Positions 1 to 64,000 of a stretch of 64,000 nucleotides of DNA are shown one piece after another. Under the pieces are notes generated by a model. It had not been told where the DNA came from. It did no database searches and saw only the letters and a program-made list of their open reading frames with translations. A program made the position numbers and the translations under genes. Location of the stretch: positions 437,840 through 501,839 of the forward strand of contig CAVSKL010000004.1 in NCBI GenBank assembly GCA_963728475.1, read 5' to 3'. The stretch is from Candidatus Eiseniibacteriota bacterium (GTDB taxonomy: Bacteria > Eisenbacteria > RBG-16-71-46 > JABDJR01). Within the stretch, counting starts at the first letter, position 1, and each line of letters starts with the position of its first letter.

Positions 1-1
1 G

Positions 2-796
2 AGCGCCATCGCGGGGAGCGTGGATGCGGTCCGCCGGCTCCGCCGGGCGGGCTTTCCCCATCTCTTCCTGACCAACAGCACCCTCTTCTCTCGCTCCGCC
101 ATTCTCGCCACCCTGAAGGACCTGGGTTTCGAGATCGACGACGACCGGTTCCTCACTGCCGCCCAGGTGGCGGGCGACCTCCTCCGGGAACGCGGGTACC
201 GGCGGATCGGCTGGCTCTGCGTGCCGGAACTGGCCGGGGATCTCCCCGAGGCCGAGCCGGTCTTCCCCTGGACGGCGGCGCCGGGGCCGGTAGACGCGGT
301 CCTGGTCGGGGACCTGGGGAGGCGCTTCAGCTACGACGTTCTCACCCGGGCCTTCCGGTGGCTGCACCGGGGAGCGGCGCTGGTGGCGCTGGCCGGGAAT
401 CGCTACTACCAGGGCCCGGACGGGCTGGTGCTGGACTCCGGCCCCTTCGTGAAGCTCTTGGAGGAGGCGGCCGAGGTCCGGGCGGTGATGGTGGGCAAGC
501 CCAGCCCCGCCTTCTTCCGTGCCGGGCTGCGACGGCTGGGGGTGGAGCCCGGGGAGGCGGTCATGGTCGGCGACGATCTCGACGGCGACGTCCTCCCCGC
601 CATGGGAATCGGGATGGAGGGGTGGCTGGCGCGAACCGGGAAGTTTCGCGCCGGCCGCTACGAGGCCTCGGAGCTGAAGGCGACGCGGGTGGTGGACGAT
701 CTGGCGCACGCCGTCCGCATCCTGCTCGGCGAAGCGGGAGGCCGGGGGGGCGCGAGGCCCCCGGGGGACGGGACCCGCCGGGAAAACGAGGATTGA
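2..796 (+). CDS. HAD-superfamily (subfamily IIA-like) hydrolase, 5'-truncated at window edge
   Basis: ORF 20..796 stays open back to position 2 in the same frame. It has a TNS motif and the VGDDLDGDV HAD motif-IV signature. The N-terminal DxD nucleophile motif is absent, so the gene must start upstream of the window. Confidence 0.7.
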   Translation, partial: SAIAGSVDAVRRLRRAGFPHLFLTNSTLFSRSAILATLKDLGFEIDDDRFLTAAQVAGDLLRERGYRRIGWLCVPELAGDLPEAEPVFPWTAAPGPVDAVLVGDLGRRFSYDVLTRAFRWLHRGAALVALAGNRYYQGPDGLVLDSGPFVKLLEEAAEVRAVMVGKPSPAFFRAGLRRLGVEPGEAVMVGDDLDGDVLPAMGIGMEGWLARTGKFRAGRYEASELKATRVVDDLAHAVRILLGEAGGRGGARPPGDGTRRENED

Positions 797-889
797 AAAG
801 GCCGGGGGGCGCCCCTATACTTACCCGGCGCTGCCGGCATGGGAGCTGGTTTGGCGATCTAACTCTTTGCCGGCATTAGAGCTACGGTT

Positions 890-966
890 GGGCCCATAGC
901 TCAATTGGATAGAGCGTTTGGCTACGGACCAAAAGGCTGGGGGTTCGAGTCCCTCTGGGCCCACCA
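890..966 (+). tRNA. tRNA-Arg (anticodon ACG)
   Basis: Cloverleaf readable by eye: 7-bp acceptor GGGCCCA/TGGGCCC, D-arm GCTC-AATTGGATA-GAGC, anticodon loop CTACGGA, T-arm GGTTCGAGTCC, 3' ACCA. Confidence 0.9.
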
Positions 967-1064
967 TGTACGTCGTCCGGTCCCTTCGATCCCGCCGGGC
1001 GCACCTCCGGCTCCGGTCCCCGGCGGCTCGGAAGCCGGGGCGGCCGCCCCGCGCCGGAGGTTTC

Positions 1065-1595
1065 ATGGCCCTGATCGTCCCCCATCACGGCGTCACCCCC
1101 ACCATTCCCGACAGCGTCTTCCTGGCCCCGACCGCGACCGTGATCGGGGACGTGGTGCTGGGGGCCGACGCGAGCCTATGGTTCAACGTCGTGCTCCGGG
1201 GGGACGTGAACTACATCCGGATCGGCGACCGTACCAATATCCAGGACAACTCGACCATTCACGTGAGCATCGACACCTGGCCCACCGTGATCGGGAACGA
1301 CGTGGTGGGGGGGCACAACATTCTCCTCCACGGCTGCACCGTCCGCGACCGGGTGCTGGTGGGGATGGGTTCCACGGTGATGGACGGGGCGGTGGTGGGG
1401 GAGGAGAGCATCATCGGGGCGGGGGCGCTGGTGACCCCCGGGACGCAGGTCCCGCCCCGGAGCCTGGTCCTGGGCCGTCCGGGACGGATAGTCCGCCGGG
1501 TCACCGACGACGAGGTCGAGAGTCTGATCCTGTTCGGGGTCCGCAACTACCTGGAGTACAAGTTGACCTACCCCGAGGCCCCGCCCCGTTCTTGA
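1065..1595 (+). CDS. gamma-class carbonic anhydrase-like / hexapeptide-repeat (PaaY-YrdA family) protein
   Basis: Left-handed beta-helix hexapeptide repeats (VIGDVVLGADASLWFNVVLRGDVNYIRIGDRTNIQDNSTIHV...GGHNILLHGCTV). ATG at 1065 is chosen over the upstream junk extension that overlaps the tRNA. Confidence 0.75.
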   Translation: MALIVPHHGVTPTIPDSVFLAPTATVIGDVVLGADASLWFNVVLRGDVNYIRIGDRTNIQDNSTIHVSIDTWPTVIGNDVVGGHNILLHGCTVRDRVLVGMGSTVMDGAVVGEESIIGAGALVTPGTQVPPRSLVLGRPGRIVRRVTDDEVESLILFGVRNYLEYKLTYPEAPPRS

Positions 1596-1679
1596 TCCCC
1601 CGGGGAACGGCGCGTATCTTGTGGGGCCGGTTCGATCGGAAAAGCTGAGATGTACTTCGGAACCGGAGGAGGCGGTGTG

Positions 1680-2402
1680 ATGAAACGGCTCTTGTGGACG
1701 GCGGCGGCGATAACGGTGGCGGCCCTGGTCGGGTGTCAGGCCTCGACCGGCGGCGGCAAGGGGGTCAAGGTCAAGAGCGAGCTGGCGCCGGCGGCGGCCA
1801 GCTACAACATCCAGAAGGTGGCGATCCTATCCTTGGCCAACACGACCGGGGATCCCCAGGCCGACCAGATCGTGAACTACCTCACCCGCGCCCTCTACGA
1901 CGGGAAGAAGTACCAGTTCACCACCATCGAGGAACTGGCCGCCGACGCCCGCCGCAACGGCCTCGGCGACGACTACGACCGCATGGTGAACAACTGGCGG
2001 CGCGCGCGCACCGTGGAAGCGGTCACCGCGGAAAAGGTGATCAAGAAGCTGGGATACGACGCGGTGCTGGGCATGGAAGTGAACAAGTGGGAAGAGGTGA
2101 AGCTGGATCCCAGCCAGGAAGGGACTTCCAACACCTCGGTGGGGGTGGAGCTGGACCTCTACGCCAACGACGGCACCCTGCTCTGGACCGGCAGCAACCT
2201 CAAGGTGGAGAAGTCGGTCTCCTACAACCCCGAATACAACGTGCGCGCCACCCAGGAGGGGCAAGCCCGCACCACCAGCGCCGGCGCCGTGCCCGATCCG
2301 CCCAAGGTGGAGAAGGTGGCCGTCGGCGCCGCCCAGGAGATCGCCGACGCCATGCCGGTGATTCACGCCGGGACCGCCTCGGCCGCGCCCGCCGGCCAGT
2401 AA
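1680..2402 (+). CDS. hypothetical lipoprotein
   Basis: Signal peptide plus lipobox (MKRLLWTAAAITVAALVGC). GGAGGA RBS lies 10 nt upstream of ATG 1680. No recognisable catalytic motifs. Confidence 0.7.
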   Translation: MKRLLWTAAAITVAALVGCQASTGGGKGVKVKSELAPAAASYNIQKVAILSLANTTGDPQADQIVNYLTRALYDGKKYQFTTIEELAADARRNGLGDDYDRMVNNWRRARTVEAVTAEKVIKKLGYDAVLGMEVNKWEEVKLDPSQEGTSNTSVGVELDLYANDGTLLWTGSNLKVEKSVSYNPEYNVRATQEGQARTTSAGAVPDPPKVEKVAVGAAQEIADAMPVIHAGTASAAPAGQ

Positions 2403-2410
2403 GGAGAGCG

Positions 2411-2920
2411 GTGCCGTCCTTCGATCCTCACGCCGAGCTTCCCCTTCCCACCCCGGAGGAGAACCACCGGTGGATGCAGGCCGCCTACGACGAGGCGGTT
2501 CTGGCCGCGGAAGAGAACGAGGTGCCGGTGGGGGCGGTGGTGGTGATGGGGGGACGGATCCTCGGGCGGGGGCACAACCGGAACGAGGCTCTCCAGGACC
2601 CCACCGCCCACGCGGAGATGCTGGCCATCACCGCCGCCGCCAACACCCTCGGCTCGTGGAGGCTGGAGGGCGCCTCCATCTACGTGACCCTGGAACCGTG
2701 CCTGATGTGCGCGGGGGGCATCTTCCTGGCCCGGCTGGGGAGAGTGGTTTTCGCCACCCGGGACCCCAAGCGGGGGGCTCTGGGTTCGGTCCTCGACGCC
2801 TCGGTCCATGAGCCGTTGAACCATCACACCGAGGTGGATTCGGGCCCGATGGCCACCGAGTGTTCGCTGCTTCTCCGGGCGTTCTTCGAGAAGCTTCGCA
2901 AGGATGCCAAGGCGGAGTAG
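2411..2920 (+). CDS. tadA: tRNA-specific adenosine deaminase
   Basis: CDA-fold zinc motifs HAE...PCLMCAG. AAGGAG RBS at 2401-2406 precedes GTG 2411. It lies in the alternate frame of a longer spurious ORF. Confidence 0.85.
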   Translation: MPSFDPHAELPLPTPEENHRWMQAAYDEAVLAAEENEVPVGAVVVMGGRILGRGHNRNEALQDPTAHAEMLAITAAANTLGSWRLEGASIYVTLEPCLMCAGGIFLARLGRVVFATRDPKRGALGSVLDASVHEPLNHHTEVDSGPMATECSLLLRAFFEKLRKDAKAE

Positions 2921-3078
2921 GCATGGACAAGGGGGCGCGGCGGGACGCGGGATCGGCTATAATCCCTCGCCCGGCCGGGACGTCCCGGCCCTGATCGCGA
3001 CCTAGCCCGAGGCGCCGCGGCGCCCCGGGACCAACGGAAAGACCAACCCCGTCGCCCGCGGGCGATCACCGATTTCGC

Positions 3079-3371
<293 letters not shown>

Positions 3372-3808
3372 CGGCGCGCCCCGGCCGTTCCTCAGCGCGT
3401 GCGCTCCGCGTCCTCGGATGCCCGTCCTGTGCGCCGGGGAACTTCGCGCACGACGCAGCTGCTTCACTTCATCGGAAGATGGGAGCCGGCGCCTCGCGAA
3501 CGCGCGATTCGCGCGCGCGGAAGCTTTGAAGAATACGAGGAGATGGTTGCCATTCAGTACGACTTGTTGTTCACTCGGAGTTCGTATCGCTCTCGTCCGA
3601 TCCGGCACCTAGGCTCTCGCACCAAGGCCGCTTACGTAGGTTCCCCACTTGTCGATTTGCGGGCCTTTTCCTGCCGCTCTTCGGGTAGTTGAGCCTGTCA
3701 TCCCGTAGGTGCCTGACGTACACTCTGCCGAACTTGACGCCAGGGGTGGCAACGCTTGCTTTGCGGTGATGGCGATTCCCTCCCGGGAACGCCGCTGAGG
3801 AGACTGGC

Positions 3809-5491
3809 TTGATGACCGGCCAGACGCCCATGGGCCGACGAGCCCTTGTCGGGTTTATCGGTTTCCTAGGGCTAAGTTCGATTTCGTTGATTCTGCTCTC
3901 CAGTCCATCGGCCGCGGCGACCATCGAGGGGTACGCGTGGCCGACTTCCGTCGTCCCCGGGGACCGGGTGGATCTCTGTGTATCCACCGACGCCCCAGCC
4001 TTCGATGTCCACGTGTACCGTGAGGGCGTCGAGCGGTCGCCGGTTCTCGGCCTGAACGGGATCCCGGGAGGGATCCAGACGACGCCGCCCGCTTCTTCCC
4101 AGCAGGGTTGCGGTTGGGTGCCTCTCAGTCACGTGTACATTCCCTGGAACTGGAAGAGCGGGGTCTACACGGTCAGGTTCAGTGCCCCGGGAGCCCCGGA
4201 CCGCTGGACGTTCTTCGTGGTGCGCGAGGCGGTTCCCGGCGCCCGCGACCGCATCCTGGTCAAGCTTCCCCTTTTTACCTGGCAGGCCTACAACAGCTGG
4301 GGAGGGAAGAGCCTCTACGGGTACAACTCGACGGGAGGCACCGCGGCGACCACCATCTCGTTCCGGCGGCCGTACGACGAGAACGAGGGGCTTTCCCGGC
4401 TTCCCGACGCGGTGCTGCCCTTCATCCGGTGGGCGGAGGCCGAGGGATTCTCGATCGCCTACTGCACCGACCTGGACCTCCATCTGAAGCCGTCCCTGGA
4501 GTCCTCCTACCCGCTCCTGGTGGATGTGGGGCATGACGGTTACTGGTCCAAGGAGATGCGGGACGCCGTCGAGAACCGGATCGACGCGGGCCGGAACGTG
4601 GCCTTCCTGAGCGGAAACACCTGCTGGTGGCAGGTGCGCCTCTCCGATGCCTCGGACCAGATCACCTGCTTCCGGAACCGCAATCAGGACCCTCTCTTCG
4701 GCATCGACAACTCGCGGGTAACGGTGAACTGGTACGCCTGGCCGGTGGGAAGGAGCGAGAATGCCTTGACCGGGGTGAGCTACCGGAACGGGGGTATCGT
4801 GAACGAGTACGGCATCTATCCGGAGAGCCGGGGATATGGAGGGTACACCGCCTACCGTACGGGCAGCTGGATCTACGCCGGAACCGGGATGGCCGACGGG
4901 CAGGTCTTCGGCCGGTCTCCCGCCGTCGTCGGGGACGAGACCGACGGCGCGCTTTTCACCATGGAGAACGGAGTGCCTGTGGCCACGGGCGCCGATGGAT
5001 CGCCGACCTCATTCGAGATTCTCGCCGTGTCGCCGGCGAGCTATGGGCACGCCACCATGGGGTTGTACTACCGGGGAGGGGCGACCGTGTTCACCGCGGC
5101 CACCATCCGCTGGGCCCAGGGCCTGGCTTCGGACCACACCGTCTCCCAGATCACCGAGAACGTCCTGAACCGCCTTTCCGGATCCACCTTGTCCAATGGG
5201 GGAGTGCCGGCGGTGTTGTCCCCCGAGTTGGCTGTCCGCATCCGCTCCAACCCGTGCCTGAACCGCGCCACCTTCGACTGGACGGCTACGAGCGAAGGCC
5301 CGCTCTCGCTCAGCGTCTTCGACGTGACGGGGCGCCGGGTGGCCGAGGTCGAACTCGGAGGCGTTCACGAGGGAGCGGCGACCTGGGACGGCAGGGACCG
5401 GCAGGGGCGCCCCGCCGCCGCCGGCTTCTACTTCGCGAGGATCACCGACGGCCGTCGTTCACAGGACGCGAAGTTCATCTTCGTGCGCTGA
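3809..5491 (+). CDS. secreted protein, hydrolase-like, with T9SS/FlgD-Ig-like C-terminal sorting domain
   Basis: N-terminal signal peptide. The C-terminal ~85 aa match the T9SS CTD pattern (SNPCLNRATFDW...LSVFDVTGRRVAEV...GFYFARI...KFIFVR). The central domain contains an LFTWQAYNSWGG motif that resembles the N,N-dimethylformamidase large-subunit-like family; that assignment is uncertain. Confidence 0.7.
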   Translation: MMTGQTPMGRRALVGFIGFLGLSSISLILLSSPSAAATIEGYAWPTSVVPGDRVDLCVSTDAPAFDVHVYREGVERSPVLGLNGIPGGIQTTPPASSQQGCGWVPLSHVYIPWNWKSGVYTVRFSAPGAPDRWTFFVVREAVPGARDRILVKLPLFTWQAYNSWGGKSLYGYNSTGGTAATTISFRRPYDENEGLSRLPDAVLPFIRWAEAEGFSIAYCTDLDLHLKPSLESSYPLLVDVGHDGYWSKEMRDAVENRIDAGRNVAFLSGNTCWWQVRLSDASDQITCFRNRNQDPLFGIDNSRVTVNWYAWPVGRSENALTGVSYRNGGIVNEYGIYPESRGYGGYTAYRTGSWIYAGTGMADGQVFGRSPAVVGDETDGALFTMENGVPVATGADGSPTSFEILAVSPASYGHATMGLYYRGGATVFTAATIRWAQGLASDHTVSQITENVLNRLSGSTLSNGGVPAVLSPELAVRIRSNPCLNRATFDWTATSEGPLSLSVFDVTGRRVAEVELGGVHEGAATWDGRDRQGRPAAAGFYFARITDGRRSQDAKFIFVR

Positions 5492-5516
5492 TCCTCGGCG
5501 GGCGCGGTTCCGGCGG

Positions 5517-5945
5517 TCAGCGTCCGATTCCCACCATCACCTTGTAGGGAGTGGGGGGACCCTGCTTGCGGATGGTCACGGTGACGAAGTAGCCGTTCCC
5601 GTGCGCGGACGCGAAGATGGTGGTGCCGCTGTCGGCCCACGGCGTTTCCGAAGCGGTGGAGGGATTGAGCTCCCATCCGTCCTGGGTCAGCGCCCGGCTA
5701 TAGAAGTCCCGGACATCCCTCGGTAAGAGCCCGCCGGCCGAGAACTGGGCCTCGTAGGTCTTGCCCTGGATGCTGCCGGTGAGGTGGGTCACCGAAGTCC
5801 CTTCGGGCAGGGGAAACACCTTGGCGAAGTCCTCGGGAAGCTTTGGGGAGGCCGCTCCCTGATTCTTGTCGCCCCCCTTCCCGCCACAGCCCAGGATCGC
5901 CGCGGCCAGAACCAGGAACGCGAACAAGCCCGCGAATCTGCGCAT
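5517..5945 (-). CDS. hypothetical lipoprotein
   Basis: Signal peptide plus lipobox (LVLAAAILGCGG). 142 aa with plausible composition, sitting in an otherwise non-coding gap. Confidence 0.6.
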   Translation of the reverse strand: MRRFAGLFAFLVLAAAILGCGGKGGDKNQGAASPKLPEDFAKVFPLPEGTSVTHLTGSIQGKTYEAQFSAGGLLPRDVRDFYSRALTQDGWELNPSTASETPWADSGTTIFASAHGNGYFVTVTIRKQGPPTPYKVMVGIGR

Positions 5946-6081
5946 CCTTGCCCTCCTTGAGCGAGTGAAATCCGCGGCAGTGTATCAGAGGGCGGCCGAA
6001 CGTTGGGGGGGGGCACGGATCAGTTGCCTCCGAACCCGCCGAGGTGATAACCTCCTCCGCCCGCCCGACATACAAGATTGC

Positions 6082-6169
<88 letters not shown>

Positions 6170-6553
6170 GAGGTTAGCTGTTCGGCCGATTGGCCTCAGG
6201 TCCGCCGGGAAATGGGGTCATTGGGGATGCCGTGCGAGCCGCGAAGCGGCGAGAACGGCAATCCCTCCCTCTCCGCCAGAACGGAGCGACCGAGGCAGTT
6301 GGCCTGAGGTCGCCGCCGGGGGCGGGGGCATCGGGGATGGCGTGCAGCGAGCGCAGCGAGTCGCGCGCCAATCCCTCCCTCTCCGCCAGAACGGAGCGAC
6401 CGAGGCAGTTGGCCTGAGGTCGCCGCCGGGGGCGGGGGCATCGGGGATGGCGTGCAGCGAGCGCAGCGAGTCGCGCGCCAATCCCTCCCTCTCCGCCAGA
6501 ACGGAGCGACCGAGGCAGTTGGCCTGAGGTCGTAGCCGGGGGCGGGGGCATCG
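6170..6553. repeat. 110-bp tandem repeat array (variant unit B1, identical units B2 and B3, truncated B4) downstream of tRNA-Ser(CGA); each full unit ends in ATCCCTCCCTCTCCGCCA (tRNA 3' end)
   Basis: Seen directly: 6279-6388 and 6389-6498 are 100% identical. The tRNA 3'-end 18-mer recurs at 6261-6278, 6371-6388 and 6481-6498. The core CATCGGGGAYGGCGTGCRAGC is shared with the locus-A unit. Confidence 0.9.
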
Positions 6554-6556
6554 TTG

Positions 6557-6955
6557 GATCGTGGAGTGTGGACCCGGGTCCACATCCGGCGAGCGCGGTC
6601 CGCGTTTGCCGCCCGCGGCTCAGGGACCCGGACCCACCGGTCGGGGAGCCGGGACCCGCGGCTCGGGAAAGTGGGACTCGCGGCTCGGGAAATCGGGACC
6701 CGGGTCCCGGTTCGCCCCGGCCGGCCGGATCGTCGCTCCCCGCCGTCGGCCGTTCGCCCCTCCATCCACGCTCGGGGGATCGTGGAATGTGGACCCGGGT
6801 CCACATCCGGCGAGCGCGGTCCGCGTTTGCCGCCCGCGGCTCAGGGGACCCGGACCCACCGGTCGGGGAGCCGGGACCCGCGGCTCGGGATAGGGGGACT
6901 CGCGGCTCGGGAAATCGGGACCCGGGTCCCGGTTCGCCCCAGCCGGCCGGACCGC
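6557..6955. repeat. ~221-bp tandem repeat (1.8 copies) containing perfect palindromes GTGGACCCGGGTCCAC and GGGACCCGGGTCCC
   Basis: Seen directly: 6557-6777 aligns with 6778-~6955 with few mismatches. The palindromes recur in each copy. Confidence 0.85.
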
Positions 6956-7052
6956 CACCGTCCGCCCTTGCCCGCTCGCGCCGGCCTGTGGCAAAATACC
7001 TCGCCCTGCCGCGGTAGTCCGCCTCCGGCCACCCCGCGCGCGGTTCCGGTTT

Positions 7053-7128
7053 GGGGATGTAGCTCAGATGGGAGAGCGCCTCGTTCGCAACGAGGAGGTC
7101 GGCGGTTCGATCCCGCTCATCTCCACCA
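7053..7128 (+). tRNA. tRNA-Ala (anticodon CGC)
   Basis: Acceptor GGGGATG/CATCTCC with G3:U70 (the Ala identity element), anticodon loop TTCGCAA, T-arm GGTTCGATCC, 3' ACCA. Confidence 0.85.
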
Positions 7129-7248
7129 TCCTGGCCCGGCCGCTCCTTCCGGGAGCGGCCGGGGCCCCCGGGCTCCACGCCCCGGGGGAGAATCCCGGGC
7201 CCCTCCCCCGGGCTTTCGCGTTTCCCGGCCCCGAAGCCGGCCGCCCCC

Positions 7249-7472
7249 GTCCCATCCCTGGCCCCCCCGCCCCCCCGTCCCATCCCTGGCCCCCCCGCCC
7301 CCCCGTCCCATCCCTGGCCCCCCCGCCCCCCCGTCCCATCCCTGGCCCCCCCGCCCCCCCGTCCCATCCCTGGCCCCCCCGCCCCCCCGTCCCATCCCTG
7401 GCCCCCCCGCCCCCCCGTCCCATCCCTGGCCCCCCCGCCCCCCCGTCCCATCCCTGGCCCCCCCGCCCCCCC
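7249..7472. repeat. 28-bp C-rich tandem repeat x8 (GTCCCATCCCTGGCCCCCCCGCCCCCCC)
   Basis: Seen directly: the period of 28 nt is confirmed by recurring GTCCCA at 7277, 7305 and 7333. The overlapping spurious ORF shows an 84-nt (3x28) protein periodicity. Confidence 0.9.
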
Positions 7473-7644
7473 GGCATGATTCCTGTTCTCTTCCATCCCC
7501 AGCCCTCCCCTCGAAGCGTGCCTCCCTTCCGCCCCATCCCCACCCGAACCGTGCCTCCCGCCTCGCGCGCCCGCTCCCCCCACCCAGCCCTTCCCGCCCA
7601 CCCGCGGAATCCCTCCCTTGCCGCGGAAACTCCCGCGAGCGCGG

Positions 7645-7673
7645 TTGCCGTCGGCGCGGCGGCATGGGATAAT
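7645..7673 (+). promoter_or_regulatory. candidate sigma70-type promoter (TTGCCG-17-GATAAT) upstream of SRP RNA/dnaX
   Basis: TTGCCG at 7645-7650, a 17-nt spacer, GATAAT at 7668-7673. Confidence 0.4.
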
Positions 7674-7894
7674 GGCCGACTCGGCATCCACCCAACCGTT
7701 TGTCGGACAATCGCTTGGATGAGGCGTCCGGCCCCCCCCCGGGGGGAAGGCCGGCGGCCCGGTAGGGTAGGATGCCCACAGCAGGATTTCTGGGTCGTGC
7801 TAGGCGGGGAGTCAGCGGTGCCCTGTACTCGCAATCCGCTATAGCGAGGCTGAACTCCCGCCCTAGGCCCCCGATTAACGTGCGGGTCGCGGGA

Positions 7895-8030
7895 ACCGGC
7901 GGCGTTGATGACCAGGTCCGGCGCAACCAAGGCTTGTGAACCCCGTCAGGACCGGAAGGTAGCAGCGGTAAACAATTCCCTCGGTGTGCCGCCGGTATGC
8001 CTGGCCGGAGCCAGCCGCCCGTGGCCGGTG
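7895..8030 (+). ncRNA. ffs: signal recognition particle RNA (4.5S/SRP RNA), boundaries approximate
   Basis: Domain IV motif GUCAGGACCGGAAGGUAGCAGCGG matches the conserved GGUCAGGUCCGGAAGGAAGCAGCC. The 3' strand GGUGUGCCGCCGGUAUGCCUGG resembles the E. coli GCGUGUGCCGGGAUGUAGCUGG. The position directly upstream of dnaX-ybaB-recR is the conserved arrangement. Confidence 0.6.
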
Positions 8031-8108
8031 TTCGTCGTGAGGTCGACGGCGGGTGCACGACCCTTTTCTTCCCGGCGCGCCCTCTGGGCGCGTGGTCCGG
8101 AGGGCGTC

Positions 8109-10024
8109 ATGTCCTATCTCGTTCTGGCCCGCAAGTACCGTCCGCAGGTCTTCGCCGACGTGGTGGGCCAGGAGCACGTCACCCGCACCCTGGCCAACGC
8201 CATCGCCGCCGGCCGGGTCGCTCACGCCTACCTATTCTGCGGCCCGCGCGGGGTGGGCAAGACCACCGCCGCCCGCATCCTGGCCAAGGCGCTGAACTGC
8301 GAGAAAGGCCCGGCGCCGGTTCCGTGCAACGAATGCCACCCGTGTCTCGAGATCACCGGCGGCCGGAGCATGGACGTGCTCGAGATCGACGGGGCCTCGA
8401 ACCGCGGCATCAACGAGGTGCGGGAGCTGCGCGAGAACGTGCGCTACACCCCCGCCGGCGGCCGGTCGAAGGTCTACATCATCGACGAAGTGCACATGCT
8501 CACCAACGAGGCCTTCAACGCGCTCCTGAAGACCCTCGAGGAGCCCCCCGCCCACGTGGTGTTCGTGCTCGCCACCACCGAGCCGTTCAAGCTGCCGGCC
8601 ACCATCCTCTCCCGCTGCCAGCGCTTCGACTTCGCCCGCATCCCCGCCCGCGAGATCGCCGGCCACCTGCGCCGGCTCATGGACGAGGAAGATATCAAGG
8701 CTTCCGACGACGCGCTCTCGCTGGTGGCCCGCCGCGCCGCCGGAGGGGTTCGCGATGCGCTTTCGCTCATGGATCAGATCATCTCCGCCGCCGACGGGGA
8801 CATCGATCGCGAGACGGTCGAGAACGTGCTGGGCCTGGTGGGGGCGGACTTCTATTACACCCTGCTGGACCATCTCGCCGCCGGCGACGCGGCCGGTGCG
8901 CTCACCCTGCTCGACACCATCTACACCCGGGGCGCCGATCTCGGCGAGCTCGCCGCGGGGCTGGCCGGACACCTCCGTGATCTCCTCCTGATCCGGATCG
9001 ACCCCAAAAGCCTGGCCCCGATCGTGGAAGCGCCCGAATCCGAGGTCCCGCGGCTGGAGGAACAGGCCGCCCGTTTCTCCCGGGGGACCCTGGTGGAGCT
9101 GGTCGACGGCGCCGCCGAGATCGCGGTGGCGCTCCGGCGGAGCGAGCATCCCCGGCTCACCATGGAGCTGGCTTTGGCCGAGATGGCCGAGGCGGCTCAG
9201 CGAGTGCCGCTGGGCGAACTCAGCCGGCGGCTCCTGGAACTGGAATCGCGGCTGGGCGGGGAAAGCCCGCCTCCGGACTCCCCGGCCAGGCCGCCGGCGA
9301 ATCCCCGGCGCGCGCGGTCCAACCCCTCCGGGACGCCGGGTGCCCCCGCGCCGGCCAAACCCGCCGGGGCCCCGGGCGCTTCTGCCCCGGCCATGTCTTC
9401 TCCGGGGTCCCGGGCCGCGCCGGCCCCGCGCCCGGCGTCGCCGTCCCCCCCAAGCCCGCCCCCCGGGCTCCCTCCCGGTCGAATCGGCCGGCGGGGGAGG
9501 AGCCGGCCGGCGATGAACCCCCGGCTCCGGAGTCGCGGGCCGAGGCCTCGGGCGGGGCCGCGGAGCTGTGGGAGGCCTGCCTGGGCGCCCTGAAGGAACG
9601 AAACAAACGACTGTGGGCCACCTGCCACCACGCGGTCGCGACCGGGTTCGCGGCGGACGGGGGGCTGGTGCTCCGGGCGCGGACCGCGGCCTCGATTCTC
9701 GCCCACGCCCTGGACGAGGAGGACGCGCGGAACCTCCTGGGCGAGATCCTCGCCGCCGCCGGCGCGGCCAGCTCTACGGTGTGGATGGAGGGCCGGGCCC
9801 CTCGTGCGGCGGCGAAAGCGGCCGCGGAAGCGGACGCGAAAGCGGCTACCGCCCCGGACGAGCCGCCCGGCGGGGAAGGCGACGCCCGCGAGCCGGCTCC
9901 GGAGCGGTCCGCTCCCGCCTCCCCGGCCCCGGACCAGGACGCCCGCAGCATGGGGCAGCTGTTCAAGGACGAGCCGATGTTGCAGAAGGCCATCGACCTC
10001 TTCGACGGGGAAGTCCTGCCTTAG
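8109..10024 (+). CDS. dnaX: DNA polymerase III subunit tau/gamma, reading frame discontinuous near 9440-9480
   Basis: Walker A GPRGVGKTT, zinc module CNECHPC and sensor SRCQRFDF sit in the 8109 frame, which ends at 9593. A conserved C-terminal domain (AELWEACLGALKERNKRLW...LFKDEPMLQKAIDLFDGEV) is open in the -1 frame from before ~9470 to 10024. Confidence 0.8.
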
Positions 10025-10057
10025 GACCCCGCCGCCAACCAAGGAGACCGCGAGCGC

Positions 10058-10384
10058 ATGAAGGGAATGGGAGACCTCAACAAGCTGATGAAGCAGGCCC
10101 AGGAGATGCAGGCCCGGATGGCCCAGGTCCAGGAGGATCTGGGGCGGCGCGAGGTCGAGGCCACCGCCGGGGGCGGCATGGTCACGGTGCGCATGAACGG
10201 GAAGCAGGAACTCCTCGCGGTCCAGATCAAGCCGGAAGCGGTGGATCCCGACGACGTGGAGATGCTGGAGGACCTGGTCACCGCCGCCTTCCGTGAGGCC
10301 CACAAGAAGGCCGAGGACCTGATGCAGAGTGAGATGGCCAAGGTGACCGGCGGCATGGGCCCCGGCATGCCCGGCCTCTTCTAG
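10058..10384 (+). CDS. ybaB: nucleoid-associated protein YbaB/EbfC
   Basis: 108 aa with characteristic MKGMGDLNKLMKQAQEMQ...VTVRMNGKQELLAVQI. Conserved position between dnaX and recR. Confidence 0.9.
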   Translation: MKGMGDLNKLMKQAQEMQARMAQVQEDLGRREVEATAGGGMVTVRMNGKQELLAVQIKPEAVDPDDVEMLEDLVTAAFREAHKKAEDLMQSEMAKVTGGMGPGMPGLF

Positions 10385-10399
10385 GCTCCGCCCCCGTCC

Positions 10400-11017
10400 A
10401 TGCAGTTCTCCAGCCGATCCGTCGAGAACCTAGTGGAGGAGCTGACCAAGCTCCCCGGAGTGGGGCGGAAGAGCGCCCAACGCCTGGCTTTCTTCCTGCT
10501 CAAATCCTCCCGCGAGGAAGCGCTCGGCCTGGCCGAGGCCATCCGCGCGGTCAAGGAGCAGGTGCGTACCTGCTCGGTGTGCGGCAACTTCACCGAGGAC
10601 GATCCCTGCCTCATCTGCCGGGACGAGAAGCGTGCCCGCGACGTGGTGTGCGTGGTAGAGCAGCCCATGGACGTGCTCGCGGTCGAGGCTTCGGGCGGGT
10701 TCCGCGGGCAGTATCACGTGTTGCGGGGCGCCCTCAACCCGCTCGAGAACATGGGGCCCGACGACATCCGCGCCCGCGAGCTGGTGGACCGCCTCCGCTA
10801 CGGTGAAGTGCGCGAGGTGATCCTGGCCACCAACCCCAACCCGCCCGGTGAGGCCACCGCGCACTTCCTCGCCGACCTCCTGAGGCCGTTGCCGGTCAAG
10901 GTCACCCGCATCGCCCGGGGGATCCCGGTGGGGGGGGACCTGGAGTATTCGGACCAGGCCACGCTGGCCCGCGCGCTCCAGGGCCGGAAGCGCATGGACG
11001 AGGAGGAGGCGGAGTAG
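10400..11017 (+). CDS. recR: recombination protein RecR
   Basis: HhH (KLPGVGRKSAQRLAFFLL), C4 zinc finger (CSVCGNF...CLIC) and Toprim domain. Confidence 0.9.
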   Translation: MQFSSRSVENLVEELTKLPGVGRKSAQRLAFFLLKSSREEALGLAEAIRAVKEQVRTCSVCGNFTEDDPCLICRDEKRARDVVCVVEQPMDVLAVEASGGFRGQYHVLRGALNPLENMGPDDIRARELVDRLRYGEVREVILATNPNPPGEATAHFLADLLRPLPVKVTRIARGIPVGGDLEYSDQATLARALQGRKRMDEEEAE

Positions 11018-11170
11018 CGGGCGACGCCGTGGACCGGGGGGCGGTTCCGCCCCGTCCGTGCTAGAGTCTCGGCCGATGTTGCTCCACGCCTCTCTCCCAT
11101 ATCGCGCGGCACGTGCACGTCGCGCGGCGGCGGTTGGGCCCGGGTCCGGCGCTCCCGCTCCGAGGCCTCG

Positions 11171-11680
11171 GTGAAACGGACGCCCGCCGCGGGGACACCC
11201 TTGGGGGTGCGTCTCGCCGCCACCTTCTTTCTGATCGGGGAGGCCGCCCCCTTTGCTCCCGCCACCTTCGGCTCGGCGGCCACCCTGCCGTTCATCTTCC
11301 TCTACGCGGGCCGCCCGCTCTGGATCCAGATCGCGGTGCTGGCGGTGGTGACCTGGATCGCAGTGGTGGTGAGCGGGATGGCGGAGCGCCACTACGGCCA
11401 CGACGCCAAGGCGATCGTGGTGGACGAGGTGGCGGGCATGCTGGTGACCTTCGCCGGGGTACCGTGGCTGGGGCACTGGCAGGGGAACCTGCTGCTCTGC
11501 TTCTACGGATTTCTGCTTTTCCGGATCCTGGACGTGGTCAAGCCCTTCCCCGCGGGCAGGGCCCAGGATCTTCCCGGCGGGATCGGGGTGGTGGCCGACG
11601 ACGTCATGGCCGGCCTCTACGCCAACCTGGCCCTCCGGGTGCTGCTCCGGGTGTTCGGGGGAATGGGAACGGGGCTCTAG
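11171..11680 (+). CDS. pgpA: phosphatidylglycerophosphatase A
   Basis: PgpA motifs VVDEVAGM and ILDVVKPFP, plus a hydrophobic profile. Confidence 0.75.
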   Translation: MKRTPAAGTPLGVRLAATFFLIGEAAPFAPATFGSAATLPFIFLYAGRPLWIQIAVLAVVTWIAVVVSGMAERHYGHDAKAIVVDEVAGMLVTFAGVPWLGHWQGNLLLCFYGFLLFRILDVVKPFPAGRAQDLPGGIGVVADDVMAGLYANLALRVLLRVFGGMGTGL

Positions 11681-11704
11681 CCCCCCGCGGACGAGGAGGG
11701 AGCG

Positions 11705-12061
11705 ATGACGCGAGCGGCGGGGATCACCGGGATGCTGCTGGGGGCGATCGCCCTGGTTTGGGGGCTCACCACGGGGGCGGGGTCGGCGGCCATGGTGGAA
11801 GGGGTCGCGGTCGGTGGGGTCGTGCTGGTTCTATCCGCCCTCACGCTCCTCCGGACGGTGTGGGCCGAGATCGTGCTGGCCGCGGCCGGTCTCGCCGTCC
11901 TCTCCCGGTTCCTACCCCATTATTTCCAGACCTATCGCATGTGGCCGGACCTGCCGCTCCTGCTGCTCGGGTCCTTCACCTTCGGACTGGCTCTCCTCGG
12001 CCTTCTCATGGACCGGGTGCGTCCGGAAAACGGGGGGCGGGAGCGCCGGTCTCACTTGTGA
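11705..12061 (+). CDS. hypothetical small integral membrane protein
   Basis: 118 aa with 3-4 predicted TM helices and no motifs. Confidence 0.5.
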   Translation: MTRAAGITGMLLGAIALVWGLTTGAGSAAMVEGVAVGGVVLVLSALTLLRTVWAEIVLAAAGLAVLSRFLPHYFQTYRMWPDLPLLLLGSFTFGLALLGLLMDRVRPENGGRERRSHL

Positions 12062-12078
12062 ATTTCCTCACAAAGTTG

Positions 12079-12107
12079 CTGACAGGCCGGGCCCGGATCG
12101 GTATGAT
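12079..12107 (+). promoter_or_regulatory. candidate sigma70 promoter (CTGACA-17-TATGAT) in the lower-GC leader upstream of the ACIII operon
   Basis: TTGCTGACA at 12076-12084, a 17-nt spacer, TATGAT at 12102-12107. It lies ~450 nt upstream of the actA start. Confidence 0.4.
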
Positions 12108-12553
12108 GCGCGCTTGGTCAGGCTGAACGACCGTTGTCATCCCCGGTTCGGTCCGTTTCAACTCATTGATCGGTAAGGACTTGGGGGACAGGAACGACAA
12201 AGGGGCGGATTTGGATTATCCAATCTTTGTCATCCTGCCGAATTCCGGACTCCTATACCCTGCCCGGGTCGGAGCCTCGGAAGGGGACGGTGGTTGGGTC
12301 GTAGTCTGCTAGACGACGGTTTTTGTCACCAATCCGGCGCCGGACGCTGAGTCCGGAGCGGCCGGATCGAGCGGCTGGCCTCCGGTCCATCCCGACGGCC
12401 CGGGACCCATGCCGCCCGCCGGGATTCCCGGGCGATGCGCCCTCCCCGGGGAGGGGCCGCCCCGCGCCGGACAAGGACCCGTGGACGAGGGGGGGACGCG
12501 CCGGTTTCCGCGCGCCCGCTCCCGCCGAGGGTCGGGAGGTTTGGAAACCCGCG

Positions 12554-13198
12554 ATGTTGTTTCCGAAATGGATGAACCGGGCTCCCTTCATCGCCGGGGG
12601 CGCCGGAACCCTGCTCTTCGTCGGTGTGATCGTCGCCTTCATCTACTTCATGTCGCCCTATAACACCCAGGTCGGGTACTCCCCCGAGCAACCGGTCCCC
12701 TATAGCCACAAGCTGCACGCGGGCGACCTGGGAATCGACTGCCGCTACTGCCATGCCGCGGTCGAGCGTTCGGCGGTGGCCATGGTTCCGCCCACTCAGA
12801 CCTGTATGAACTGCCACAAGCTCATCAAACCCGACAGCCCCAAGCTGCTCCCGGTCCGCGAGAGTTGGGCCACCGGCAATCCGGTGACGTGGACCCGGGT
12901 CCATCACGCTCCCGACTTCGTCTACTTCAACCACAGCATCCACGTGAACTCGGGGGTGGGCTGCGAGAGCTGCCACGGCCGGATCGACCAGATGGAGCGC
13001 GTGTTCCAGGCCAAGCCGCTGAACATGGCCTGGTGCCTGGACTGCCACCGCCATCCCGAGAAGTTTCTGCGGCCCAAGGACCAGGTGACGACCATGGGCT
13101 ACCGGCCCGCGGGGGGCGACCAGATCGCCGAGGGGTTGAAGCTGGTCCAGGCCTACGACATTCATCCCACCACCAACTGCTCGGGGTGCCACCGATGA
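12554..13198 (+). CDS. actA: Alternative Complex III pentaheme cytochrome c subunit ActA
   Basis: N-terminal TM anchor and five CxxCH motifs (CRYCH, CMNCH, CESCH, CLDCH, CSGCH). The stop overlaps the actB start (ATGA). Confidence 0.85.
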
Positions 13199-16100
13199 GC
13201 GATACCCTGCCGACCCGCACGCCCGCCTCCGCCGGCAAGGAGTACTGGCGGAGCATGGACGAGCTGGAGGACACGCCCGAGTTCCGCCGCCACCTGGAAC
13301 GCGAGTTCCCTTCCGCGGTGGAGCGAATCACCGACGCGGTCTCCCGCCGCCATTTCATCGGGCTCATGGGCGCGGCCATCGCCCTCTCCGGAGTGGTGGG
13401 TTGCCGGCGGCCCCTGGCGCGGATCCTCCCCTACACCAAGCTTCCCGAGGATCTCCTCCCCGGCGTGCCCCAGCAGTACGCCACCGTGATGCCCTTCCGC
13501 GGGGTGGGCGAGGGGCTCCTGGTCACCAGCAACGAGGGCCGCCCCACCAAGATCGAGGGCAACCCCAGCCACCCGTCGAGCCTCGGCGCCACTCACGTGT
13601 GGGCGCAGGCCGCCACCCTGGAACTCTACGATCCGGAGCGGGCCAAGACCCCGCGCCGGAAGGGGAACGACGCCACCTGGGACCAGTTCACCGGCTGGGC
13701 GCTTCCCCGGATGAAGGAGCTGCGCGCCGACGGCGGGAAGGGCTTGCGCATCCTCGCCGAGGCCTCGGCGTCCCCCGCGCTGGCCGCGATGCGGGACGAA
13801 TTCCTGGCCGCCTATCCCCAGGCCGAATGGCAGGTCTACGAGCCGTTGAACCGCGACAACGCGCTGGAGGGGAGCCGGATCGCGTTCGGGAAACCGCTCC
13901 GTACCCAGCTATTGCTCGACCAGGCCGACGTGATCGTCTCCCTGGACTCCGACTTCCTCTACACCGAACCCAACTCGGTGCGGGTGGCCCGCGACTACGC
14001 TTCGCGCCGGCGCACGGCGTCGGAGAAGGACCGGCTCAGCCGTCACTACCAGATCGAGAGCGCGTTCTCGGTGACCGGCACCATGGCCGACCACCGGCTC
14101 CGCGCCACTCACGCGCGGGTGGGGGTGCTGGGCCGGGCCCTGGCCGCGGAGCTGGCCGGGCTCGGGGCGGATCTCCGGGGATACTCCGCCGGAACCCCCT
14201 CGGGCCTCTCCGCGCCCGAGGCCCGGTTCGTGAAGGCGGTGGCCAAGGATCTGGCCGCCCGGCCCGGCCGGGCGGTGGTGCTGGTGGGGGGAGGGCAGCC
14301 CGCCGAACTCCACGCGCTGGGTCACGTGTTGAACCGCGCGCTGGGGGCGGTGGGCCCGGTGGTCCGCTACACCGTCGAGCCCGAGCCCGAGGGACAGACC
14401 GCCGGCCTGGGCCGGCTCGCCGCCGACATGAAGGCGGGACGGGTGGACACCCTGTTCGTCCTGGGCGGGAACCCCGCCTACAACGCCCCCGCGGATCTGG
14501 ACTTCGCCGGAGCCCTGGGCAAGGTCCCCCACGTGGTGCGTCTCGGGCTCTATCACGACGAGACCGGGGACGGCGCGGAGTGGGAGCTGCCCAAGGCGCA
14601 CTTCCTGGAGAGCTGGGGCGACAACCTCGCCTGGGACGGGACGCTGGCGGTCCAGCAGCCGCTCATCGCCCCCCTCTACGAGGGGAAGAGCGAGATCGAG
14701 TTGCTGGCCCTGGTCCTCGACCGCGCCAACCAGGACGGCCACGACATCCTGCAGGAGCTCTACGCCGCGAGATGGGGCGCCCTGGGGGTGAGCGACAAGT
14801 GGCGGAAGACCCTCAGCGACGGCCTGGTGGAGGGCAGCGCCTACCCCGAGATTCCGGCGACCCCGGACGGCGGCGCCGCCGCGCGGGCCGGGGCCGCCCG
14901 GAAGGCCGATCCCGAGGGGTTGGAGATCGTGTTCCGCGCCGATCACTGCGTGTGGGATGGGCGCTGGGCCAACAGCGGCTGGCTCCAGGAGCTTCCCGAC
15001 AACCTTACCAAGATGGTGTGGGACAACGCGGCCCTGGTGAGCCCGGCCACCGCCCGGGAGCTCGGGGTCAAGACCGGCGACGTGATCCGGATCGGGGCCT
15101 CGGACCGGTCGCTGGAGATCGCGGTATGGATCGCCCCCGGCCACGCCGACCGGACCCTGACTCTCCCGCTCGGCTACGGGCGCACCAAGGCCGGGCGGAT
15201 CGGCGGAATGAAGGGCGACGCCGACAAGCCGAGCCCGGGATTCGACACGTATGCCCTCCGCACCGCCGGCGCCATGGACGCGGTGGGGGGGGTGACGGTC
15301 GAGAACACCGGCGGGCGCTACGAGCTGGTCTCCACCCAGACCCATTTCAGCATGGAGGACCGCCGCCTGGTGCGGGAGGCGAGCCTGGCCGAGTACCGGA
15401 AGGAACCGGACTTCGCGAGGGACGAGGAGGAGTCGGCCGAGGAGCCCCTCCACCGCGATCCCAACACCCTCTTCATCGACCGCACCTACGACTTCACCAA
15501 GGGCCACCAGTGGGGGATGTCCATCGACCTCTCCACCTGCATCGGCTGCAACGCCTGCACCGTGGCCTGCCAGTCCGAGAACAACGTGGCCATCGTGGGC
15601 AAGGACGAGGTCCGCCGCGGCCGCGAAATGCACTGGATCCGCCTCGATCGCTACTACGTGGGCGCGGAGGAGGATCCCCGGGCGGTGCAGCAGCCGCTCC
15701 CCTGCATGCAGTGCGAGAACGCCCCCTGCGAGAGCGTGTGCCCGGTCCAGGCCACCTCCCACAGCGACGAGGGGCTCAACGACATGGTCTACAACCGCTG
15801 CATCGGGACCCGGTACTGCAACAACAACTGCCCCTACAAGGTCCGGAGGTTCAACTACTTCGACTGGAACAAGGGGATGACCGAAGTCGAGAAGATGGAA
15901 AAGAACCCGGACGTGACCGTGCGCATGCGCGGGGTCATGGAGAAGTGCACCTATTGCGTGCAGCGGATCAACCGGGCCAAGATCCACGCCAAGATCGAGG
16001 GCCGCCCGGTGGCCGACGGCGAGATCGTGACCGCCTGCCAGCAGGTGTGCCCCACCCGGTCCATCGTCTTCGGCGACGTGAACGACCCCGGGACGCGGGT

Positions 16101-16217
16101 CACCGCGCTCAAGAGCCAGAACAAGGACTACGTCATCTTCGGCGACCTGGATACGAGGCCCCGCACCTCGTACCTGGCCCGGATCCGGAACCCCAACCCC
16201 GAGCTGGAGCAGGCCTG

Positions 16218-16218
<1 letters not shown>
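13195..16218 (+). CDS. actB: ACIII molybdopterin-oxidoreductase-like / Fe-S subunit ActB
   Basis: Tat signal ([12 protein letters not shown]), a large MopB-like domain, and C-terminal ferredoxin-type Cys clusters ([41 protein letters not shown]...CQQVCP). Confidence 0.9.
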
Positions 16219-17644
<1,426 letters not shown>

Positions 17645-17648
<4 letters not shown>

Positions 17649-18208
17649 GCGAGTCCAAGCACCGCCCGGTCCCTTCCACCCCCGGCCTCTACGGGGTGAT
17701 GGGGGAGTTCGAGACCACCCAGGACCTCCTCCACGCCGCCGAGCGGGTGCGGGCCAACGGGTACACCCGGGTGGACGCCTACTCGCCGTTCCCGGTGCAC
17801 GGGCTCGACCGGGTCCTGGGGACCCCCGGGTCCAAGGTGCCCTGGATCGTGCTCGGCGGGGCGATCCTGGGCTGCAGCGGAGGCCTGTGGCTCCAGTGGT
17901 GGACGGCGGCGGTGAACTACCCGATCAAGATCGCGGGCAAGCCCTACTTCTCGCTGCCCGCGTTCATCCCCGTCACCTTCGAGGCCACCATCCTCCTTTC
18001 CGCGTTCGCGGCGGTCTTCGGGATGCTGGGGCTGAACAAGCTGCCGCAGTACTACCACCCCGTGTTCAGGCATTCGACCTTCAACCGCGTCACCGACGAC
18101 CGGTTCTTCCTGGCCATCGAGTCCGACGATCCCCAGTTCGACGCGGACAAGGCGCGCCAGGTCCTGATCGCCGCCGGCGGCAAGAACGTGGAGGTGGTGG
18201 AGGGATGA
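17645..18208 (+). CDS. actD: ACIII subunit ActD (DUF3341)
   Basis: GTG start overlapping the actC stop, and conserved ActD-like sequence ([40 protein letters not shown]). Confidence 0.85.
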
Positions 18209-18825
18209 GGGCGTTCCCAGGATTGACCTTCGCCGCCGTCCTGATGCTCGTGACCGGCCTGGTCCTGGTGGAAGGGTGCGCCCGGGGCCAGCCCACCCAG
18301 AAGACCCCGGTCATGATCATCCCTGACCTGGAGTTCCAGCGGAAATTCAAGGCCCAGGAGGAGACGCCCTTCTTCGCCGACGGGCGGACCATGCGCACCC
18401 CGCCCGAGGGCACGGTCGCCCGCGGCGATGCCGAGCTGGACCACGCCTACTACGACGGCAAGGTGGGGGAGCAGGACGTTACCCGGATCCCGGTGGCGGT
18501 CACCGAGAAGCTGCTCCGCCGCGGAGAGAACCGGTTCAACATCTACTGCTCCCCCTGCCACGACCGGACCGGGCGCGGGAAGGGGATGGTGATCGGCTAC
18601 GGCTTCGTGCCGCCCCCCGACTTCCACTCCGACCGGGTCCGCGAGTTCGCGGACGGGTACATCTTCAACGTGATCACTCACGGAGTCCGGAACATGCCGG
18701 CGTACGCTCCCCAGATCCCGGTGGCCGACCGGTGGGCCATCGTGGCCTACCTGCGGGCGCTCCAGCTCAGCCAGAACGCACCCCTGTCGGACGTCCCTCC
18801 CGACGTCCGCAACCAGCTGAAGTAG
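18205..18825 (+). CDS. actE: ACIII monoheme cytochrome c subunit ActE
   Basis: Lipoprotein-like signal (LVEGC) and a single CSPCH haem motif. The start overlaps the actD stop. Confidence 0.85.
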   Translation: MRAFPGLTFAAVLMLVTGLVLVEGCARGQPTQKTPVMIIPDLEFQRKFKAQEETPFFADGRTMRTPPEGTVARGDAELDHAYYDGKVGEQDVTRIPVAVTEKLLRRGENRFNIYCSPCHDRTGRGKGMVIGYGFVPPPDFHSDRVREFADGYIFNVITHGVRNMPAYAPQIPVADRWAIVAYLRALQLSQNAPLSDVPPDVRNQLK

Positions 18826-18829
18826 GACA

Positions 18830-20032
18830 GTGGCTCATCGACTCAACCGATCGGATTCGTTTCAGGTGTCCCCGGGGGGCTGGCGGGCGGGACGCACCCT
18901 GCTCGCGGCGGCGGCGGTGGCGGGGCTGGCCCTGGCCGCGGTCGGCTTCGCCGTGAACCGGGAGCAGTTCTTCTTCTCCTACCTCACCGCCTTCGTGTTC
19001 TGGGTGATGGTGGCGCTGGGAGCGATCTTTTTCGTGCTGGTGAACCATCTCGCCCGCGCGGGATGGAGCGTGGTGGTGCGCCGCCTGGCCGAGACCGCCG
19101 GCGCCGCCATGCCGGTCTTCCTCCTCCTGTTCCTGCCGCTGGTGGCCGGCCTCGGAGTGCTCTACAAGTGGGCGGATCCCTCGGTGGTGGCCCGGGACCC
19201 GTTGCTTCAGCACAAGGCCCCGTTCCTCAACGTGCCCTTCTTCCTGATCCGGGCGGCGCTCTACATCGGGATCTGGTCGCTCATCGCCCGCTACTTCCTC
19301 CGCCGCTCGGTGGCGCAGGACGAGAGCGGCGACCCCATGACCACGGTGGTGCTACAACGGCGCGCCGCCCCCGCCGTCGCGGTCTACGCGATCACCGTGA
19401 CCCTCATGTCCTTCGACTGGCTGATGTCGCTCACCCCCCGCTGGTATTCGACCATCTTCGGGGTGTACGTCTGGAGCGGGGGAGTCCTGGGCGCGCTGGC
19501 GCTCCTGGTTCTTGCCTCGGTCGCGCTGCGCCGGGGCGGGTACCTGACCCATACCATCCGCATCGACCACTTCCAGGACCTGGGCCGGCTGCTCTTCGCA
19601 TTTACCGTGTTCTGGGCCTACATCGCGTACTCCCAGTACATGCTCATCTGGTACGGGAACCTTCCCGAGGAGACGAGCTACTTCCGGCCCCGCATCGAGG
19701 GGAGCTGGGGACACATCGGGGTGCTGCTCATCCTCGGCCACTTCTTCGTCCCCTTCGCGATCTTCATGTCCCGCTGGGTGAAACGGCGCCCGGTCCTGGT
19801 GGCGGCGGGGGCGCTGTGGGTGCTGCTCATGGAGTACCTGGACGTCTTCTGGATGTCCGCGCCCACGCTGCATCCGCACGGGTTCACCTTCTCCTGGATC
19901 GACGCCGCTTGCGTGGTGGGGATCGGCGGGGTGTACCTCTCGGTGTTCGCGGCGATGCTGGCGCGGCAAGCCCTTGTTCCCGCTGGAGATCCACGGTTGC
20001 CCGAGTCGCTGGCGGTGGAGCACGCGTACTGA
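18830..20032 (+). CDS. actF: ACIII second NrfD-like membrane subunit ActF
   Basis: Polytopic membrane protein paralogous to ActC, immediately after actE. Confidence 0.85.
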   Translation: MAHRLNRSDSFQVSPGGWRAGRTLLAAAAVAGLALAAVGFAVNREQFFFSYLTAFVFWVMVALGAIFFVLVNHLARAGWSVVVRRLAETAGAAMPVFLLLFLPLVAGLGVLYKWADPSVVARDPLLQHKAPFLNVPFFLIRAALYIGIWSLIARYFLRRSVAQDESGDPMTTVVLQRRAAPAVAVYAITVTLMSFDWLMSLTPRWYSTIFGVYVWSGGVLGALALLVLASVALRRGGYLTHTIRIDHFQDLGRLLFAFTVFWAYIAYSQYMLIWYGNLPEETSYFRPRIEGSWGHIGVLLILGHFFVPFAIFMSRWVKRRPVLVAAGALWVLLMEYLDVFWMSAPTLHPHGFTFSWIDAACVVGIGGVYLSVFAAMLARQALVPAGDPRLPESLAVEHAY

Positions 20033-20105
20033 GATGATCCGGGGCCGGCGGCTCCGGGCGTGACGCCGGCCGGGGTTCCGGCGTCCCTGCAGGAGGAAGA
20101 GAGTC

Positions 20106-20435
20106 ATGGCGGAACAGGTCTCGAGGACTCCCCGCACCGGTTGGATCTTCGTCTCCGGCATGGTGGCGTTCGTTCTGCTCGCATCTTCATTGGCGTGGTT
20201 GCATTCGTTCTTCGAGGTGACCCGCAATCGCGAGGTCTACGAGAAGGTGCTTTCGGTCCAGAACACCAATCTCCGGGACCTGCGGGCGGGGGAGGACACC
20301 GTCCTCAACTCCTACGGGTGGGTGGACCAGCAGAAGGGCATCGTCCACATTCCCATCGACCGGGCCATCGAGATCATGGCCAAGGAGGGCCGGGAGGGGC
20401 CGGGCCCGGACAAGAACTCAACGCAAGGAGGTTGA
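20106..20435 (+). CDS. hypothetical single-TM protein between ACIII and SCO1/oxidase genes (possible ActG-like accessory subunit)
   Basis: 109 aa with one TM helix (WIFVSGMVAFVLLASSLAWL) and a soluble tail. Same strand and tightly spaced within the ACIII-cox cluster. Slightly lower GC than its neighbours. Confidence 0.5.
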   Translation: MAEQVSRTPRTGWIFVSGMVAFVLLASSLAWLHSFFEVTRNREVYEKVLSVQNTNLRDLRAGEDTVLNSYGWVDQQKGIVHIPIDRAIEIMAKEGREGPGPDKNSTQGG

Positions 20436-20437
20436 TC

Positions 20438-21274
20438 GTGCCGCGCTGGAATGCCGCCCTGGGGGCGGCCTCGGTGGTCGTCGCACTGCTCGCGATTCCG
20501 AGGGGGGCCAGCGCTCAAATATCCGCGGACAAGACCCCCGCCCAGCTGGAGGGGGTCGACCTGGTCGACCGCTCGGGGAACATGGTCCCCGGCGGCCTGG
20601 AATTCGCCGACGAGACCGGGGGGCCGGTGCGGCTGGGGGACTTCTTCACCGGAGACAAGCCGGTGCTTCTCCAGCTCGTGTACTACAACTGCCCCATGCT
20701 TTGCACCCAGGTCCTGAACGGGTACGTGGCTTCGGCCACCAAGCTCGACTGGACTCCGGGCCGGGACTACACGGTGGTGACGGTCAGCTTCGATCCCAAG
20801 GACAAACCCGAGGTGGCGAGGCTCAAGAAGCAGAACTACGTGAACTCGCTGGACAAGCCGGGGGCGGCGGCGGGATGGCACTTCCTCACCGGCCGGCAGG
20901 CGCAGATCGACACCCTCACCGCCGCGGTGGGGTTCAAGTACAAGTACGATCCGAAAAAGCAGCAGTACTACCACGCGGCGGGGATGTTCGTGCTGACTCC
21001 CGAGGGAAAGATCAGCCGGACCCTCTACGGGATCGAGTATCCGACCAAGGACCTCCGGCTGTCCCTGGTCGAGGCCTCGGAAGGGAAGCTGGGGACGCCG
21101 CTCGACAAGCTGATCCTATTCTGTTGCCAGTACGACCCGGGAACGCACAAGTACAGCGTGGTGGCGTTCCAGGTGATGAAGCTGGGCGGGGTGCTGACCC
21201 TGATCGGGCTGGGCGGCCTGCTCGGCCTACTCTGGATCCGGGAGCGGCACCGCTCCCATCACGCAGCGGCCTGA
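20438..21274 (+). CDS. SCO1/SenC family copper chaperone
   Basis: Thioredoxin-like CxxxC motif (YYNCPMLC) plus a conserved His. AAGGAGG RBS upstream of GTG 20438. Confidence 0.85.
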   Translation: MPRWNAALGAASVVVALLAIPRGASAQISADKTPAQLEGVDLVDRSGNMVPGGLEFADETGGPVRLGDFFTGDKPVLLQLVYYNCPMLCTQVLNGYVASATKLDWTPGRDYTVVTVSFDPKDKPEVARLKKQNYVNSLDKPGAAAGWHFLTGRQAQIDTLTAAVGFKYKYDPKKQQYYHAAGMFVLTPEGKISRTLYGIEYPTKDLRLSLVEASEGKLGTPLDKLILFCCQYDPGTHKYSVVAFQVMKLGGVLTLIGLGGLLGLLWIRERHRSHHAAA

Positions 21275-21353
21275 CCGCCCGGTCCGAGGACCGGCGGCAC
21301 GGTCACGGGAGACACGCGGCCCCGCCCGGCGGGGACCCGACGGGAACCATCGC

Positions 21354-22292
21354 ATGAACGGAACCTTTCAACTGCCCCCGGAAGCGTCCACCGTCGCGCA
21401 CCAGGTGGATTCGCTGTACTACTTCATCTTCTGGGGAGCGGTGTTCTTCTTCGTGATCATCACCGGGTTCTCCACCATCTTCATCCTCCGTTACCGGCGC
21501 CGGGAGGGGGAGGGGAAGATGAAACCCCGGGCGTCGCACAATACGTCCCTGGAGGTGACCTGGACCGTCATTCCTCTCGCCCTGGTCATGCTCGTGTTCA
21601 TGTGGGGCTTCAAGGGCTACATGAACCTCGCGGTGGTTCCGGGAGGGGCGCTCCAGTACCACGTCACCGCCAAGCAGTGGCTGTGGCAGGTCCAGGATCC
21701 CAACGGGCAGATGTCGGTGAACGAGATGACGGTACCGGTGAACGCCCCGGTCAAGGTCGTCCTCCGGTCCGAGGATGTCATCCACAGCTTCTTCGTTCCC
21801 GACTTCCGGGTGAAGCAGGACGTCCTGCCCAACCGCTACACCACCCTTTGGTTCCAGGCCACCGCCACCGGTGACCACCAGCTCTACTGCACCGAGTACT
21901 GCGGGCAGGGGCATTCGGGGATGTTGGGGATGATCCACGTGCTGTCGCCGGAGGATTACCGGAAGTACCTGGAGTCGGGGGCGGGGCCGCCCTCGGGGAT
22001 GGCTCCGGCCCAGTACGGGGAGCAGATCTACAGGAGCAAGGCCTGCATCACCTGTCATTCCCTGGACGGGAGCGTCAAGACCGGGCCCTCGTTCAAGGGC
22101 ATCTGGGGGACCCAGGTCAAGCTGTCCGACGGCTCCACCGTGACCGTGGACGAGAACTACGTCCGGCAGTCGGTGCTGGAGCCGGCCTCCCAGGTGGTGT
22201 CCGGGTTCCAGCCGGTCATGCCCACCTTCCAGGGGCTTTTGACCGATCCGCAGATCGACGCCATCATCGAGTTCATCAAGTCACAGAAGTAG
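21354..22292 (+). CDS. coxB: cytochrome c oxidase subunit II with fused C-terminal cytochrome c domain (caa3-type)
   Basis: Two N-terminal TM helices, CuA motif H...[12 protein letters not shown], and a C-terminal CITCH haem c site. Confidence 0.9.
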
Positions 22293-22321
22293 TCCGGCTT
22301 CCGTCAAGCGAGGCGACCCCC

Positions 22322-23971
22322 ATGGCGACCCAGACCCTCGAAGCGCACGTTTCCCCGGCGGGGAAGAGCTACCTGGACGTGACCCACGGCCTCAAGTCGT
22401 GGCTCTTCACCCTGGACCACAAACGCATCGGGATCATGTATCTGTGCGCGATCAGCACGTCGTTCCTTCTGGGCGGGATCATGGCGTTGTTGATCCGGCT
22501 GGAGCTGTTCCTGCCGGGGCGGACCATCATGTCCGCCCAGACCTACAACGAGGTGTTCACGCTCCACGGGATCATCATGATCTTCCTGTTCATCATCCCG
22601 TCGATCCCGGCGGCGCTGGGGAACTTCTTCCTGCCGATCATGATCGGGGCCAAGGACGTGGCCTTTCCCCGGCTCAACCTGGCCAGCTTCTACCTGTGGT
22701 GCACGGGGGCGGTGTTCACCCTCACCGCCATCCTCACCGGAGGGATCGATACCGGCTGGACCTTCTACACCCCCTACAGCGTGCAGACCCATACCTCGGT
22801 GATCTGGATGGGGCTGGGGATCTTCATCCTGGGGTTCTCCTCCATCTTCACCGGGCTCAACTTCATCGTCACCATCCACAAGCTCCGGATGCCGGGGATG
22901 GGGTGGTTCGACATGCCGCTCTTCCTGTGGTCGATCTACGGCACCGCCCTCATCCAGGTGCTGGCCACCCCGGTGCTGGGCATCACCCTTCTCCTCCTGG
23001 TGGCGGAGCGGGTGCTCCACGTGGGGATATTCGATCCCGCCCTGGGGGGCGACCCGGTTCTCTTCCAGCACTTCTTCTGGTTCTACTCCCATCCCGCGGT
23101 CTACATCATGATCCTGCCGGGAATGGGAATCATGAGCGAGATCGTCACCACCTTCAGCCGCCGGCACATTTTCGGGTACCGGTTCGTGGCGCTTTCCTCG
23201 CTCGCCATCGCGGTGCTGGGGTTCCTGGTGTGGGGGCACCACATGTTCGTGAGCGGCCAGTCCGAGGTCGCCACCATGATGTTCTCGTTCCTCACCTTCT
23301 TCGTGGCCATTCCCTCCGCGATCAAGATGTTCAACTGGACCGCGACCATGTACAAGGGGTCGATCGCCCTGGACACCCCCATGCTCTACGCGCTGGCCTT
23401 CCTCTTCCTGTTCTCGATCGGGGGGCTGACCGGCATCTTCCTGGGCGCTCTCTCGGTGGATGTTCACCTGACTGACACCTACTTCGTGGTCGCTCACTTC
23501 CACTACGTGATGATGGGAGGGACGGTGATGGCGTTCCTGGCCGGCCTCCACTACTGGTGGCCGAAGATGACCGGCCGCATGTACCCGGAGACGGTGGGCC
23601 GGATGACCGCCATCATCATCTTCATCGGGTTCAACGTCACCTTCCTCACCCAGTTCGTGCTCGGCTCGCGCGGGATGCCGCGCCGCTACTACGATTACCT
23701 GGAGCAGTTCCAGCCGCTTCACCAGCTCTCCACCTTCGGATCCTGGATCCTCGGCTTCGGCTTCCTGACCATGGTCATCTACCTGATGTACTCGTTGAAG
23801 GCGGGGGAGAAGGCGCCGGCCAACCCCTGGGGATCGCTGGGGATCGAGTGGCGGACGCCCTCCCCGCCCCCGCTGGAGAACTTCGAGGAGGAACCGAGCC
23901 TGGCCTACGGCCCCTACGACTACCAGAAGGTCTACGGCGAAGAGACCGACGAGGCGGTGGCCTCGGTTTGA
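22322..23971 (+). CDS. coxA: cytochrome c oxidase subunit I
   Basis: 12-TM haem-copper oxidase core ([40 protein letters not shown]). Confidence 0.95.
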
Positions 23972-24008
23972 CCGGCCCCGGAGTCCCACCCGAGAGGAAC
24001 GCCCGATC

Positions 24009-24662
24009 ATGAGCACTGTCCCGGAGCGCGTGCCCCACCAGGTCGGGCACCACTATGCCGACGCCGAGCAGGAGTTCACCGCGGCCAAGCTGGGCTTCTG
24101 GCTTTTCCTGGCCACGGAGATCCTCCTGTTCGGCGGACTGTTCGTGGCCTACGTGGTGATGCGGAACCTGTATCCCCACATGTTCCAGATCTCGCACGAG
24201 AACCTGAACCGGGTGATGGGCGGCACCAATACCGTGGTCCTCATCTGCTCCAGCCTCACCATGGCGCTGGCGGTGCGGGCGGCCCAGACCAATCAGCGGA
24301 GGCGGTTGCTCGGCCTGCTCACCGTGACCATCCTCCTGGCCGGGGTCTTCCTGGTGATCAAGTTCTTCGAGTACCGGGTGAAGTTCGAGCACGGGTTGCT
24401 TCCCGGGTTCTGGTACAACCCGCACGAGGCCGGCCAGCCGGTGAACGGCAACATCTTCTTCGCTCTCTACTTCCTCATGACCGGCCTTCACGGGGTCCAC
24501 GTGATCGCGGGGATGGTCGTCATCAGCTGGATCCTGGTACGTTCGGCAAGAGGGGACTTCTCGAGCGAGTACTACACCCCGGTGGAGCTGGTCGGGTTGT
24601 ACTGGCACCTTGTGGACGTGATCTGGATCTACCTCTTCCCGCTCTTCTACCTGATCAAGTAG
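24009..24662 (+). CDS. coxC: cytochrome c oxidase subunit III
   Basis: Subunit III family sequence (FWLFLATEILLFGGLF...GLHGVHVIAG...YWHLVDVIWIYLFPLFYL). Confidence 0.9.
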   Translation: MSTVPERVPHQVGHHYADAEQEFTAAKLGFWLFLATEILLFGGLFVAYVVMRNLYPHMFQISHENLNRVMGGTNTVVLICSSLTMALAVRAAQTNQRRRLLGLLTVTILLAGVFLVIKFFEYRVKFEHGLLPGFWYNPHEAGQPVNGNIFFALYFLMTGLHGVHVIAGMVVISWILVRSARGDFSSEYYTPVELVGLYWHLVDVIWIYLFPLFYLIK

Positions 24663-25271
24663 GTGACCATGAGCCACGCGCATGCCGCCGTCGCCGGCGA
24701 ACACAAGCCCCACGTGCTTCCCCTCCGCATCTATTTCTCGGTGTGGGGAGCGCTCCTGGTCCTGACCTACCTCACCGTGGCCGCCTCCTACCAGGACTTC
24801 GGCACCTGGAATCTGGTGGTGGCGGTGGGGATCGCCACCATCAAGGCGAGCCTGGTCGCGCTGTTCTTCATGCACCTGAAGTACGACGAGCGCTTCAACG
24901 CCCTCATCTTCGTGTCGGCGCTGGCGTTCTTGGGGATCTTCTTCATCCTCACCCTGGCCGATACCTCCGAGCGCGGTTCGGTGGACCCGATCAAGGCCTA
25001 CGAGATCGCCCCGGTCCCGGGCCGGCCCGACCTGGAGAAGCGGCTGGGCCCCGGGGAGCACGGCATGGTGATCGACACCACCGCGGCGGCCTCGGACAGC
25101 GGCAAGGCGGCGGCGGATTCGGCGGGGGCGGCCGGCGGCATGAACCCCGGCGGCGGGAAGCCCGGCGGCGGGAACCCCGGCGTGACGAAGCCCACCGGCG
25201 TGACGAAGCCGGGCGGGGCGGGGAACCGGGGGGCGGCGGCCGACTCCGGAGGGGCGTCCCCGGGCCACTGA
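24663..25271 (+). CDS. caa3-type cytochrome c oxidase subunit IV with Gly/Pro-rich C-terminal tail
   Basis: ~100-aa subunit IV core (HVLPLRIYFSVWGALLVLTYLTV...IKASLVALFFMHLKYDERF...FFILTLAD), followed by a low-complexity extension. Confidence 0.8.
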   Translation: MTMSHAHAAVAGEHKPHVLPLRIYFSVWGALLVLTYLTVAASYQDFGTWNLVVAVGIATIKASLVALFFMHLKYDERFNALIFVSALAFLGIFFILTLADTSERGSVDPIKAYEIAPVPGRPDLEKRLGPGEHGMVIDTTAAASDSGKAAADSAGAAGGMNPGGGKPGGGNPGVTKPTGVTKPGGAGNRGAAADSGGASPGH

Positions 25272-25321
25272 ACCCGGCGGCCGGTACGGGGACCGCGACG
25301 CGGACCCCACGCGAGGCGACC

Positions 25322-26566
25322 ATGAACGCGGAAATCCTCACCGTGGGCGCGGAGATCCTGGCCGGGGATATCCTCGACACCAACGCCCGCGATCTCGCCC
25401 GGGCCCTCAAGGGCCTGGGCGTCGTCGTCTCCCGGCATGCGAGCGTGCCCGACCACGTGGAGCGGATCGCGGAGGCGGTCCGCGAGGCGGCGTCCCGGGC
25501 CGAGGTGGTGGTGGTGACCGGCGGGCTCGGGCCCACCCCCGACGACGTGACCCGCGAGGGGGTGGCGCGGGCCTTCGGGCTGGGGCAGTCGGTCCGGGAG
25601 GAACTGGTGGAGCCGCTCCGTGCCCGGTACCGGAGCCACGGCTTCCGCGAGATGCCCGAGGTCAATCTGGTCCAGCTCAACCTTCCCGAGGGCTCGGAAC
25701 CGATCCCCAACCCGGTGGGCACCGCCCCCGGGTTCCTCCTGGAGCGCGAGGGGACGGCGCTGTTCGCGGTGCCCGGGGTGCCCCGGGAGATGCAGATGAT
25801 GCTGGAGGAGACGATCATCCCCTGGCTCCGGGCCCATCGCCCCCTTCGCGCACTCCTCACCCGTACGCTCAAGACCCAGGGGATTGGGGAGTCGGAACTG
25901 GTCACCCGCTACGGGGCGATCTTCGACTCGCTCGAGGGGGTGGACCTGGCCTTCTATCCCCAGCAGCCCGGGGTAAACCTCAAGCTCACCGTGCTCGCCG
26001 ACGACCCGGAGCGCGCGCGGGCGCGGTTGAAGGCGGCGGAGGGAGTGCTTCGCGAGCGCCTGGAGGACTACGTCTACGGGACCGACGCCGACACCCTGCC
26101 CGGGGTGGTGCTGGAACTCCTGCGGGCCCGGGGCTGGCGGGCCGGCACCGCCGAGTCGTGCACCGGGGGCGCGGTGGCCGCGTACCTGATCTCGGTCCCC
26201 GGCGCCAGCGACGTCATGGACCGGGGGGTGGTGGCCTACTCCAACCGGGCCAAGACCGAACTCCTGGGGGTGCCGGAAGCGCTGATCGCCGGGCACGGCG
26301 CGGTGAGCGAGCCGGTGGCCCGGGCGATGGCCGAGGGGCTCCGCGAGCGGAGCGGGGTGGAGGTGGCGGTCGCCACCACCGGGATCGCGGGGCCGGCGGG
26401 CGGGACCGCGGAGAAGCCGGTGGGCCTGGTTCACGGCGCGGTGGCCACCCCGGGCGGGACGAAGACCTTTCGTTCGGTGTACCCTGGGACCCGTGACATG
26501 GTCATCCACCGTTCGGTGGTGAACGTCGTGAACCGCCTCCGCCTGGTCCTGATCGGCGCCCGCTGA
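25322..26566 (+). CDS. cinA: competence/damage-inducible protein CinA (MoCF-binding N-domain plus NMN-deamidase C-domain)
   Basis: N-terminal ILTVGAEILAGDILDTNA and C-terminal TAESCTGG signature. Confidence 0.9.
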   Translation: MNAEILTVGAEILAGDILDTNARDLARALKGLGVVVSRHASVPDHVERIAEAVREAASRAEVVVVTGGLGPTPDDVTREGVARAFGLGQSVREELVEPLRARYRSHGFREMPEVNLVQLNLPEGSEPIPNPVGTAPGFLLEREGTALFAVPGVPREMQMMLEETIIPWLRAHRPLRALLTRTLKTQGIGESELVTRYGAIFDSLEGVDLAFYPQQPGVNLKLTVLADDPERARARLKAAEGVLRERLEDYVYGTDADTLPGVVLELLRARGWRAGTAESCTGGAVAAYLISVPGASDVMDRGVVAYSNRAKTELLGVPEALIAGHGAVSEPVARAMAEGLRERSGVEVAVATTGIAGPAGGTAEKPVGLVHGAVATPGGTKTFRSVYPGTRDMVIHRSVVNVVNRLRLVLIGAR

Positions 26567-26661
26567 TCCGGGACCTCTCCCGCCCGGCGGCGCCCGTGCT
26601 CGATCACCCGCCCGGGCGCACGGACGAAGGCGGCGGTTCGCAGGACCGGAGGAACCGACCC

Positions 26662-27096
26662 ATGAACGACAGCCCCGTCACTCCCGACGAATACCGCCGG
26701 CGCCTGGCCGCGGTCTGCCTTTCCGGCGGCGGACCCGGCCTGCCGCGCAAGCCCCGCGACCGCCACATCCTCTTTCGCGCGGTGGCGGCGGCGCTCGACG
26801 CCGCCCGCCTCCACACCGAGCGCGAGATCGACGAGGCGCTCCAGGCCTGGCTAGAGGGACCCGGAGAGCTTCTCGAATTGGACCGGGTGAGCCTCCGGCG
26901 GGAGATGGTGGACGCGGGGTACCTGGAGCGCGATCCCGCCGGCCGCGAATACCGGGTGGTGCGGACGGGTTCGGGGGTGGTGACCTTCGAGCCGGGGGTG
27001 GAGGGGGTGGACCCCGCCGCCGCCCTCGAGGAGGCCCGCGCCGACGCCGAGCGGCGGCGCCTCGCCGCGACGGGACGGCCCGGAAGAGCCCGGTGA
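26662..27096 (+). CDS. DUF2087-like hypothetical protein
   Basis: ~145 aa with a motif pattern (RKPRDRHILFRAVAAALD...EREIDEALQAW) typical of DUF2087. The stop overlaps the next start. Confidence 0.5.
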   Translation: MNDSPVTPDEYRRRLAAVCLSGGGPGLPRKPRDRHILFRAVAAALDAARLHTEREIDEALQAWLEGPGELLELDRVSLRREMVDAGYLERDPAGREYRVVRTGSGVVTFEPGVEGVDPAAALEEARADAERRRLAATGRPGRAR

Positions 27097-27665
27097 GCGA
27101 CCTCTATCCCTGGGGCGAGGACCTCCCGGTCCTGGAGACCCGGCGGCTCATTCTGCGCGGGCTGCGCGAAACCGACCTGCCCGCGCTCTTCGCCGTGTTC
27201 TCGGAACCGGAGGTGATGCGCTACTGGAGCAGCACGCCCCACCGCGACCTCGCCGAGACCGCCGGAGTCCTTACCCGGGCCCGGGAGGGATTCGCGGCCC
27301 GGAGCGCGTTCCAGTGGGGAGTGGCGCTCGGTGAGGACGGAACCGCGATCGGAACCTGCACGCTCTTCCGGGTCGAGCCCAAGCACCTCCGGGGCGAGGT
27401 GGGCTACGTTCTCGGCCGTCCCTACTGGGGGAAGGGGATGGCCGGCGAGGCGCTGGCCGCGGTGATCGGGTTTGCGTTCGACGCCCTCGGGCTCCATCGC
27501 CTGGACGCGGACGTGGATCCCCGGAACGCGCGCTCCCTGAAGCTCCTGGAGCGGATGGGGTTCGCGCGCGAAGGCTACCTCCGGGAGAGCTATCGGATCG
27601 GGACCGAGGTCACCGACAGCGTGATCCTGGGCCTTCTTCGCCCCGAATGGCGGGGTCCTCGGTGA
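27093..27665 (+). CDS. GNAT family N-acetyltransferase (RimJ/RimL-like)
   Basis: GNAT fold motifs (LETRRLILRGLRETDLPALF, GYVLGRPYWGKGMAGEA, NARSLKLLERMGF). GTG start overlaps the upstream stop. Confidence 0.8.
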   Translation: MSDLYPWGEDLPVLETRRLILRGLRETDLPALFAVFSEPEVMRYWSSTPHRDLAETAGVLTRAREGFAARSAFQWGVALGEDGTAIGTCTLFRVEPKHLRGEVGYVLGRPYWGKGMAGEALAAVIGFAFDALGLHRLDADVDPRNARSLKLLERMGFAREGYLRESYRIGTEVTDSVILGLLRPEWRGPR

Positions 27666-28315
27666 ACCGCCCCGGCGGCGCCGCCTCGCTCCGGCGCGAA
27701 GGGCGGCCGGCCGGGGACCCGGCGGGCCCCGGGCCCGAGCGCTGGCGGACCTTCTTGGCGGTGTTCCCTCCGGATCCCGCGCTGGATGCGATCGAGGCCC
27801 TGCGCTCGCGCCTCGAGCCCGGGCTCGACGGCCTCCGCTGGACCGGACGCGCCAACCTCCACTTCACCCTCCGCTTCTTCGGCGACCTCGTCCCGGCCGA
27901 AGCCGCCCGCGCCGGCGAGGTGCTGGCCGCGGTGGCGGCGGGCGTCGTGCCCTTCGATCTGGAGCTGGCCGGGCTGGGGGTGTTTCCCGGCTGGACGCGG
28001 CCGCGCGTCCTGTGGGTGGGCTGCGGCGCCGGCGGGGCGGTCCTCGAGGCCCTGGCCCGCACCCTGGACCGGGGTTTTTGCGACGCGGGCCTGGGCGGCG
28101 CCGACAAGCCCTTCCGGGCCCACCTCACATTGGCCCGGTGGCGCGACCCCCGGGGCGCGGACGGGAAGGCGGCGCGGGCGGCGGTGGAGGGCGCGGACGC
28201 TCCCGCCCGCTTCAGCGTCACCGAGGCGTCGGTCGTCCGGAGCGTCCTGGGCCCCGGAGGCTCCACCTACCTGCCGCTCCGGACCGAGGCCCTGCGGGGG
28301 GCGCCGCCGCGATGA
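27662..28315 (+). CDS. thpR: RNA 2',3'-cyclic phosphodiesterase (2H phosphoesterase, ThpR/LigT family)
   Basis: Two H-x-T-x motifs (HFTLRF and HLTLAR). Start overlaps the upstream stop. Confidence 0.75.
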   Translation: MNRPGGAASLRREGRPAGDPAGPGPERWRTFLAVFPPDPALDAIEALRSRLEPGLDGLRWTGRANLHFTLRFFGDLVPAEAARAGEVLAAVAAGVVPFDLELAGLGVFPGWTRPRVLWVGCGAGGAVLEALARTLDRGFCDAGLGGADKPFRAHLTLARWRDPRGADGKAARAAVEGADAPARFSVTEASVVRSVLGPGGSTYLPLRTEALRGAPPR

Positions 28316-28791
28316 GATGGCCCGTGCTCCCGGCGGCCGGGCTCCTGCTGGCGGCGGTGGGCCTCCTCGCGGTGTGGGCGCGCCGGGCGCCGGCTCCCGG
28401 AAATTTGGGCCTTCACGACGGCCGTCTGAGTCCCTGCCCCGGCTCACCCAACTGCGTTTCGAGCGAGGAGGGGGCGGACGCCGGCCACGCCATGCCGCCC
28501 TGGACCTTCGCCGGCGACCCCGGGGAGGCCATGGCCGTGCTGGCCGGGCTGGTGGGCGCGGCCGCGCGCGCCCGGGTGGTGGACACCGCCGCGGGCTATC
28601 TCCACGCGGAGTTCCGCACGCCGGTCATCGGCTTCATCGACGACGTGGAGTTCCGGTTCGACCCCGCCTCGGGGTCGGTCCGGTTCCGCTCCGCGTCCCG
28701 CCTGGGGTATTCGGACCTGGGGGTGAACCGGAGGCGCATGGACGCGCTGGGCCGGCGCTTCCTCCGGAGCCGCTCCGCGGGAGAGGACTGA
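28312..28791 (+). CDS. DUF1499 family protein
   Basis: N-terminal hydrophobic anchor and a CPGSPNCVSS motif typical of DUF1499. ATG overlaps the thpR stop (ATGA). Confidence 0.6.
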   Translation: MRWPVLPAAGLLLAAVGLLAVWARRAPAPGNLGLHDGRLSPCPGSPNCVSSEEGADAGHAMPPWTFAGDPGEAMAVLAGLVGAAARARVVDTAAGYLHAEFRTPVIGFIDDVEFRFDPASGSVRFRSASRLGYSDLGVNRRRMDALGRRFLRSRSAGED

Positions 28792-28863
28792 CCGGGCGCG
28801 GCCGCCGGATCCCGGAGCCGGGCTGCGGACCGGCCGCCGCATTCGAGGAGGGAGGCGCAATCG

Positions 28864-29565
28864 ATGGCGGACCTGGCCCCGGTCTACCGCGACAAGTCGC
28901 GCTCGACCGGCACCAAGACGGCTCTCGCCCTGATCCACTTCGGGATCGTGCTGGGCACGCTCTGGCTCCTCTTCGGGGGCGGACTGGCCCGGATCGAGGA
29001 TCTGTTCGGGGCGCCGCCCGCGCCCGGCGTGCCGCTCCGGCGGGCGCTCCTGGCGGGGGCGGCGGCGCTCTACTTCCTGCGCACCCTGGCCACGGTGTTC
29101 GTGTTCGTCAAGCGGCGCATGCCGTGGCCGGAGGTGGCCACCATCGCCCCCTGGATCGCGCTCCTGGACGCGCTCTTCGCCTGGTTCGGAGGGCGGAACC
29201 CGGCGCCGGTGGGCGCGCTCGGCGGGGCGGGGGCGGCGCTGGTGCTGGCCGGGTCGGCGCTCAACACCGGTTCCGAATGGCAGCGGCTGGTATGGAAAAG
29301 GCGGCCGGAGAACCGGGGGCACCTCCTCACCGGAGGCTTCTTCCGGATCTCCCGCCACGTGAACTACCTCGGCGATCTGGTGTTGTTCACGGGTTGGGTG
29401 CTGATCGCCGGGCGGCCGTGGCTGCTGTCGGTTCCGGCGGTGATGCTGGCCGGATTCGCCTTCGCCAACATCCCCGCCCAGGACCGGTACCTGGCCGAAC
29501 GCTACGGCGACGAGTACCGCGCCTACGCCGAGCGCACGGCGCGGCTCGTTCCCTTCGTGTACTGA
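28864..29565 (+). CDS. membrane methyltransferase, isoprenylcysteine carboxyl methyltransferase (ICMT)/DUF1295-like
   Basis: Multi-TM protein with the C-terminal ICMT-like motif RHVNYLGDLV...E.RY..EY..Y. Confidence 0.65.
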   Translation: MADLAPVYRDKSRSTGTKTALALIHFGIVLGTLWLLFGGGLARIEDLFGAPPAPGVPLRRALLAGAAALYFLRTLATVFVFVKRRMPWPEVATIAPWIALLDALFAWFGGRNPAPVGALGGAGAALVLAGSALNTGSEWQRLVWKRRPENRGHLLTGGFFRISRHVNYLGDLVLFTGWVLIAGRPWLLSVPAVMLAGFAFANIPAQDRYLAERYGDEYRAYAERTARLVPFVY

Positions 29566-29580
29566 CGGCCTTCGTGCCGC

Positions 29581-31461
29581 CTACACCAGGTCCTTCAGGG
29601 TGAGCGCGACCTCCCGCGAGGCGCCGTCCCGCGCCACCGTGAGCTGGATCACCGTACCCGGGGCCTCGGTCCGGAAGCGGGAACGCAGCTCGAGCAGCGT
29701 CTTGTCCCCGACCGGCCGCCCGTCCACCGCGGTGATGCGGTCGCCCGCGGCCAGGCCCGAGGCCTCGGCGGGGCCGCCGGCGGTCACGTCCATCACCCGG
29801 AGCCCGTCGCCGTCCCGGTTCAGCCACATCCCGGAGCGGTCGTAGACTTCGCGGGCGGGCGCGGCGGGATTCGGCTCGAAGTAGATCGTGAGCCCGCCGT
29901 AGTCGAAGGTGAGGTTGAACCGCGCCAGCACCCCCGCGCCCACGTTCCCGGCGGCGTAGGCGTCGGTGAAGGCGCCCTTGGTCTGGGCGGTAAGATCGAG
30001 CACCGGGCCCGGCACCGGCACCGCGCCCAGCTTAAGCTCCCCGCCCCGGGCCAAGCTCCCGCGGGCGGGTCCGCCCACCCCCCAGCCGGTCACCGCGGTG
30101 TACCGGGGAGCGTACTTGGCCGCCAGGCCGTGTTTGTCCACGAAGGGGGCGAGCAGCGTCACCGAGGCCCGGCTTCCGGTGTCCAGGTCGAACTTCCCCG
30201 GCACCCCGTCGATGGAGCCTTCCACCTGGGGGATGGTGCCGTTGAACACGAACGGGACCGCGGTCCCCGGTCCGTCGTAGTGGAACGCCTCCGGCACGGT
30301 GAGGGTGAGGGTGCTCTTCTCGTAGTCCACCCGGACCACGAACCGCTTGAACACCTCGTAGCCCACCAGCCCCAGCATGGGGACCCCCTCCACGTCGGAG
30401 TAGGACTCGAGCGGGAACACCGCGAAGATCTGGTCGTGCAGGGTGACGCCGCCCAGGGAGAGCGAATCCACCTTCACCATCCCCACGTCCACCGAGCCCT
30501 CACCGGCGCCCTTCCCCTGGAACGCGCCCTGGGGCTCGAGCCCCAGCTCCCCGGCCAGGGTGGGGGTGATCACGTTGGAGCCCCCGGTGTCGCAGAGGAT
30601 GCGGTAGGGCCCCTTGCCGTTCAGGCGCACGTCGATGTAGATGTGCCGGTTCAGGAACTTGAAGGGGACGGTGGCCGAGGTCGCGCCGCCGGCCAGGGTG
30701 AAGTCGGGAGGAGGCGGCGCCGGCGCGGAGAAGACGGCGGGGTCGAACCCGGCGTTCACCGCCACCGAGTCCACGGTCACGAACTGGTCGTAACGGGAGT
30801 CGCCGTTGGTGGAGCGGATGGAGTGGGGGATGAGGATTCCGCCCACCTTCCGGTAGTCGGAAAAGAACACGGCGCGGGTCTCGGTGGCCCCCCTCTCCAC
30901 CGTGCGATCGAAGGTCCAGGTGCCGGTGTCCACCCAGAGATCGAAGGGCCGGCCGCCGGCGGGGGTGAAACCGATCACCCGGAAGGTCCGCCCGTCGTGG
31001 GTGGAGTCGCCGCGGTCCACCACCGAGGCCGCCCCCCGGTCGGGGTACCACCACGCGTGGGCGTTCCGGAACGCCTCGTCCATCGCCCCCTCGCGGGCGT
31101 CGTCGCCGTTCTCGATCTGGACCTGGCCGGAGGCGTCCCGGGCCCACAGGGTGTCGCCGTCGAAGCCCTCGGCCCCGTGAATCGGGCCCAGCTCGAAGCG
31201 CGACACGTAGCGTCCGCTCACCACGTCGATCCAGGTCTCCGCGGTTCCGGAAAGGCCGCCGACCTTGACCGAGGACTCGACCCGGGTGTTCCGCACCCCG
31301 TCCCAGGCGCCGCCGCCCAGGGCTTCCTTGGCCCGGGCGAGAACCTGCTCGACGGGGATCGCGGCGTGGGCGGGGGGGGCGGCGAGGGCGGCAAGGGCGG
31401 CGAGGGCGGCGAGGGCGGCAAGGGCGGCGAGGGCGGCGATCAGCGGGAAACGGCGGGTCAC
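29581..31461 (-). CDS. secreted retropepsin-like (two Asp-protease halves) protease with C-terminal PDZ domain
   Basis: Signal peptide with an (AAL)n repeat. Two D-T-G sites (ILCDTGGSNV and FDLDTGSRAS) and a C-terminal PDZ (GLAAGDRITAVDGRPV). Confidence 0.8.
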   Translation of the reverse strand: MTRRFPLIAALAALAALAALAALAALAAPPAHAAIPVEQVLARAKEALGGGAWDGVRNTRVESSVKVGGLSGTAETWIDVVSGRYVSRFELGPIHGAEGFDGDTLWARDASGQVQIENGDDAREGAMDEAFRNAHAWWYPDRGAASVVDRGDSTHDGRTFRVIGFTPAGGRPFDLWVDTGTWTFDRTVERGATETRAVFFSDYRKVGGILIPHSIRSTNGDSRYDQFVTVDSVAVNAGFDPAVFSAPAPPPPDFTLAGGATSATVPFKFLNRHIYIDVRLNGKGPYRILCDTGGSNVITPTLAGELGLEPQGAFQGKGAGEGSVDVGMVKVDSLSLGGVTLHDQIFAVFPLESYSDVEGVPMLGLVGYEVFKRFVVRVDYEKSTLTLTVPEAFHYDGPGTAVPFVFNGTIPQVEGSIDGVPGKFDLDTGSRASVTLLAPFVDKHGLAAKYAPRYTAVTGWGVGGPARGSLARGGELKLGAVPVPGPVLDLTAQTKGAFTDAYAAGNVGAGVLARFNLTFDYGGLTIYFEPNPAAPAREVYDRSGMWLNRDGDGLRVMDVTAGGPAEASGLAAGDRITAVDGRPVGDKTLLELRSRFRTEAPGTVIQLTVARDGASREVALTLKDLV

Positions 31462-31549
31462 GGGCGGCTCCTCCTGTCGGGTCCGGTGGGGGTCGGGGTT
31501 CCGGGAAACAATACGGCTTCGCGCCTTGCGGAGTGGGGAAAATCGGCGG

Positions 31550-33052
31550 TCACAGGACCTCGGTCGAGCCCACCGTCGCCGGGACCGTGCCCCGGTAGCG
31601 GTAGAGCCCGCGCACGAGCCGGACCATCCACGGCCGCTGGAGCCGCACCGGGACCTGGTCCGCCGCCCGGCGCACCCCCAGGCTCCACGCCGGGTAGGGG
31701 AGGACGGTGCGGGAGAGCCGGGACAGGCCCACCCCGTTCCGCATGGCCACCGCCAGCAGCGAGATCGACTCCGAGGCCTCGGGGCCGACCACGCAGGCCC
31801 CCAGGATCTTTCCCCCCGCCAGCCCGAACCAGCGAACCGGCGACGCGTAGACCCGCACGAAGCCGGCGTCGCTCCCTTCCGCCACCGCCCGGTCGATCTT
31901 CCCCGCCGGCACGTGGATGGTCTCGAATCGCGCGCCCGCCCGGCGAAGCTCCTCCGCGGTCCGTCCCACGTGTCCCACCCCGGGATCGGTGAAGGTGGTC
32001 CAGGGCACGGCCCGGGTCTCGTACCGCACCAGCGGCAGACCGAACACCGCGTTCACCGCGGCGGCGCGGGCCATGTCGTCGGCGACGTGGGTGAAGTTCA
32101 GAAACGCGGCGGCGTCCCCGGCGGCGTGGATCCCGCGGGCCGAGGTCCGGCCGTGGGCGTCCACCGCGATCCCCTCGGGCCCATACCGCACCCCGGCCCG
32201 CTCCAGGTCCAGCCCGTCCAGGTTCGGCCTCCGTCCCGACGCCACCAGGAGGGCGTCGGCGGCCAGCGTCTCCCGGGGCCCGCCCGCCCCCGACACGACC
32301 TCCAGGCGCAGTCCTTCGGTGCTGCGTTCGACCCGGTGAATCGTGCTGTCGAGTAACAGGGTTACGCCGTCTTCTTCGAGTCGTTTCTGCAAGATCGCGG
32401 AGGCCTCGGGCTCGTCGCGGGGGAGCACCCGGGCGCCCCGCGCCACCACCGTGACCCGCGACCCCAGGGATGCGAACGCCTGGGCCAGCTCCATCCCCTG
32501 GGGGCCGGCGCCCAGGACCACCAGGCGGCCGGGGAGCACGGTGAGCTCGAACACGCTTTCGTTGGTGAGGTAGCCGGAGCCCGCCAGGCCGGGGATGTCG
32601 GGAACGCGGGGAGCGCTCCCGGTGGCGATTACCGCCCGGCGAAAACGTAGCGTCCGCTCGCCGCCGGGGCCGGTCGCGACCAGCGTGCGGGGGCCGGTGA
32701 ACCGGGCGGCGCCGTGGATCACCGCGACCCCGCGCCGGGCCAGAATGGGCTCCGCGTCGGACTCGGCGTACACCCGTTGGCGGACGCCGCGCACCGCTTC
32801 CAGGACCTTCGGGAAGTCCACCGAGACCTCGGCCCGGATGCCGCGGGCGGCCAGGCGGCGCGCCGACGCCGCGCCCCTTGCCGCGTGGAGGAGCGCCTTG
32901 GAGGGGATGCAGCCGGTCCAGGTGCAGTCGCCCCCCAGCCGCGCGCGCTCCACCAGGACGGTGCGGGCGCCGAAGGAAGCGGCCACCCCGGACGCGGTGA
33001 GCCCGGCCGCTCCGCCTCCGATCACCGCCACGTCCACGTCTTCCGGGTGCAT
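31550..33052 (-). CDS. FAD-dependent pyridine nucleotide-disulfide oxidoreductase (Lpd/MerA/GR family)
   Basis: Rossmann GxGxxG (VAVIGGGAAG), redox disulfide GGDCTWTGCIPSK, and a second NAD(P) fold (LVVLGAGPQG). The start was set at ATG 33052. The tool's longer ORF extension is antisense to recA. Confidence 0.8.
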   Translation of the reverse strand: MHPEDVDVAVIGGGAAGLTASGVAASFGARTVLVERARLGGDCTWTGCIPSKALLHAARGAASARRLAARGIRAEVSVDFPKVLEAVRGVRQRVYAESDAEPILARRGVAVIHGAARFTGPRTLVATGPGGERTLRFRRAVIATGSAPRVPDIPGLAGSGYLTNESVFELTVLPGRLVVLGAGPQGMELAQAFASLGSRVTVVARGARVLPRDEPEASAILQKRLEEDGVTLLLDSTIHRVERSTEGLRLEVVSGAGGPRETLAADALLVASGRRPNLDGLDLERAGVRYGPEGIAVDAHGRTSARGIHAAGDAAAFLNFTHVADDMARAAAVNAVFGLPLVRYETRAVPWTTFTDPGVGHVGRTAEELRRAGARFETIHVPAGKIDRAVAEGSDAGFVRVYASPVRWFGLAGGKILGACVVGPEASESISLLAVAMRNGVGLSRLSRTVLPYPAWSLGVRRAADQVPVRLQRPWMVRLVRGLYRYRGTVPATVGSTEVL

Positions 33053-33325
33053 GCGCTCTCCTTTCGCCGGCCGGTCCGGGGGATGGTACCGGCGGGAGGC
33101 CGGGATGCCCAGGAGGGACGCCCGCCCGGGTCCGCCCGAATCCCGGTTGACACCGCCGGGGTGGTCCCGTAGCTTAGGAACTCCCGTCAGCGATTTGCGT
33201 TCACCCGACTTCTCCCACCCACAATCGCACGCCCCGTCCGGTGCGCGGCCCGTCCATAGGCACGCCCGTCGAGGAGTACGATCATGACCCAAGCGGCCCC
33301 GCGCGGCACGAAGGTGGACCAAGGC

Positions 33326-34417
<1,092 letters not shown>

Positions 34418-34526
34418 CCGGCCCCTCCGTCGTCGCGACCGACCGTGCGAAGCGAACCCCCCCGGGTTCGCTTTCGCGTCGTACCCCGCCGGCACGGGGT
34501 CTCACCCCGCCGGGCGAGTTCCGACC

Positions 34527-35024
34527 GTGACCGGCGACGAACGCGATCCCGAGGCGCGCGCGCGGGAGATCGTGCTCGCGGCCCTGGAGCGCCGCATGCA
34601 GAGCCGGCGCGAGCTGGAGCTGAAGCTCCGCCGGAAGGGGATCGCCGACGCCGTCGCCGCCGCGGTGCTGGACCGGCTGACCGAGGTGGGGCTCGTCGAC
34701 GACGCGGCCTTCGCCCGGGCCCTGGTCGCCTCGCGCCAGCGGACCCGCCCCCGGGGCCGGCGCGGGCTCGAGTCCGACCTCGTCGCCAAGGGGGTGGCCC
34801 GCGAGGTGATCGACCGCGTGCTGGACGAGCGCGAGGAGGAGGAGGACGTCGTGGCCGCGGCCCGGCGCGCGGTGGCGGCCAAGCTCCGCGCCCTGGCCGG
34901 CAAGCCCCGGCCCGAGGCGCGGCGGAAGGCCGAGCAGTTCCTGCTGCGCCGCGGATTCGACTACGAGACGGTGAGGCGGGCGCTGGATCTGGATCTCCCC
35001 GCGGACGACCCGGGAGCCGATTGA
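34527..35024 (+). CDS. recX: recombination regulator RecX
   Basis: ~165 aa helical-repeat protein immediately downstream of recA, with a GTG start. Confidence 0.75.
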   Translation: MTGDERDPEARAREIVLAALERRMQSRRELELKLRRKGIADAVAAAVLDRLTEVGLVDDAAFARALVASRQRTRPRGRRGLESDLVAKGVAREVIDRVLDEREEEEDVVAAARRAVAAKLRALAGKPRPEARRKAEQFLLRRGFDYETVRRALDLDLPADDPGAD

Positions 35025-35035
35025 CCCCCCGCGCC

Positions 35036-35935
35036 CTATTTCTTCTCGAACACGAACCGATAGTGGTCGAACAGCTCGCGCTCAAAGGCGATCGCGTTGG
35101 CGCTGATCCCGGAGGTGAACGCGTGGCGGAAATCCGGGTTGAAGAGATAGCGCGGCAAGAGCGAGAGCCTGAGCAGGGCCTTTCGCGGAGTGAGTTTTCC
35201 GAAGCGCCGCCGCCATTCCGCGATCGTGGGGATGTAATCGAGCCGGCCGCTCTCCTTATAGACCAGCTTGAAGTGGGCGGCGGCGTTCCGCTCGACCTGT
35301 TCGTGCCCGTAGGGAAGCCACGAGCCGGGGAAGGTCTTCTGGAGGAGGGCCAGGACGTGCGCGTCGGAGAGGCGTGGCGCCCGGATGTCGATCTCCTCGT
35401 AGGGAATCATGTTGCGACCGAAGACCATGGTCTGGAGAAAGAACCGGCCGCCCGGCGGAATGAGCTGGGCGGCGTGGTTGAAGACCTTGGCGTAGATCTC
35501 GTCCTGCCGGCCGGCCCGCCATTCTCCGATCGAACAGAAGTGCTCGAATGCGCCGAGGCTCACGATGCCGTCGAAGGTGCCGAAGGTCTGGGGCGTCACC
35601 TCGCGCGCGTCCTGGAGGCGCACGTCGAAGCCGTGGCGTTCGCAGGCTTCGAGCTGCCCTCGGGAGAGGGTGACGCCCACCCCGGTGACGCCCTTCTCGC
35701 GGAAGAAGTTGAGCGTCGCGCCCCAGCCGCAGCCAAGGTCGATGATCCGGTCCCCGGGCTTCACGTTCAAGTATTGCCAGATGAGCTCGTGCTTCTTCCG
35801 CTGCGCCTGCTCGAGGGTGAGCGAGGTGTCGCCGTCATACTTGGCGCCGCTGAAATCCCCCAGCTCGCCGATACTGAGCCGGAAGATCTTGTCGATGAGG
35901 GTGTAGGTGAAGTCGAGATCTTTCTGCGACGCCAT
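35036..35935 (-). CDS. cyclopropane-fatty-acyl-phospholipid synthase-like SAM-dependent methyltransferase
   Basis: SAM-binding motif IIDLGCGWG and CFA-synthase family architecture. Visibly lower GC and a Lys/Ile/Phe/Tyr-rich composition unlike its neighbours. Confidence 0.8.
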   Translation of the reverse strand: MASQKDLDFTYTLIDKIFRLSIGELGDFSGAKYDGDTSLTLEQAQRKKHELIWQYLNVKPGDRIIDLGCGWGATLNFFREKGVTGVGVTLSRGQLEACERHGFDVRLQDAREVTPQTFGTFDGIVSLGAFEHFCSIGEWRAGRQDEIYAKVFNHAAQLIPPGGRFFLQTMVFGRNMIPYEEIDIRAPRLSDAHVLALLQKTFPGSWLPYGHEQVERNAAAHFKLVYKESGRLDYIPTIAEWRRRFGKLTPRKALLRLSLLPRYLFNPDFRHAFTSGISANAIAFERELFDHYRFVFEKK

Positions 35936-36165
35936 TCCGGTTCCGTCCTCCGGTGATGTTCGCAGACTATCGGGGCGGCCGCCCTCCGTCCAGGGTGCAG
36001 GAGCCGCGGCGGGGGGGGAGTTCGGGATCCACCGGTAACGCCGCGATCGCGGCCAGCGGACCGGCGCCGCCGTGCCTTGACATGGTTCCCGCGAGCCACG
36101 ACACTAGCCGGGTTTTCGGCTCCCGTTCTCGCAGGATTCTCCTCATCTCCGATCGGTCGGTATCC

Positions 36166-36945
36166 ATGCGTCTCGCATTCGCCGTCACCCTCATGGTCCT
36201 CGCCGGGGCCGGTCCCGCCGCCGCCGGCGGCGGCCTCGATGCCGGCGGCGGGGTGCGCACGGACGGCCTGATCCTGGTCCGCGATGCCCTCGGGATGCCG
36301 CTGGCCGGGGTGAGCGGCGCCGACAGCGTGACCGTGACGAGCGGTCTCCTCTTCGGGGTCTCGTTCCCTACCCCGGTCCTCCTCGCCGCGCTGGAGCTGA
36401 GCGTTACCGCCGACGGGGTCACCCTCACCTGGCGGGCGGGGAGCGACTCCGGCGTGCTCCTCTACCTCCTCGAACGCGCTCCCGAGGCCTCGGACGGGTC
36501 GGTGGGGGGTTACACGGAGATCGCGGCGCCCTTCGAGGGACCGGGTCCGCATACCTGGCTCGACCGCGACGCCGTCCCCGGGAACCGGTACCGGTACCGG
36601 CTCCGGGCCCGGCTCCGGGACGGAAGCGAGGAGGTGCTGGGGCCGTGGCCGGCGTCGGTGCCGGCGAGCGCGGTCCCCGCGCAGGCGAGGATCCTGGCCG
36701 CGAGCCCCAACCCCTTCCGCGACGCCTTCGTGATCTCGTTCGCGTTGCCGCGCGATCTGCCGGTGCGGTGGCGGCTCCTCGACGTTCGGGGCGCGCTGGT
36801 GAGCGAGGGGGATCTGGGGATCGAGTCCGCGGGCATCCATGCCACCGCGGTGCGCCCCCCCGAGGCCGCCGCGCGCGGGGTCTATTTCCTCCAGGTGGAG
36901 GCGGGGGGCCTCCGCACGGTGCAGAAGGTGGTGAAGCTCCCATGA
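36166..36945 (+). CDS. secreted protein with T9SS/FlgD-Ig-like C-terminal sorting domain
   Basis: Signal peptide MRLAFAVTLMVLAGAGPAAA. C-terminal ASPNPFRDAFVISFALP...VRWRLLDVRGALV...GVYFLQVEAGG...KVVKL matches the CTD pattern. Confidence 0.7.
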   Translation: MRLAFAVTLMVLAGAGPAAAGGGLDAGGGVRTDGLILVRDALGMPLAGVSGADSVTVTSGLLFGVSFPTPVLLAALELSVTADGVTLTWRAGSDSGVLLYLLERAPEASDGSVGGYTEIAAPFEGPGPHTWLDRDAVPGNRYRYRLRARLRDGSEEVLGPWPASVPASAVPAQARILAASPNPFRDAFVISFALPRDLPVRWRLLDVRGALVSEGDLGIESAGIHATAVRPPEAAARGVYFLQVEAGGLRTVQKVVKLP

Positions 36946-38765
36946 CCGGATTCTCCCGCCCGCTTCGCACCGGGCTCGCGATGCTCGCCGCCGCCCTTCT
37001 GGGGGGAGCCGCCCCGTTGCCGGCGGGAGCCGGCGCGCTCCCCGCCGCCGCCGCCTCGCCCGAGGCCGGGGCCGAAGCCCCCGTCCCGCCCGCGTCCGCC
37101 GCCGCCCAGTCCGCGCCGCCCGTCCTCACCTACCAGGGCCGGTTCCTGGACCCGGACACCCGGAAGCCGATGCCGGGGCCGGTGGATCTGGCCTTCGCCC
37201 TCTTCCCCGCCGCCGACGGCGGCACCGCCCTCTGGACCGAGGAGCACCCCCAGGTCCCGCTGGTGGACGGGGTGGCCACGGTGCTCCTGGGAAGCATCAC
37301 CGCCTTCTCCGCCGACGCCTTCAGCGCCGCCCAGAGGTACCTGGAGATCACGGTGAACGGTTCGGTCCTCAGCCCCCGGCTCGCGGTGACCTCGGTCCCG
37401 TACGCGCTGGAGTCCGAGCGGCTGAACGGCCGGAGCGCGGACGCGTTCGAGCCGGCGGGAGCGGTGGGCGCGCTCCGCGATTCGCTCTCGGGCTCCGACG
37501 GCAGCCCTCCCGGCCAGGGACGGAACCTGGTCCACTGGGACAACCTGGCCGGCGTGCCCGCCGGGTTCGCGGACGCGGTGGACGACACCGGCCACGGGGT
37601 CGCCGACCATGGCCGGCTCACCGGGCTCCTGGACGACGACCATCCCCAGTACATGCTGCGGAGCGAGCTGAAGGCCTCGGACGGATCCCCTCCCAACCAG
37701 GGGTCCAACATCGTGAGCTGGAACAACCTCGCCGACGTGCCGCCCGGCTTCGCCGACGGTACCGACGACGGGGGCGGAGGTCCGGGCTCGGTGACCGGGG
37801 CCGACGTGGTGGACTCGAGCCTCACCGGAATCGATCTCGCCGACAGCACCGTCACCGGGCGGAACGTGGGCCCGCGCACCCTCACCGGGGGGCACCTGGC
37901 CCGGCGCTCGGTGACCGGGGACGAGCTGGCGCTGGAGACGGTGACCTCGGCGAACATCCTCGACGACAGCGTGCTGGGCGCCGACGTGCTGGACGGCACC
38001 CTGTCCCCGGCGGACCTGGCGACCGGGGCGGTGACCGCGGCCAAGCTCGCCGACGGCGCGGTGACCACCGGCAAGGTCGCCGACGGCGCGGTCACCCCGC
38101 AGAAGCTGTCCTTTCCCCCCGGCGACATCACCGCGGTCGACGTGGCCGGGGGGCTCTCCGGCGGCGGGCAGAGCGGCGACGTGACGCTGTCGGTGGGAGC
38201 GGGGACCGGCATCCAGGTCTCGGGCTCGGCGGTGAGCCTGGAGCCGTCCTACGCATCGGGGAGCGCCTACGACGGCCGGTTCGTGTCGCAGAGCCTTCCC
38301 ACCTGGCAGCCGCAGGCCGCCTCGATTTCGGTCTCCGGCGCCACCTTCCGGCCGGTGAGCCCCACCGGCCGCTTCACCGCCCGCGACGATCTGGGCTACG
38401 TCTACGTGGACTCGGTGGGGAACGCGGGGGCCGAGCACCGGTTCACCGCCCCCATCCCGCTGCCCGACGGGGCCCAGATCACCGGCTTCACCGTGAGCTA
38501 CTGGGACGACAGCGCCGGGTTCCTGGTCGTCTCGCTCATGCGGGCCCGGCAGTCCACGGGGTCGGTGGGGGCGGTGGCCTCGATCGCCACCGCCGGCGAG
38601 TCCCCGGCCTGGGCGCAGTCCAGCGACCCCACCATCGCCGAGACCGCGGTCGACGACGCCGAATACACCTTCTGGCTCTCCGCCGACTTCCCCTCCGAGC
38701 CGCAGGGCGATGCGCTGCGGCTCCTGGCGGTGCGGGTGAGCTACACCGTGGCGCGGCCGCACTGA
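36942..38765 (+). CDS. secreted tail-fibre-like repeat protein (paralog A)
   Basis: Signal peptide and an N-terminal module LTYQGRFLDP...GPVDL...GGTALW.E.HPQVPLVDGVATV. Tandem ~11-residue V(T/S)GxD(V/L)xDxS(L/V) repeats. The ATG overlaps the upstream stop. Confidence 0.65.
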   Translation: MTGFSRPLRTGLAMLAAALLGGAAPLPAGAGALPAAAASPEAGAEAPVPPASAAAQSAPPVLTYQGRFLDPDTRKPMPGPVDLAFALFPAADGGTALWTEEHPQVPLVDGVATVLLGSITAFSADAFSAAQRYLEITVNGSVLSPRLAVTSVPYALESERLNGRSADAFEPAGAVGALRDSLSGSDGSPPGQGRNLVHWDNLAGVPAGFADAVDDTGHGVADHGRLTGLLDDDHPQYMLRSELKASDGSPPNQGSNIVSWNNLADVPPGFADGTDDGGGGPGSVTGADVVDSSLTGIDLADSTVTGRNVGPRTLTGGHLARRSVTGDELALETVTSANILDDSVLGADVLDGTLSPADLATGAVTAAKLADGAVTTGKVADGAVTPQKLSFPPGDITAVDVAGGLSGGGQSGDVTLSVGAGTGIQVSGSAVSLEPSYASGSAYDGRFVSQSLPTWQPQAASISVSGATFRPVSPTGRFTARDDLGYVYVDSVGNAGAEHRFTAPIPLPDGAQITGFTVSYWDDSAGFLVVSLMRARQSTGSVGAVASIATAGESPAWAQSSDPTIAETAVDDAEYTFWLSADFPSEPQGDALRLLAVRVSYTVARPH

Positions 38766-38799
38766 TGCGGCCGCGCGCGGTCGGAAACGGACGGTCGCG

Positions 38800-40656
38800 A
38801 TGAGAACATCTTGTCGCCGGCCCGGGGGCGCGGCGTGGCCGGCCCCGGCGGCGCTCTTGCTCTGCGTCTCCTTGGCCGCCTCCCCGGCGGCGGCCCGGCC
38901 CCGGGCGCTCGCAACTCCCGCGGGCGCGGCCACCACCGGGGGGATCGCATCGGCGGCCCAGAGCACGCCCCAGCTCGTCACCTACCAGGGGCGGTTCCTG
39001 GATCCGGAGGGCAAGCCCCTGGCCGGCCCGGTGGACCTCACCTTCCGGCTTTACACCGCCGCCGCCGGCGGGACGCAGCTCTGGTTCGAGACCCACCCCC
39101 AGGTGCCGCTGGTGGACGGGGTGGCCACGGTGATGCTGGGGTCGCTGGTCACCTTCCCCTTCGAGGCCTTCACCGAACCCGCCCGCTACCTGGGAATCAC
39201 GGTGGGAAACGGCGCCGAGATGACCCCCCGGATGGCGGTGACCTCGGTGCCCTTCGCGTTCCAGGCGGAGCGCCTGCAGGGGCTGGGGGCGGCCGACTTC
39301 GAGCCCAGGGGGGCGGTGTCGTCGCTCGGCGACTCGCTGGCCGCCGGCGACGGCAGCCCGCCCAACCAGGGGGCGAACCGGGTGGCCTGGAACAACCTCA
39401 CCGGCGTCCCCGACGGTTTCGCCGACGGTGAGGACCAGGGGGCGACCGACCACGGCCAGCTCACCGGGCTCCTGGACAACGACCATCCCCAGTACATGCT
39501 GCGGAGCGACCTCAAGAACTCGGACGGCGACCCTCCCGACGAGGGTTCGAACCTGGTGAGCTGGAACAACCTCACCGACGTGCCCTTCGGGTTCGCGGAC
39601 GGGACGGACAACCGCGGCATCGACCCGGGCACGGTCACCGGCACGGACGTCGCCGATTCCTCGCTCACCGGAATCGATCTCGCCGACAGCACCGTGACCG
39701 GCCGGAACGTGGCCCCGCGCACGCTGGCCGGCACGCACCTGGCCCTCCACTCGGTGGGAGGGGACGAGCTCGCCTTCGACAGCGTTTCCGGCGCCGAGAT
39801 CCTCGACGGGAGCGTGTCCGGCGCCGACGTCGAGGACGGGTCCCTCACCGGGTCCGACCTGGCGCCCGGTGCGGTGGGGAGCGCCGCCCTCGCCGGCGGC
39901 GCGGTGACCGGAGCGGCGCTGGCCGCGGGAGCGGTGGACTCGACGTCCATCGCCGACGGCGGGGTTTCGGGGGCGGACCTGGCTCCGGGCGCGGTGGGGA
40001 GCGCCGCCCTCGCCGGCGGCGCGGTGACCGGAGCGGCGCTGGCCCCGGGGGCGGTGGACTCGGCGTCGATCGCGGCCGGCGGGGTATCGGGGGTGGACTT
40101 GGCTCCCGGCGCGGTGGACCGAGGCCGCCTCGCCGACGCCGCCGTGGACAGCAGCGCCCTCGGGGAGGGGGCGGTCACCGGACTCCGGATCCGCGACGAG
40201 TCGATCACCGGCGCGGACATCAAGAACGGCAGCGTGCGCGCGGTGGATCTCATGGAGGGGGCGGGCGGGGAGTACCTGGGCGAGCCCGACGTCCACCCGG
40301 TCGCCGCGGCGGCGGCCACCGTGCTCTACAAGGACATCACCTGTCCGGCCGACGGCTGGGTGCTGGCGGTGGCCACCGCCCAGGGCTGCGTGCAGACCGC
40401 CGCCGGAGGCGGGGAGCACCCGCTGACCTTCTCGGTCTCCGCGGCCGACGGCGCGCCGGACCCGGTGGCCAGGGTCGAGTACCGGGTGGTGGGAGCGGCC
40501 GGGGCCACCCAGTGCGCGCCGGTGGTCTCGCAGAAGCTCTTCACGGTGCAGAAGGGGCTCCGGACCTTCTACGTGGTGGCGCAGGGGGATGGGGCCGCCA
40601 CCATGGAGGTCTCGCAGGTGAACCTCAGCCTGATCTTCCTGGGCACCCATTATTAG
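38800..40656 (+). CDS. secreted tail-fibre-like repeat protein (paralog B)
   Basis: Colinear with paralog A over the N-terminal ~330 aa (LVTYQGRFLDPEGKPLAGPVDLTFRLY...GSPPNQG.N.V.WNNL..VP.GFADG, LTGLLDNDHPQYMLRSDLK), followed by a longer repeat tract. Confidence 0.65.
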   Translation: MRTSCRRPGGAAWPAPAALLLCVSLAASPAAARPRALATPAGAATTGGIASAAQSTPQLVTYQGRFLDPEGKPLAGPVDLTFRLYTAAAGGTQLWFETHPQVPLVDGVATVMLGSLVTFPFEAFTEPARYLGITVGNGAEMTPRMAVTSVPFAFQAERLQGLGAADFEPRGAVSSLGDSLAAGDGSPPNQGANRVAWNNLTGVPDGFADGEDQGATDHGQLTGLLDNDHPQYMLRSDLKNSDGDPPDEGSNLVSWNNLTDVPFGFADGTDNRGIDPGTVTGTDVADSSLTGIDLADSTVTGRNVAPRTLAGTHLALHSVGGDELAFDSVSGAEILDGSVSGADVEDGSLTGSDLAPGAVGSAALAGGAVTGAALAAGAVDSTSIADGGVSGADLAPGAVGSAALAGGAVTGAALAPGAVDSASIAAGGVSGVDLAPGAVDRGRLADAAVDSSALGEGAVTGLRIRDESITGADIKNGSVRAVDLMEGAGGEYLGEPDVHPVAAAAATVLYKDITCPADGWVLAVATAQGCVQTAAGGGEHPLTFSVSAADGAPDPVARVEYRVVGAAGATQCAPVVSQKLFTVQKGLRTFYVVAQGDGAATMEVSQVNLSLIFLGTHY

Positions 40657-40826
40657 CCGGGCGCGGGGACTTCCCCGCCGGTCCCGGCCCGGTCGTCCCG
40701 GGGAGGCCTCAGGAGGGGCGCGCCTGGCCCGGAGCGTCCCGGGCGCGCTATACTCACCCGTTTCATTCGAACCCCCCCGGAGTGAGGCGTGGAACCGCTC
40801 CGGAAACGCCGGTGAGAGAGGACGTC

Positions 40827-43481
40827 ATGGCCAAGGCGCTGACCACCCAGGAAATCCGAGATCAGTTCACCCGCTTCTTCGTGGAGCGGGGGCACCGGCA
40901 GGCGCCCTCCTCGCCTCTGGTGCCGCTGGACGACCCCACCCTGCTCTTCACCTCGGCGGGGATGGTCCAGTTCAAGCCGATGTTCGCGGCCAGGGGCGCC
41001 CTGGAATTCACCCGCGCCACCACCATCCAGAAGTGCTTCCGGGTCACCGACCTGGAGCGGGTGGGGCATACCCCGCGGCATCTGACCTTTTTCGAGATGC
41101 TGGGGAACTTCTCCTTCGGCGACTACTTCAAGCGCGAGGCCATCCTCTGGGCCTGGGAGTTCGTGACCGGGGTCCTGGCCATGGACACCTCCAAGCTCTG
41201 GGCCACCGTCTACCTGGACGACGACGAGGCGGCGGCGATCTGGGAGAAGGAGGTGGGGCTTCCCGCCGGCCGGATCGTGCGGTTGGGGAAGGCGGACAAT
41301 TTCTGGGGCCCCGCCGGATCCAGCGGCGCCTGCGGCCCCTCGAGCGAGATCTACTGGGACCTGGGGCCGGACTTCGGCTGCGGCCGCCCCGACTGCAAGG
41401 CGGGCTGCGAATGCGACCGCTACCAGGAGTTCTGGAACCTGGTCTTCCCGCAGTTCTACCAGGACGAGGCGGGGAACCTCACCCCGCTCCCGCGGAAGGG
41501 CATCGACACCGGCATGGGCCTGGAGCGGCTGGCGCAGATCCTCCAGGGGAAGCGGTCGGTGTTCGAGACCGACGAGCTGGAGCGGCTCCGCGAGGCGGCG
41601 GTGGCCCTGGCCGGGGTGAAGGACGAGGGCGACGCCGCCCGGATCGCCTACAACGTGATCTCCGAGCACGCCCGCGCGGTGACCATGCTCTTCAACGAGG
41701 GGGTCTACCCCTCCAACGAGGGGCGGGGCTACGTGGCCCGGCGGATCCTGCGGCGGGCGGCGCGACGGGGCCTCGTGCTGGGGCTCCGCGAGCCGTTCCT
41801 GCACAAGCTCACCGGCACCGTGATCGACATCATGGGGGGCGCCTATCCGGAGCTGGAGCAGAGCCGGGACCGCATCGCCAAGGTGTGCGAGGCGGAGGAG
41901 ACGCGCTTCCTGGAGACCCTCGAGACCGGCATGCGCCGGTTCCAGGAGGTGGTGGAGCGCACCCGGGAACGCGGCGACACCGTGATCTCGGGGCGGGACG
42001 CGTTCACCCTCTACGACACCTACGGCTTCCCGCAGGACATGACGGTGGAGATGGCGGAGGAGGTGAAGCTCACCGTGGACGAAGCCGGCTTCGCCCGGGC
42101 CATGGAGGAGCAGGTGGAGCGCTCCCGGGCCAGCGCGCGGTTCGACGTGGCTCCGGGGGAGGAGGCGCCCTGGACCTGGCTGCTGCCTCAGGACGAGCCG
42201 CACTCCGCGTACGTGGGCTACGACTTCCTGGAGACCGAGGCGCGGATCGCGGCCTGGCGTCCGGCGGGCGAGGACCGGATCGAGTTTCTCCTCGACACCA
42301 CCCCCTTCTACGCGGAAGGCGGGGGCCAGGTGGGGGACCGGGGACGGCTGGCCGGCGACGGGTTCGCGCTCGAGGTCACCGGGGTGGTGCGCCGGGACGG
42401 GCTCCACGTGCATCGCGGGCGGGTGCTCCGGGGCGAGCCGGAGGCCGGCCCCTACCGAGCGGAGGTGGATCGCGAGGCCCGCCGGAACACCGAGCGGAAC
42501 CATACCGCCACCCACCTGCTCCATGCCGCGCTCAAGCGCGTGGTGGGAACCCACGTGACCCAGGCGGGCTCGCTGGTGGCACCGGACCGGCTGCGCTTCG
42601 ACTTCAACCACTTCTCGCCGCTCACTCCCGGGGAGATCCGGGCGATCGAGGACGACGTGAACCGCGCGGTGCTCGCCGATTATCCGGTGCACAAGGAGAT
42701 CACCGGCATGGACGAAGCGCGCGCGGCCGGGGCCACCGCCATGTTCGGGGAGAAGTACGGGGAGCGGGTGCGGCAGGTCTTCGTGCGGAACGAGGACGAG
42801 CACGACGTGAGCCGCGAACTCTGCGGCGGTTGCCACGTGCGCCGGACCGGCGAGATCGGGTCCTTCAAGATTCTCTCGGAGGAGTCCGTGGCCGCGGGCA
42901 TCCGCCGGGTGGAGGCGGCCACCGGCTGGAACACGGTAGGCCGCTTCCGCGAGGAGGACGACCTCCTGCGGCGGATCGAGGGTACCGTGCGGGCGGCCTC
43001 GGCGCGGGAGCTGGAGAGCCGGGTCCAGGGGGTGGTGGACGAGAACGAGAGGCTCAAGCGTGAGCTGGCCCGGCTCCGGAACGAACTCCTCGACCGGTCT
43101 TCCGGCGACATCCTGGACCGGGTGGAGGCGGTGGACGGGGTGGCGTTTCTGGGGGTGGAGTTGCCGGTGAACGATCCCCGGGCGCTCCGCGAGGCCGCGG
43201 ACAAGCTTCGCGACCGCATGAAGAGCGGGGTGGGGCTTCTCGCCGCCCGCGGCGAGGACAAGGTGCAGCTCCTGGCCTTCGTCACCGACGATCTCGTCGC
43301 CGGCCGCGGCCTTCGCGCCGACCACCTGGTGCGCGAGGCGGCCAAGGTGGTGGGGGGCGGAGGCGGCGGGCGCCCCCAGCTCGCCACCGCCGGCGGCAAG
43401 GACCTGGAGCGCATCCCCGACGCCCTCGCCCGCGGGCGGGAAGTGCTGGCGGAGATGCTGGCGGGGAAGGTCGCGGGTTGA
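40827..43481 (+). CDS. alaS: alanine--tRNA ligase
   Basis: Full-length class II aaRS with AlaRS catalytic motifs, the editing domain HxxxH...CGG (HTATHLLH, CGGCH) and a C-terminal domain. Confidence 0.95.
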   Translation: MAKALTTQEIRDQFTRFFVERGHRQAPSSPLVPLDDPTLLFTSAGMVQFKPMFAARGALEFTRATTIQKCFRVTDLERVGHTPRHLTFFEMLGNFSFGDYFKREAILWAWEFVTGVLAMDTSKLWATVYLDDDEAAAIWEKEVGLPAGRIVRLGKADNFWGPAGSSGACGPSSEIYWDLGPDFGCGRPDCKAGCECDRYQEFWNLVFPQFYQDEAGNLTPLPRKGIDTGMGLERLAQILQGKRSVFETDELERLREAAVALAGVKDEGDAARIAYNVISEHARAVTMLFNEGVYPSNEGRGYVARRILRRAARRGLVLGLREPFLHKLTGTVIDIMGGAYPELEQSRDRIAKVCEAEETRFLETLETGMRRFQEVVERTRERGDTVISGRDAFTLYDTYGFPQDMTVEMAEEVKLTVDEAGFARAMEEQVERSRASARFDVAPGEEAPWTWLLPQDEPHSAYVGYDFLETEARIAAWRPAGEDRIEFLLDTTPFYAEGGGQVGDRGRLAGDGFALEVTGVVRRDGLHVHRGRVLRGEPEAGPYRAEVDREARRNTERNHTATHLLHAALKRVVGTHVTQAGSLVAPDRLRFDFNHFSPLTPGEIRAIEDDVNRAVLADYPVHKEITGMDEARAAGATAMFGEKYGERVRQVFVRNEDEHDVSRELCGGCHVRRTGEIGSFKILSEESVAAGIRRVEAATGWNTVGRFREEDDLLRRIEGTVRAASARELESRVQGVVDENERLKRELARLRNELLDRSSGDILDRVEAVDGVAFLGVELPVNDPRALREAADKLRDRMKSGVGLLAARGEDKVQLLAFVTDDLVAGRGLRADHLVREAAKVVGGGGGGRPQLATAGGKDLERIPDALARGREVLAEMLAGKVAG

Positions 43482-43506
43482 ACCCCCGCGCGCCCGGCCG
43501 CGCCGG

Positions 43507-45504
43507 TCAGGGGCCGGTGGTGTCCGGCTTCGCTGCCCCCGCGCCGGTGCTGTCCGCCGCGCCCGCCTTCCGCAGCGGCCGCTTCACGTAGCGGAGGATC
43601 TTGAGCGACCGGCCGTTCTCCACCGGCTGGAACCGCGCCACCGTGGGGAGGATCGACTCCAGGAGCGCCGGCGTCCGGGCGAGGTCCTCGGACGAGACCA
43701 CGAAGGCCAGCGGATGCGGCGCCACCGCCACCGCCACGCTGTCGAGGAGCGCCAACGGATCGTGCCCCCGCTGGAACCGGTCGAGAAGCGTCCGCCGCGC
43801 CCCGACCTCGGAGCGGACCGCGGGATCGCCTTCCGGCACCGACGCCGTCACCGCCATGGGCGGGCCCAGGAACGCCGCGCGCGGGAGATACATCTGCTCC
43901 TCGCTCACCGGGCGTGGGGTGAGGGGATAGAGGAGCACGGTGTCGAGCGGGAGCGCCGCGTCGGCCCGGACCAGCATCTCCTTCTCCTCGCCGGTCCAGC
44001 GGGTGGCGCCCGAGGTGTCCCGCCGGGCCGCCGGGATCATCGCGACCGGGGTCGCCAGGAGCGCCGCCGCCGTGATCCCGGCGATCGCCGCTCCGGCGGG
44101 GCGCCGGGCCAGGCGCTCCAGGCCGAGGGCGATCGGGACGCCGAGCACCGCGAGCGCGGCCCAGGCCAGCCCCGAGGCTCCCGCCCCCAGGCCGGGGAGC
44201 GCGAACGCCGCCACCGCCGCGGTTCCGGCCGCGGCCAGCCAGCCCCGGCGGCCGCGCAGCACTCCCCCCGCCACCGCCGCGCCGGCGAGGAGCGGCGCCA
44301 GCGACCAGAGGAGCGCGGCCGGCGGCGACGGCGCCCGGGTGAGCAGGAGGAAGTCGGGGAGCCGGGAGAGGTCGCCGCCTCCGGCCAGGAGCAGGGTGGG
44401 GAGCGCCCCCACCGCCGCCACCAGGAGGGCCAGCGCGGTCTCGGCGAACCCGCTCCGGCCGGCGGCGCCCAGGCGCCACGCCCCCCAGAGCAACGTCCCC
44501 GTCCCTCCCACCAGCGGCTGGAAGAGGACCGCGCCCGCGAGGAGCACGCCCAGGACGGGGGCCCGGAGCCGGAAGCGCGGCCCGGCGGCGACCGAACCCG
44601 CCGCGACCAGGAGCGCCGCCGTCCAGGGGAGCGGTCCCGCCCCCCAGGCCATGGGAAGGAGTCCGGAGAGGACCGGGTCGCCGTGTCCGAAGGCGATCAT
44701 GGCCCGGAGGAGCCGCGGATCGTGAAGCGGGGGGAGCGGCCCCGCCGGTCCATGGCCCGGAGCCACCAGGCCGAGCAGGGTGATCCCCCCGGCCGCCACC
44801 GCGGGGAACGCGGCCTGGGCCCACCCCCCGCCGCCGGCGCGCGCGGTCCACCGCAGGCCGGCCAGGAGGAGCGCTCCCACCGCCGCCAGCTGCAGAAGGA
44901 CCAGGAAGAGCGGGCCGGGAACTCCGGTGGCCGCCCACACCGGGGCCAGTGCGGCGGCGAACGCCCAGGGGCGCCCGAAGGGGGTGCCGGCCAGGAACGG
45001 GTTCGCCGGAGGCAGGGCGCCGCCCCGGAGTTCCCCGAGAAGGGGAAGCAGGAGGCCGGCGCCGGCCCGGGTCCAGAGGGTGGGGTTGAGGAGCAGCGGC
45101 AGCGCGGCCAGGGCCAGGACCGCGGCCAGCGCGACCAGGCCCGGGCGGGAGAGCGGGGCCTCGGGCGGGGACGCGGGCGCCCCGGGTTCGGGCGCGCCCT
45201 CCGCGAACGCCCAGAAACCGGCCCAGAGCGACACCGCGAGCCGGGCGGCGGCCACCGCGCTTCCGGTCAGTTCGGCGGCGGGCCAGCTCAGCGCCGCGAC
45301 CAGGAGTGGGGAGAGCGCCAGCGCCGAGCCCCACGAGCACCGGTGGCCGAAGCGGACGAGGAGGCTCCGGCCCGGAAGGAGCAGCGCGGCGGGGAGGACG
45401 GTGACGAGCTTCACCACCCACGGCATCCCGGGCACCCAGATCGCGGCCAGGAGCAGGAACACCAGACCCCAGCGCACCGCGCCGGTCACGCTTCGCATCC
45501 GCAT
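43507..45504 (-). CDS. large polytopic membrane protein (glycosyltransferase-39/ArnT-like or DUF2079-like), function unknown
   Basis: ~660 aa that are highly hydrophobic, with many TM helices and a C-terminal soluble domain. The start is set at ATG 45504, which has a GGAGG RBS. The longer tool ORF has a non-membrane N-terminal extension. Confidence 0.55.
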   Translation of the reverse strand: MRMRSVTGAVRWGLVFLLLAAIWVPGMPWVVKLVTVLPAALLLPGRSLLVRFGHRCSWGSALALSPLLVAALSWPAAELTGSAVAAARLAVSLWAGFWAFAEGAPEPGAPASPPEAPLSRPGLVALAAVLALAALPLLLNPTLWTRAGAGLLLPLLGELRGGALPPANPFLAGTPFGRPWAFAAALAPVWAATGVPGPLFLVLLQLAAVGALLLAGLRWTARAGGGGWAQAAFPAVAAGGITLLGLVAPGHGPAGPLPPLHDPRLLRAMIAFGHGDPVLSGLLPMAWGAGPLPWTAALLVAAGSVAAGPRFRLRAPVLGVLLAGAVLFQPLVGGTGTLLWGAWRLGAAGRSGFAETALALLVAAVGALPTLLLAGGGDLSRLPDFLLLTRAPSPPAALLWSLAPLLAGAAVAGGVLRGRRGWLAAAGTAAVAAFALPGLGAGASGLAWAALAVLGVPIALGLERLARRPAGAAIAGITAAALLATPVAMIPAARRDTSGATRWTGEEKEMLVRADAALPLDTVLLYPLTPRPVSEEQMYLPRAAFLGPPMAVTASVPEGDPAVRSEVGARRTLLDRFQRGHDPLALLDSVAVAVAPHPLAFVVSSEDLARTPALLESILPTVARFQPVENGRSLKILRYVKRPLRKAGAADSTGAGAAKPDTTGP

Positions 45505-45683
45505 CCCACCTCCGGCGGGTCCGCTGTCCGGGCCCCGCGCCGGAGAGCGGAGGTCCGGTCGGCCGGCGCCGGCGTCTAGCACGGACGGCGCCGGGCCCGG
45601 GGGAGTGTAGCAGCCCGCCCGAGGTCCGGTCCCGCCAAGTCTGCGTCCGCGCCGTCCGGCGCAACCGGCCGCGTTGACCCGAG

Positions 45684-46829
45684 TTGGCGGCTCTGGTACC
45701 GTCTCGGGCTCGACCACTCCGGCACACGCTCACGAACCCCGACACCCTCCCCCGGAGGTGCGCGATCAAGGCCCTCATCCTGAGCGGCGGCAAGGGCACC
45801 CGCCTCCGCCCCATCACCTTCACCAGCGCCAAGCAGCTGGTTCCGGTCGCCAACAAGCCGATCCTCTACTACGGCATCGAGGCCATTCGCGACGCCGGCA
45901 TCACCGACGTCGGCATCGTGGTCGGCGACACCCACGAGGAGATCCGGGCCTCGGTGGGAGACGGTTCCCGCTGGGGGGTCCGGGTGACCTACATCCGGCA
46001 GGAGGCGCCCCTGGGCCTGGCCCACGCGGTCAAGGTGAGCCGCGACTACCTGGGCGGCGACCGCTTCGTGATGTTCCTCGGCGACAACCTGATCAAGGAC
46101 GGCATCACCCCGCTGGTGCGTGAGTTCGAGGCCGAGCGCCCCGACTGCCAGATCCTCCTCGCCCACGTCAAGAACCCGCAGGAGTTCGGGGTGGCGGAGC
46201 TGAGCGGGAACCGGGTAGTCCGCCTGGAGGAGAAGCCGGCCCGGCCGCGATCCGACCTCGCCCTGGTCGGGGTCTACATGTTCGACCCCTCCGTGTTCGA
46301 GGCGGTGGACGCCATCCGCCCTTCGGCGAGGGGGGAGCTGGAGATCACCGACGCCATCCAGTACCTGATCGACACCCGGCGCGACGTCCGCAGCCACGTC
46401 ATCACCGGCTGGTGGAAGGACACCGGCAAGCTCGAGGACATGCTCGAGGCCAACCGCATCGTGCTGGCGGGGATCGGCACCCGCATCGACGGCACCGTGG
46501 ACGCGGACAGCCGGATCGAGGGGGACGTGGTGATCGGCAAGGGGAGCCGGGTGGTGGGGAGCACGCTCCGCGGGCCCCTCATCGTGGGGGAGGACTGCCT
46601 GATCGAGGACGCGTTCGTGGGCCCCTTCACCTCCATCCACGACCGCGCGGTCATCCGGGGGAGCGAGGTGGAGCACTCCATCCTGCTCGAGGACGCCCGG
46701 GTGATCGGCCTGGAGAAGCGGATGGAGTCGAGCCTTCTCGGCCGCCACGTGGAGATCCTGCGCTCGGACAAGCGCCCGGCCACCTATCGTTTCCTGGTGG
46801 GGGACATGGGGCGGATCGAGGTCGGCTAG
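45684..46829 (+). CDS. rmlA: glucose-1-phosphate thymidylyltransferase, long form (nucleotidyltransferase plus C-terminal LbH domain)
   Basis: LILSGGKGTRLRPITFTSAKQLVPVANKPIL nucleotidyltransferase signature and a C-terminal hexapeptide repeat region. The start is uncertain, because the N-terminal 25 aa are atypical. Confidence 0.8.
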   Translation: MAALVPSRARPLRHTLTNPDTLPRRCAIKALILSGGKGTRLRPITFTSAKQLVPVANKPILYYGIEAIRDAGITDVGIVVGDTHEEIRASVGDGSRWGVRVTYIRQEAPLGLAHAVKVSRDYLGGDRFVMFLGDNLIKDGITPLVREFEAERPDCQILLAHVKNPQEFGVAELSGNRVVRLEEKPARPRSDLALVGVYMFDPSVFEAVDAIRPSARGELEITDAIQYLIDTRRDVRSHVITGWWKDTGKLEDMLEANRIVLAGIGTRIDGTVDADSRIEGDVVIGKGSRVVGSTLRGPLIVGEDCLIEDAFVGPFTSIHDRAVIRGSEVEHSILLEDARVIGLEKRMESSLLGRHVEILRSDKRPATYRFLVGDMGRIEVG

Positions 46830-47689
46830 TGCGGATCTTCGTCACCGGCTGGGACGGGCTCCTGGGGTCCGCCCTCATGCCGCTCCTCGCCGCCGGCCAC
46901 GAAACCGCCGGCATGGGGATCGCCGACGGCGACGCCGCCGACGCGCGGTTCCTGCGCTCCCGCCTCGACGCGTTCCGCCCCCACGCGGTGATCCACCTGG
47001 CGGCGATGACCGCGGTGGACCGGTGCGAGTCCCAACCGGACGAGGCGTTCCGGGTGAACGCGGAGGGCTCGCGGGTGACCGCGGCGGAGGCGGAGCGGGT
47101 GGACGCGGCGGTGCTGATGGTCTCCACCGACTACGTCTTCGACGGGGCCAAGGGCGCCCCCTACACCGAGGACGATCCCCCGGCGCCCTTGAGCGTCTAC
47201 GGCCGGAGCAAGCTCGCGGGCGAGGAAGCGGTGCGCGCCGCCTCCACCCGGTGGGCGGTGGTCCGGAGCGCTTGGCTCTTCGGCCCCGGCGGGCCGAACT
47301 TCGTGGACACCATCCTCGGGCTCCTGGCCGGGCGCGACCGGCTGCCGGTGGTGGACGACCAGACCGGGTCCCCCACCTACGCCCCCGACCTCGCCGCGGG
47401 CCTGGTCCGGCTCGTCGAGGCCCGGGCCCGGGGTCTGTATCATCTGGCCAACGCGGGACGCGCGACCTGGTGCGGCCTGGCCCGGGAGGCGGCGCGGCTC
47501 CGGGGGCTGGATCCGGCGCGCGTCGTGTCCGCCACCACCGCCGAGGTGGGCCGGCCCGCGCCGCGTCCTCCGTTCTCGGTGCTGGATTGCGGCCGGGCGC
47601 GCGAGCGGCACCGGGTGGCGCTTCGCCCCTGGACCGAGGCCCTGGCCGAACATCTCGCGGCGCCGGCCCGCGACGAGGAGGGATCGTGA
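46829..47689 (+). CDS. rmlD: dTDP-4-dehydrorhamnose reductase
   Basis: Short-chain Rossmann VTGWDGLLG and the YxxxK motif (YGRSKLAGE). GTG overlaps the rmlA stop. Confidence 0.8.
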   Translation: MRIFVTGWDGLLGSALMPLLAAGHETAGMGIADGDAADARFLRSRLDAFRPHAVIHLAAMTAVDRCESQPDEAFRVNAEGSRVTAAEAERVDAAVLMVSTDYVFDGAKGAPYTEDDPPAPLSVYGRSKLAGEEAVRAASTRWAVVRSAWLFGPGGPNFVDTILGLLAGRDRLPVVDDQTGSPTYAPDLAAGLVRLVEARARGLYHLANAGRATWCGLAREAARLRGLDPARVVSATTAEVGRPAPRPPFSVLDCGRARERHRVALRPWTEALAEHLAAPARDEEGS

Positions 47690-48282
47690 ACCGATCGCAA
47701 GCGCTGTCCCTGGTGGAAGGAGAGTTCCGGGAGTCCTCCCGGGTCCTGGCCGAGGCCGCCCGCACCCTGAGCGAGACCGTGGTGGCGGCGGCGGAGATGA
47801 TCGAGGCCCGCCTCCGGGCCGGCGGCACCTTTTTCACCTGCGGGAACGGGGGGAGCGCCGCCGACGCCCAGCACATCGCCGCCGAGCTCTCGGGCCGGTT
47901 CTACCTGGACCGGCCGGGGCTGGCCGCGGTCGCGCTCTCGGTCAACACCAGCGCGCTCACCGCCATCGGCAACGACTTCGACTACGCCGAGGTGTTCGCC
48001 CGCCAGCTCGACGGGCTGGCCCGCCCCGGCGACGTGCTCCTGGCCATCACCACCAGCGGCGGGAGCCGGAACGTGGTGCGCGCGGTGGCCAAGGCCCGCG
48101 AGCTGAAGATGCAGGTGATCGGGTTCACCGGCGCCAGGGGGGCCGCCTTCGCCGGGAGCTGCGACCTGGGACTGGCCGCGGCCAGCGAGGACGTGGCCCG
48201 GATCCAGGAGACCCACATCTGCGCGGGCCACCTCATCTGCCAGCTGGTGGAGGCGGCGATCTTCGGAGGCGGCGGCGCTTGA
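47686..48282 (+). CDS. gmhA: SIS-domain phosphoheptose isomerase
   Basis: SIS motifs (FTCGNGGSAADAQHIAAEL, AITTSGGSRNV). GTG overlaps the rmlD stop. Confidence 0.8.
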   Translation: MNRSQALSLVEGEFRESSRVLAEAARTLSETVVAAAEMIEARLRAGGTFFTCGNGGSAADAQHIAAELSGRFYLDRPGLAAVALSVNTSALTAIGNDFDYAEVFARQLDGLARPGDVLLAITTSGGSRNVVRAVAKARELKMQVIGFTGARGAAFAGSCDLGLAAASEDVARIQETHICAGHLICQLVEAAIFGGGGA

Positions 48283-49175
48283 ACGCCCGCGACGCGGCGC
48301 AGCTCGCCCGCCCCTGGCAGTGGAGCAAGAACGGCATCATCTTCGCCGGGCTGGTGTTCAGCGTGCATCTCATGGAGCCCGCCTACTTCCTCCGCTCCGC
48401 GGCCGCGTTCGCGGTGTTCTGCCTGGCCTCCTCCTCCATTTACGTGCTGAACGACGTGTTCGACGTGAACCGCGACCGCCTCCACCCCCGCAAGCGGAAC
48501 CGCCCGCTGGCCTCGGGCCGGGTCCCGGTCTCCGCGGCCACCGTGATGTTCGCGCTCCTCGCCTTGGCCGCGGTGGCGGCGGGCTACCGGCTGGGGCCGC
48601 AGTTCATGGTCTCGCTCGCCCTCTTCTACTTCGCCAACATCGCCTACTCCATGGCGCTCAAGAACGTGGTCATCCTCGACGTGATGCTGATCGCGATCTC
48701 GTTCGTGATCCGGGCCATTGCCGGGGTCACCGCGCTCCGTCCGCTGGAGCCGGGCCTCGACATCTCGCCGTGGCTCCTGGTCTGCACGCTCTTCCTCGCC
48801 CTCTTCCTGGGTCTGGGCAAGCGCCGCCACGAGCTCTCGCTCCTGGAGGAGACCGCCGCCGGCCATCGCGCCACCCTCGGGCAGTACTCGGGGCCCTACC
48901 TCGACCAGCTCATCACCGTGGTCACCGCCGCCACCCTCATCGCCTACGCCATCTACACCATCGCCCCGGCCACCCAGTCCAAGTTCCACTCGCCGGCCCT
49001 GGTCTTCACCATCCCCTTCGTGGCCTACGGCATCTTCCGGTATCTGTTCCTCATCCAGCTCCATGAGGAAGGGGGGAGCCCCAGCCGCACCCTCTACAAG
49101 GATCTCCCCACGCTGCTCACCACCCTGGGTTGGCTGGTCACGGTGGTGGTCGTGATCTATGCGTCGCGCCTCTGA
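48279..49175 (+). CDS. UbiA-family prenyl-phosphate phosphoribosyltransferase (decaprenyl-phosphate 5-phosphoribosyltransferase-like)
   Basis: NDxxDxxxD motif LNDVFDVNRDRLHPRKRNRPLASG, ~8 TM helices, and a TTG start overlapping the gmhA stop. Confidence 0.7.
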   Translation: MNARDAAQLARPWQWSKNGIIFAGLVFSVHLMEPAYFLRSAAAFAVFCLASSSIYVLNDVFDVNRDRLHPRKRNRPLASGRVPVSAATVMFALLALAAVAAGYRLGPQFMVSLALFYFANIAYSMALKNVVILDVMLIAISFVIRAIAGVTALRPLEPGLDISPWLLVCTLFLALFLGLGKRRHELSLLEETAAGHRATLGQYSGPYLDQLITVVTAATLIAYAIYTIAPATQSKFHSPALVFTIPFVAYGIFRYLFLIQLHEEGGSPSRTLYKDLPTLLTTLGWLVTVVVVIYASRL

Positions 49176-50076
49176 ACCGGACCCCGCGGCCTGGGACCTG
49201 ACCGCCGAGGCCCCGGCCAAGCTCAACCTCGCCCTGGAGATCGTCCGGCGGCGGCCCGACGGCTATCACGACCTCCGCACCGTGTTCCAGGCGGTGGACC
49301 TGGCCGACACCCTCCTGGTGCGGGAGCGGACCGGGCCGGGGATCGCGCTCTCCGTGGAGGGCCTCCCCGGGATCCCCGCCGGCCCCGGGAACCTGGTCGT
49401 CCGGGCGGGGGAAGCGCTCCGGGCCCGGCATGGACGGGACCGGGGGGCGGAGATCCGCCTGGTGAAGCGCATCCCCGCCGGCGCCGGCCTCGGCGGGGGG
49501 TCGAGCGACGCCGCGGCGGCGCTCCTGGCCCTGGAGGATCTGTGGGGGCTTCCTCCTGACCCGGCCGAGCGATTCCGGCTCGCGGCGGAGCTGGGGTCGG
49601 ACGTTCCCTTCTTCCTGCTCGGAGGGACCGCCCTGGGGGAAGGCCGGGGCGAGATCCTGACCCGGCTCCCCGCCCCCCCGGCGTGCGGCTGGGTGGTGGT
49701 AATCCCGGATTTTGGGGTGTCGACGACGGCCGCCTACACTCAGGTGTCAGAGACCTTGACGGAAACGGACCGGCACCTTAAGGTTTTGTTAAGCGCCTTG
49801 GAAAGAGGCGACCTGCGGCTCCTGGCGAGCCGCATTTCGAATGACCTGGAAGCCGGGGTTCTCCGGATCGAGCCTCGGCTGGCTCGGATACGATCGGAGC
49901 TCGAAAGGCTGCCGGTCCTGGCGGTAGGACTCACCGGAAGCGGGGCGGCGCTCTTCGCCCTGACCGAGTCCCAGGGGACCGCCCGGGACCTCGCGGACCA
50001 TGCGCCCCCCCCGGGGGGGTGCCGCTTGATTTGCGTCGAGCCGGTGGGATATGGAGCCAGGGTCGTTTCACGGTGA
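49159..50076 (+). CDS. ispE: 4-diphosphocytidyl-2-C-methyl-D-erythritol kinase
   Basis: GHMP kinase motifs PAKLNLALEIVRRRPDGYHDL and PAGAGLGGGSSDAAA. Overlaps the UbiA-family gene by 17 nt. Confidence 0.9.
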   Translation: MRRASEPDPAAWDLTAEAPAKLNLALEIVRRRPDGYHDLRTVFQAVDLADTLLVRERTGPGIALSVEGLPGIPAGPGNLVVRAGEALRARHGRDRGAEIRLVKRIPAGAGLGGGSSDAAAALLALEDLWGLPPDPAERFRLAAELGSDVPFFLLGGTALGEGRGEILTRLPAPPACGWVVVIPDFGVSTTAAYTQVSETLTETDRHLKVLLSALERGDLRLLASRISNDLEAGVLRIEPRLARIRSELERLPVLAVGLTGSGAALFALTESQGTARDLADHAPPPGGCRLICVEPVGYGARVVSR

Positions 50077-50172
50077 CAGGGGGAGCATCGGTACCTGCCG
50101 GACGGGCGTGCCCGCTCCGGTCCGTGAAACTCCGGGCGCCGGCCCCTGGCCGGACCCCTGGCGGGGGGTTCG

Positions 50173-50487
50173 ATGCAAATTACCGAGATCCGGCTTGTCC
50201 AGAAGCGGGACGGCAGGCTCCTGGCCCTGGTCAACGTGGTCTTCGACGGGTGCTTTCTGATCCGGGGGCTCAAGCTCATCGAGGGCCAGGACGGCCGGCG
50301 GTTCGTGGCCATGCCCAACCGCCGCCGCCAGGATGGGGCCTACCTGGACGTCGCCCACCCCCTCACCGCCGACTTCCGGAAATACCTTGAAGACACCGTG
50401 ATCGGCGAATATACTCGCCAGCTCTCTGCCGAGCCGGAGCGCTCGGACCACGGCTCGGCGCGCCGCGAGAGCGGCGATTTCGAGTAG
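50173..50487 (+). CDS. spoVG: septation protein SpoVG
   Basis: Canonical SpoVG sequence MQITEIRLVQKRDGRLLALVNVVFDGCFLIRGLKLIEGQDGRRFVAMP. Confidence 0.9.
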   Translation: MQITEIRLVQKRDGRLLALVNVVFDGCFLIRGLKLIEGQDGRRFVAMPNRRRQDGAYLDVAHPLTADFRKYLEDTVIGEYTRQLSAEPERSDHGSARRESGDFE

Positions 50488-50786
50488 GGTCCGGCCCCGT
50501 GCGGAGGCGGCGCAGGCGCGCCCGGGGCGCCCGCGTCCGGATCGATCCAAGGTCATAGCTTACCCTGACCCGCGGCCGAACCACGCCGCGTAGGATCCGG
50601 ACGGCGCCGGCCGCACGGCCCCGCCGCGGCGGAAACCGATGGGCGCCGGCGGCGCCCTTCCTGGAAGAGTCACCGACCGACCGCTCCGGCGGGACGTTCA
50701 CGGCCGGGAGCGCGCGCGCGGGACCCCCCCGGTTCCGTGCGTCCGCCCCGAGGCCCGGTCCGGCCCGGTGAGCGCGGGAGTCTGCC

Positions 50787-51731
<945 letters not shown>

Positions 51732-51795
51732 GCGGGAGCAATCGTCGCCCGCTCGCGCTCCCGGGGGCGGGCGGCAAGCCAGGAGGTAACGAGAC

Positions 51796-52458
51796 ATGGC
51801 CACCACGGTTCAGTTGAACGGCAGCGTCCGCAGCGGGAAGGGGAAAGGCGTGGCGCGGAAGCTGCGCGCCGCCAAGCGCATCCCCGCCGTGGTCTACGGC
51901 AAGGGCACGGACCCGGTGATGATCGACATCGACGCGCGCGAGTTCCTGCGCGCGGTGAGCGGCCACTCGGTCTCGAACCTGGTCGTGGACCTGGCGGTGG
52001 GCGCCAGCGACCTGGTCAAGACCCTCATCCGCGAAGTGCAGACCGATCCCCTCACCGGCGAGGTCTACCACGTGGACCTCAACCGGATCTCCCTCACCGA
52101 GCGCATCGAGGTCGAAGTGCCGGTGGTGCTCGCCGGGATACCGGTGGGGGTCAAGGAGTACGGCGGGATCCTCCAGCACGCGGTCCGGTCCCTGGCCATC
52201 AAGTGCTTGGCCGTCGACATCCCGGACAAGGTGACGGTGGACGTGTCGGGGTTGATGATCGGCGACTCCATCCACGTGCGGGATCTCGAGGTCCCCGACG
52301 TGGAGTTCCTGGAGGAGCCGGACACCAGCGTGGCCTCGGTGGTGCCGCCCACGGTGGTGAAGGAAGAGGTCGCCGCGGAGGAGGGTGCGGCCGCCGAAGG
52401 CGCCGCCGAACCCGAGCTGGTGGGGAAGAAGAAGGAAGAGTCCGAGGGTGGGGACTAG
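51796..52458 (+). CDS. rplY: 50S ribosomal protein L25 / general stress protein Ctc
   Basis: L25 N-terminal domain (RSGKGKGVARKLRAAKRIPAVVYGKG) plus the Ctc-type C-terminal extension. Confidence 0.9.
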   Translation: MATTVQLNGSVRSGKGKGVARKLRAAKRIPAVVYGKGTDPVMIDIDAREFLRAVSGHSVSNLVVDLAVGASDLVKTLIREVQTDPLTGEVYHVDLNRISLTERIEVEVPVVLAGIPVGVKEYGGILQHAVRSLAIKCLAVDIPDKVTVDVSGLMIGDSIHVRDLEVPDVEFLEEPDTSVASVVPPTVVKEEVAAEEGAAAEGAAEPELVGKKKEESEGGD

Positions 52459-52460
52459 GC

Positions 52461-53033
52461 TTGGCCGATCCCTTCTCGGTGGTGGTGGGTCTGGGGAATC
52501 CGGGCCCCCGCTACGAGCGGACCCGCCACAACGTGGGTTTCCGGCTCCTGGACCGCCTTGCCCGGGAAACCCTGGCGGGACGCGAGCGGCGGGAAGGGGA
52601 CTGCGCGGTGGCCTGGGCCCGGATGGGGAGGGAGCGGGTGGCGCTGGTGCGGCCCCTCCTGCTCATGAACCGGAGCGGTGACGCCCTGGCCTCGTGGCCG
52701 GAGTGGGCGCTGGTGGAACCGGACCGGCGCCTGATCGCGTTCGACGACGTGGCGCTTCCCTTCGGGGCCCTCCGGCTCCGCCGGGAGGGGAGCGCGGGCG
52801 GGCACCGAGGGCTGGCCTCGGTGCTGGACCGGCTGGGGACGACGGCGGTGCCCCGGCTCCGGATGGGGATCGCGGGCGGCGAGGCCGGGCGTGATCTCAG
52901 GGACTACGTACTGGAGGCCTTCTCGGAAGAGGAGGAGGCGGCGATCGGGCCCTGGTTGGACAGGGCGGTGGAGTGCGTCCGGATCTTCCTCGCCGAAGGC
53001 GCGGACGCCGCGATGAACCGTTTCAACCGCTGA
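52461..53033 (+). CDS. pth: peptidyl-tRNA hydrolase
   Basis: VVGLGNPGPRYERTRHNVGF and GLRREGSAGGHRGLAS motifs, with a TTG start. Confidence 0.9.
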   Translation: MADPFSVVVGLGNPGPRYERTRHNVGFRLLDRLARETLAGRERREGDCAVAWARMGRERVALVRPLLLMNRSGDALASWPEWALVEPDRRLIAFDDVALPFGALRLRREGSAGGHRGLASVLDRLGTTAVPRLRMGIAGGEAGRDLRDYVLEAFSEEEEAAIGPWLDRAVECVRIFLAEGADAAMNRFNR

Positions 53034-53094
53034 CCCGTCCGCTGGGCCGGACGGAACGGCCCGGTCCGACCGGGCCGGGGAGGAGACAAGTTCC

Positions 53095-55194
53095 ATGCCC
53101 GTGCAGATTCTGGTGGCGCTGGGTTCGGGGCTCCTGGCCCTGGTCTTCGCCGCCTACCTCGCCCTGGGGCGGGTGATGAAGGCCGATCCCGGCAACGAGA
53201 CCATGATCGCCATCTCGCATTCCATCCACGAGGGCGCCATGGCTTTCCTGAAGAAGGAATACCGCGCCATCGGCATCTTCGTGGTGTTCCTGGCCGTGGT
53301 GATCGCGCTGGGAATCCGGGGCCATACCCCCGGTCTGGGCTGGAAGACGGCGGTCGCGTTCATGTTCGGGGCGCTGTGCTCGGTGAGCGCGGGCTTCATC
53401 GGCATGCAGATCGCCACCCGGGCCAACAGCCGCACCGCCCAGGCCGCCACCCGGGGGTTCAACGCCGCCCTCGGCGTGGCCTTCCCCGGCGGCGCGGTTA
53501 TGGGGATGTGCGTCGCCGGAATCGGGCTCGCCGGACTCTCCCTGGCCTTCTACCTGTTCGGTTTGAGCGACCAGATTGGGGGAGCGGCCGAGATCATCGC
53601 CGGCTTCAGCATGGGGGCCTCCTCCATCGCGCTCTTCGCGCGCGTGGGCGGGGGGATCTACACCAAGGCCGCCGACGTGGGCGCGGACCTGGTGGGCAAG
53701 GTCGAGGCGGGCATCCCCGAGGACGACCCGCGGAACCCCGCCACCATCGCCGACAACGTGGGCGACAACGTGGGCGACGTGGCCGGCATGGGCGCCGACC
53801 TCTTCGAGTCCTACGTGGGCACCATCGTCAGCGCCATCGTGATCTCGGTGGCGATTCCCGAGCTGGACTCGGTCAAGGCCATCAGCTACTCCTTCCTCAT
53901 CGCGGCGATCGGCATCTTCGCCTCCATCCTGGGCGTGTTCTTCGTCCGGGTGAAGGAAGGGGGGAATCCCCAGCTCGCGCTGCGCAACGGCACCGTGGCC
54001 TCGGCGGTCCTGTTCACCCTGGGCAGCCTGGCCATGACCTTCGGGCTCTACCGGGATCTCACCTGGACTTCCACCCTGGGCGGGGTCGTCCATACCCACG
54101 GGCCCTGGGGCCTCTTCCTCTCCACCTTCTCGGGGCTGGCCGCGGGGATGATCGTGGGCTTCGTGGCCGAGTTCTACACCTCGGGGAAGACGGTGGTGAG
54201 CATCGCCGAGGCCTCCCGGACCGGAGTGGCCACCAACATCATCACCGGCTTCGCCATCGGCATGAAGAGCACGGTGCTCCCGCTGGTGGTGATCGCCGGC
54301 TCCGTCCTCCTCTCCTTCAGCCTGGCCGGATTCTTCGGGATCGCGCTCGCCGCCATCGGGATGCTGGGCATCACCGGGATGACGGTGGCGGTGGACGCCT
54401 ACGGCCCCATCGCCGACAACGCGGGCGGGATCGCGGAGATGGCGCACCTCCCCAAGGAAGTGCGCAAGGTGACCGACAGCCTCGACGCCGCCGGGAACAC
54501 CACCGCCGCCATCGCCAAGGGGTTCGCGATCGGCTCGGCGGCGCTGACCGCCCTGGCGCTGTTCACCGCGTTCGTCCAGGCGACCGGGATCCAGCCCGCG
54601 GAGTTCAACATCACCAACGTCCACGTGCTGGCCGGCCTCATGGTCGGCGGCATCGTGCCCTTCCTGTTCGCCGCCGACACCATGCGCGCGGTGGGACGGG
54701 CGGCGTTCAGCGTGGTGAACGAGGTGCGCCGGCAGTTCCGGGAGATCCCCGGCCTCATGGAGGGGACGGCGAAGGCCGAGTACGCCCGGTGCGTGTCCAT
54801 CACCACCGACGCCGCGTTGAAGGAGATGGTCGGCCCCGGCGTGCTGGCGGTGGCGATCCCGCTGGTGGTGGGAATCGTGTTCGGGGTGGAGACCCTGGGC
54901 GGGCTGCTGGCGGGCGCGCTCATCTCGGGCGTTCCCCTGGCGCTCATGCTGGCCAACGCCGGCGGGGCCTGGGACAACGCCAAGAAGTACATCGAGAGCG
55001 GGGAGCTCAAGGACGAATCCGGCGCCCCGCTGGCCAAGGGAAGCGACCCCCACAAGGCGGCGGTGGTGGGCGACACCGTAGGCGATCCGTTCAAGGACAC
55101 CTCGGGGCCGGCCCTCAACATCCTGCTCAAACTCATGGCGATCGTGTCGCTGGTCTTCGCGCCGGCCATCATGGCGCTGCACCGGCTGCTCTAG
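53095..55194 (+). CDS. hppA: membrane-bound H(+)- or Na(+)-translocating pyrophosphatase
   Basis: ~700 aa with 16 TM helices and the signatures GGGIYTKAADVGADLVGKVE and DNVGDNVGD. Confidence 0.95.
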   Translation: MPVQILVALGSGLLALVFAAYLALGRVMKADPGNETMIAISHSIHEGAMAFLKKEYRAIGIFVVFLAVVIALGIRGHTPGLGWKTAVAFMFGALCSVSAGFIGMQIATRANSRTAQAATRGFNAALGVAFPGGAVMGMCVAGIGLAGLSLAFYLFGLSDQIGGAAEIIAGFSMGASSIALFARVGGGIYTKAADVGADLVGKVEAGIPEDDPRNPATIADNVGDNVGDVAGMGADLFESYVGTIVSAIVISVAIPELDSVKAISYSFLIAAIGIFASILGVFFVRVKEGGNPQLALRNGTVASAVLFTLGSLAMTFGLYRDLTWTSTLGGVVHTHGPWGLFLSTFSGLAAGMIVGFVAEFYTSGKTVVSIAEASRTGVATNIITGFAIGMKSTVLPLVVIAGSVLLSFSLAGFFGIALAAIGMLGITGMTVAVDAYGPIADNAGGIAEMAHLPKEVRKVTDSLDAAGNTTAAIAKGFAIGSAALTALALFTAFVQATGIQPAEFNITNVHVLAGLMVGGIVPFLFAADTMRAVGRAAFSVVNEVRRQFREIPGLMEGTAKAEYARCVSITTDAALKEMVGPGVLAVAIPLVVGIVFGVETLGGLLAGALISGVPLALMLANAGGAWDNAKKYIESGELKDESGAPLAKGSDPHKAAVVGDTVGDPFKDTSGPALNILLKLMAIVSLVFAPAIMALHRLL

Positions 55195-55213
55195 CCAAGT
55201 TCAGGAGAACGGA

Positions 55214-55582
55214 ATGACCCAGGAATACGAGACGATCTTTGTACTGGACCCGGGGGTGGACGACGCCCAGGTGGACGCCGAGGTCGAGAAGATCCGCGAG
55301 TTCATCACCAGCCGGGAGGGCGAGGTGACGGAGATCCAGAAGTGGGGGCGGCGCAAGCTCGCCTACGAGATCCGGAAGAAGAAGGAGGGGGTCTACACCC
55401 TCATCCGCTTCCGCAGCGAGACCTCGCTCCCCGCCGAGCTGGACCGCCGCTACCGCCTGAACGAAAGCATGCTCCGGCACCTCACCGTGCTCTTCGAGGG
55501 GCCCACCACCGAGGAGCAGGCCGCCGAGGCCGAGGGCCGGTCCGGCGAGCGGCGGGGCGACCCCTCCGACGACGAGGAATAA
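55214..55582 (+). CDS. rpsF: 30S ribosomal protein S6
   Basis: YETIFVLDP...KWGRRKLAYEI, plus an acidic C-terminal tail. Confidence 0.9.
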   Translation: MTQEYETIFVLDPGVDDAQVDAEVEKIREFITSREGEVTEIQKWGRRKLAYEIRKKKEGVYTLIRFRSETSLPAELDRRYRLNESMLRHLTVLFEGPTTEEQAAEAEGRSGERRGDPSDDEE

Positions 55583-55617
55583 GCCCGGCTCCGCCGGAAT
55601 AGACAAGGAGGAATGTC

Positions 55618-55860
55618 ATGGCCAGATTCAAGGGTCCCCGCGTCCCGAAGCGGAAGTACTGCAAGCTCTGCTTCGAGAAGGTGACCTTCGTGGACTACAA
55701 GGACGAACGCAAGCTCCAGCGGTTCCTGACCGACCACGGCAAGATCGTCCCTCGCCGGGTGTCGGGCTCCTGCTCCCCCCATCAGGCCCAGATCACCCGG
55801 GCCATCAAGCGGGCGCGGGTGCTGGCGCTCCTGCCCTACACCAACGACCAGATTCGCTGA
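55618..55860 (+). CDS. rpsR: 30S ribosomal protein S18
   Basis: CKLCFEKVTFVDYKDERKLQRFLTDHGKI..R.SG.C..HQ. Confidence 0.9.
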   Translation: MARFKGPRVPKRKYCKLCFEKVTFVDYKDERKLQRFLTDHGKIVPRRVSGSCSPHQAQITRAIKRARVLALLPYTNDQIR

Positions 55861-55880
55861 CGAGAGGGAGGTCCGCCGAA

Positions 55881-56324
55881 ATGGAAGTGATCCTGCTGGA
55901 GAACGTCAAGGGGATGGGGGAACGCGGGGACAAGGTGCGCGTGGCCGACGGCTACGCGCGCAACTTCCTGATTCCCAAGAAGATGGCGATCGCGGCCACC
56001 GGCACCGGGGCCAAGATGTTCGCGGAACTCGAGCGGCAGCGCGCCCACCGCGAGACCAAGGTCAAGCGGCAGGCCGAGGACATGGCCAAGAAGTTCGAGA
56101 ACGTCTCGGTCCACATCGCGGTAGAGGTAGGCGAGGAGGATCGCCTGTTCGGTTCGGTGACCTCGGCCGACATCGCCGAGGCCCTGCACGCCCAGAACAT
56201 CGAGGTGGACAAGCGCAAGATTCTCCTCGATGAGCCCCTCAGGCAGCTCGGGGTCTACAACGTGCCGATCAAGCTCTTCCAGGACGTGGAGGGCAAGGTC
56301 AAGGTCTGGGTCGTCAAGAAGTAG
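55881..56324 (+). CDS. rplI: 50S ribosomal protein L9
   Basis: MEVILLENVKGMGERGDKVRVADGYARNFLIPKK at the N-terminus and the C-terminal domain. Confidence 0.9.
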   Translation: MEVILLENVKGMGERGDKVRVADGYARNFLIPKKMAIAATGTGAKMFAELERQRAHRETKVKRQAEDMAKKFENVSVHIAVEVGEEDRLFGSVTSADIAEALHAQNIEVDKRKILLDEPLRQLGVYNVPIKLFQDVEGKVKVWVVKK

Positions 56325-56353
56325 CCGTCGACCCGTAGCCGAGAGAGGCATCC

Positions 56354-57597
56354 ATGAAGCGCTCCTGGATCCTGTTCGCCGCCGCCGCTGCCACCCTCGC
56401 CCTGGGGTGCGCCAAGGGTAAGTCCGGCCCCGACGCCGGTGCCTCGGCGCCGGGGTCCGGGACTCCGGGGGATTCCCTGAGCCTCCCTCTCGCCCAGATC
56501 GGGGACGTGACCGTCACCGCCCGGGACGTCCGGTACCACATGGCCCAGACCACGGGCAAGAAGGACCTGGACCCCTACATGCACAACCCGGACATCCTCC
56601 AGGTGGCGCTCGCCGCCCTGGTGGACCAGTTCGTGTGGGCCCAGGAGGCGGAGAAGCAGGGTTACAAGCTCACTCCCGAGGACCGGAAGAAGATGGCCAT
56701 GCTCGAGTCGGAACTGCTGGCCACCCATTACGTCGCCGATGTGGTCCAGGCCAAGGCCAAGCCGACCAAGGACGAGGTCCGGACCTGGTACCAGGAGCAC
56801 CAGGAGCGCTTTCTGAGCCCGGCCCGGGTGGCGGTGCGGCACATCCTGGTGGACACCGAGGCGGAGGCGAACCGCCTGGAGAAGCTGGCCCAGGACGGCC
56901 AGGACTTCAGCCAGCTCGCCCGCCGGTACTCCAAGGACGATGTGACCCGCGACCTGGGCGGCGCCCTCGGCTACGTCCAGAAGGACTCCGACATCCTGGG
57001 GGTCGGCAGGAACAACGTGTTCTCGGACAAGGTGCTGAGCATGAACCCCGGCGACGTGGCGGTGGTGCGGGGGGCCAAGGGCTGGCACGTGGTCAAGGTG
57101 GAGAAGAAGGAGGGGGGGAGGTCAAGCCGCTCAACGAGGTCTACGGCGACATCGAGGCCCAGCTCACCAACGAGCGCTTCCCCAAGGTGTACAACGACGC
57201 CCTGGCCACCGCGCGGGACGACACCCGCACCCAGTTCTACACCGAGAACTTCGGAACCTTCACCGGCATCCACAACAACTGCGAGCGGCTTATGTCCCTG
57301 GCCAAGCAGCACCCCGATCCCAAGGGATCGATCGAGCTCTTCCGCCGGGTGGCCTTCGACTTCAAGGATTGCAAGGACGCCCCCGAGGCGCAGTTCATGA
57401 TCGCGTATGTTAATCTGGTCAAGTTGAACGACCAGCGTTCCGCCCGGAAGGCCCTGGTCCGGCTCTCCAAGGAGTTCGGCAGGAGCAAGTGGCGGGATGC
57501 GGGCGCGTGGCTGGAAAAACACCTGGACGAGGAGCCGGCCCAGCTGGGTTCCGCCACGGACATCGTGGCCAAGGCGCAGGTGGGGGCCGACCGGTAG
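56354..57597 (+). CDS. PpiC/parvulin-type peptidyl-prolyl isomerase lipoprotein (SurA/PrsA-like), frame break at ~57112
   Basis: Lipobox LALGCA and parvulin domain (VAVRHILVDTEAEANRLEKLAQDGQDFSQLARRYSKD...GGALGYV). The reading frame switches at the G7 run 57112-57118, and the C-terminus continues in the 56635 frame to 57597. Confidence 0.7.
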
Positions 57598-57616
57598 GGT
57601 CCGGAAGAGAGGGTTC

Positions 57617-58126
57617 ATGCCCCTGGTACGCGTGCGTGTTCGCGGCCTGATGATGGACGAGCGGTCCAAGTCGCCGATCGTGATCCTCCAGGAGGAGGGC
57701 AACGATCGCATCCTCCCCATCTGGATCGGCGAGGCCGAGGCGCGTTCGATCGGGATGGTGCTCGCTCACGAGAAGCTCGAGCGCCCCATGACCCACGACC
57801 TCATCCTCACCGTGATCAAGAGCCTGCGAGCCACCGTGACCGGGGTCACCATCACCGCCCTCAAGGAAAACACTTTCTTCGCCGAGATCCACCTCGAGGC
57901 CGGAGGCCAGCAGGTCCTGGTCGATGCCCGCCCCTCGGATTCGATCGCGGTGGCGCTGCGCGCCGACGCCCCTCTCTTCGTGGAGGAAGAGGTGATGGCG
58001 GGGGGCCAGGTGGCGGGGGCGGCGGTGGGCGAGCCCCCCGAGAAGACGGAGAAGGAGAAGGTCGAGGAGCTGAAGAAGCTCCTCGAGGACATGGACCCGG
58101 GCGATTTCGGCCGTTTCGGGCTCTGA
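57617..58126 (+). CDS. bifunctional nuclease family protein (BFN/DUF151)
   Basis: SPIVILQEEGNDRILPIWIGEAEARSI...RPMTHDL typical of BFN. The upstream tool extension is discarded. Confidence 0.75.
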   Translation: MPLVRVRVRGLMMDERSKSPIVILQEEGNDRILPIWIGEAEARSIGMVLAHEKLERPMTHDLILTVIKSLRATVTGVTITALKENTFFAEIHLEAGGQQVLVDARPSDSIAVALRADAPLFVEEEVMAGGQVAGAAVGEPPEKTEKEKVEELKKLLEDMDPGDFGRFGL

Positions 58127-58162
58127 TCCGCCGCGCACCGGCGACCTGCCGACCTGCCGCCC

Positions 58163-58840
58163 TCAGCCTACCAGATGGAAGGTGAAAGGCAGCTTCACCC
58201 AGAAGAGACTCGGCGTCCCGTTCACCAAGTAGGGCTTGAACCGGTACTTGTAGGCCGCCTCCACCGCCGCCCGTTCCAGCAGCGGGACCTTGTGGGGATC
58301 CACCACGTAGACCTGGTTCACCCTGCCGTCCCGGTCCACCAGCATCAGGATCTCCACCGTGCCCTCGATTCCCAGATGGATGGCCGAGGGGGGATAGACC
58401 GGCCGCTCCACGTGGGTGACCTCGAGTTCGCTCTGGGCGGGCACCGGCAGTCCGGTGGTGCGGACCGCATCCCCCGCGTCGTCGCTGGTCAGGAACTCGA
58501 CCTTGTCCTCCTTGGCCACCTCGGGCTTGGGGACCGGCTCCGGCCGCTTCTCCGGTTCCACCTCGCGGTCGTAGACCAGCTCCAGGGCCACGAAGTCCGA
58601 CCGCGGCACCTCCACCCGGGCCGCGGTGAGCCGGCGCTCGCTCTCCTCCTCGGGAACGATGTCGAGTTCGGGGAGGATGCGCATGGGACCCCGGATCCCC
58701 ACGGTCCGCCGCTGGAGGGCGGTCACCCGTTCGGCGGGAACCAGGAAGAGGACGGTGGTGAGGGCCAGGGCGGCCACGGGCAGGGTGACGGCCATGCGCC
58801 GCAGGTAGGCGCGGTCCAGCTCGGCCAGACGAGATGTCAC
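58163..58840 (-). CDS. tonB: energy transducer TonB family protein
   Basis: N-terminal TM, a Pro/Glu-rich spacer (EPEKRPEPVPKPE), and a C-terminal TonB fold (YPPSAIHLGIEGTVEILMLVDRDGRV). GTG at 58840 has AGGAG upstream. Confidence 0.8.
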   Translation of the reverse strand: MTSRLAELDRAYLRRMAVTLPVAALALTTVLFLVPAERVTALQRRTVGIRGPMRILPELDIVPEEESERRLTAARVEVPRSDFVALELVYDREVEPEKRPEPVPKPEVAKEDKVEFLTSDDAGDAVRTTGLPVPAQSELEVTHVERPVYPPSAIHLGIEGTVEILMLVDRDGRVNQVYVVDPHKVPLLERAAVEAAYKYRFKPYLVNGTPSLFWVKLPFTFHLVG

Positions 58841-59066
58841 TCGGTCTCCTACGAGGGGTTCTCGGCGCAAGCATAACCCACTCCACAAGTCCCCGCCGGA
58901 GCCGGGCCGGAATCCGGCCCCGGAGCCGCCGGCCCGCCCCGCCGTGTCATAATGGAATCCCGGCCGGACGGGGGCGGGGGGAGCCCCCCCCGCGCCGCCG
59001 GCTTGGGCCGGAATCCACCCCGACATCTGGAAAACGCTTTGACCGGCCCTACCAGATCTGGTATTT

Positions 59067-60500
59067 ATGAGCGCCATGGAAAATGAACTCCGGGAACGAC
59101 TTCGTCGCCTTCCCGGGGTCGACGCCGTCCTGGCGATCCTGGCCCTCGATCCTCCCCCCGCGGCCCCCCGGCTGCTCACGCGGCTCGTGCGCCGGGTGGT
59201 GGAGGAGGCCCGGACGGCCATCCGGGCGGGGCGGGCCGGATCCGGGACTCCCACGGCGGAGACCCTGGCCGCGCGCGTCCGGGAACGGCTGGACGAGCTG
59301 GCGACGCCGCGCCCGGAACGGGTGGTCAACGCGACCGGGGTGCTGATCCACACCAACCTGGGCCGGGCTCCGCTGGCGGCGTCGGTGGTGGATCATCTGA
59401 GCCGCGTGGCGGCAGGGTACTCGGACCTGGAGATGGACGTGGAAGCGGGACAGCGGGGATCGCGCCAGGCGCATGTGATCGAGCTCCTCACCCTGCTCAC
59501 CGGGGCCGAGGACGCGCTGGTCGTGAACAACAATGCGGCGGCGGTGATGCTCGCCCTGGCCGCGCTCGCCCGGGACCGCGAGGTGGTGATCTCCCGCGGC
59601 GAGCTGATCGAGATCGGGGGCTCGTTCCGGATCCCGGAGATCCTGGAGCAGAGCGGGGCGCGGCTTCGCGAGGTCGGCACCACCAACCGGACCCACCCGC
59701 GGGACTTCGAGGCGGCAGCGGGGCCGGAGACCGGGCTCCTGCTCAAGGTCCATACCTCCAACTACCGGGTGGAGGGATTCACCGCCGAGGTCCCGCTGAG
59801 CGAGTTGGTGGAGATCGGACGCCGAAACCGGGTGCCGGTTCTGGTAGATTTGGGCAGCGGGGCGCTGGCCGACGTGGCCGCCGCGGGCATTCGCCCCGAG
59901 CCGCTGGTGGCGGACGTGGTCGCGGAAGGGCCGGACCTGGTCACCTTCAGCGGAGACAAGCTGCTCGGCGGTCCGCAGGCCGGGATCGTGGTGGGCACGA
60001 AGGAGGCGGTGGCGCGCCTCCGGAACCACCCGCTGGCCCGGGCGGTCCGCATCGACAAGTTGCTGCTGGCGGCGTTGCAGGCCACGCTCGCCGCCTATCT
60101 GGACGAGGAGCGCGCGCGTCGCGAGATCCCCGTCCTGCGCATGATCTTCGAGGCCCCGGACGCGGTCCGGGCCCGGGCCGAGTCGCTGGCCCGCGCCATC
60201 CGCGAGACCGTGCCGGAGCCCGCTCCACGGGTGATGGTGGAGGACGCGAAAGGAGCGGTCGGGGGCGGCACCCTGCCCCTGGAGGGACTCACCACCAGCG
60301 TGGTGAGCCTCGATCCCGCTCCCCACGCCACCGCGGCCCGCTTCGAGCGGGCGCTACGGCACGTTCGGCCGGCCCTGTTGGGCCGGATCCGGGAGGAAAA
60401 GGTTCTCCTGGACCTGCGGACGGTGGCCGTGGAGGAGGAGGGCCTGATCCCGGGTCTCGTGCGCGAGGCCTGGGCCACGGTCGTGTCCAGAGGAGCCTAG
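59067..60500 (+). CDS. selA: L-seryl-tRNA(Sec) selenium transferase
   Basis: SelA family architecture with the PLP-lysine region (VTFSGDKLLGGPQAG) and an N-terminal tRNA-binding domain, full length. Confidence 0.8.
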   Translation: MSAMENELRERLRRLPGVDAVLAILALDPPPAAPRLLTRLVRRVVEEARTAIRAGRAGSGTPTAETLAARVRERLDELATPRPERVVNATGVLIHTNLGRAPLAASVVDHLSRVAAGYSDLEMDVEAGQRGSRQAHVIELLTLLTGAEDALVVNNNAAAVMLALAALARDREVVISRGELIEIGGSFRIPEILEQSGARLREVGTTNRTHPRDFEAAAGPETGLLLKVHTSNYRVEGFTAEVPLSELVEIGRRNRVPVLVDLGSGALADVAAAGIRPEPLVADVVAEGPDLVTFSGDKLLGGPQAGIVVGTKEAVARLRNHPLARAVRIDKLLLAALQATLAAYLDEERARREIPVLRMIFEAPDAVRARAESLARAIRETVPEPAPRVMVEDAKGAVGGGTLPLEGLTTSVVSLDPAPHATAARFERALRHVRPALLGRIREEKVLLDLRTVAVEEEGLIPGLVREAWATVVSRGA

Positions 60501-60504
60501 GAAC

Positions 60505-63500
60505 GTGTTCGTTGAAAAGCTGAGCCTGTTCGGCTTCAAGTCCTTCAATCGGAAGATCTCCCTCGACTTCGGCCCCGGCATCTCCGGGGTGATCGGTCCC
60601 AACGGTTGCGGCAAGAGCAACATCGTGGACGCCATGCGCTGGGTGCTGGGGGAGCAATCCACCAAGCAGCTTCGCGGCGCCAAGATGGAGGACGTGATCT
60701 TCAACGGCAGCCGCGACGAGAAGCCCCTGTCGCTGGCGGAGGTGGAACTCACCCTCAACAACGATCGCGGCCGCCTCCCGGTGGAGTACACCACGGTGAC
60801 CGTGGGCCGCCGGTTGTACCGCTCCGGCCAGTCCGAGTACACCATCAACAAGCAGCCGGTCCGCCTCAAGGACGTGCGCGACCTGTTCCTGGACACGGGG
60901 ATGGGAAGCCACGCCTACTCGGTGATCGAGCGGCAAATGGTCGACAACATCCTCTCGGACACCACCGGCCACCGCCGCTTCCTGTTCGAGGAGGCGGCCG
61001 GGATCATGAAGTACAAGACCCGGAAGAAGGAGGCGCTGGCCAAGCTCGAGGCCACCGATCGCGACCTCCTGCGGGTCAACGACATCATCAGCGAGGTGGA
61101 GCGCCAGGTGGCGTCGCTCAAGCGCCAGGTCGGCAAGGCCCGCCGCTACCGCGAACTCCGGGACGAGATCCGCGACATCGACCTCGCCTGGTCCCAAGGC
61201 CAGCGGCGGGAGTGGCTCCAGCGGGCCGGCGAGCTGGAGGGCCTCCTCCGCGATTCCCTCCGCGCCGCCGAATCCGGCGAGACCGAGGTCGCGCGCCTGG
61301 AAGCGCATCTCCAGGAACTCCACCTGGTGGTGCTGGAGGAGGAGCGGAAACTCTCGGAGGCCCGCGAGCTCTTGGCCCAGGTGGACGACGAGATCGGCCG
61401 CGCCAACAGCCGGGTCCTGGTGCTCCGCGAACGGCTGGATTCCACCCGGACCCGGATCCGCGAGGCCCAGGACCTCAAGGTCCGCCTGGTGGATCGCCTG
61501 GAGCGGAACGTGCTCGGCGCCCGCGAGGTGGAGGAGCGCCTCGGCGGTCTCACCGCCCGCGAAGGCGAGGAACGCGGTGGTCTGGACCGGGCCGAGGCCG
61601 GACTCCGCGAGGCCGAAACCCGGGTGCGGACGCTGCGGGAAGACGTGGCGGCGCGGACCCGCGAGGCGGCGCGCCTCCGCGACGAGCGCATTCGCGCCGA
61701 GGGCGAGGTCGAAACCGCGGGGCGGCGGATCGAGGACCTGGAGAGCCGGTTGGCCGGGAACGCGGATCGCCGGGCCGAGGCCGCCCGCCGGGTGGACGAG
61801 ACGGCGGCGGCGTGGGATGTCTCCCGAGGGAACGCGGCGCGGGCCCGGGAGCGGGTGGAGGGCCTGGAGGGATCCGAGCGCGAGCTGGGGAATCGATTCG
61901 CGGATCTGGAGGGCCGCACCGAGACCCTGCGCGCGGAGACCGCCCAGGCCCGCCAGGCCGAGGCCGCCGCGCGCTCGCGGCTCAGCACCCTGGAAAGCCT
62001 CCGCGCCCGCTACGAAGGGTACGACCAGGGCGTGCGCGCGCTCATGCTCGACGCCGAGCGCGACCCGGGGGTGCTGGGGACCCTCGGCGACCTGCTCCAG
62101 ATCCCCGGGGAATGGGTGGGCGCCCTCGAGCCGGCCCTGAGCGCCGCCTGGCAGTACGTGGTGGTGCGGGATACCGCCACCGCCCGCCGGGTGCTGGACC
62201 GCCTTCGCGGGGAGTCGCTGGGCTACGCCACCCTCATCGCGCTGGACCGCGTACCCGAGGCCCCGGCGCCGGACGGTTCGCTGCTCCGGGCGTCGGAGGC
62301 GGTGGAGACCGCCGGCGAGTATCGCGCCCTCGTCCGCTATCTCCTCGGCGACCTCGCGCTGGTCGCGGATCTGGACCAGGCCCTGGACGCCACCGCGACC
62401 GGACGTGCGGCGCGCGCCGCCACCCGGGACGGCCGGTTCGTGAGCGGGCCGGCGCTGGCCGGGGGCGTGGGCGGACCTGCCGGCGCCGAGCTTCTGGAAC
62501 GGCAGGAAGGGCTGGAGCGTTGCCGGATCGAGATCGAGAGCCTGCTCGAGAGCCTGGGCGGCCTCACCCGCCGCGAAGAGGCGCTACGGGCGGAGCGCGA
62601 GGGCCTCGAGGCCGACCGCACGGCGCTGGTGGAAGACCTGGAAAACGCGCGACGCGCCCGCGCCGCCCTGGAGAAGGAAGAAGCCGCCTTGGAGCGTGAG
62701 GCCCGGCATGCCGCCGGGAGCCTCCGCGAGACCGACGAGGAGCGCGAGCGCCTCGAGACCGCCCGGAACCGGCTGGCGGAGGAGCGGGAGCGCCTCGGTG
62801 AACGTTCCGCGGCGGTGGCGACCGCGTCCGAGGCCGCCGGCTTGGAGTCCGTCCGCATCGAGACCGTGCTCGCCGAGGCCGAGGCGCTTCGGGAAGAGGT
62901 GCTTACCGGGGTCCACGAGATGCGGATGAGCTGGGCGCGGCTGGAGTCGGATCTCAAGGAAGCGCGCGCCGCCCGCGACCGGCTGGCCCAGGAGGCGCGG
63001 GACCTGGAGGCGGAGCACGAGCGCACCCGCAAGGACGAGGAAGACGCGGTCGAGCGGGTGGGCGAGATCGAGGAGGAGCTCCAGACCCGGGGCGGTGAGA
63101 TCCAGGAGCTTCATCGCCGGCGGGACGAACGGGTAGCGGTGGTGGAGACCCGCGAACGGGAAAAGAGCGACGCCGCCGCCCGGGAGCAGCAGGATGCCGA
63201 CACCCTTCGCGAGGTCCGGCGCCGGGCCGGGCAGGCACGGCAGGCCGCCCACGGGCAGGAACTGAGCCTCAGCGGAATCCGAAGCGACCTCAAGCACCTG
63301 GAGGACCGGGTCCGCGAGGAATACGAGGTGGAGCCCGAGGCTCTGGACCGGATCGCCTCGCGGGAGCTCTCCGAGGACGTGCTGGCCGATCTTCACGAGA
63401 AGAAGGAACGGTTGAAGCGGATCGGGCCGGTGAACCTGCTGGCGGTGGAGGAGTACGAGGAGAAGCGGGAGCGGTTCGAGTTCATGTCCACCCAGCGCGA

Positions 63501-63999
63501 CGACCTCTACCGGGCCAAGGACTCGCTGGTCAAGACCATCGACCAGATCAACAAGACGGCCTCGCTCCGGTTCCTGGAAACCTTCAAGGAGGTCCAGGCC
63601 AATTTCCAGAAGACGTTCCAGGTGCTCTTCCAGGGAGGGGAGTGCGCCATCAACCTGGTGGGGGACGATCCCCTGGAAGCGGACATCGACGTGGCCGCCC
63701 GGCCGCGGGGGAAGCGCCCCCAGGGCATCCAACAGCTCTCGAGCGGCGAGCGGGCGTTGACCGCGATCGCGCTCCTGTTCGCGATCTACCTGGTCAAACC
63801 CTCGCCCTTCTGCATCCTGGACGAGGTGGACGCGCCGCTCGACGATGCCAACATCGACCGCTTCGTGGCCATGGTCCAGGAGTTCTCCAAGCGCACCCAG
63901 TTCATCGTCATCACCCACAACAAGAAGACCATGGAGGCCGCCGACTGCCTGTACGGCGTGACCATGCAGCGGCCCGGGGTGTCGAGCGTGGTGTCGGTG
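60505..63999 (+). CDS. smc: chromosome segregation protein SMC, 3'-truncated by window edge (last few codons missing)
   Basis: GTG 60505 follows the selA stop. N-terminal Walker A GPNGCGKSN, long coiled coils, a hinge, then signature LSSGERALTAIALLFAI, Walker B FCILDEVDAPLDD and the D-loop. The ORF is open to position 64000 and is absent from the ORF track because no stop lies within the window. Confidence 0.9.
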   Translation, partial: MFVEKLSLFGFKSFNRKISLDFGPGISGVIGPNGCGKSNIVDAMRWVLGEQSTKQLRGAKMEDVIFNGSRDEKPLSLAEVELTLNNDRGRLPVEYTTVTVGRRLYRSGQSEYTINKQPVRLKDVRDLFLDTGMGSHAYSVIERQMVDNILSDTTGHRRFLFEEAAGIMKYKTRKKEALAKLEATDRDLLRVNDIISEVERQVASLKRQVGKARRYRELRDEIRDIDLAWSQGQRREWLQRAGELEGLLRDSLRAAESGETEVARLEAHLQELHLVVLEEERKLSEARELLAQVDDEIGRANSRVLVLRERLDSTRTRIREAQDLKVRLVDRLERNVLGAREVEERLGGLTAREGEERGGLDRAEAGLREAETRVRTLREDVAARTREAARLRDERIRAEGEVETAGRRIEDLESRLAGNADRRAEAARRVDETAAAWDVSRGNAARARERVEGLEGSERELGNRFADLEGRTETLRAETAQARQAEAAARSRLSTLESLRARYEGYDQGVRALMLDAERDPGVLGTLGDLLQIPGEWVGALEPALSAAWQYVVVRDTATARRVLDRLRGESLGYATLIALDRVPEAPAPDGSLLRASEAVETAGEYRALVRYLLGDLALVADLDQALDATATGRAARAATRDGRFVSGPALAGGVGGPAGAELLERQEGLERCRIEIESLLESLGGLTRREEALRAEREGLEADRTALVEDLENARRARAALEKEEAALEREARHAAGSLRETDEERERLETARNRLAEERERLGERSAAVATASEAAGLESVRIETVLAEAEALREEVLTGVHEMRMSWARLESDLKEARAARDRLAQEARDLEAEHERTRKDEEDAVERVGEIEEELQTRGGEIQELHRRRDERVAVVETREREKSDAAAREQQDADTLREVRRRAGQARQAAHGQELSLSGIRSDLKHLEDRVREEYEVEPEALDRIASRELSEDVLADLHEKKERLKRIGPVNLLAVEEYEEKRERFEFMSTQRDDLYRAKDSLVKTIDQINKTASLRFLETFKEVQANFQKTFQVLFQGGECAINLVGDDPLEADIDVAARPRGKRPQGIQQLSSGERALTAIALLFAIYLVKPSPFCILDEVDAPLDDANIDRFVAMVQEFSKRTQFIVITHNKKTMEAADCLYGVTMQRPGVSSVVSV

Positions 64000-64000
64000 A

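Follow-up and report, generated by a model that had tools for sequence, protein, structure and literature searches.

A perfect C-rich 28-bp tandem array between the tRNA-Ala and SRP RNA genes of a high-GC bacterium, probably a young lineage-specific minisatellite

Eight identical C-rich units occupy an RNA gene spacer

Within the 64-kb window (the whole stretch of DNA analyzed here, with a G+C content of 70%), positions 7249 to 7472 consist of eight identical head-to-tail 28-bp copies of GTCCCATCCCTGGCCCCCCCGCCCCCCC. We interpret this array, with a probability of roughly 60%, as a young, lineage-specific, noncoding minisatellite that arose by slippage in an intergenic spacer of an uncultured bacterium of about 70% G+C. 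It specifies no product and is unconserved, and the most economical reading of the spacer in which it lies is that of a fast-evolving and dispensable region.

TRF delimits the array to positions 7244 to 7473, with a period of 28, 8.2 copies, 100% matches, no indels, and a score of 460. The borders are sharp, and direct reading finds CCCCCG microhomology at both of them (7244 to 7249 and 7468 to 7473), 28 nt out of phase. The unit is 75% C and carries two C7 runs, and the 224 nt of the array contain sixteen C7 and sixteen C3 tracts; 16 of the 35 runs of at least seven C or G in the whole window, all of them C7, fall inside these 224 bases. When up to three mismatches were allowed, a search for the unit recovered only the eight copies of the array in 64 kb and nothing in 100 shuffles, and C7GC7 with at most one mismatch is confined to the array within the window. 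Minisatellites are head-to-tail copies of a unit of about 10 to 100 bp, and the array, with 8.2 copies of 28 bp at 100% identity, has this makeup. A preliminary description of this DNA had reported eight tandem 28-bp C7-G-C7 units and 16 G7 runs on the complementary strand within 224 bp; sequence reading, TRF, and the pattern search agree with the former, and the sixteen C7 runs counted on the plus strand agree with the latter.

The genes adjoining the array all lie on the plus strand, in the order tRNA-Ala, SRP RNA (ffs), dnaX, ybaB, and recR (Table 1). As had also been described, the array is located between tRNA-Ala (7053 to 7128) and the presumed SRP RNA promoter (7645 to 7673), and its distance from that promoter, earlier put at about 170 bp, is 173 bp from the end of the array to the −35 hexamer. 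In a promoter scan of positions 6800 to 8300 this is the sole such site, one being found against 0.1 expected. The promoter-like site ahead of tRNA-Ala scores 8/12 against a scan threshold of 9/12, and TTGCCC-N18-TGnCAGAAT is also located upstream of tRNA-Ala in four related loci (L082 to L085); from this conserved position, we infer that the site at 6968 to 6997 is the tRNA-Ala promoter. A terminator scan called no canonical intrinsic terminator between tRNA-Ala and the ffs promoter. A 13-bp G+C hairpin and further hairpins are predicted there, and the last of them (7193 to 7212), together with the bases that follow it (7193 to 7223), may form a weak intrinsic-terminator-like site. The DnaX protein encoded downstream is present in identical form on a 610-kb contig in NCBI/ENA, and its named relatives belong to Candidatus Eisenbacteria, with 56 to 66% identity.

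Table 1. Features of the array locus in the window and spacer lengths in the related loci
Feature	Position	Strand	Description
Promoter-like site of tRNA-Ala (putative)	6968..6997	+	TTGCCC, 18-nt spacer, TGgCAAAAT
tRNA-Ala (anticodon CGC)	7053..7128	+	ARAGORN; Rfam RF00005, 64.9 bits
13-bp G+C hairpin right behind tRNA-Ala, without U tract	7135..7163	+	RNA fold of 7126-7250
Hairpin CCCGGG-N7-CCCGGG (7193-7212), then CUUUCGCGUUU	7193..7223	+	RNA fold of 7126-7250
Array	7244..7473	+	8 perfect 28-bp units (7249-7472) + 6 nt; CCCCCG at both borders
G-rich strand of array	7249..7472	-	8 x (G7-C-G7-CCA-GGG-AT-GGG-AC)
C-rich nonrepetitive tail	7474..7644	+	C 92, G 33 of 172 nt counted over 7473-7644
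Sigma-70-like promoter	7645..7673	+	TTGCCG-17-GATAAT, TG upstream; promoter scan; presumed SRP RNA promoter
Leader, promoter to SRP RNA	7674..7794	+	C9/G6 hairpin at about 7732-7747; direct reading
Large bacterial SRP RNA (ffs)	7795..8060	+	Rfam RF01854 (Bacteria_large_SRP), 195.7 bits, full length
dnaX	8109..9593	+	494 aa as assembled; relatives about 600 aa
tRNA-Ala/SRP RNA spacer, L082			about 127 nt
tRNA-Ala/SRP RNA spacer, L083			about 121 nt
tRNA-Ala/SRP RNA spacer, L084			about 134 nt
tRNA-Ala/SRP RNA spacer, L085			about 269 nt
tRNA-Ala/SRP RNA spacer, L206			about 111 nt
tRNA-Ala/SRP RNA spacer, L207			about 51 nt

The array is absent from six related loci

Six syntenic loci (tRNA-Ala, SRP RNA, dnaX, ybaB, and recR) were gathered via DnaX homologs of 64 to 83% identity. 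The spacer between tRNA-Ala and SRP RNA measures 666 nt in the window against about 51 to 269 nt in these relatives, and none of their six spacers contains a tandem repeat. C6GC6 has zero occurrences in L001 to L085, a set that includes the relatives L082 to L085, with L206 and L207 outside the scan. The absence of the array from 6 of 6 relatives argues against a conserved function, and the short, repeat-free spacers indicate that the compact state is ancestral; this lack of conservation is compatible with a recently acquired function. Approximately 400 extra C-rich bases in the window's spacer, the array included, are unique to this lineage among the loci compared, and BLAST of parts of the spacer against the window and the relatives returned only chance matches of at most 17 nt. 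A scan of GTDB genomes with DnaX was dominated by a generic Walker-type pattern, with matches of only 39 to 53% identity, and closer relatives bearing the array may exist unseen.

The related loci also differ in how the SRP RNA gene appears to be expressed. In L082, L083, L084, L206, and L207, the SRP RNA begins 51 to 134 nt past tRNA-Ala without an obvious promoter. The short spacer and the lack of an obvious promoter suggest co-transcription and processing, and in such compact loci the SRP RNA is probably processed out of a tRNA-Ala co-transcript. The L085 locus is an intermediate state: its spacer has a 9-bp hairpin followed by U5 behind tRNA-Ala and, about 150 nt ahead of the SRP RNA, a promoter-like TGGGCA-18-CATAAT at a position equivalent to 7645 to 7673 of the window. 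We observe a promoter-like site of its own and a leader of about 120 to 150 nt for the SRP RNA both in the window (7645 to 7794) and in L085 (2481 to 2659). Homology of the two leaders was considered and rejected, the alignment being marginal: a colinear 27-nt block is identical at 20 of 27 positions, and 18 of 300 shuffles score equally.

Beyond these loci, the exact 27-mer of the unit was not found in JGI metagenome contigs or IMG/VR. A search for the looser pattern C6GC6-N8-24-C6GC6 gave, among the matches listed, no regular array by TRF. In almost all of the contigs with paired C6GC6 among these matches (L086 to L205, from JGI metagenomes), the blocks belong to irregular poly-C/poly-G tracts, most of them at the ends of contigs, and such tracts look like low-complexity artifacts of sequencing or assembly rather than biological arrays. 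No match among 5.8 billion predicted proteins (clusters) was returned for a chimeric query joining the translations of the two array strands, a search in which the HMMER composition filter may hide some.

Coding, CRISPR, island, and dispersed-repeat readings are rejected

All six frames of the unit are free of stop codons. A coding repeat can nevertheless be set aside, since each ORF crossing the array has its start or its end inside one of the two flanking RNA genes (tRNA-Ala or SRP RNA), and the spacer has room for no complete array-containing ORF of 30 aa or more. The units abut directly, with no unique spacers between them, which is incompatible with a CRISPR array. For a remnant of a tRNA-targeted island, a direct copy of the tRNA-Ala 3′ end (attR) was sought downstream and none was found: with three mismatches allowed, the terminal 20 nt of tRNA-Ala match at one other place only, on the opposite strand at 46192 to 46211, which lies under long ORFs, has no tRNA-like flanks, and is probably coding sequence. 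A dispersed element was rejected because the array is a single locus in 64 kb and parts of the spacer match elsewhere by chance only (at most 17 nt). Finally, the flanks hold no recognizable decayed copies of the unit, with shuffled sequences aligning to it equally well in 142 of 300 cases for the left flank and 44 of 300 for the right.

The G-rich strand has extreme G-quadruplex potential

The preliminary description ascribed very strong G-quadruplex (G4) potential to the minus strand and proposed a G4Hunter score as a check. Over the 224 nt of the array this score is −2.43 (+2.43 for the minus strand), and the other 224-nt windows in 64 kb do not exceed |1.03|. Each G7CG7 on the minus strand can be read as GGG-G-GGG-C-GGG-G-GGG, a G4 motif with single-nucleotide loops, and 8 of the 19 nonoverlapping canonical PQS (G3+ N1-7 x4) of that strand in 64 kb are located in the array. 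When G-quadruplexes are enabled, ViennaRNA folds each G7CG7 block into one three-layer G4. The array thereby shows what defines a canonical G4 motif, namely at least four G tracts of at least three, loops of 1 to 7, and a high G4Hunter score, and the very strong potential is borne out computationally by all three analyses. An i-motif candidate has at least four C tracts on one strand; the plus strand has this makeup, in keeping with its earlier description as such a candidate.

Puig Lombardi et al. (2019, PMC6614823) report that single-nucleotide-loop G4 motifs have the highest stability in vitro and destabilize minisatellites most strongly in yeast, and that their most stable variants (C or T loops) are depleted in most genomes. 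That eight such motifs persist beside essential RNA genes, when stable short-looped motifs are reported as depleted and genetically unstable (PMC6614823), could point to selection or to a special helicase capacity. Transcription of tRNA-Ala, ffs, and dnaX uses the G-rich bottom strand as template, and the role of a transcriptional barrier that had been suggested for the array is plausible as a prediction from its sequence.

A more ambitious reading makes the array a G4/i-motif regulatory element or contingency locus, in which folded structures upstream would modulate the ffs promoter or block polymerases and slippage would vary this effect among cells. The extreme G4Hunter score and the eight tandem single-nucleotide-loop motifs speak for it, as do the high in vitro stability of such motifs and their destabilizing effect in yeast minisatellites (PMC6614823), and intergenic G4-forming G-rich repeats of GGGNATC heptamers are known from Xanthomonas and Nostoc (Rehm et al. 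2015, PMC4692102). We nevertheless hold it to be very improbable. At 173 bp ahead of the −35 hexamer, and outside promoter, 5′ UTR, and ORF, the array offers no obvious read-out of copy number; it is not conserved in relatives; folding in duplex DNA in vivo is hypothetical; and ffs and tRNA-Ala are housekeeping genes, unlikely targets of phase variation. The same anatomy contradicts the earlier proposal of a phase-variable spacer, and a phase-variable contingency locus was accordingly rejected, the array lying in no ORF and not between promoter elements. Membership in a GGGNATC-type G4 repeat family was likewise rejected, since the unit has 28 nt and is not a heptamer, and since the array is confined to one locus within 64 kb and the relatives lack it.

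The predicted plus-strand transcript resembles a Rho-loading site

A plus-strand RNA of the array would have a C/G ratio of 21:4 per unit, or 5.25, and a minimum free energy (MFE) of −28.5 kcal/mol, compared with −104.8 ± 15.4 kcal/mol for 100 other 224-nt windows, which makes it about 5 SD less stable. The array is part of the longest stretch in 64 kb with a C/G ratio of at least 3 (7216 to 7638, in 78-nt windows), a value that 0.6% of the windows reach. A rut site comprises at least 70 to 80 nt with more C than G, regularly spaced C, little structure, and no translation, and RhoTermPredict uses a C/G threshold of 1 (PMC6407284). We find these properties in the array: it is C-rich and G-poor over at least this length, with C/G above 1 and regularly spaced C, and it is poorly structured, as judged by MFE, and untranslated, with no ORF confined to the spacer. 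Its predicted plus-strand transcript hence resembles a Rho-loading site.

This resemblance could reflect selection. The RNA of 7216 to 7638 would then be a maintained Rho-loading site, a Rho-dependent terminator or insulator that ends the tRNA-Ala unit, uncouples ffs from the tRNA promoter, and replaces the hairpin and U5 intrinsic terminator of L085. Its C/G ratio of 5.25 within the longest C/G-rich stretch of the window, an RNA about 5 SD less stable than average, and the agreement with the rut definition of PMC6407284 are all consistent with such a role, and no intrinsic terminator was called before the ffs promoter, where L085 has its 9-bp hairpin and U5. However, a perfect tandem array is not needed for a rut site, for which the nonrepetitive C-rich tail would suffice; the strong hairpins at 7135 to 7163 and 7193 to 7212 may already end transcription; C-rich stretches easily arise in high-GC genomes; and 6 of 6 relatives do without the array. 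With transcription of the region and the action of Rho both hypothetical, we consider a selected terminator unlikely.

Still less likely, in our estimate, is a combination of the two properties in which the array is a selected, copy-number-tunable transcription insulator made of eight template-strand G4 motifs and a Rho-loading RNA. Such an insulator would have arisen to free the SRP RNA gene from its ancestral co-transcription with tRNA-Ala, and the number of units, altered by slippage, would determine how much read-through arrives at ffs. For the minisatellite that we favor, any effect would most likely be a passive one: it might stop read-through from tRNA-Ala by Rho loading, possibly also by a G4 block on the template strand, and ffs would then be expressed from its own promoter at 7645 to 7673.

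Homopolymer runs limit the precision of the assembled array

The dnaX gene gives an indication of assembly quality. Its frame changes between about 9356 and 9490 (tblastn), in a stretch with a C7 run (9445 to 9451) and C6 runs, and the assembled product has 494 aa, compared with a single ORF of about 600 aa in relatives. The frame change falls in a Pro/Ala-rich linker, and the conserved C-terminal part runs on in another frame to position 10021. The cause is either an assembly error in a homopolymer or a genuine frameshift; because it occurs near a C7 run in a metagenome assembly, the lengths of the C runs in the array, and hence its exact period, are uncertain. A Logan contig found via YbaB and RecR (run ERR11718636; L001 1 to 3496) is 100% identical to window positions 9445 to 12940 over 3,496 bp, which indicates that the same strain is present in that run. 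The contig begins exactly at the dnaX C7 run, and the array is outside it.

Could error-prone long-read metagenome assembly or consensus have produced the array itself, or falsified the number of its copies or the lengths of its homopolymers? The shortened DnaX, with its frame change at C7 and C6 runs, would fit, as would split or fused genes in sister assemblies (DnaX and YbaB fused in L084, hydrolase and deaminase genes truncated in L083), and the sole independent contig stops at a C7 run, short of the array. Yet long reads easily span 224 bp, a 28-bp periodicity with eight exact copies is atypical of basecalling, and ordinary sequence agrees perfectly with the Logan contig over its whole length. 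Errors would most plausibly be of ±1 in run length, leaving the interpretation unchanged. We therefore regard an artifact as quite unlikely and the existence of the array as likely real, its C-run lengths and copy number being given as assembled in a single assembly. Since identical sequence contexts in a long-read consensus can give identical errors, the identity of the copies could be exaggerated.

Other repeats in the window and in related loci

Four repeat arrays are present in RNA gene spacers within about 4.4 kb. Tandem repeats of 106 to 110 bp extend from the 3′ end of tRNA-Ser genes (gga and cga) in the window (3170 to 3372 and 6170 to 6553) and in relatives (L082, 5682 to 6325; L083, 6886 to 7322; L207, 1967 to 2178 and 2330 to 2401). 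Their units all end in the last 17 to 19 nt of the tRNA, including CCA (TCCCTCCCTCTCCGCCA). The unit interiors differ between genomes; just ahead of the tRNA fragment they retain a hairpin closed by GGGGA/TCCCT, in which 6 of 15 pairs show compensatory changes. Amplification of scars left by miniature integrative elements may account for these repeats, or they may represent a structured module; in L082, a gene for an rve-family transposase/integrase is found directly behind the tRNA-Ser repeat array. Kinship between the C-rich array and the 110-bp repeats was tested and rejected, a 19/23 reverse-complement match being at chance level (8 matches against a shuffle mean of 4.1, range 0 to 11).

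Between tRNA-Ser(cga) and tRNA-Ala, the window also contains a duplication of about 221 bp (6551 to 6760 versus 6772 to 6982) with 90 to 96% identity, each copy of which holds four 22-bp subrepeats (6612 to 6702 and 6833 to 6924); palindromes such as GTGGACCCGGGTCCAC and GGGACCCGGGTCCC are found in it. Farther downstream are a 60/120-bp repeat at 39856 to 40175 (2.2 to 2.7 copies of 120 bp, 84 to 90% identical) and a 9-bp GCGGCGAGG array at 31361 to 31439 (8.8 copies), both of which are probably coding repeats given their 3n periods. In L084, a gene with an Ice_binding domain (1 to 1639) has 6.3 copies of a 262-bp coding repeat, and DnaX and YbaB are called as a single 741-aa fusion (5154 to 7379), probably via an indel error.

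Origin of the array and comparison with known repeats

A 28-bp segment flanked by a 6-nt direct repeat is a classical substrate for a first slipped-strand duplication, and expansion is easy once two copies exist. In the scenario we favor, the tRNA-Ala/SRP RNA spacer was enlarged from about 50 to 270 nt to its present 666 nt, and a 28-bp segment between CCCCCG direct repeats in its C-rich part would have been duplicated by slipped-strand mispairing. Further slippage or unequal recombination would then have amplified it to eight identical copies. The identity of the copies and the sharp borders suggest that the expansion is recent, both recency and instability being what we infer from perfect identity in one genome.

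If real and stable, the array would be an unusually clean bacterial case of tandem single-nucleotide-loop G4 motifs beside essential RNA genes. It would then offer a convenient substrate for studying replication and transcription across such DNA in a high-GC bacterium, the possible use of a C-rich repeat as a Rho-loading module, and the rate at which such an array changes. As a single unconserved locus in one metagenome-assembled genome, it has its value mainly as a curiosity and a test sequence, and not as evidence of a new mechanism.

With bacterial intergenic minisatellites or VNTRs, whose units of about 10 to 100 bp arise by slipped-strand mispairing, the array shares identical head-to-tail units, a noncoding site, microhomology at the borders, and lineage-specific presence; the composition of its unit, at 75% C with two C7 runs, goes well beyond the usual range, and the array is known from one genome. 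Like the single-nucleotide-loop G4 class (PMC6614823), the tandem G7-C-G7 reads G3N1G3N1G3N1G3, although the known minisatellites of that class are eukaryotic, whereas the array is bacterial and known from its sequence. The GGGNATC repeats of Xanthomonas and Nostoc are, like the array, intergenic and tandem, with a G-rich strand that provides the four tracts a G4 requires. They consist of 7-nt units at many loci genome-wide, with a preference for 4 units, in contrast to the 28-nt unit of the array, which holds a complete G4 motif per unit at a single locus in 64 kb. With the rut sites of Rho-dependent terminators, the array has in common a C-rich, G-poor, unstructured, and untranslated stretch of more than 80 nt downstream of a gene. 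Natural rut sites, however, are not perfect tandem repeats, and for the array both transcription and Rho dependence are conjectural. In sum, the array adds a further example to known kinds, since it combines the features of a bacterial intergenic minisatellite with those of a G4-forming repeat and of a C-rich tract resembling a rut site.

Follow-up and report, generated by a model that had tools for sequence, protein, structure and literature searches.

The window, a stretch of 64,000 nucleotides from a Candidatus Eiseniibacteriota genome, carries on its + strand a run of genes that begins, 50 nt after the cox operon, with cinA (25322-26566). The CinA protein (414 aa) combines MoCF_biosynth/COG1058, CinA_KH and CinA/PncC domains (Pfam CinA, 170.5 bits; MoCF_biosynth, 133.8 bits; NCBIfam NF001813, 379.1 against a cut-off of 379). 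An intergenic region of 95 nt (26567-26661, + strand), in which we found no Rfam match, separates cinA from the gene of a stand-alone DUF2087 protein of 144 aa with a predicted winged-helix fold (26662-27096, + strand). A preliminary description of this DNA had placed the start of the DUF2087 gene at the GTG at 26596. The most likely start is instead the ATG at 26662, which has a GGAGG about 9 nt upstream and yields a product identical to the 144-aa protein of the public record (P0001). Three more genes follow on the + strand: a GNAT N-acetyltransferase of the RimJ/RimL type (27093-27665, 190 aa), the RNA 2',3'-cyclic phosphodiesterase of the 2H family thpR/ligT (27662-28315, 217 aa from a GTG, or 27647-28315, 222 aa from an ATG) and a DUF1499 protein (28312-28791, 159 aa). 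cinA and thpR are on the same strand, two genes apart.

The four domain assignments proposed earlier all scored above the curated cut-offs when checked with HMMs: DUF2087 (PF09860, 54 against 22.4), GNAT (Acetyltransf_3, PF13302, 125.8 bits against 25.4), ThpR (TIGR02258, 110.4 against 65.7; LigT_PEase, 81.2 against 23.3; 2_5_RNA_ligase2 was also matched) and DUF1499 (PF07386, 124.7 bits against 22.6). ThpR has both catalytic H-x-T-x motifs (HFTL at residue 67 and HLTL at residue 154) and is homologous to the solved ThpR/LigT proteins of E. coli (5ldi, 4qak) and Thermus (1iuh) and to 5h7e. It differs from these in that some 30-35 extra N-terminal residues precede the conserved domain. This extension is common to three of the related loci described below (L002, L003 and L069), and its V-x-R-P...RRE-x-R pattern recurs in L002 and L003. 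The cluster does not resemble a dedicated RNA-repair operon of the RtcBA or Pnkp-Hen1 type, because no RNA ligase, kinase-phosphatase or methyltransferase partner domain was found in the proteins of the cluster.

The DUF1499 protein is predicted to be membrane-anchored or exported: its N-terminal residues 1-24 form a hydrophobic anchor or signal, and such a segment is also present in 95 of 120 DUF1499 homologues. Its AF2 model (pLDDT 93.8) consists of a transmembrane helix and an alpha-beta4-alpha domain, and its fold matches were all weak, KA1-like ones. By hydropathy, ThpR, GNAT and DUF2087 have no membrane-protein-type hydrophobic segment. A fifth gene (28864-29565, + strand), with GAGGAGGGAGG upstream of its start, lies 72 nt beyond the end of DUF1499 at 28791, a gap that the preliminary description gave correctly. 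It encodes a polytopic membrane protein of the DUF1295/PEMT superfamily (233 aa, at least four hydrophobic segments). Of the earlier label, an ICMT-like membrane methyltransferase, the membrane protein stands and PEMT lies just above its cut-off (27.5 against 25), but ICMT falls below (PF04140, 20.4 against 24; NF040696, 28 against 160) and the best label is DUF1295 (60.7 against 20.4). Two minus-strand genes come next, an Asp_protease_2 and PDZ secreted protein (29581-31461), which is convergent with the cluster and a window-specific insert, and a pyridine nucleotide-disulphide oxidoreductase (31550-33100, 5' end approximate; Pyr_redox_2, 197.6 bits). They are followed on the + strand by recA (33284-34417; PF00154, 446.8 bits) and recX (34500-35024, start approximate; RecX_HTH1/2/3 domains in the ORF 34074-35024, from its residue 163). 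Both cinA, directly upstream, and recA-recX, downstream, had previously been overlooked.

The sequence junctions bear out the reported gene order and overlaps from DUF2087 to DUF1499. The stop TGA of DUF2087 (27094-27096) lies on the start GTG of the GNAT gene (27093-27095; GTGA), the stop TGA of the GNAT gene (27663-27665) on an in-frame start GTG of thpR (27662-27664; GTGA), and the stop TGA of thpR (28313-28315) on the start ATG of DUF1499 (28312-28314; ATGA). The public gene call uses the alternative in-frame ATG of thpR at 27647, which gives an overlap of 19 nt with the GNAT gene. From 27662 up to the conserved domain of ThpR, the reading frame offers no further start codon, and the GNAT/thpR overlap is therefore obligatory. 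The third-position GC of the called frames (0.87-0.93) supports coding. Such a dense run, with three 4-nt overlaps in succession, is not typical of the rest of the window: of 23 other pairs of same-strand neighbours, by a crude count, just 2 have a start available at -4. A simple scan found no + strand terminator-like hairpin inside the cluster, though in this phylum neither terminator nor promoter scans carry much weight. The four genes are probably co-transcribed, with probable translational coupling of those that overlap.

To place the cluster in context, we compared a thin sample of six genomes in the clade, that is the window and five related loci (L002, L003, L008, L069 and L072, with Candidatus Eisenbacteria MAGs among them), and 12 more distant thpR loci from metagenomes, many of them short. 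L002, L008 and L069 have the order cox-cinA-DUF2087-thpR-DUF1499-(Pyr_redox, minus strand)-recA-recX, L003 has DUF2087-thpR-recA-recX, and L072 has cinA-DUF2087-thpR. DUF2087-thpR is therefore found in 5 of 5 related loci, and DUF1499 also in 3 of 5 (L002, L008 and L069; it does not follow thpR in L003). The position of cinA is the same in L002, L008, L069 and L072, and the oxidoreductase between DUF1499 and recA has orthologues in L002, L008 and L069. In the spacer between cinA and DUF2087, L002, L008 and L072 have a -10-like element (TGGCATACT) that is not evident in the window. The GNAT, DUF1295 and Asp-protease/PDZ genes were absent from all five related loci (tblastn). The DUF2087|thpR junction reads [AG]TGA in every relative, so that the two genes are start/stop-overlapped in five genomes without the GNAT gene, and the sequence past the GNAT|thpR junction of the window matches that past the DUF2087|thpR junction of L002 and L003. 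The more distant loci have cinA-thpR-recA-recX or thpR-recA without extra genes; for instance, the compact cinA-thpR-recA(-recX) occurs in L052, L053 and L055, and thpR-recA in L058 and L062. DUF2087-thpR(-DUF1499) is a conserved sub-module in a narrow clade, and the DUF1295 gene lies outside the conserved block.

One may ask whether the genes are simply juxtaposed by accident, with separate promoters, no functional co-expression, and overlaps that are by-products of a high-GC genome. Relatives differ in which genes they carry here, and spacing in L002 is loose, with gaps of 77 and 43 nt in the public gene calls. However, three consecutive obligatory overlaps leave no promoter room between the genes, the window thpR lacks any other start beyond its overlap, and the DUF2087-thpR order is kept in six genomes, which makes accidental juxtaposition very unlikely.

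A cinA-ligT-recA cluster or operon is known in Deinococcus (PMC6300522), and the cluster is known in Deinococcus/Thermus and in some deltaproteobacteria (PMC3680494). The window has the same three genes in the same order and on the same strand (CinA COG1058 plus PncC, 2H-family LigT/ThpR, and RecA). It differs in that its block is split, with DUF2087 and GNAT between cinA and thpR, and with DUF1499, DUF1295 and two convergent genes between thpR and recA. The window recA is about 5 kb from thpR, past the two convergent genes, and not immediately downstream of it. It is preceded by a promoter-like block (33145-33190, + strand) made up of GGTTGACA, 17 nt, TAGCTT and then GGAACTCCCGTCAG. This block (TTGACA) is conserved in an alignment of the window with L002, L003, L008 and L069, and both of its motifs are unique in the window. 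Because recA has its own conserved promoter block, the locus is not one polycistronic cinA-ligT-recA unit. The classical LexA-box pattern was not found in 23000-35500. Since cinA immediately precedes the four genes and recA-recX follow at a distance of about 5 kb, the locus is a derived variant of the published cluster: the cinA-thpR-recA neighbourhood is known, and the extra genes elaborate it locally. We consider it likely that an uncultured high-GC bacterium, Candidatus Eisenbacteria-like by its nearest relatives, here has its own version of the conserved cinA-thpR(ligT)-recA-recX neighbourhood and that the GNAT is a passenger, not a pathway partner. In our reading, the arrangement reflects ordinary operon compaction and a lineage-specific gain or loss of the GNAT gene.

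The preliminary description had instead proposed a four-gene pathway, not described before, that would pair the GNAT with the RNA 2',3'-cyclic phosphodiesterase. Such a lineage-specific pathway would have recruited the GNAT to DUF2087-ThpR-DUF1499 to act on the same substrate, for example by joining acetylation to the processing of RNA 2',3'-cyclic phosphate or ADP-ribose-derived ends. The GNAT gene fits exactly between its neighbours, overlapping each by 4 nt in a way that keeps the coupling from DUF2087 through DUF1499, and the density of overlaps relative to the window base rate and the lack of + strand terminator-like hairpins in the cluster point the same way. Nevertheless, among the loci sampled no second genome has the quartet or a GNAT beside thpR: the quartet recurs in none of 5 syntenic relatives, 42 DUF2087 species loci, 12 thpR loci and 4 GNAT contexts. 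For the quartet, this is the outcome that the preliminary description had itself named as refuting its proposal. What does recur, in L002, L008 and L069, is DUF2087-thpR-DUF1499 without the GNAT gene. Moreover, DUF1499 is predicted to be membrane-anchored or exported, whereas its three putative partners lack a membrane-type segment.

The GNAT itself is generic. Acetyltransf_3 matches it over the full length, and the solved structures closest to it (TTHA1799, 2z0z; PA3944, 6edd; SpeG; BlmB) belong to the same RimJ/RimL/SpeG-like group, but it is far below all equivalog cut-offs of NCBIfam (RimJ PRK10809, 53.6 against 190; SpeG PRK15130, 49.1 against 218), and no other sampled genome has it at this place in the operon. 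Its homologues number more than 2000, with a best non-self identity of 59% and no close orthologue. The four closest relatives that we checked (55-59% identity) lie in unrelated contexts, and none of the four has thpR, DUF2087 or DUF1499 nearby. The closest one overlaps an unrelated upstream DNA glycosylase gene by the same 4 nt, and therefore such overlaps do not imply partnership. We regard the four-protein pathway as improbable; its apparent novelty rested on the GNAT, which among the genomes sampled occupies this position in the window genome alone.

How the GNAT gene came to be there is a separate question. Because the window branches outside the other five syntenic genomes, a gain in the window lineage and a loss in the sister clade are indistinguishable by parsimony. 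The gene is flanked by two GGTGA start/stop overlaps that form direct repeats 569 nt apart, and an exact deletion between them would yield the junction of the relatives precisely. DUF2087 and GNAT could have been inserted together between cinA and thpR as a regulator-enzyme pair, with the GNAT lost from the sister clade by a GGTGA-repeat deletion; the meaningful pairing would then be DUF2087-GNAT, not GNAT-thpR. One loss is as parsimonious as one gain, and the third-position GC of the two genes is slightly lower (0.88 for DUF2087 and 0.87 for GNAT, against 0.92-0.95 in the neighbours), although this difference is about 2 standard errors and similar values occur in many window genes. A GNAT gene also lies directly downstream of DUF2087 in two other loci (L027 and L021), making 3 of 43 with the window. 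GNATs account for about 1% of genes by our own estimate, so this share is a little above expectation and may reflect a loose DUF2087-GNAT affinity. However, the L027 enzyme shares just 28% identity with the GNAT of the window, compared with up to 59% for GNATs in unrelated contexts, and the one in L021 falls in another subfamily, Acetyltransf_10. DUF2087 is missing from the neighbourhoods of all four closest GNAT relatives that we checked, and in the five genomes without the GNAT its gene still overlaps thpR start to stop. A joint arrival is therefore unlikely, if not negligibly so. GNAT and thpR occurred together in none of the 42 DUF2087-anchored species loci, and a GNAT in none of the 12 thpR-anchored metagenome loci.

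The preliminary description also suggested a toxin-antidote-like module, in which the GNAT would be the toxin and DUF2087 the antidote. In TacA-TacT and AtaR-AtaT, a gene for a small DNA-binding protein overlaps a downstream GNAT toxin gene, and DUF2087, a small DNA-binding-type protein whose gene overlaps the GNAT gene by 4 nt, superficially resembles them. The window differs from the GNAT-RHH type II systems (TacAT, AtaRT and KacAT) in both partners. The best NCBIfam and PDB matches of its GNAT are TlmB/BlmB, RimJ, SpeG, PA3944 and TTHA1799, none of which is a tRNA-acetylating toxin, and the upstream protein is a winged-helix DUF2087 rather than an RHH/DUF1778 antitoxin. The pair is not conserved either, because five relatives keep DUF2087 without the GNAT and the nearest GNAT relatives lack DUF2087. 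No PADLOC-DB match at E<=0.01 was found for the five proteins, and the locus lies within conserved housekeeping synteny (cox, cinA and recA). Together, the GNAT subfamily, the DUF2087 fold, the non-conservation of the pair and the lack of a PADLOC match effectively refute a toxin-antitoxin or defence module.

The literature links DUF2087 to putative regulators and proposes a nucleic-acid-binding role for it (PMC7113386). The domain PF09860 is common to the window protein and BtmL of the bottromycin cluster (PMC7113386), but BtmL joins an N-terminal ArsR/SmtB-like wHTH to a C-terminal DUF2087, whereas the window has the stand-alone form, whose DUF2087 core itself was modelled as a winged helix by structure prediction. 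The stand-alone subfamily comprises 119 clusters at E<=1e-30. Elsewhere DUF2087 precedes very diverse enzymes, with heterogeneous downstream partners and fusions. It is improbable that DUF2087 is a dedicated ThpR partner, as a substrate-targeting subunit or operon-specific regulator, with the GNAT recruited later in the window lineage. If it were, RNA-end or ADP-ribose-derived-phosphate processing at a cinA/recA stress locus would have gained a branch linked to acetylation. In favour of this reading, start/stop overlaps connect DUF2087 to thpR in all six genomes, in the window by way of the GNAT gene.

Under the favoured reading of a local cinA-thpR-recA-recX variant with a passenger GNAT, the clade has a gene for a small stand-alone winged-helix DUF2087 protein between cinA and thpR, usually with a membrane-anchored DUF1499 after thpR. 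In the window genome alone, a RimJ/RimL-type GNAT lies exactly at the DUF2087|thpR junction, and the DUF1295 and Asp-protease/PDZ genes are found between DUF1499 and the pre-recA oxidoreductase. The co-directional genes would be transcribed together. By analogy with its characterised relatives, ThpR would hydrolyse 2',3'-cyclic phosphate ends, while CinA would handle NMN/ADP-ribose. DUF2087, which heads many unrelated enzyme genes elsewhere, may be a generic nucleic-acid-binding or regulatory module, and the GNAT would acetylate some amine substrate independently of ThpR. Transcription of recA, which is 84-86% identical to that of the relatives, would be driven from its own conserved promoter.

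The gene anatomy of the cluster is real. Reading the sequence directly and listing open reading frames in all six frames, we found on the plus strand DUF2087 (26662-27096), the GNAT acetyltransferase gene (27093-27665), thpR (27662 or 27647 to 28315), DUF1499 (28312-28791) and a gene for a DUF1295-type membrane protein (28864-29565). The three start/stop junctions (GTGA, GTGA and ATGA) noted in the preliminary description are present, and its domain assignments all score above curated HMM cut-offs (DUF2087, 54 bits; GNAT, Acetyltransf_3 125.8 bits; thpR, LigT_PEase 81.2 bits and TIGR02258 110.4 bits, with the cut-off at 65.7; DUF1499, 124.7 bits). For the fifth gene the 72-nt gap stands, but the ICMT-like identity does not, because ICMT scores below its cut-off, PEMT just above it and DUF1295 at 60.7 bits; the product is a polytopic membrane protein. 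The start of DUF2087, earlier placed at GTG 26596, is most likely ATG 26662 instead. This ATG has a GGAGG about 9 nt upstream, and the public record carries an identical 144-aa product. If thpR started instead at the in-frame ATG lying 15 nt upstream of 27662, it would overlap GNAT by 19 nt. Because no start codon occurs between 27662 and the conserved domain of thpR, the two genes must overlap to some extent. In the called frames, GC at third positions is 0.87-0.93.

A rough tally shows a possible -4 start in only 2 of the window's 23 other same-strand neighbour pairs, so the triple overlap is denser than the local norm. A simple scan found no plus-strand terminator-like hairpin inside the cluster, and terminator-like matches did not exceed the chance level. 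The promoter scan returned no sigma-70-like promoter in 23500-35500, and Rfam no RNA family within 23000-36000. Co-transcription of the cluster genes is likely. That they are not co-expressed is a reading to which the overlaps are opposed; we consider it very improbable.

The preliminary description missed the context of the cluster. Immediately upstream lies cinA (25322-26566), with the full MoCF/COG1058, KH and PncC architecture, preceded by cytochrome oxidase genes. Downstream of the DUF1295 gene are two convergent genes, encoding an Asp-protease/PDZ protein and a pyridine-nucleotide-disulphide oxidoreductase, and beyond them recA (33284-34417) followed by recX. A cinA-ligT-recA cluster or operon is found in surveyed Deinococcus species, one of them without cinA (PMC6300522), and also in Deinococcus/Thermus and some deltaproteobacteria (PMC3680494), so the cluster sits inside a neighbourhood that has already been described. 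Among the flanking products, the Asp-protease/PDZ protein (29581-31461, minus strand) begins with a repeated AALAALAAL signal-like segment, and the COX4_pro protein (24663-25271, plus strand) ends in a Gly/Pro/Lys-rich low-complexity tail (GGMNPGGGKPGGGNPGVTKPTGVTKPGG).

We think that the cluster is probably a lineage-specific elaboration of this cinA-thpR-recA-recX neighbourhood, with a generic GNAT as passenger. DUF2087 (clade-wide) and DUF1499 (in most of the clade) would accompany thpR, and the GNAT would be a single-genome passenger at the junction of DUF2087 and thpR.

To place the cluster among its relatives, loci were analysed as stop-to-stop ORFs with phmmer, family HMMs and neighbour clustering. 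A homology search anchored on DUF2087 gave 27 relatives, and context look-ups with an alignment scan (one genome per GTDB species) gave 44 DUF2087 loci (about 42 after removal of redundancy), and the closest of those with a name belong to Candidatus Eisenbacteria MAGs. Among these 42 or so loci, thpR adjoins DUF2087 only in the closest relatives. L002, which shares its contig with L007, and L008 both have the order cox-cinA-DUF2087-thpR-DUF1499-(Pyr_redox, minus strand)-recA-recX. L003 has DUF2087-thpR-recA-recX. Of the loci reached through DUF1499, L069 has the gene order of L002, and L070 and L071 carry DUF1499 alone; a further locus, on the short contig L072, has cinA-DUF2087-thpR. When all window proteins were searched with tblastn, GNAT, DUF1295 and Asp-protease/PDZ were absent from the loci of the five syntenic relatives (L002, L003, L008, L069 and L072). 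Anchoring on thpR yielded 12 usable metagenome loci, several of them short, including compact cinA-thpR-recA(-recX) arrangements (L052, L053 and L055) and thpR-recA pairs (L058 and L062); none of the 12 contains GNAT, DUF2087 or DUF1499.

The conserved unit is cinA-DUF2087-thpR(-DUF1499)...recA-recX, confined to one narrow clade. With each gene taken as anchor in turn, the proposed quartet DUF2087-GNAT-thpR-DUF1499 was seen at none of the other loci sampled. A true four-protein pathway would sit well with the tight overlaps and poorly with this distribution; we regard it as decidedly unlikely. Full-text searching of the literature brought up no account of a GNAT plus 2H phosphoesterase system.

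The position of the GNAT is precise. Each of the five relatives has an [AG]TGA in which the stop of DUF2087 overlaps a possible start of thpR. The window encodes V-N-R-P...RRE-G-R just after its junction of GNAT and thpR, and the sequence there matches that following the junction of DUF2087 and thpR in L002 and L003, so the GNAT sits exactly at the ancestral junction. A GGTGA motif stands on either side of it, the two being 569 nt apart. In identity matrices the window falls outside the group of the other five genomes, so parsimony favours neither a gain of the GNAT in the window lineage nor its precise loss in the sister clade. Neither DUF2087 nor GNAT is present in the more distant compact cinA-thpR-recA loci. 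Whether by gain or by loss, the adjacency of GNAT and thpR is a single-lineage state. One form of loss, in which DUF2087 came in jointly with a GNAT that disappeared afterwards, would agree with this tie and with the similar GC3 of the two genes (0.88 and 0.87), slightly lower than that of their neighbours and within the window range; none of the four nearest GNAT relatives looked up has a DUF2087 neighbour, and we judge it unlikely. A compositional signal of recent GNAT acquisition was rejected because the GC3 of the gene is normal for the window.

Judged from sequence, the GNAT is a generic RimJ/RimL/SpeG-like enzyme. It has over 2000 homologues (E<1e-20), and TTHA1799, PA3944, SpeG and BlmB are the structures closest to it; it reaches no NCBIfam equivalog cut-off. 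The four nearest relatives looked up have unrelated gene surroundings. For instance, the closest (59%, the best non-self identity; L063, 4414-5567) shares a 4-nt overlap with an upstream 3-methyladenine DNA glycosylase gene (Pur_DNA_glyco); both lie in a stretch of small, unrelated genes, two of which encode further GNATs. Such overlaps are therefore common in this family.

The DUF2087 protein has a confident predicted structure (pLDDT 91.8), and its sequence profile weakly resembles the Cdc53 WHB domain (E=0.03). Structure searches found winged-helix similarity at fold level and nothing significant at family level. The weak match and the confident model fit the published view of DUF2087 as associated with putative regulators and possibly binding nucleic acids (PMC7113386). 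The stand-alone subfamily of about 140 aa is large, with 1424 clusters at E<=1e-3, falling to 119 at 1e-30. Neighbour clustering of the 42 loci found no broadly conserved partner; downstream genes encode an ADP-ribosylglycohydrolase, HD domain, NAPRTase, DinB_2, ECF sigma factor, esterase, two unrelated GNATs and a transposase. Occasional fusions (P0286, P0342, P0355, P0365, P0408 and P0412) join DUF2087 to RpiB, a class-I methyltransferase, shikimate kinase, a TetR regulator, pterin-4a-carbinolamine dehydratase or an alpha/beta-hydrolase, and could be real or arise where metagenome assemblies read through pairs of overlapping genes. This diversity argues against an RNA-end-specific role and hints at a regulatory or adaptor module of a generic kind.

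Stand-alone DUF2087 genes of other Eisenbacteria and Chloroflexi MAGs immediately precede NAPRTase or ADP-ribosylglycohydrolase, the latter with or without an HD_4 phosphohydrolase (L005/L012, 8001-9951; L011, 10001-11321; L031, 6328-8372). CinA is an NMN deamidase/ADP-ribose pyrophosphatase. Together with CinA and the 2H phosphoesterase in the window's clade, these pairings hint at a loose NAD/ADP-ribose theme around DUF2087, its remaining neighbours being unrelated enzymes. The spacers between cinA and DUF2087 in relatives share a conserved, extended -10-like element, GTGGCATACTGG (L002, 6452-6602; L008, 9831-10000; L072, 260-429), which suggests a putative internal promoter for DUF2087-thpR there; the window's shorter 95-nt spacer has no obvious counterpart.

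ThpR carries both H-x-T-x motifs (HFTL and HLTL), is homologous to solved ThpR/LigT enzymes and is likely to be catalytically competent. The DUF1499 protein (pLDDT 93.8) is modelled as an N-terminal transmembrane helix and an alpha-beta4-alpha domain; the hydrophobic helix, present in 95 of 120 homologues, implies membrane anchoring or export, which would make a stoichiometric cytoplasmic complex with ThpR unlikely. Its sole fold matches are weak (phospholipid-binding KA1/AMPK-alpha C-terminal domains and the BamC N-terminal domain). We found no PDB sequence match or solved structure, and a full-text search returned essentially nothing on the family. An exact-sequence look-up gave no match, although the protein is present in the homology database as P0148. 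A toxin-antitoxin-like module has next to no probability; PADLOC gave no matches for the cluster proteins.

If the cluster is indeed a known neighbourhood with a passenger, it serves mainly as a caution: in a high-GC genome, 4-nt overlaps, however tight, are not enough by themselves to define a pathway, and a gene order seen in one genome should be compared with that of relatives before any function is put forward. What is new is that, in an Eisenbacteria-like clade, the classical cinA-thpR-recA neighbourhood has gained a stand-alone gene for a winged-helix DUF2087 protein and usually also one for a membrane-anchored DUF1499 protein, and that the stand-alone DUF2087 subfamily typically heads, or is fused to, very diverse enzyme genes. 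Neither point touches a long-standing open question. The conserved, start/stop-overlapped DUF2087-thpR pair and the habit of DUF2087 of heading such genes remain a curiosity.

Upstream of recA, a promoter-like block (33145-33190) consists of GGTTGACA, 17 nt, TAGCTT and, directly after it, GGAACTCCCGTCAG. It is kept almost base-for-base in L002, L003, L008 and L069, and a 14-mer of it is unique in the window; the region has no classical LexA-box patterns. Having its own strongly conserved block, recA would receive no read-through from the cluster. In this clade the block may serve recA as an operator or as an element of its 5'-UTR. Elsewhere in the window, a GC/AT-skew anomaly at 44-46 kb (GC 0.78, AT skew 0.34) is unrelated to the cluster: it is due to a 736-aa Ala/Leu/Gly/Pro-rich polytopic membrane ORF (43507-45717, minus strand), after which lies a nucleotidyltransferase-like gene (45684-46829).

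Follow-up and report, generated by a model that had tools for sequence, protein, structure and literature searches.

A conserved chromosomal cassette for two probable MAT-like fibre proteins and a secreted partner in an Eisenbacteria-like bacterium

The mosaic adhesive trimer (MAT) fibres of Bdellovibrio bacteriovorus start with a signal peptide and a beta-rich N-domain, continue as a long fibre and end in a C-terminal tip that varies. Caulton et al. (PMC10769870) recorded members of the family in the FCB group, Omnitrophica, the PVC group and Myxococcales as well (Suppl. Table S3), described the fibres as mosaics ending in either S74 or non-S74 tips, pictured the tip of Bd2734 beside the structure 2wq4 (Suppl. 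Fig. 21) and reported that the MAT N-domain binds a surface element yet to be identified.

The bacterial lectins BC2L-C and PLTL are trimeric and TNF-like, and the TNF/C1q-like fold is typically trimeric. In phages, tail-fibre assembly proteins are encoded directly after the tail-fibre genes and aid trimerisation. Cargo of the type IX secretion system (T9SS) of type A combines a signal peptide with a C-terminal sorting domain (TIGR04183/PF18962). Here we compare these systems with a cassette from an uncultured Eisenbacteria-like bacterium that, unlike Bdellovibrio, has no known predatory lifestyle. The whole 64-kb stretch of DNA that was analysed is referred to as the window.

A three-gene chromosomal cassette

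The cassette (36166-40656, Table 1) comprises three tightly coupled genes on the same strand, delineated from the ORF list and translations and designated C, A and B; products of identical lengths are present, unnamed, in a public protein collection. A preliminary description, made from the letters alone, had read them as three consecutive secreted proteins whose genes are coupled by an ATGA overlap and a 34-nt gap. Both junctions, the overlap joining C to A and the gap separating A from B, are directly legible in the sequence. In all three products a hydrophobic stretch at the N-terminus leads into an Ala-rich motif of cleavage type, the signal peptides being read by eye. The paralogy of A and B that had also been claimed was borne out by BLASTP (62% identity over 373 aa, E 9e-140), with the cited motifs found in both proteins; the N-terminal ~390 residues are common to the two, and the tips are unrelated.

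The preliminary description had also suggested a link to phages or contractile systems, but the neighbours in the window are housekeeping genes (recA, recX, alaS, cytochrome oxidase, dnaX, H+-PPase and smc). The gene order recA-recX-C-A-B-alaS is kept in four Candidatus Eisenbacteria genomes, with the C orthologues directly upstream of the fibre pair (identities across the four loci of 83-85% for RecA, 49-55% for C, 54-59% for A and 40-48% for B). No phage or injection-system genes were found among the large ORFs of the window or in the +-10 kb around the orthologous locus L001/L003; the flanks of L004-L006 were examined for synteny markers only. The GC content of the cassette is not atypical compared with the window. 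The locus is a three-gene operon of the core chromosome, neither a prophage nor a contractile-injection cluster. Its upstream gene encodes a conserved fibre partner, beyond merely another secreted protein, a point absent from the preliminary description.

Table 1. Genes and domains of the cassette, with positions in the window
Feature	Position	Strand	Evidence or remark
Gene C, 259 aa, secreted partner/adaptor	36166..36945	+	ORF, translation, identical public product
Partner module of C (putative), residues 17-68, core GGGLDAGGGVRTDGLILVRDALGMPLAGVSGADSVTVTSGLLFGV	36214..36369	+	hhalign, divergent copy of ~45-aa module
T9SS type A C-terminal sorting domain of C, residues 180-257	36703..36936	+	TIGR04183
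Gene A, 607 aa, probable MAT-like fibre, non-S74 type	36942..38765	+	start overlaps C stop (ATGA)
N-domain of A, residues 57-154, all-beta, MAT_N-like	37110..37403	+	NF053851, AlphaFold2
Two tail-fibre-like units of A, residues ~183-283	37488..37790	+	sequence reading, viral contig matches
Decapeptide shaft of A, ~11 units, residues 280-390	37779..38111	+	lag-10 autocorrelation, TRF, PHROGs
Collar (GDITAVDVAGGLSGGGQSGDVTLSV) and C-terminal tip of A, residues 395-607	38124..38762	+	predicted beta-sandwich 497-603
Gene B, 618 aa, probable MAT-like fibre, non-S74 type	38800..40656	+	34 nt downstream of A
N-domain of B, residues 55-152	38962..39255	+	NF053851, AlphaFold2
Two tail-fibre-like units of B, residues ~181-275	39340..39624	+	sequence reading, viral contig matches
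Decapeptide shaft of B, ~21 units, residues 275-482	39622..40245	+	autocorrelation, TRF, PHROGs, tblastn
C-terminal tip of B, residues 488-618, TNF/C1q-like jelly roll	40261..40653	+	AlphaFold2, Foldseek

Domains and kinship of the fibre proteins

A and B are probably MAT-like fibre proteins. They have the same succession of signal peptide, beta-rich N-domain, long fibre and variable C-terminal tip as the Bdellovibrio proteins, and they are encoded in tandem, as are the MAT paralogues bd0704/0705 and bd3266/3267. They are shorter (~610 aa versus ~1000), and their N-domain of ~95 aa lies behind an extra Ala/Pro linker of 25-30 aa, whereas the MAT N-domain of ~130 aa directly follows the signal peptide. 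Among 129 related ORFs, the N-domain likewise comes after the signal peptide, mostly directly (residues ~22-30), with a minority starting later. The profile NF053851 (Bdello_MAT_N, cut-off 60 bits) matched A with 33.8 bits (E 2.6e-8) and B with 36.9 bits (E 3e-9), the best match to the pair spanning only profile positions 6-78 of 162, and it matched 31 of 32 family members (best E 9.8e-13). Homology of the two N-domains to MAT_N is likely on these profile scores. Because the scores are ~35 bits versus 60 and the profile is covered in part, we place A and B as distant relatives outside the curated MAT subfamily.

AlphaFold2 predicted an all-beta N-domain with pLDDT above 90 (residues 61-150 of A and 56-148 of B), and a Foldseek search of the PDB with the whole A model gave no fold match at E < 0.05. 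No Pfam family matched A at E <= 1, neither protein has an S74 domain, and the T9SS sorting domain is absent from both. In distant relatives the same N-domain occurs with C-terminal Peptidase_S74, YadA head, collagen, fibrinogen C or FG-GAP domains, the mosaicism that Caulton et al. described. The preliminary description had likened the N-terminal module to phage tail fibres, and this held for one part of it. At residues ~180-270 the motifs are common with phage fibres: A and B each carry two copies of a tail-fibre-like unit, seen in the sequence as DGSPPxQGxNxVxWxNLxGVPxGFADGxD ... DHxxLTGLLDDDHPQY, and the matches between the fibres and viral contigs are confined to these query residues and show the same unit motifs. 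The first ~95 residues, in contrast, are probably the cellular MAT-family N-domain. This domain and the partner module described below were not found in phage genomes (50,697 searched by tblastn for the N-domain) or in the 64 sampled viral contigs having the shaft motifs. A and B differ from phage tail fibres (PHROGs 28766 and 892; cyanopodoviruses S-TIP37 and P-GSP1) in the N-terminal attachment domain, and also in having no virion genes nearby; the common ground lies in the repeats of the shaft, in the motifs DHxxLTGLxDDDHPQY and GFADGxD and, for B, in a TNF/C1q-like tip fold.

The shaft is built of decapeptide repeats, unlike that of the Bdellovibrio MAT fibres. Its period, given earlier as ~11 residues, is exactly 10 residues (30 nt), with a lag-10 mean BLOSUM62 score of 1.76 versus a maximum of 0.26 across 200 shuffles and with 30-nt arrays detected in both A and B by Tandem Repeats Finder (TRF). 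The B shaft also contains a 120-nt unit (2.2 copies, 90% identity, 39856-40117), which is a recent duplication. The repeats had been thought unlikely to be an artefact of GC-rich DNA, and we concur: in-frame third-position GC is 0.83-0.93, and repeats and domains are kept in orthologues and distant relatives. The comparison of repeat number among relatives that had been proposed gave repeat counts varying from 3 to 21 among orthologues. Searches of PHROGs matched tail-fibre families to the shafts of both A (phrog_28766, E 4e-11; phrog_892, E 3.3e-9) and B (E 2.6e-23 and 7.6e-23, respectively), and tblastn matched the B shaft to cyanopodovirus tail-fibre-like proteins (E 3e-4 to 6e-4). These matches support the surface-fibre or adhesin type proposed in the preliminary description, as does the tip fold of B, which is found on phage fibre tips and bacterial lectins. 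Modelled as a monomer, the shaft has a pLDDT below 50, and both end domains of B are above 90; low shaft confidence between confident end domains would fit, rather than demonstrate, an obligate oligomer.

The B tip was predicted by AlphaFold2 with pLDDT above 90 as a TNF/C1q-like jelly roll. With the B model, Foldseek gave 67 PDB matches at E <= 1e-3, including Pgp3, BxpB, TNF, C1q and phage receptor-binding proteins, as well as 315 matches to viral structures, many of them C1q or tail-fibre proteins. Because the A model, with the same N-domain, yields none, we infer that these matches fall on the tip. The top PDB match was 2wq4, the N-terminal lectin of BC2L-C (target-normalised TM-score 0.70), and the TNF-like lectin PLTL (9ib7) gave 0.71, with an rmsd of ~3.4 A in each case; sequence identity is only 7-14%, and the likeness is one of fold. 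Non-S74 MAT members with TNF-like tips, such as Bd2734, resemble B in this respect. The A tip has a pLDDT of 60-74 and a best Foldseek PDB match at E 0.05, has no sequence relative in the PDB and no recognisable fold, and is shared with the A-type orthologues P0009, P0011, P0012 and P0015.

Protein C and the partner module across phyla

C is laid out as a signal peptide, an N-terminal module, a spacer that the sequence pattern suggests to be Fn3-like, and a T9SS type A sorting domain. The sorting domain had been claimed in the preliminary description, and C indeed passes NCBIfam TIGR04183, although marginally (24.4 bits versus a cut-off of 23), and is below the cut-off of Pfam PF18962 (19.1 bits versus 27, E 0.0017); C orthologues and other partner proteins are matched by TIGR04183 too. 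The ten largest ORFs of the window include none of SprA, PorU/V and GldK-N, and the literature collection searched had no paper connecting Eisenbacteria with T9SS. Unlike T9SS type A cargo, with which it has the signal peptide and sorting domain in common, C carries neither an enzymatic nor an adhesin domain, and its conserved part is the N-terminal module, common to partners with dockerin or YLP-box anchors. A conserved partner gene beside the fibres also sets this locus apart from the MAT account in the main text of PMC10769870, where a term search found no partner gene.

The module of C was aligned to the partner module by hhalign (Eisenbacteria alignment A9 versus A10) with 91% probability, E 1.1e-6 and 43 colinear columns. 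A module HMM without Eisenbacteria sequences detected C orthologues at E 0.01-1 only, at ranks 1-4 of 619 ORFs and at the right position; the C of the window was not listed. The copy in C is divergent and has no GQP motif, and its assignment, which we regard as putative, rests on the hhalign result plus position and context. C has the context of the partner family, in which the module follows the signal peptide and the gene adjoins and is co-oriented with an N-domain gene, and in another Eisenbacteria genome (L046) the corresponding upstream place is occupied by a 172-aa protein that joins a canonical module directly to a T9SS sorting domain. C is probably a dedicated partner of the fibres.

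In many phyla, MAT-like fibre genes have a partner as immediate neighbour. This was so in 31 of the 48 testable loci (those flanked by 700 bp or more on each side); no partner was detected in the other 17. The iterated module HMM gave matches in 35 loci, all on the same strand and within 430 bp of the fibre gene or array; the rest of the +-10 kb flanks had none. Each array of one to six fibre genes has a single partner, the exception being L037, where two fibre genes each have their own, and any other gene family in the neighbourhood recurs in 11 loci at most. When look-ups started from the partner, an N-domain gene lay 10-17 bp upstream in 6/6 loci with DNA (E 1e-13 to 1e-21), all six with the small Chloroflexota-type partner. 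The module matched no Pfam or PHROGs family, and a search for fusions of N-domain and module found none.

The partners end in a T9SS sorting domain in 12/36 cases (TIGR04183, E <= 0.01) and in a dockerin in 12/36. Chloroflexota partners have YLP-box-like tails (one with E 0.0038 against NF050076, the others seen by eye), and choice-of-anchor U/V, IPTL-CTERM, CFI-box-CTERM and myxosortase-dependent domains occur in other module-bearing proteins. To judge from these matches, the partners carry at their C-termini surface sorting or anchoring devices that differ with the lineage. Since the module also stands at the head of large multidomain proteins, its role may be more general.

A possible adhesion apparatus and competing readings

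The whole picture that we favour, with moderate confidence, is of an operon encoding a cell-surface adhesion apparatus in which C anchors the MAT-like fibres A and B. After Sec export, A and B would be expected to form intertwined homotrimers and to pass across the outer membrane, with the conserved N-domain next to the cell and the shaft serving as a spacer of variable length (11 or 21 decapeptides). The two different tips would bind different ligands, for B most likely a glycan by analogy with BC2L-C and PLTL. The ~45-aa module of C would dock onto the N-domain common to both fibres, and the sorting domain would send C through the type IX system to become a tether on the outer-membrane surface; with the module so docked and C so tethered, C could hold either fibre on the cell. 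A role of the partner as anchoring adaptor is plausible but tentative.

Alternatively, the partner could be an assembly chaperone of the fibres, like the phage tail-fibre assembly proteins, and not an anchor. Its gene immediately adjoins that of the fibre, in most cases 10-100 bp downstream, many of the partner proteins are tiny (~65 aa when mature), and the shaft is composed of phage-fibre-like parts. We nevertheless consider this unlikely, given that the partners have their own signal peptides and surface anchors (T9SS, dockerin, YLP-box), which would be pointless for a transient chaperone, and that one partner accompanies arrays of up to six fibres with differing tips and a common N-domain, whereas phage chaperones work on the tip. 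The missing PHROGs match and the absence of the module from the viral contigs point the same way. Less probable again is that C is an unrelated T9SS cargo sharing the operon by chance in Eisenbacteria, with an accidental resemblance in its module, which is short and Gly- and Ser-rich and whose independent HMM score in the window's C is not significant. Against this stand the colinear hhalign match directly after the signal peptide, the top ranks of the C orthologues at the expected position, the retention of C upstream of the fibres in four species and the L046 protein.

As for the fibres themselves, the preliminary description had raised a beta-helix build for the repeats. The shaft is pentapeptide-repeat-like in sequence, and A and B might be monomeric pentapeptide-repeat beta-helices, secreted as decoys or scaffolds, whose likeness to trimeric fibres is superficial. 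The hydrophobic residues of the shaft come back at intervals of 5, its autocorrelation is strong at lags 20 and 40, its PDB matches include designed as well as natural pentapeptide-repeat proteins (4yfo, E 1.7e-7; 2j8k, 3du1), and the NCBIfam models PipB2 and HetL match it weakly. However, HetL, MfpA and PipB2 reach only 12-23 bits versus cut-offs of 260-360, the Pfam pentapeptide families have no match at E <= 1, and AlphaFold2, normally confident on pentapeptide-repeat helices, gave the low shaft pLDDT. Tail-fibre PHROGs match the same region far more strongly (E 1e-23), and its flanks are a MAT-type N-domain and a tip of typically trimeric fold, all of which makes a monomeric helix improbable. 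The tail-fibre PHROGs and viral fold matches would also fit a remnant of a prophage or extracellular contractile injection system with A and B as its tail fibres; this reading is close to refuted by the housekeeping neighbours, the recX-alaS position conserved in four species with GC content that is not atypical, the large ORFs and L001/L003 flanks free of phage or injection genes, and the absence of the N-domain from the 50,697 phage genomes.

Returning to the reading of C as an anchor of MAT-like fibres, we raise a more speculative possibility, that the ~45-aa module is a new docking-adaptor family in many phyla, which would bind the MAT N-domain and, through lineage-specific anchors, form the surface element that retains the fibres. 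If so, Eisenbacteria and KSB1 would use the T9SS sorting domain as their anchor, Ignavibacteria, Zixibacteria and Gemmatimonadota a dockerin, and Chloroflexota the YLP-box, and the family would supply the surface element left unidentified for the MAT N-domain. The module also resembles positions 33-81 of PamT (NF058579), the predicted tip pilin of CPR Pam pili, with matches in 27 of the 35 proteins that carry the module (best E 1.2e-9), a likeness at the module level only (at most 34 bits versus an equivalog cut-off of 240). C itself has no PamT match and, unlike PamT, no pilin-like domain. According to a preprint (bioRxiv 10.64898/2026.03.03.709456), a tail-fibre-like gene co-localises with the pam operon, and PamT might, if the docking family exists, be the CPR anchor, which would place a tail-fibre-like adhesin at the tip of the Pam pilus.

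The C-A-B cassette and its surroundings

The three-gene set outlined in the preliminary description was confirmed, with all three ORFs present, the stop codon of C overlapping the start codon of A (ATGA, as read in the sequence) and 34 nt separating A from B. Exactly these three products, all nameless, are publicly deposited as proteins of a 610-kb contig. Comparison of A and B (62% identity over 373 aligned residues, E 9e-140) showed that the motifs previously quoted for the pair are present in both proteins. A scan for promoters and terminators across 35800-41000 returned no sites. The GC content of the window is ~70%, and the possibility that the repeats in A and B are an artefact of GC-rich composition, considered in the preliminary description, was ruled out by the frame-specific third-position GC and by the conservation of the repeats in relatives.

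Four Candidatus Eisenbacteria/Eiseniibacteriota genomes are the nearest relatives, each with the order recA-recX-C-A-B-alaS. Since all four keep the C-A-B order, the A/B duplication predates these species. Identity to the window is 83-85% for RecA and 68-78% for AlaS, compared with 49-55% for C, 54-59% for A and 40-48% for B, indicating faster evolution of the cassette than of the genes around it. The other large ORFs of the window encode housekeeping functions (dnaX, cytochrome oxidase, H+-PPase, smc, nucleotidyl transferase), and nothing among the large ORFs pointed to a prophage or contractile injection system. The opposite-strand ORF that separates recX from C presumably encodes, judging from its sequence, a SAM-dependent, cyclopropane-fatty-acid-synthase-like methyltransferase; in the relative carrying locus L001, no gene is called at this position and the C orthologue directly follows recX.

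Positions of the cassette genes and of other features in the window
Feature	Position	Strand	Description
ORF with N,N-dimethylformamidase beta-subunit-like domain	3770-5488	+	domain match E 3e-79; C-terminal FlgD Ig-like segment
ORF with protease and PDZ domains	29584-32052	-	large ORF; retropepsin-like aspartyl protease domain, C-terminal PDZ domain; overlaps the end of a pyridine-nucleotide-disulfide oxidoreductase ORF, gene boundaries here provisional
ORF between recX and C	35036-35935	-	299 aa; DLGCGWG motif
Gene C	36166-36945	same strand as A and B	ORF, 259 aa
Gene A	36942-38765	same strand as C and B	ORF, 607 aa
Gene B	38800-40656	same strand as C and A	ORF, 618 aa
120-nt repeat in B	39856-40117		unit of four decapeptides; 2.2 copies, 90% identity
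ORF downstream of alaS	43507-45717	-	736 aa; many hydrophobic stretches; no Pfam family at E <= 1e-5; region of the window maximum for GC (0.78) and AT skew (0.34)

Fibre architecture of A and B

No Pfam family matched A or B at E <= 1. Both proteins were matched, below the 60-bit cut-off, by NCBIfam NF053851, the model of the N-terminal domain (N-domain) of the chimeric mosaic adhesive trimer (MAT) fibres of Bdellovibrio (A residues 53-122, E 2.6e-8; B residues 49-115, E 3e-9), and 31 of the 32 relatives were also matched by this model (E 9.8e-13 at best). The defining features of MAT proteins are a signal peptide and a conserved beta-rich N-domain, together with an intertwined trimeric fibre and a variable C-terminal tip, which can be a Peptidase_S74 (S74) chaperone/protease or a different adhesive fold, TNF-like or C-type lectin for example (Caulton et al., PMC10769870).

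AlphaFold2 modelled the N-domain (56-148) and the tip (488-618) of B with pLDDT >90 and everything between them with pLDDT <50, while the N-domain was the sole confident part of A. The B model gave 67 PDB matches at E <= 1e-3, every one a TNF/C1q-like jelly roll. Two trimeric lectins were at the top, BC2L-C (2wq4; TM-score normalised to the target, 0.70) and PLTL (9ib7, 0.71), with Pgp3, BxpB/ExsFA, TNF, C1q and phage receptor-binding proteins among the further matches. For Bdellovibrio MAT fibres, 2wq4 is likewise the structure displayed beside the Bd2734 tip (Caulton et al., Suppl. Fig. 21). Many of the 315 viral fold matches to B were C1q-domain or tail-fibre proteins. In the PDB fold search with the A model, the best match was no better than E 0.05, though its N-domain is the same as that of B. 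This suggests both that the B matches stem from its tip and that the N-domain is without a solved relative, in agreement with Caulton et al.; the N-domain profile also had no match in the PDB. For the tip of A, PDB searches gave no relative by fold or by sequence.

The shaft, as we call the repeat stretch, repeats every 10 residues exactly (lag-10 mean BLOSUM62 1.76, versus <=0.26 in shuffles), rather than the ~11 first proposed, with 30-nt arrays detected by Tandem Repeats Finder in both genes and ~11 decapeptide units in A and ~21 in B. The 120-nt repeat in B is a recent in-frame duplication, and fits the range of 3 to 21 repeats seen in orthologues, such that shaft length appears quick to change. 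As read in the sequence, two copies of a DGSPPxQGxNxVxWxNLxGVPxGFADGxD ... DHxxLTGLLDDDHPQY unit separate the N-domain from the shaft. PHROGs tail-fibre families match the shaft (E 2.6e-23 for B), and matches in IMG/VR contigs and GenBank phages were solely to these unit motifs and to the repeats. The N-domain had no match in 50,697 phage genomes or in 64 viral loci having shaft motifs. In a profile search of proteins, it matched only nameless fragments of <=190 aa. A and B each join a cellular N-terminal end to phage-like shaft and tip parts. In distant relatives, the same N-domain is combined with different C-terminal domains (Peptidase_S74, YadA head, collagen, fibrinogen C, FG-GAP).

Together, the N-domain, tip, shaft and relatives point to A and B being distant, short, non-S74 MAT relatives, which supports the earlier reading of a surface fibre or adhesin. 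MAT proteins have already been listed for the FCB group, Omnitrophica, the PVC group and Myxococcales (Caulton et al., Suppl. Table S3). Relatives in a further phylum are an extension and not a new kind.

A family of small genes beside MAT-like fibre genes

C is composed, in order, of a signal peptide, a ~45-aa region (GGGLDAGGGVRTDGLILVRDALGMPLAGVSGADSVTVTSGLLFGV), an Fn3-like stretch (putative, from reading the sequence) and a T9SS (type IX secretion) type A sorting domain (TIGR04183, 24.4 bits, cut-off 23). In the ORFs from 77 loci encoding N-domain relatives, a phmmer search with C detected other T9SS sorting domains and also a short N-terminal region in genes adjoining fibre genes. An HMM of this region, here called the module, was built from such genes, termed partners, and iterated to convergence. 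All 38 domain hits of the converged HMM were in same-strand ORFs <=430 bp from a fibre gene or tandem array, and the rest of the +-10 kb flanks of the fibre loci gave no hit. Among loci with >=700 bp on both sides, 31 of 48 have a partner. These small genes accompany fibre genes in eight or more phyla, including Eisenbacteria, Ignavibacteria, Zixibacteria, KSB1, Gemmatimonadota, Desulfobacterota and other Deltaproteobacteria, Myxococcota and Chloroflexota. No third gene family recurred beside the fibres in more than 11 loci, and no fusion of N-domain and module was found in 4498 locus ORFs and 350 other proteins. In the reverse direction, a module profile search gave 41 unnamed proteins of 75-98 aa, and the gene 10-17 bp upstream carries an N-domain (E 1e-13 to 1e-21) in all six loci with DNA, a result that covers one partner type since all six are small and Chloroflexota-type.

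A single partner accompanies arrays of up to six fibre genes, the sole exception being L037 from a Deltaproteobacteria MAG, where each of two fibre genes (5098-8926) is preceded by its own tiny partner, which ends, after an acidic linker, with the module and the tail GPGAAVNQ. In L034 (5658-19691) and in L036, L015, L019, L023 and L028 (Ignavibacteria, Zixibacteria), four to six MAT-like genes in tandem are followed by one partner of ~200 aa with a long Lys/Pro/Thr-rich linker, the module, immediately preceded by AGEQINW, and two dockerin repeats. The Chloroflexota-type partners (P0051-P0091; L045, L059, L062, L064, L080, L082, L148-L151) are minimal at ~92 aa, with a mature part of ~65 aa in which three S-x-N-Y-x-L strands precede an (I/V)YLP(L/V)(I/V)(L/M)(K/R) tail; speculatively, three similar strands would match the symmetry of a trimeric fibre.

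C itself is probably a divergent member of the module family. With an HMM made without them, the Eisenbacteria C orthologues scored E 0.01-1, a list from which the C of the window is absent, and they ranked 1-4 of 619 ORFs with the match at the correct position. When the Eisenbacteria alignment was compared with that of the remaining family by hhalign (profile-profile), 43 colinear columns were matched with a probability of 91% (E 1.1e-6). At the same upstream position in L046, from another Eisenbacteria genome, a 172-aa protein has a canonical module directly fused to a T9SS sorting domain.

The family is sizeable: of 1.84 billion cluster representatives searched exhaustively with HMMER, 3204 contain the module at E <= 1e-3, of which 302 reach E <= 1e-10. 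Among the best 150 of the 3204, it mostly lies at residues ~25-80, and two or three tandem copies occur in some (P0204, P0209, P0213, P0265, P0270, P0276); the 1034-aa P0204 has three, with other domains between them. The module had no match in Pfam (46 proteins scanned), in PHROGs (10 canonical partners and C) or, by profile or sequence, in the PDB, and a term search of the main text of the MAT paper (PMC10769870) found no partner gene. No dedicated NCBIfam model matched the proteins tested, the sole recurring match being a weak and partial one to PamT (positions 33-81, in 27 of 35 module proteins; best E 1.2e-9, 34 bits versus a cut-off of 240). PamT is the predicted tip pilin of the CPR Pam pili, for which a tail-fibre-like gene is reported to occur consistently alongside the pam operon (bioRxiv 10.64898/2026.03.03.709456).

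The C-termini of 36 fibre-adjacent partners include a terminal T9SS sorting domain in 12 and dockerin in 12. Chloroflexota partners end in a tail resembling the YLP-box, a putative sorting motif (NCBIfam NF050076; E 0.0038 for one, the rest by eye). Other module proteins carry choice-of-anchor U/V, IPTL-CTERM, CFI-box-CTERM or myxosortase-dependent domains.

A candidate anchor for the fibres

We propose that the partner anchors the fibres, with its module contacting the fibre N-domain. Such a contact is suggested by the conserved part of the partner tracking the conserved part of the fibres, by one partner serving arrays with differing tips, and by the variable part of the partner being whichever surface sorting or anchoring device the lineage employs. 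In the present cassette, C would be exported and tethered via the type IX pathway, the machinery for which we would expect in this organism, and would hold trimers of A and of B, both being predicted to trimerise. A and B would present differing tips on shafts of unequal length, that of B TNF-like with a glycan as its probable ligand and that of A without a recognised fold. Neither A nor B has a sorting domain, and it is conceivable that they cross the outer membrane together with C.

The gene order would also fit a partner that is a phage-type fibre assembly chaperone. However, the partners carry surface anchors, a single partner is found per fibre array and the module has no phage homologue in PHROGs, making this role improbable; a phage-type tail-fibre chaperone by homology was rejected on the same lack of a PHROGs match. 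Weak PDB sequence matches could be read as A and B being monomeric pentapeptide-repeat helices, but AlphaFold confidence is low, the tail-fibre profiles match far more strongly and the flanking domains are unsuited, leaving this very improbable. That the locus is a remnant of a prophage or injection system is contradicted by the gene context, on which both were rejected, and the contractile system suggested in the preliminary description is unsupported given the housekeeping neighbours and the recA-recX-C-A-B-alaS order in the relatives. That C resembles the module by chance is unlikely in light of the hhalign result, the position of the match and the canonical module-T9SS fusion in L046.

MAT fibres were described in 2024 as prey-recognition adhesins of Bdellovibrio, with their hold on the cell explicitly left open (PMC10769870). 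The partner as an anchor is a candidate answer to how they stay there, and it is this gene that merits follow-up. If confirmed, it would provide a general rule for mounting interchangeable phage-like adhesive fibres on bacterial surfaces, make the pairing of an N-domain gene with a module gene a genomic marker for such systems in uncultured phyla, and suggest a route to displaying engineered binding tips on cells. If the fibre identification alone holds, the result adds one more phylum to a known family, which is a routine extension. Finally, the dimethylformamidase-like protein of the window ends in a FlgD Ig-like segment, the type that accompanies T9SS sorting domains in partner proteins, which suggests more T9SS-type cargo in this genome.
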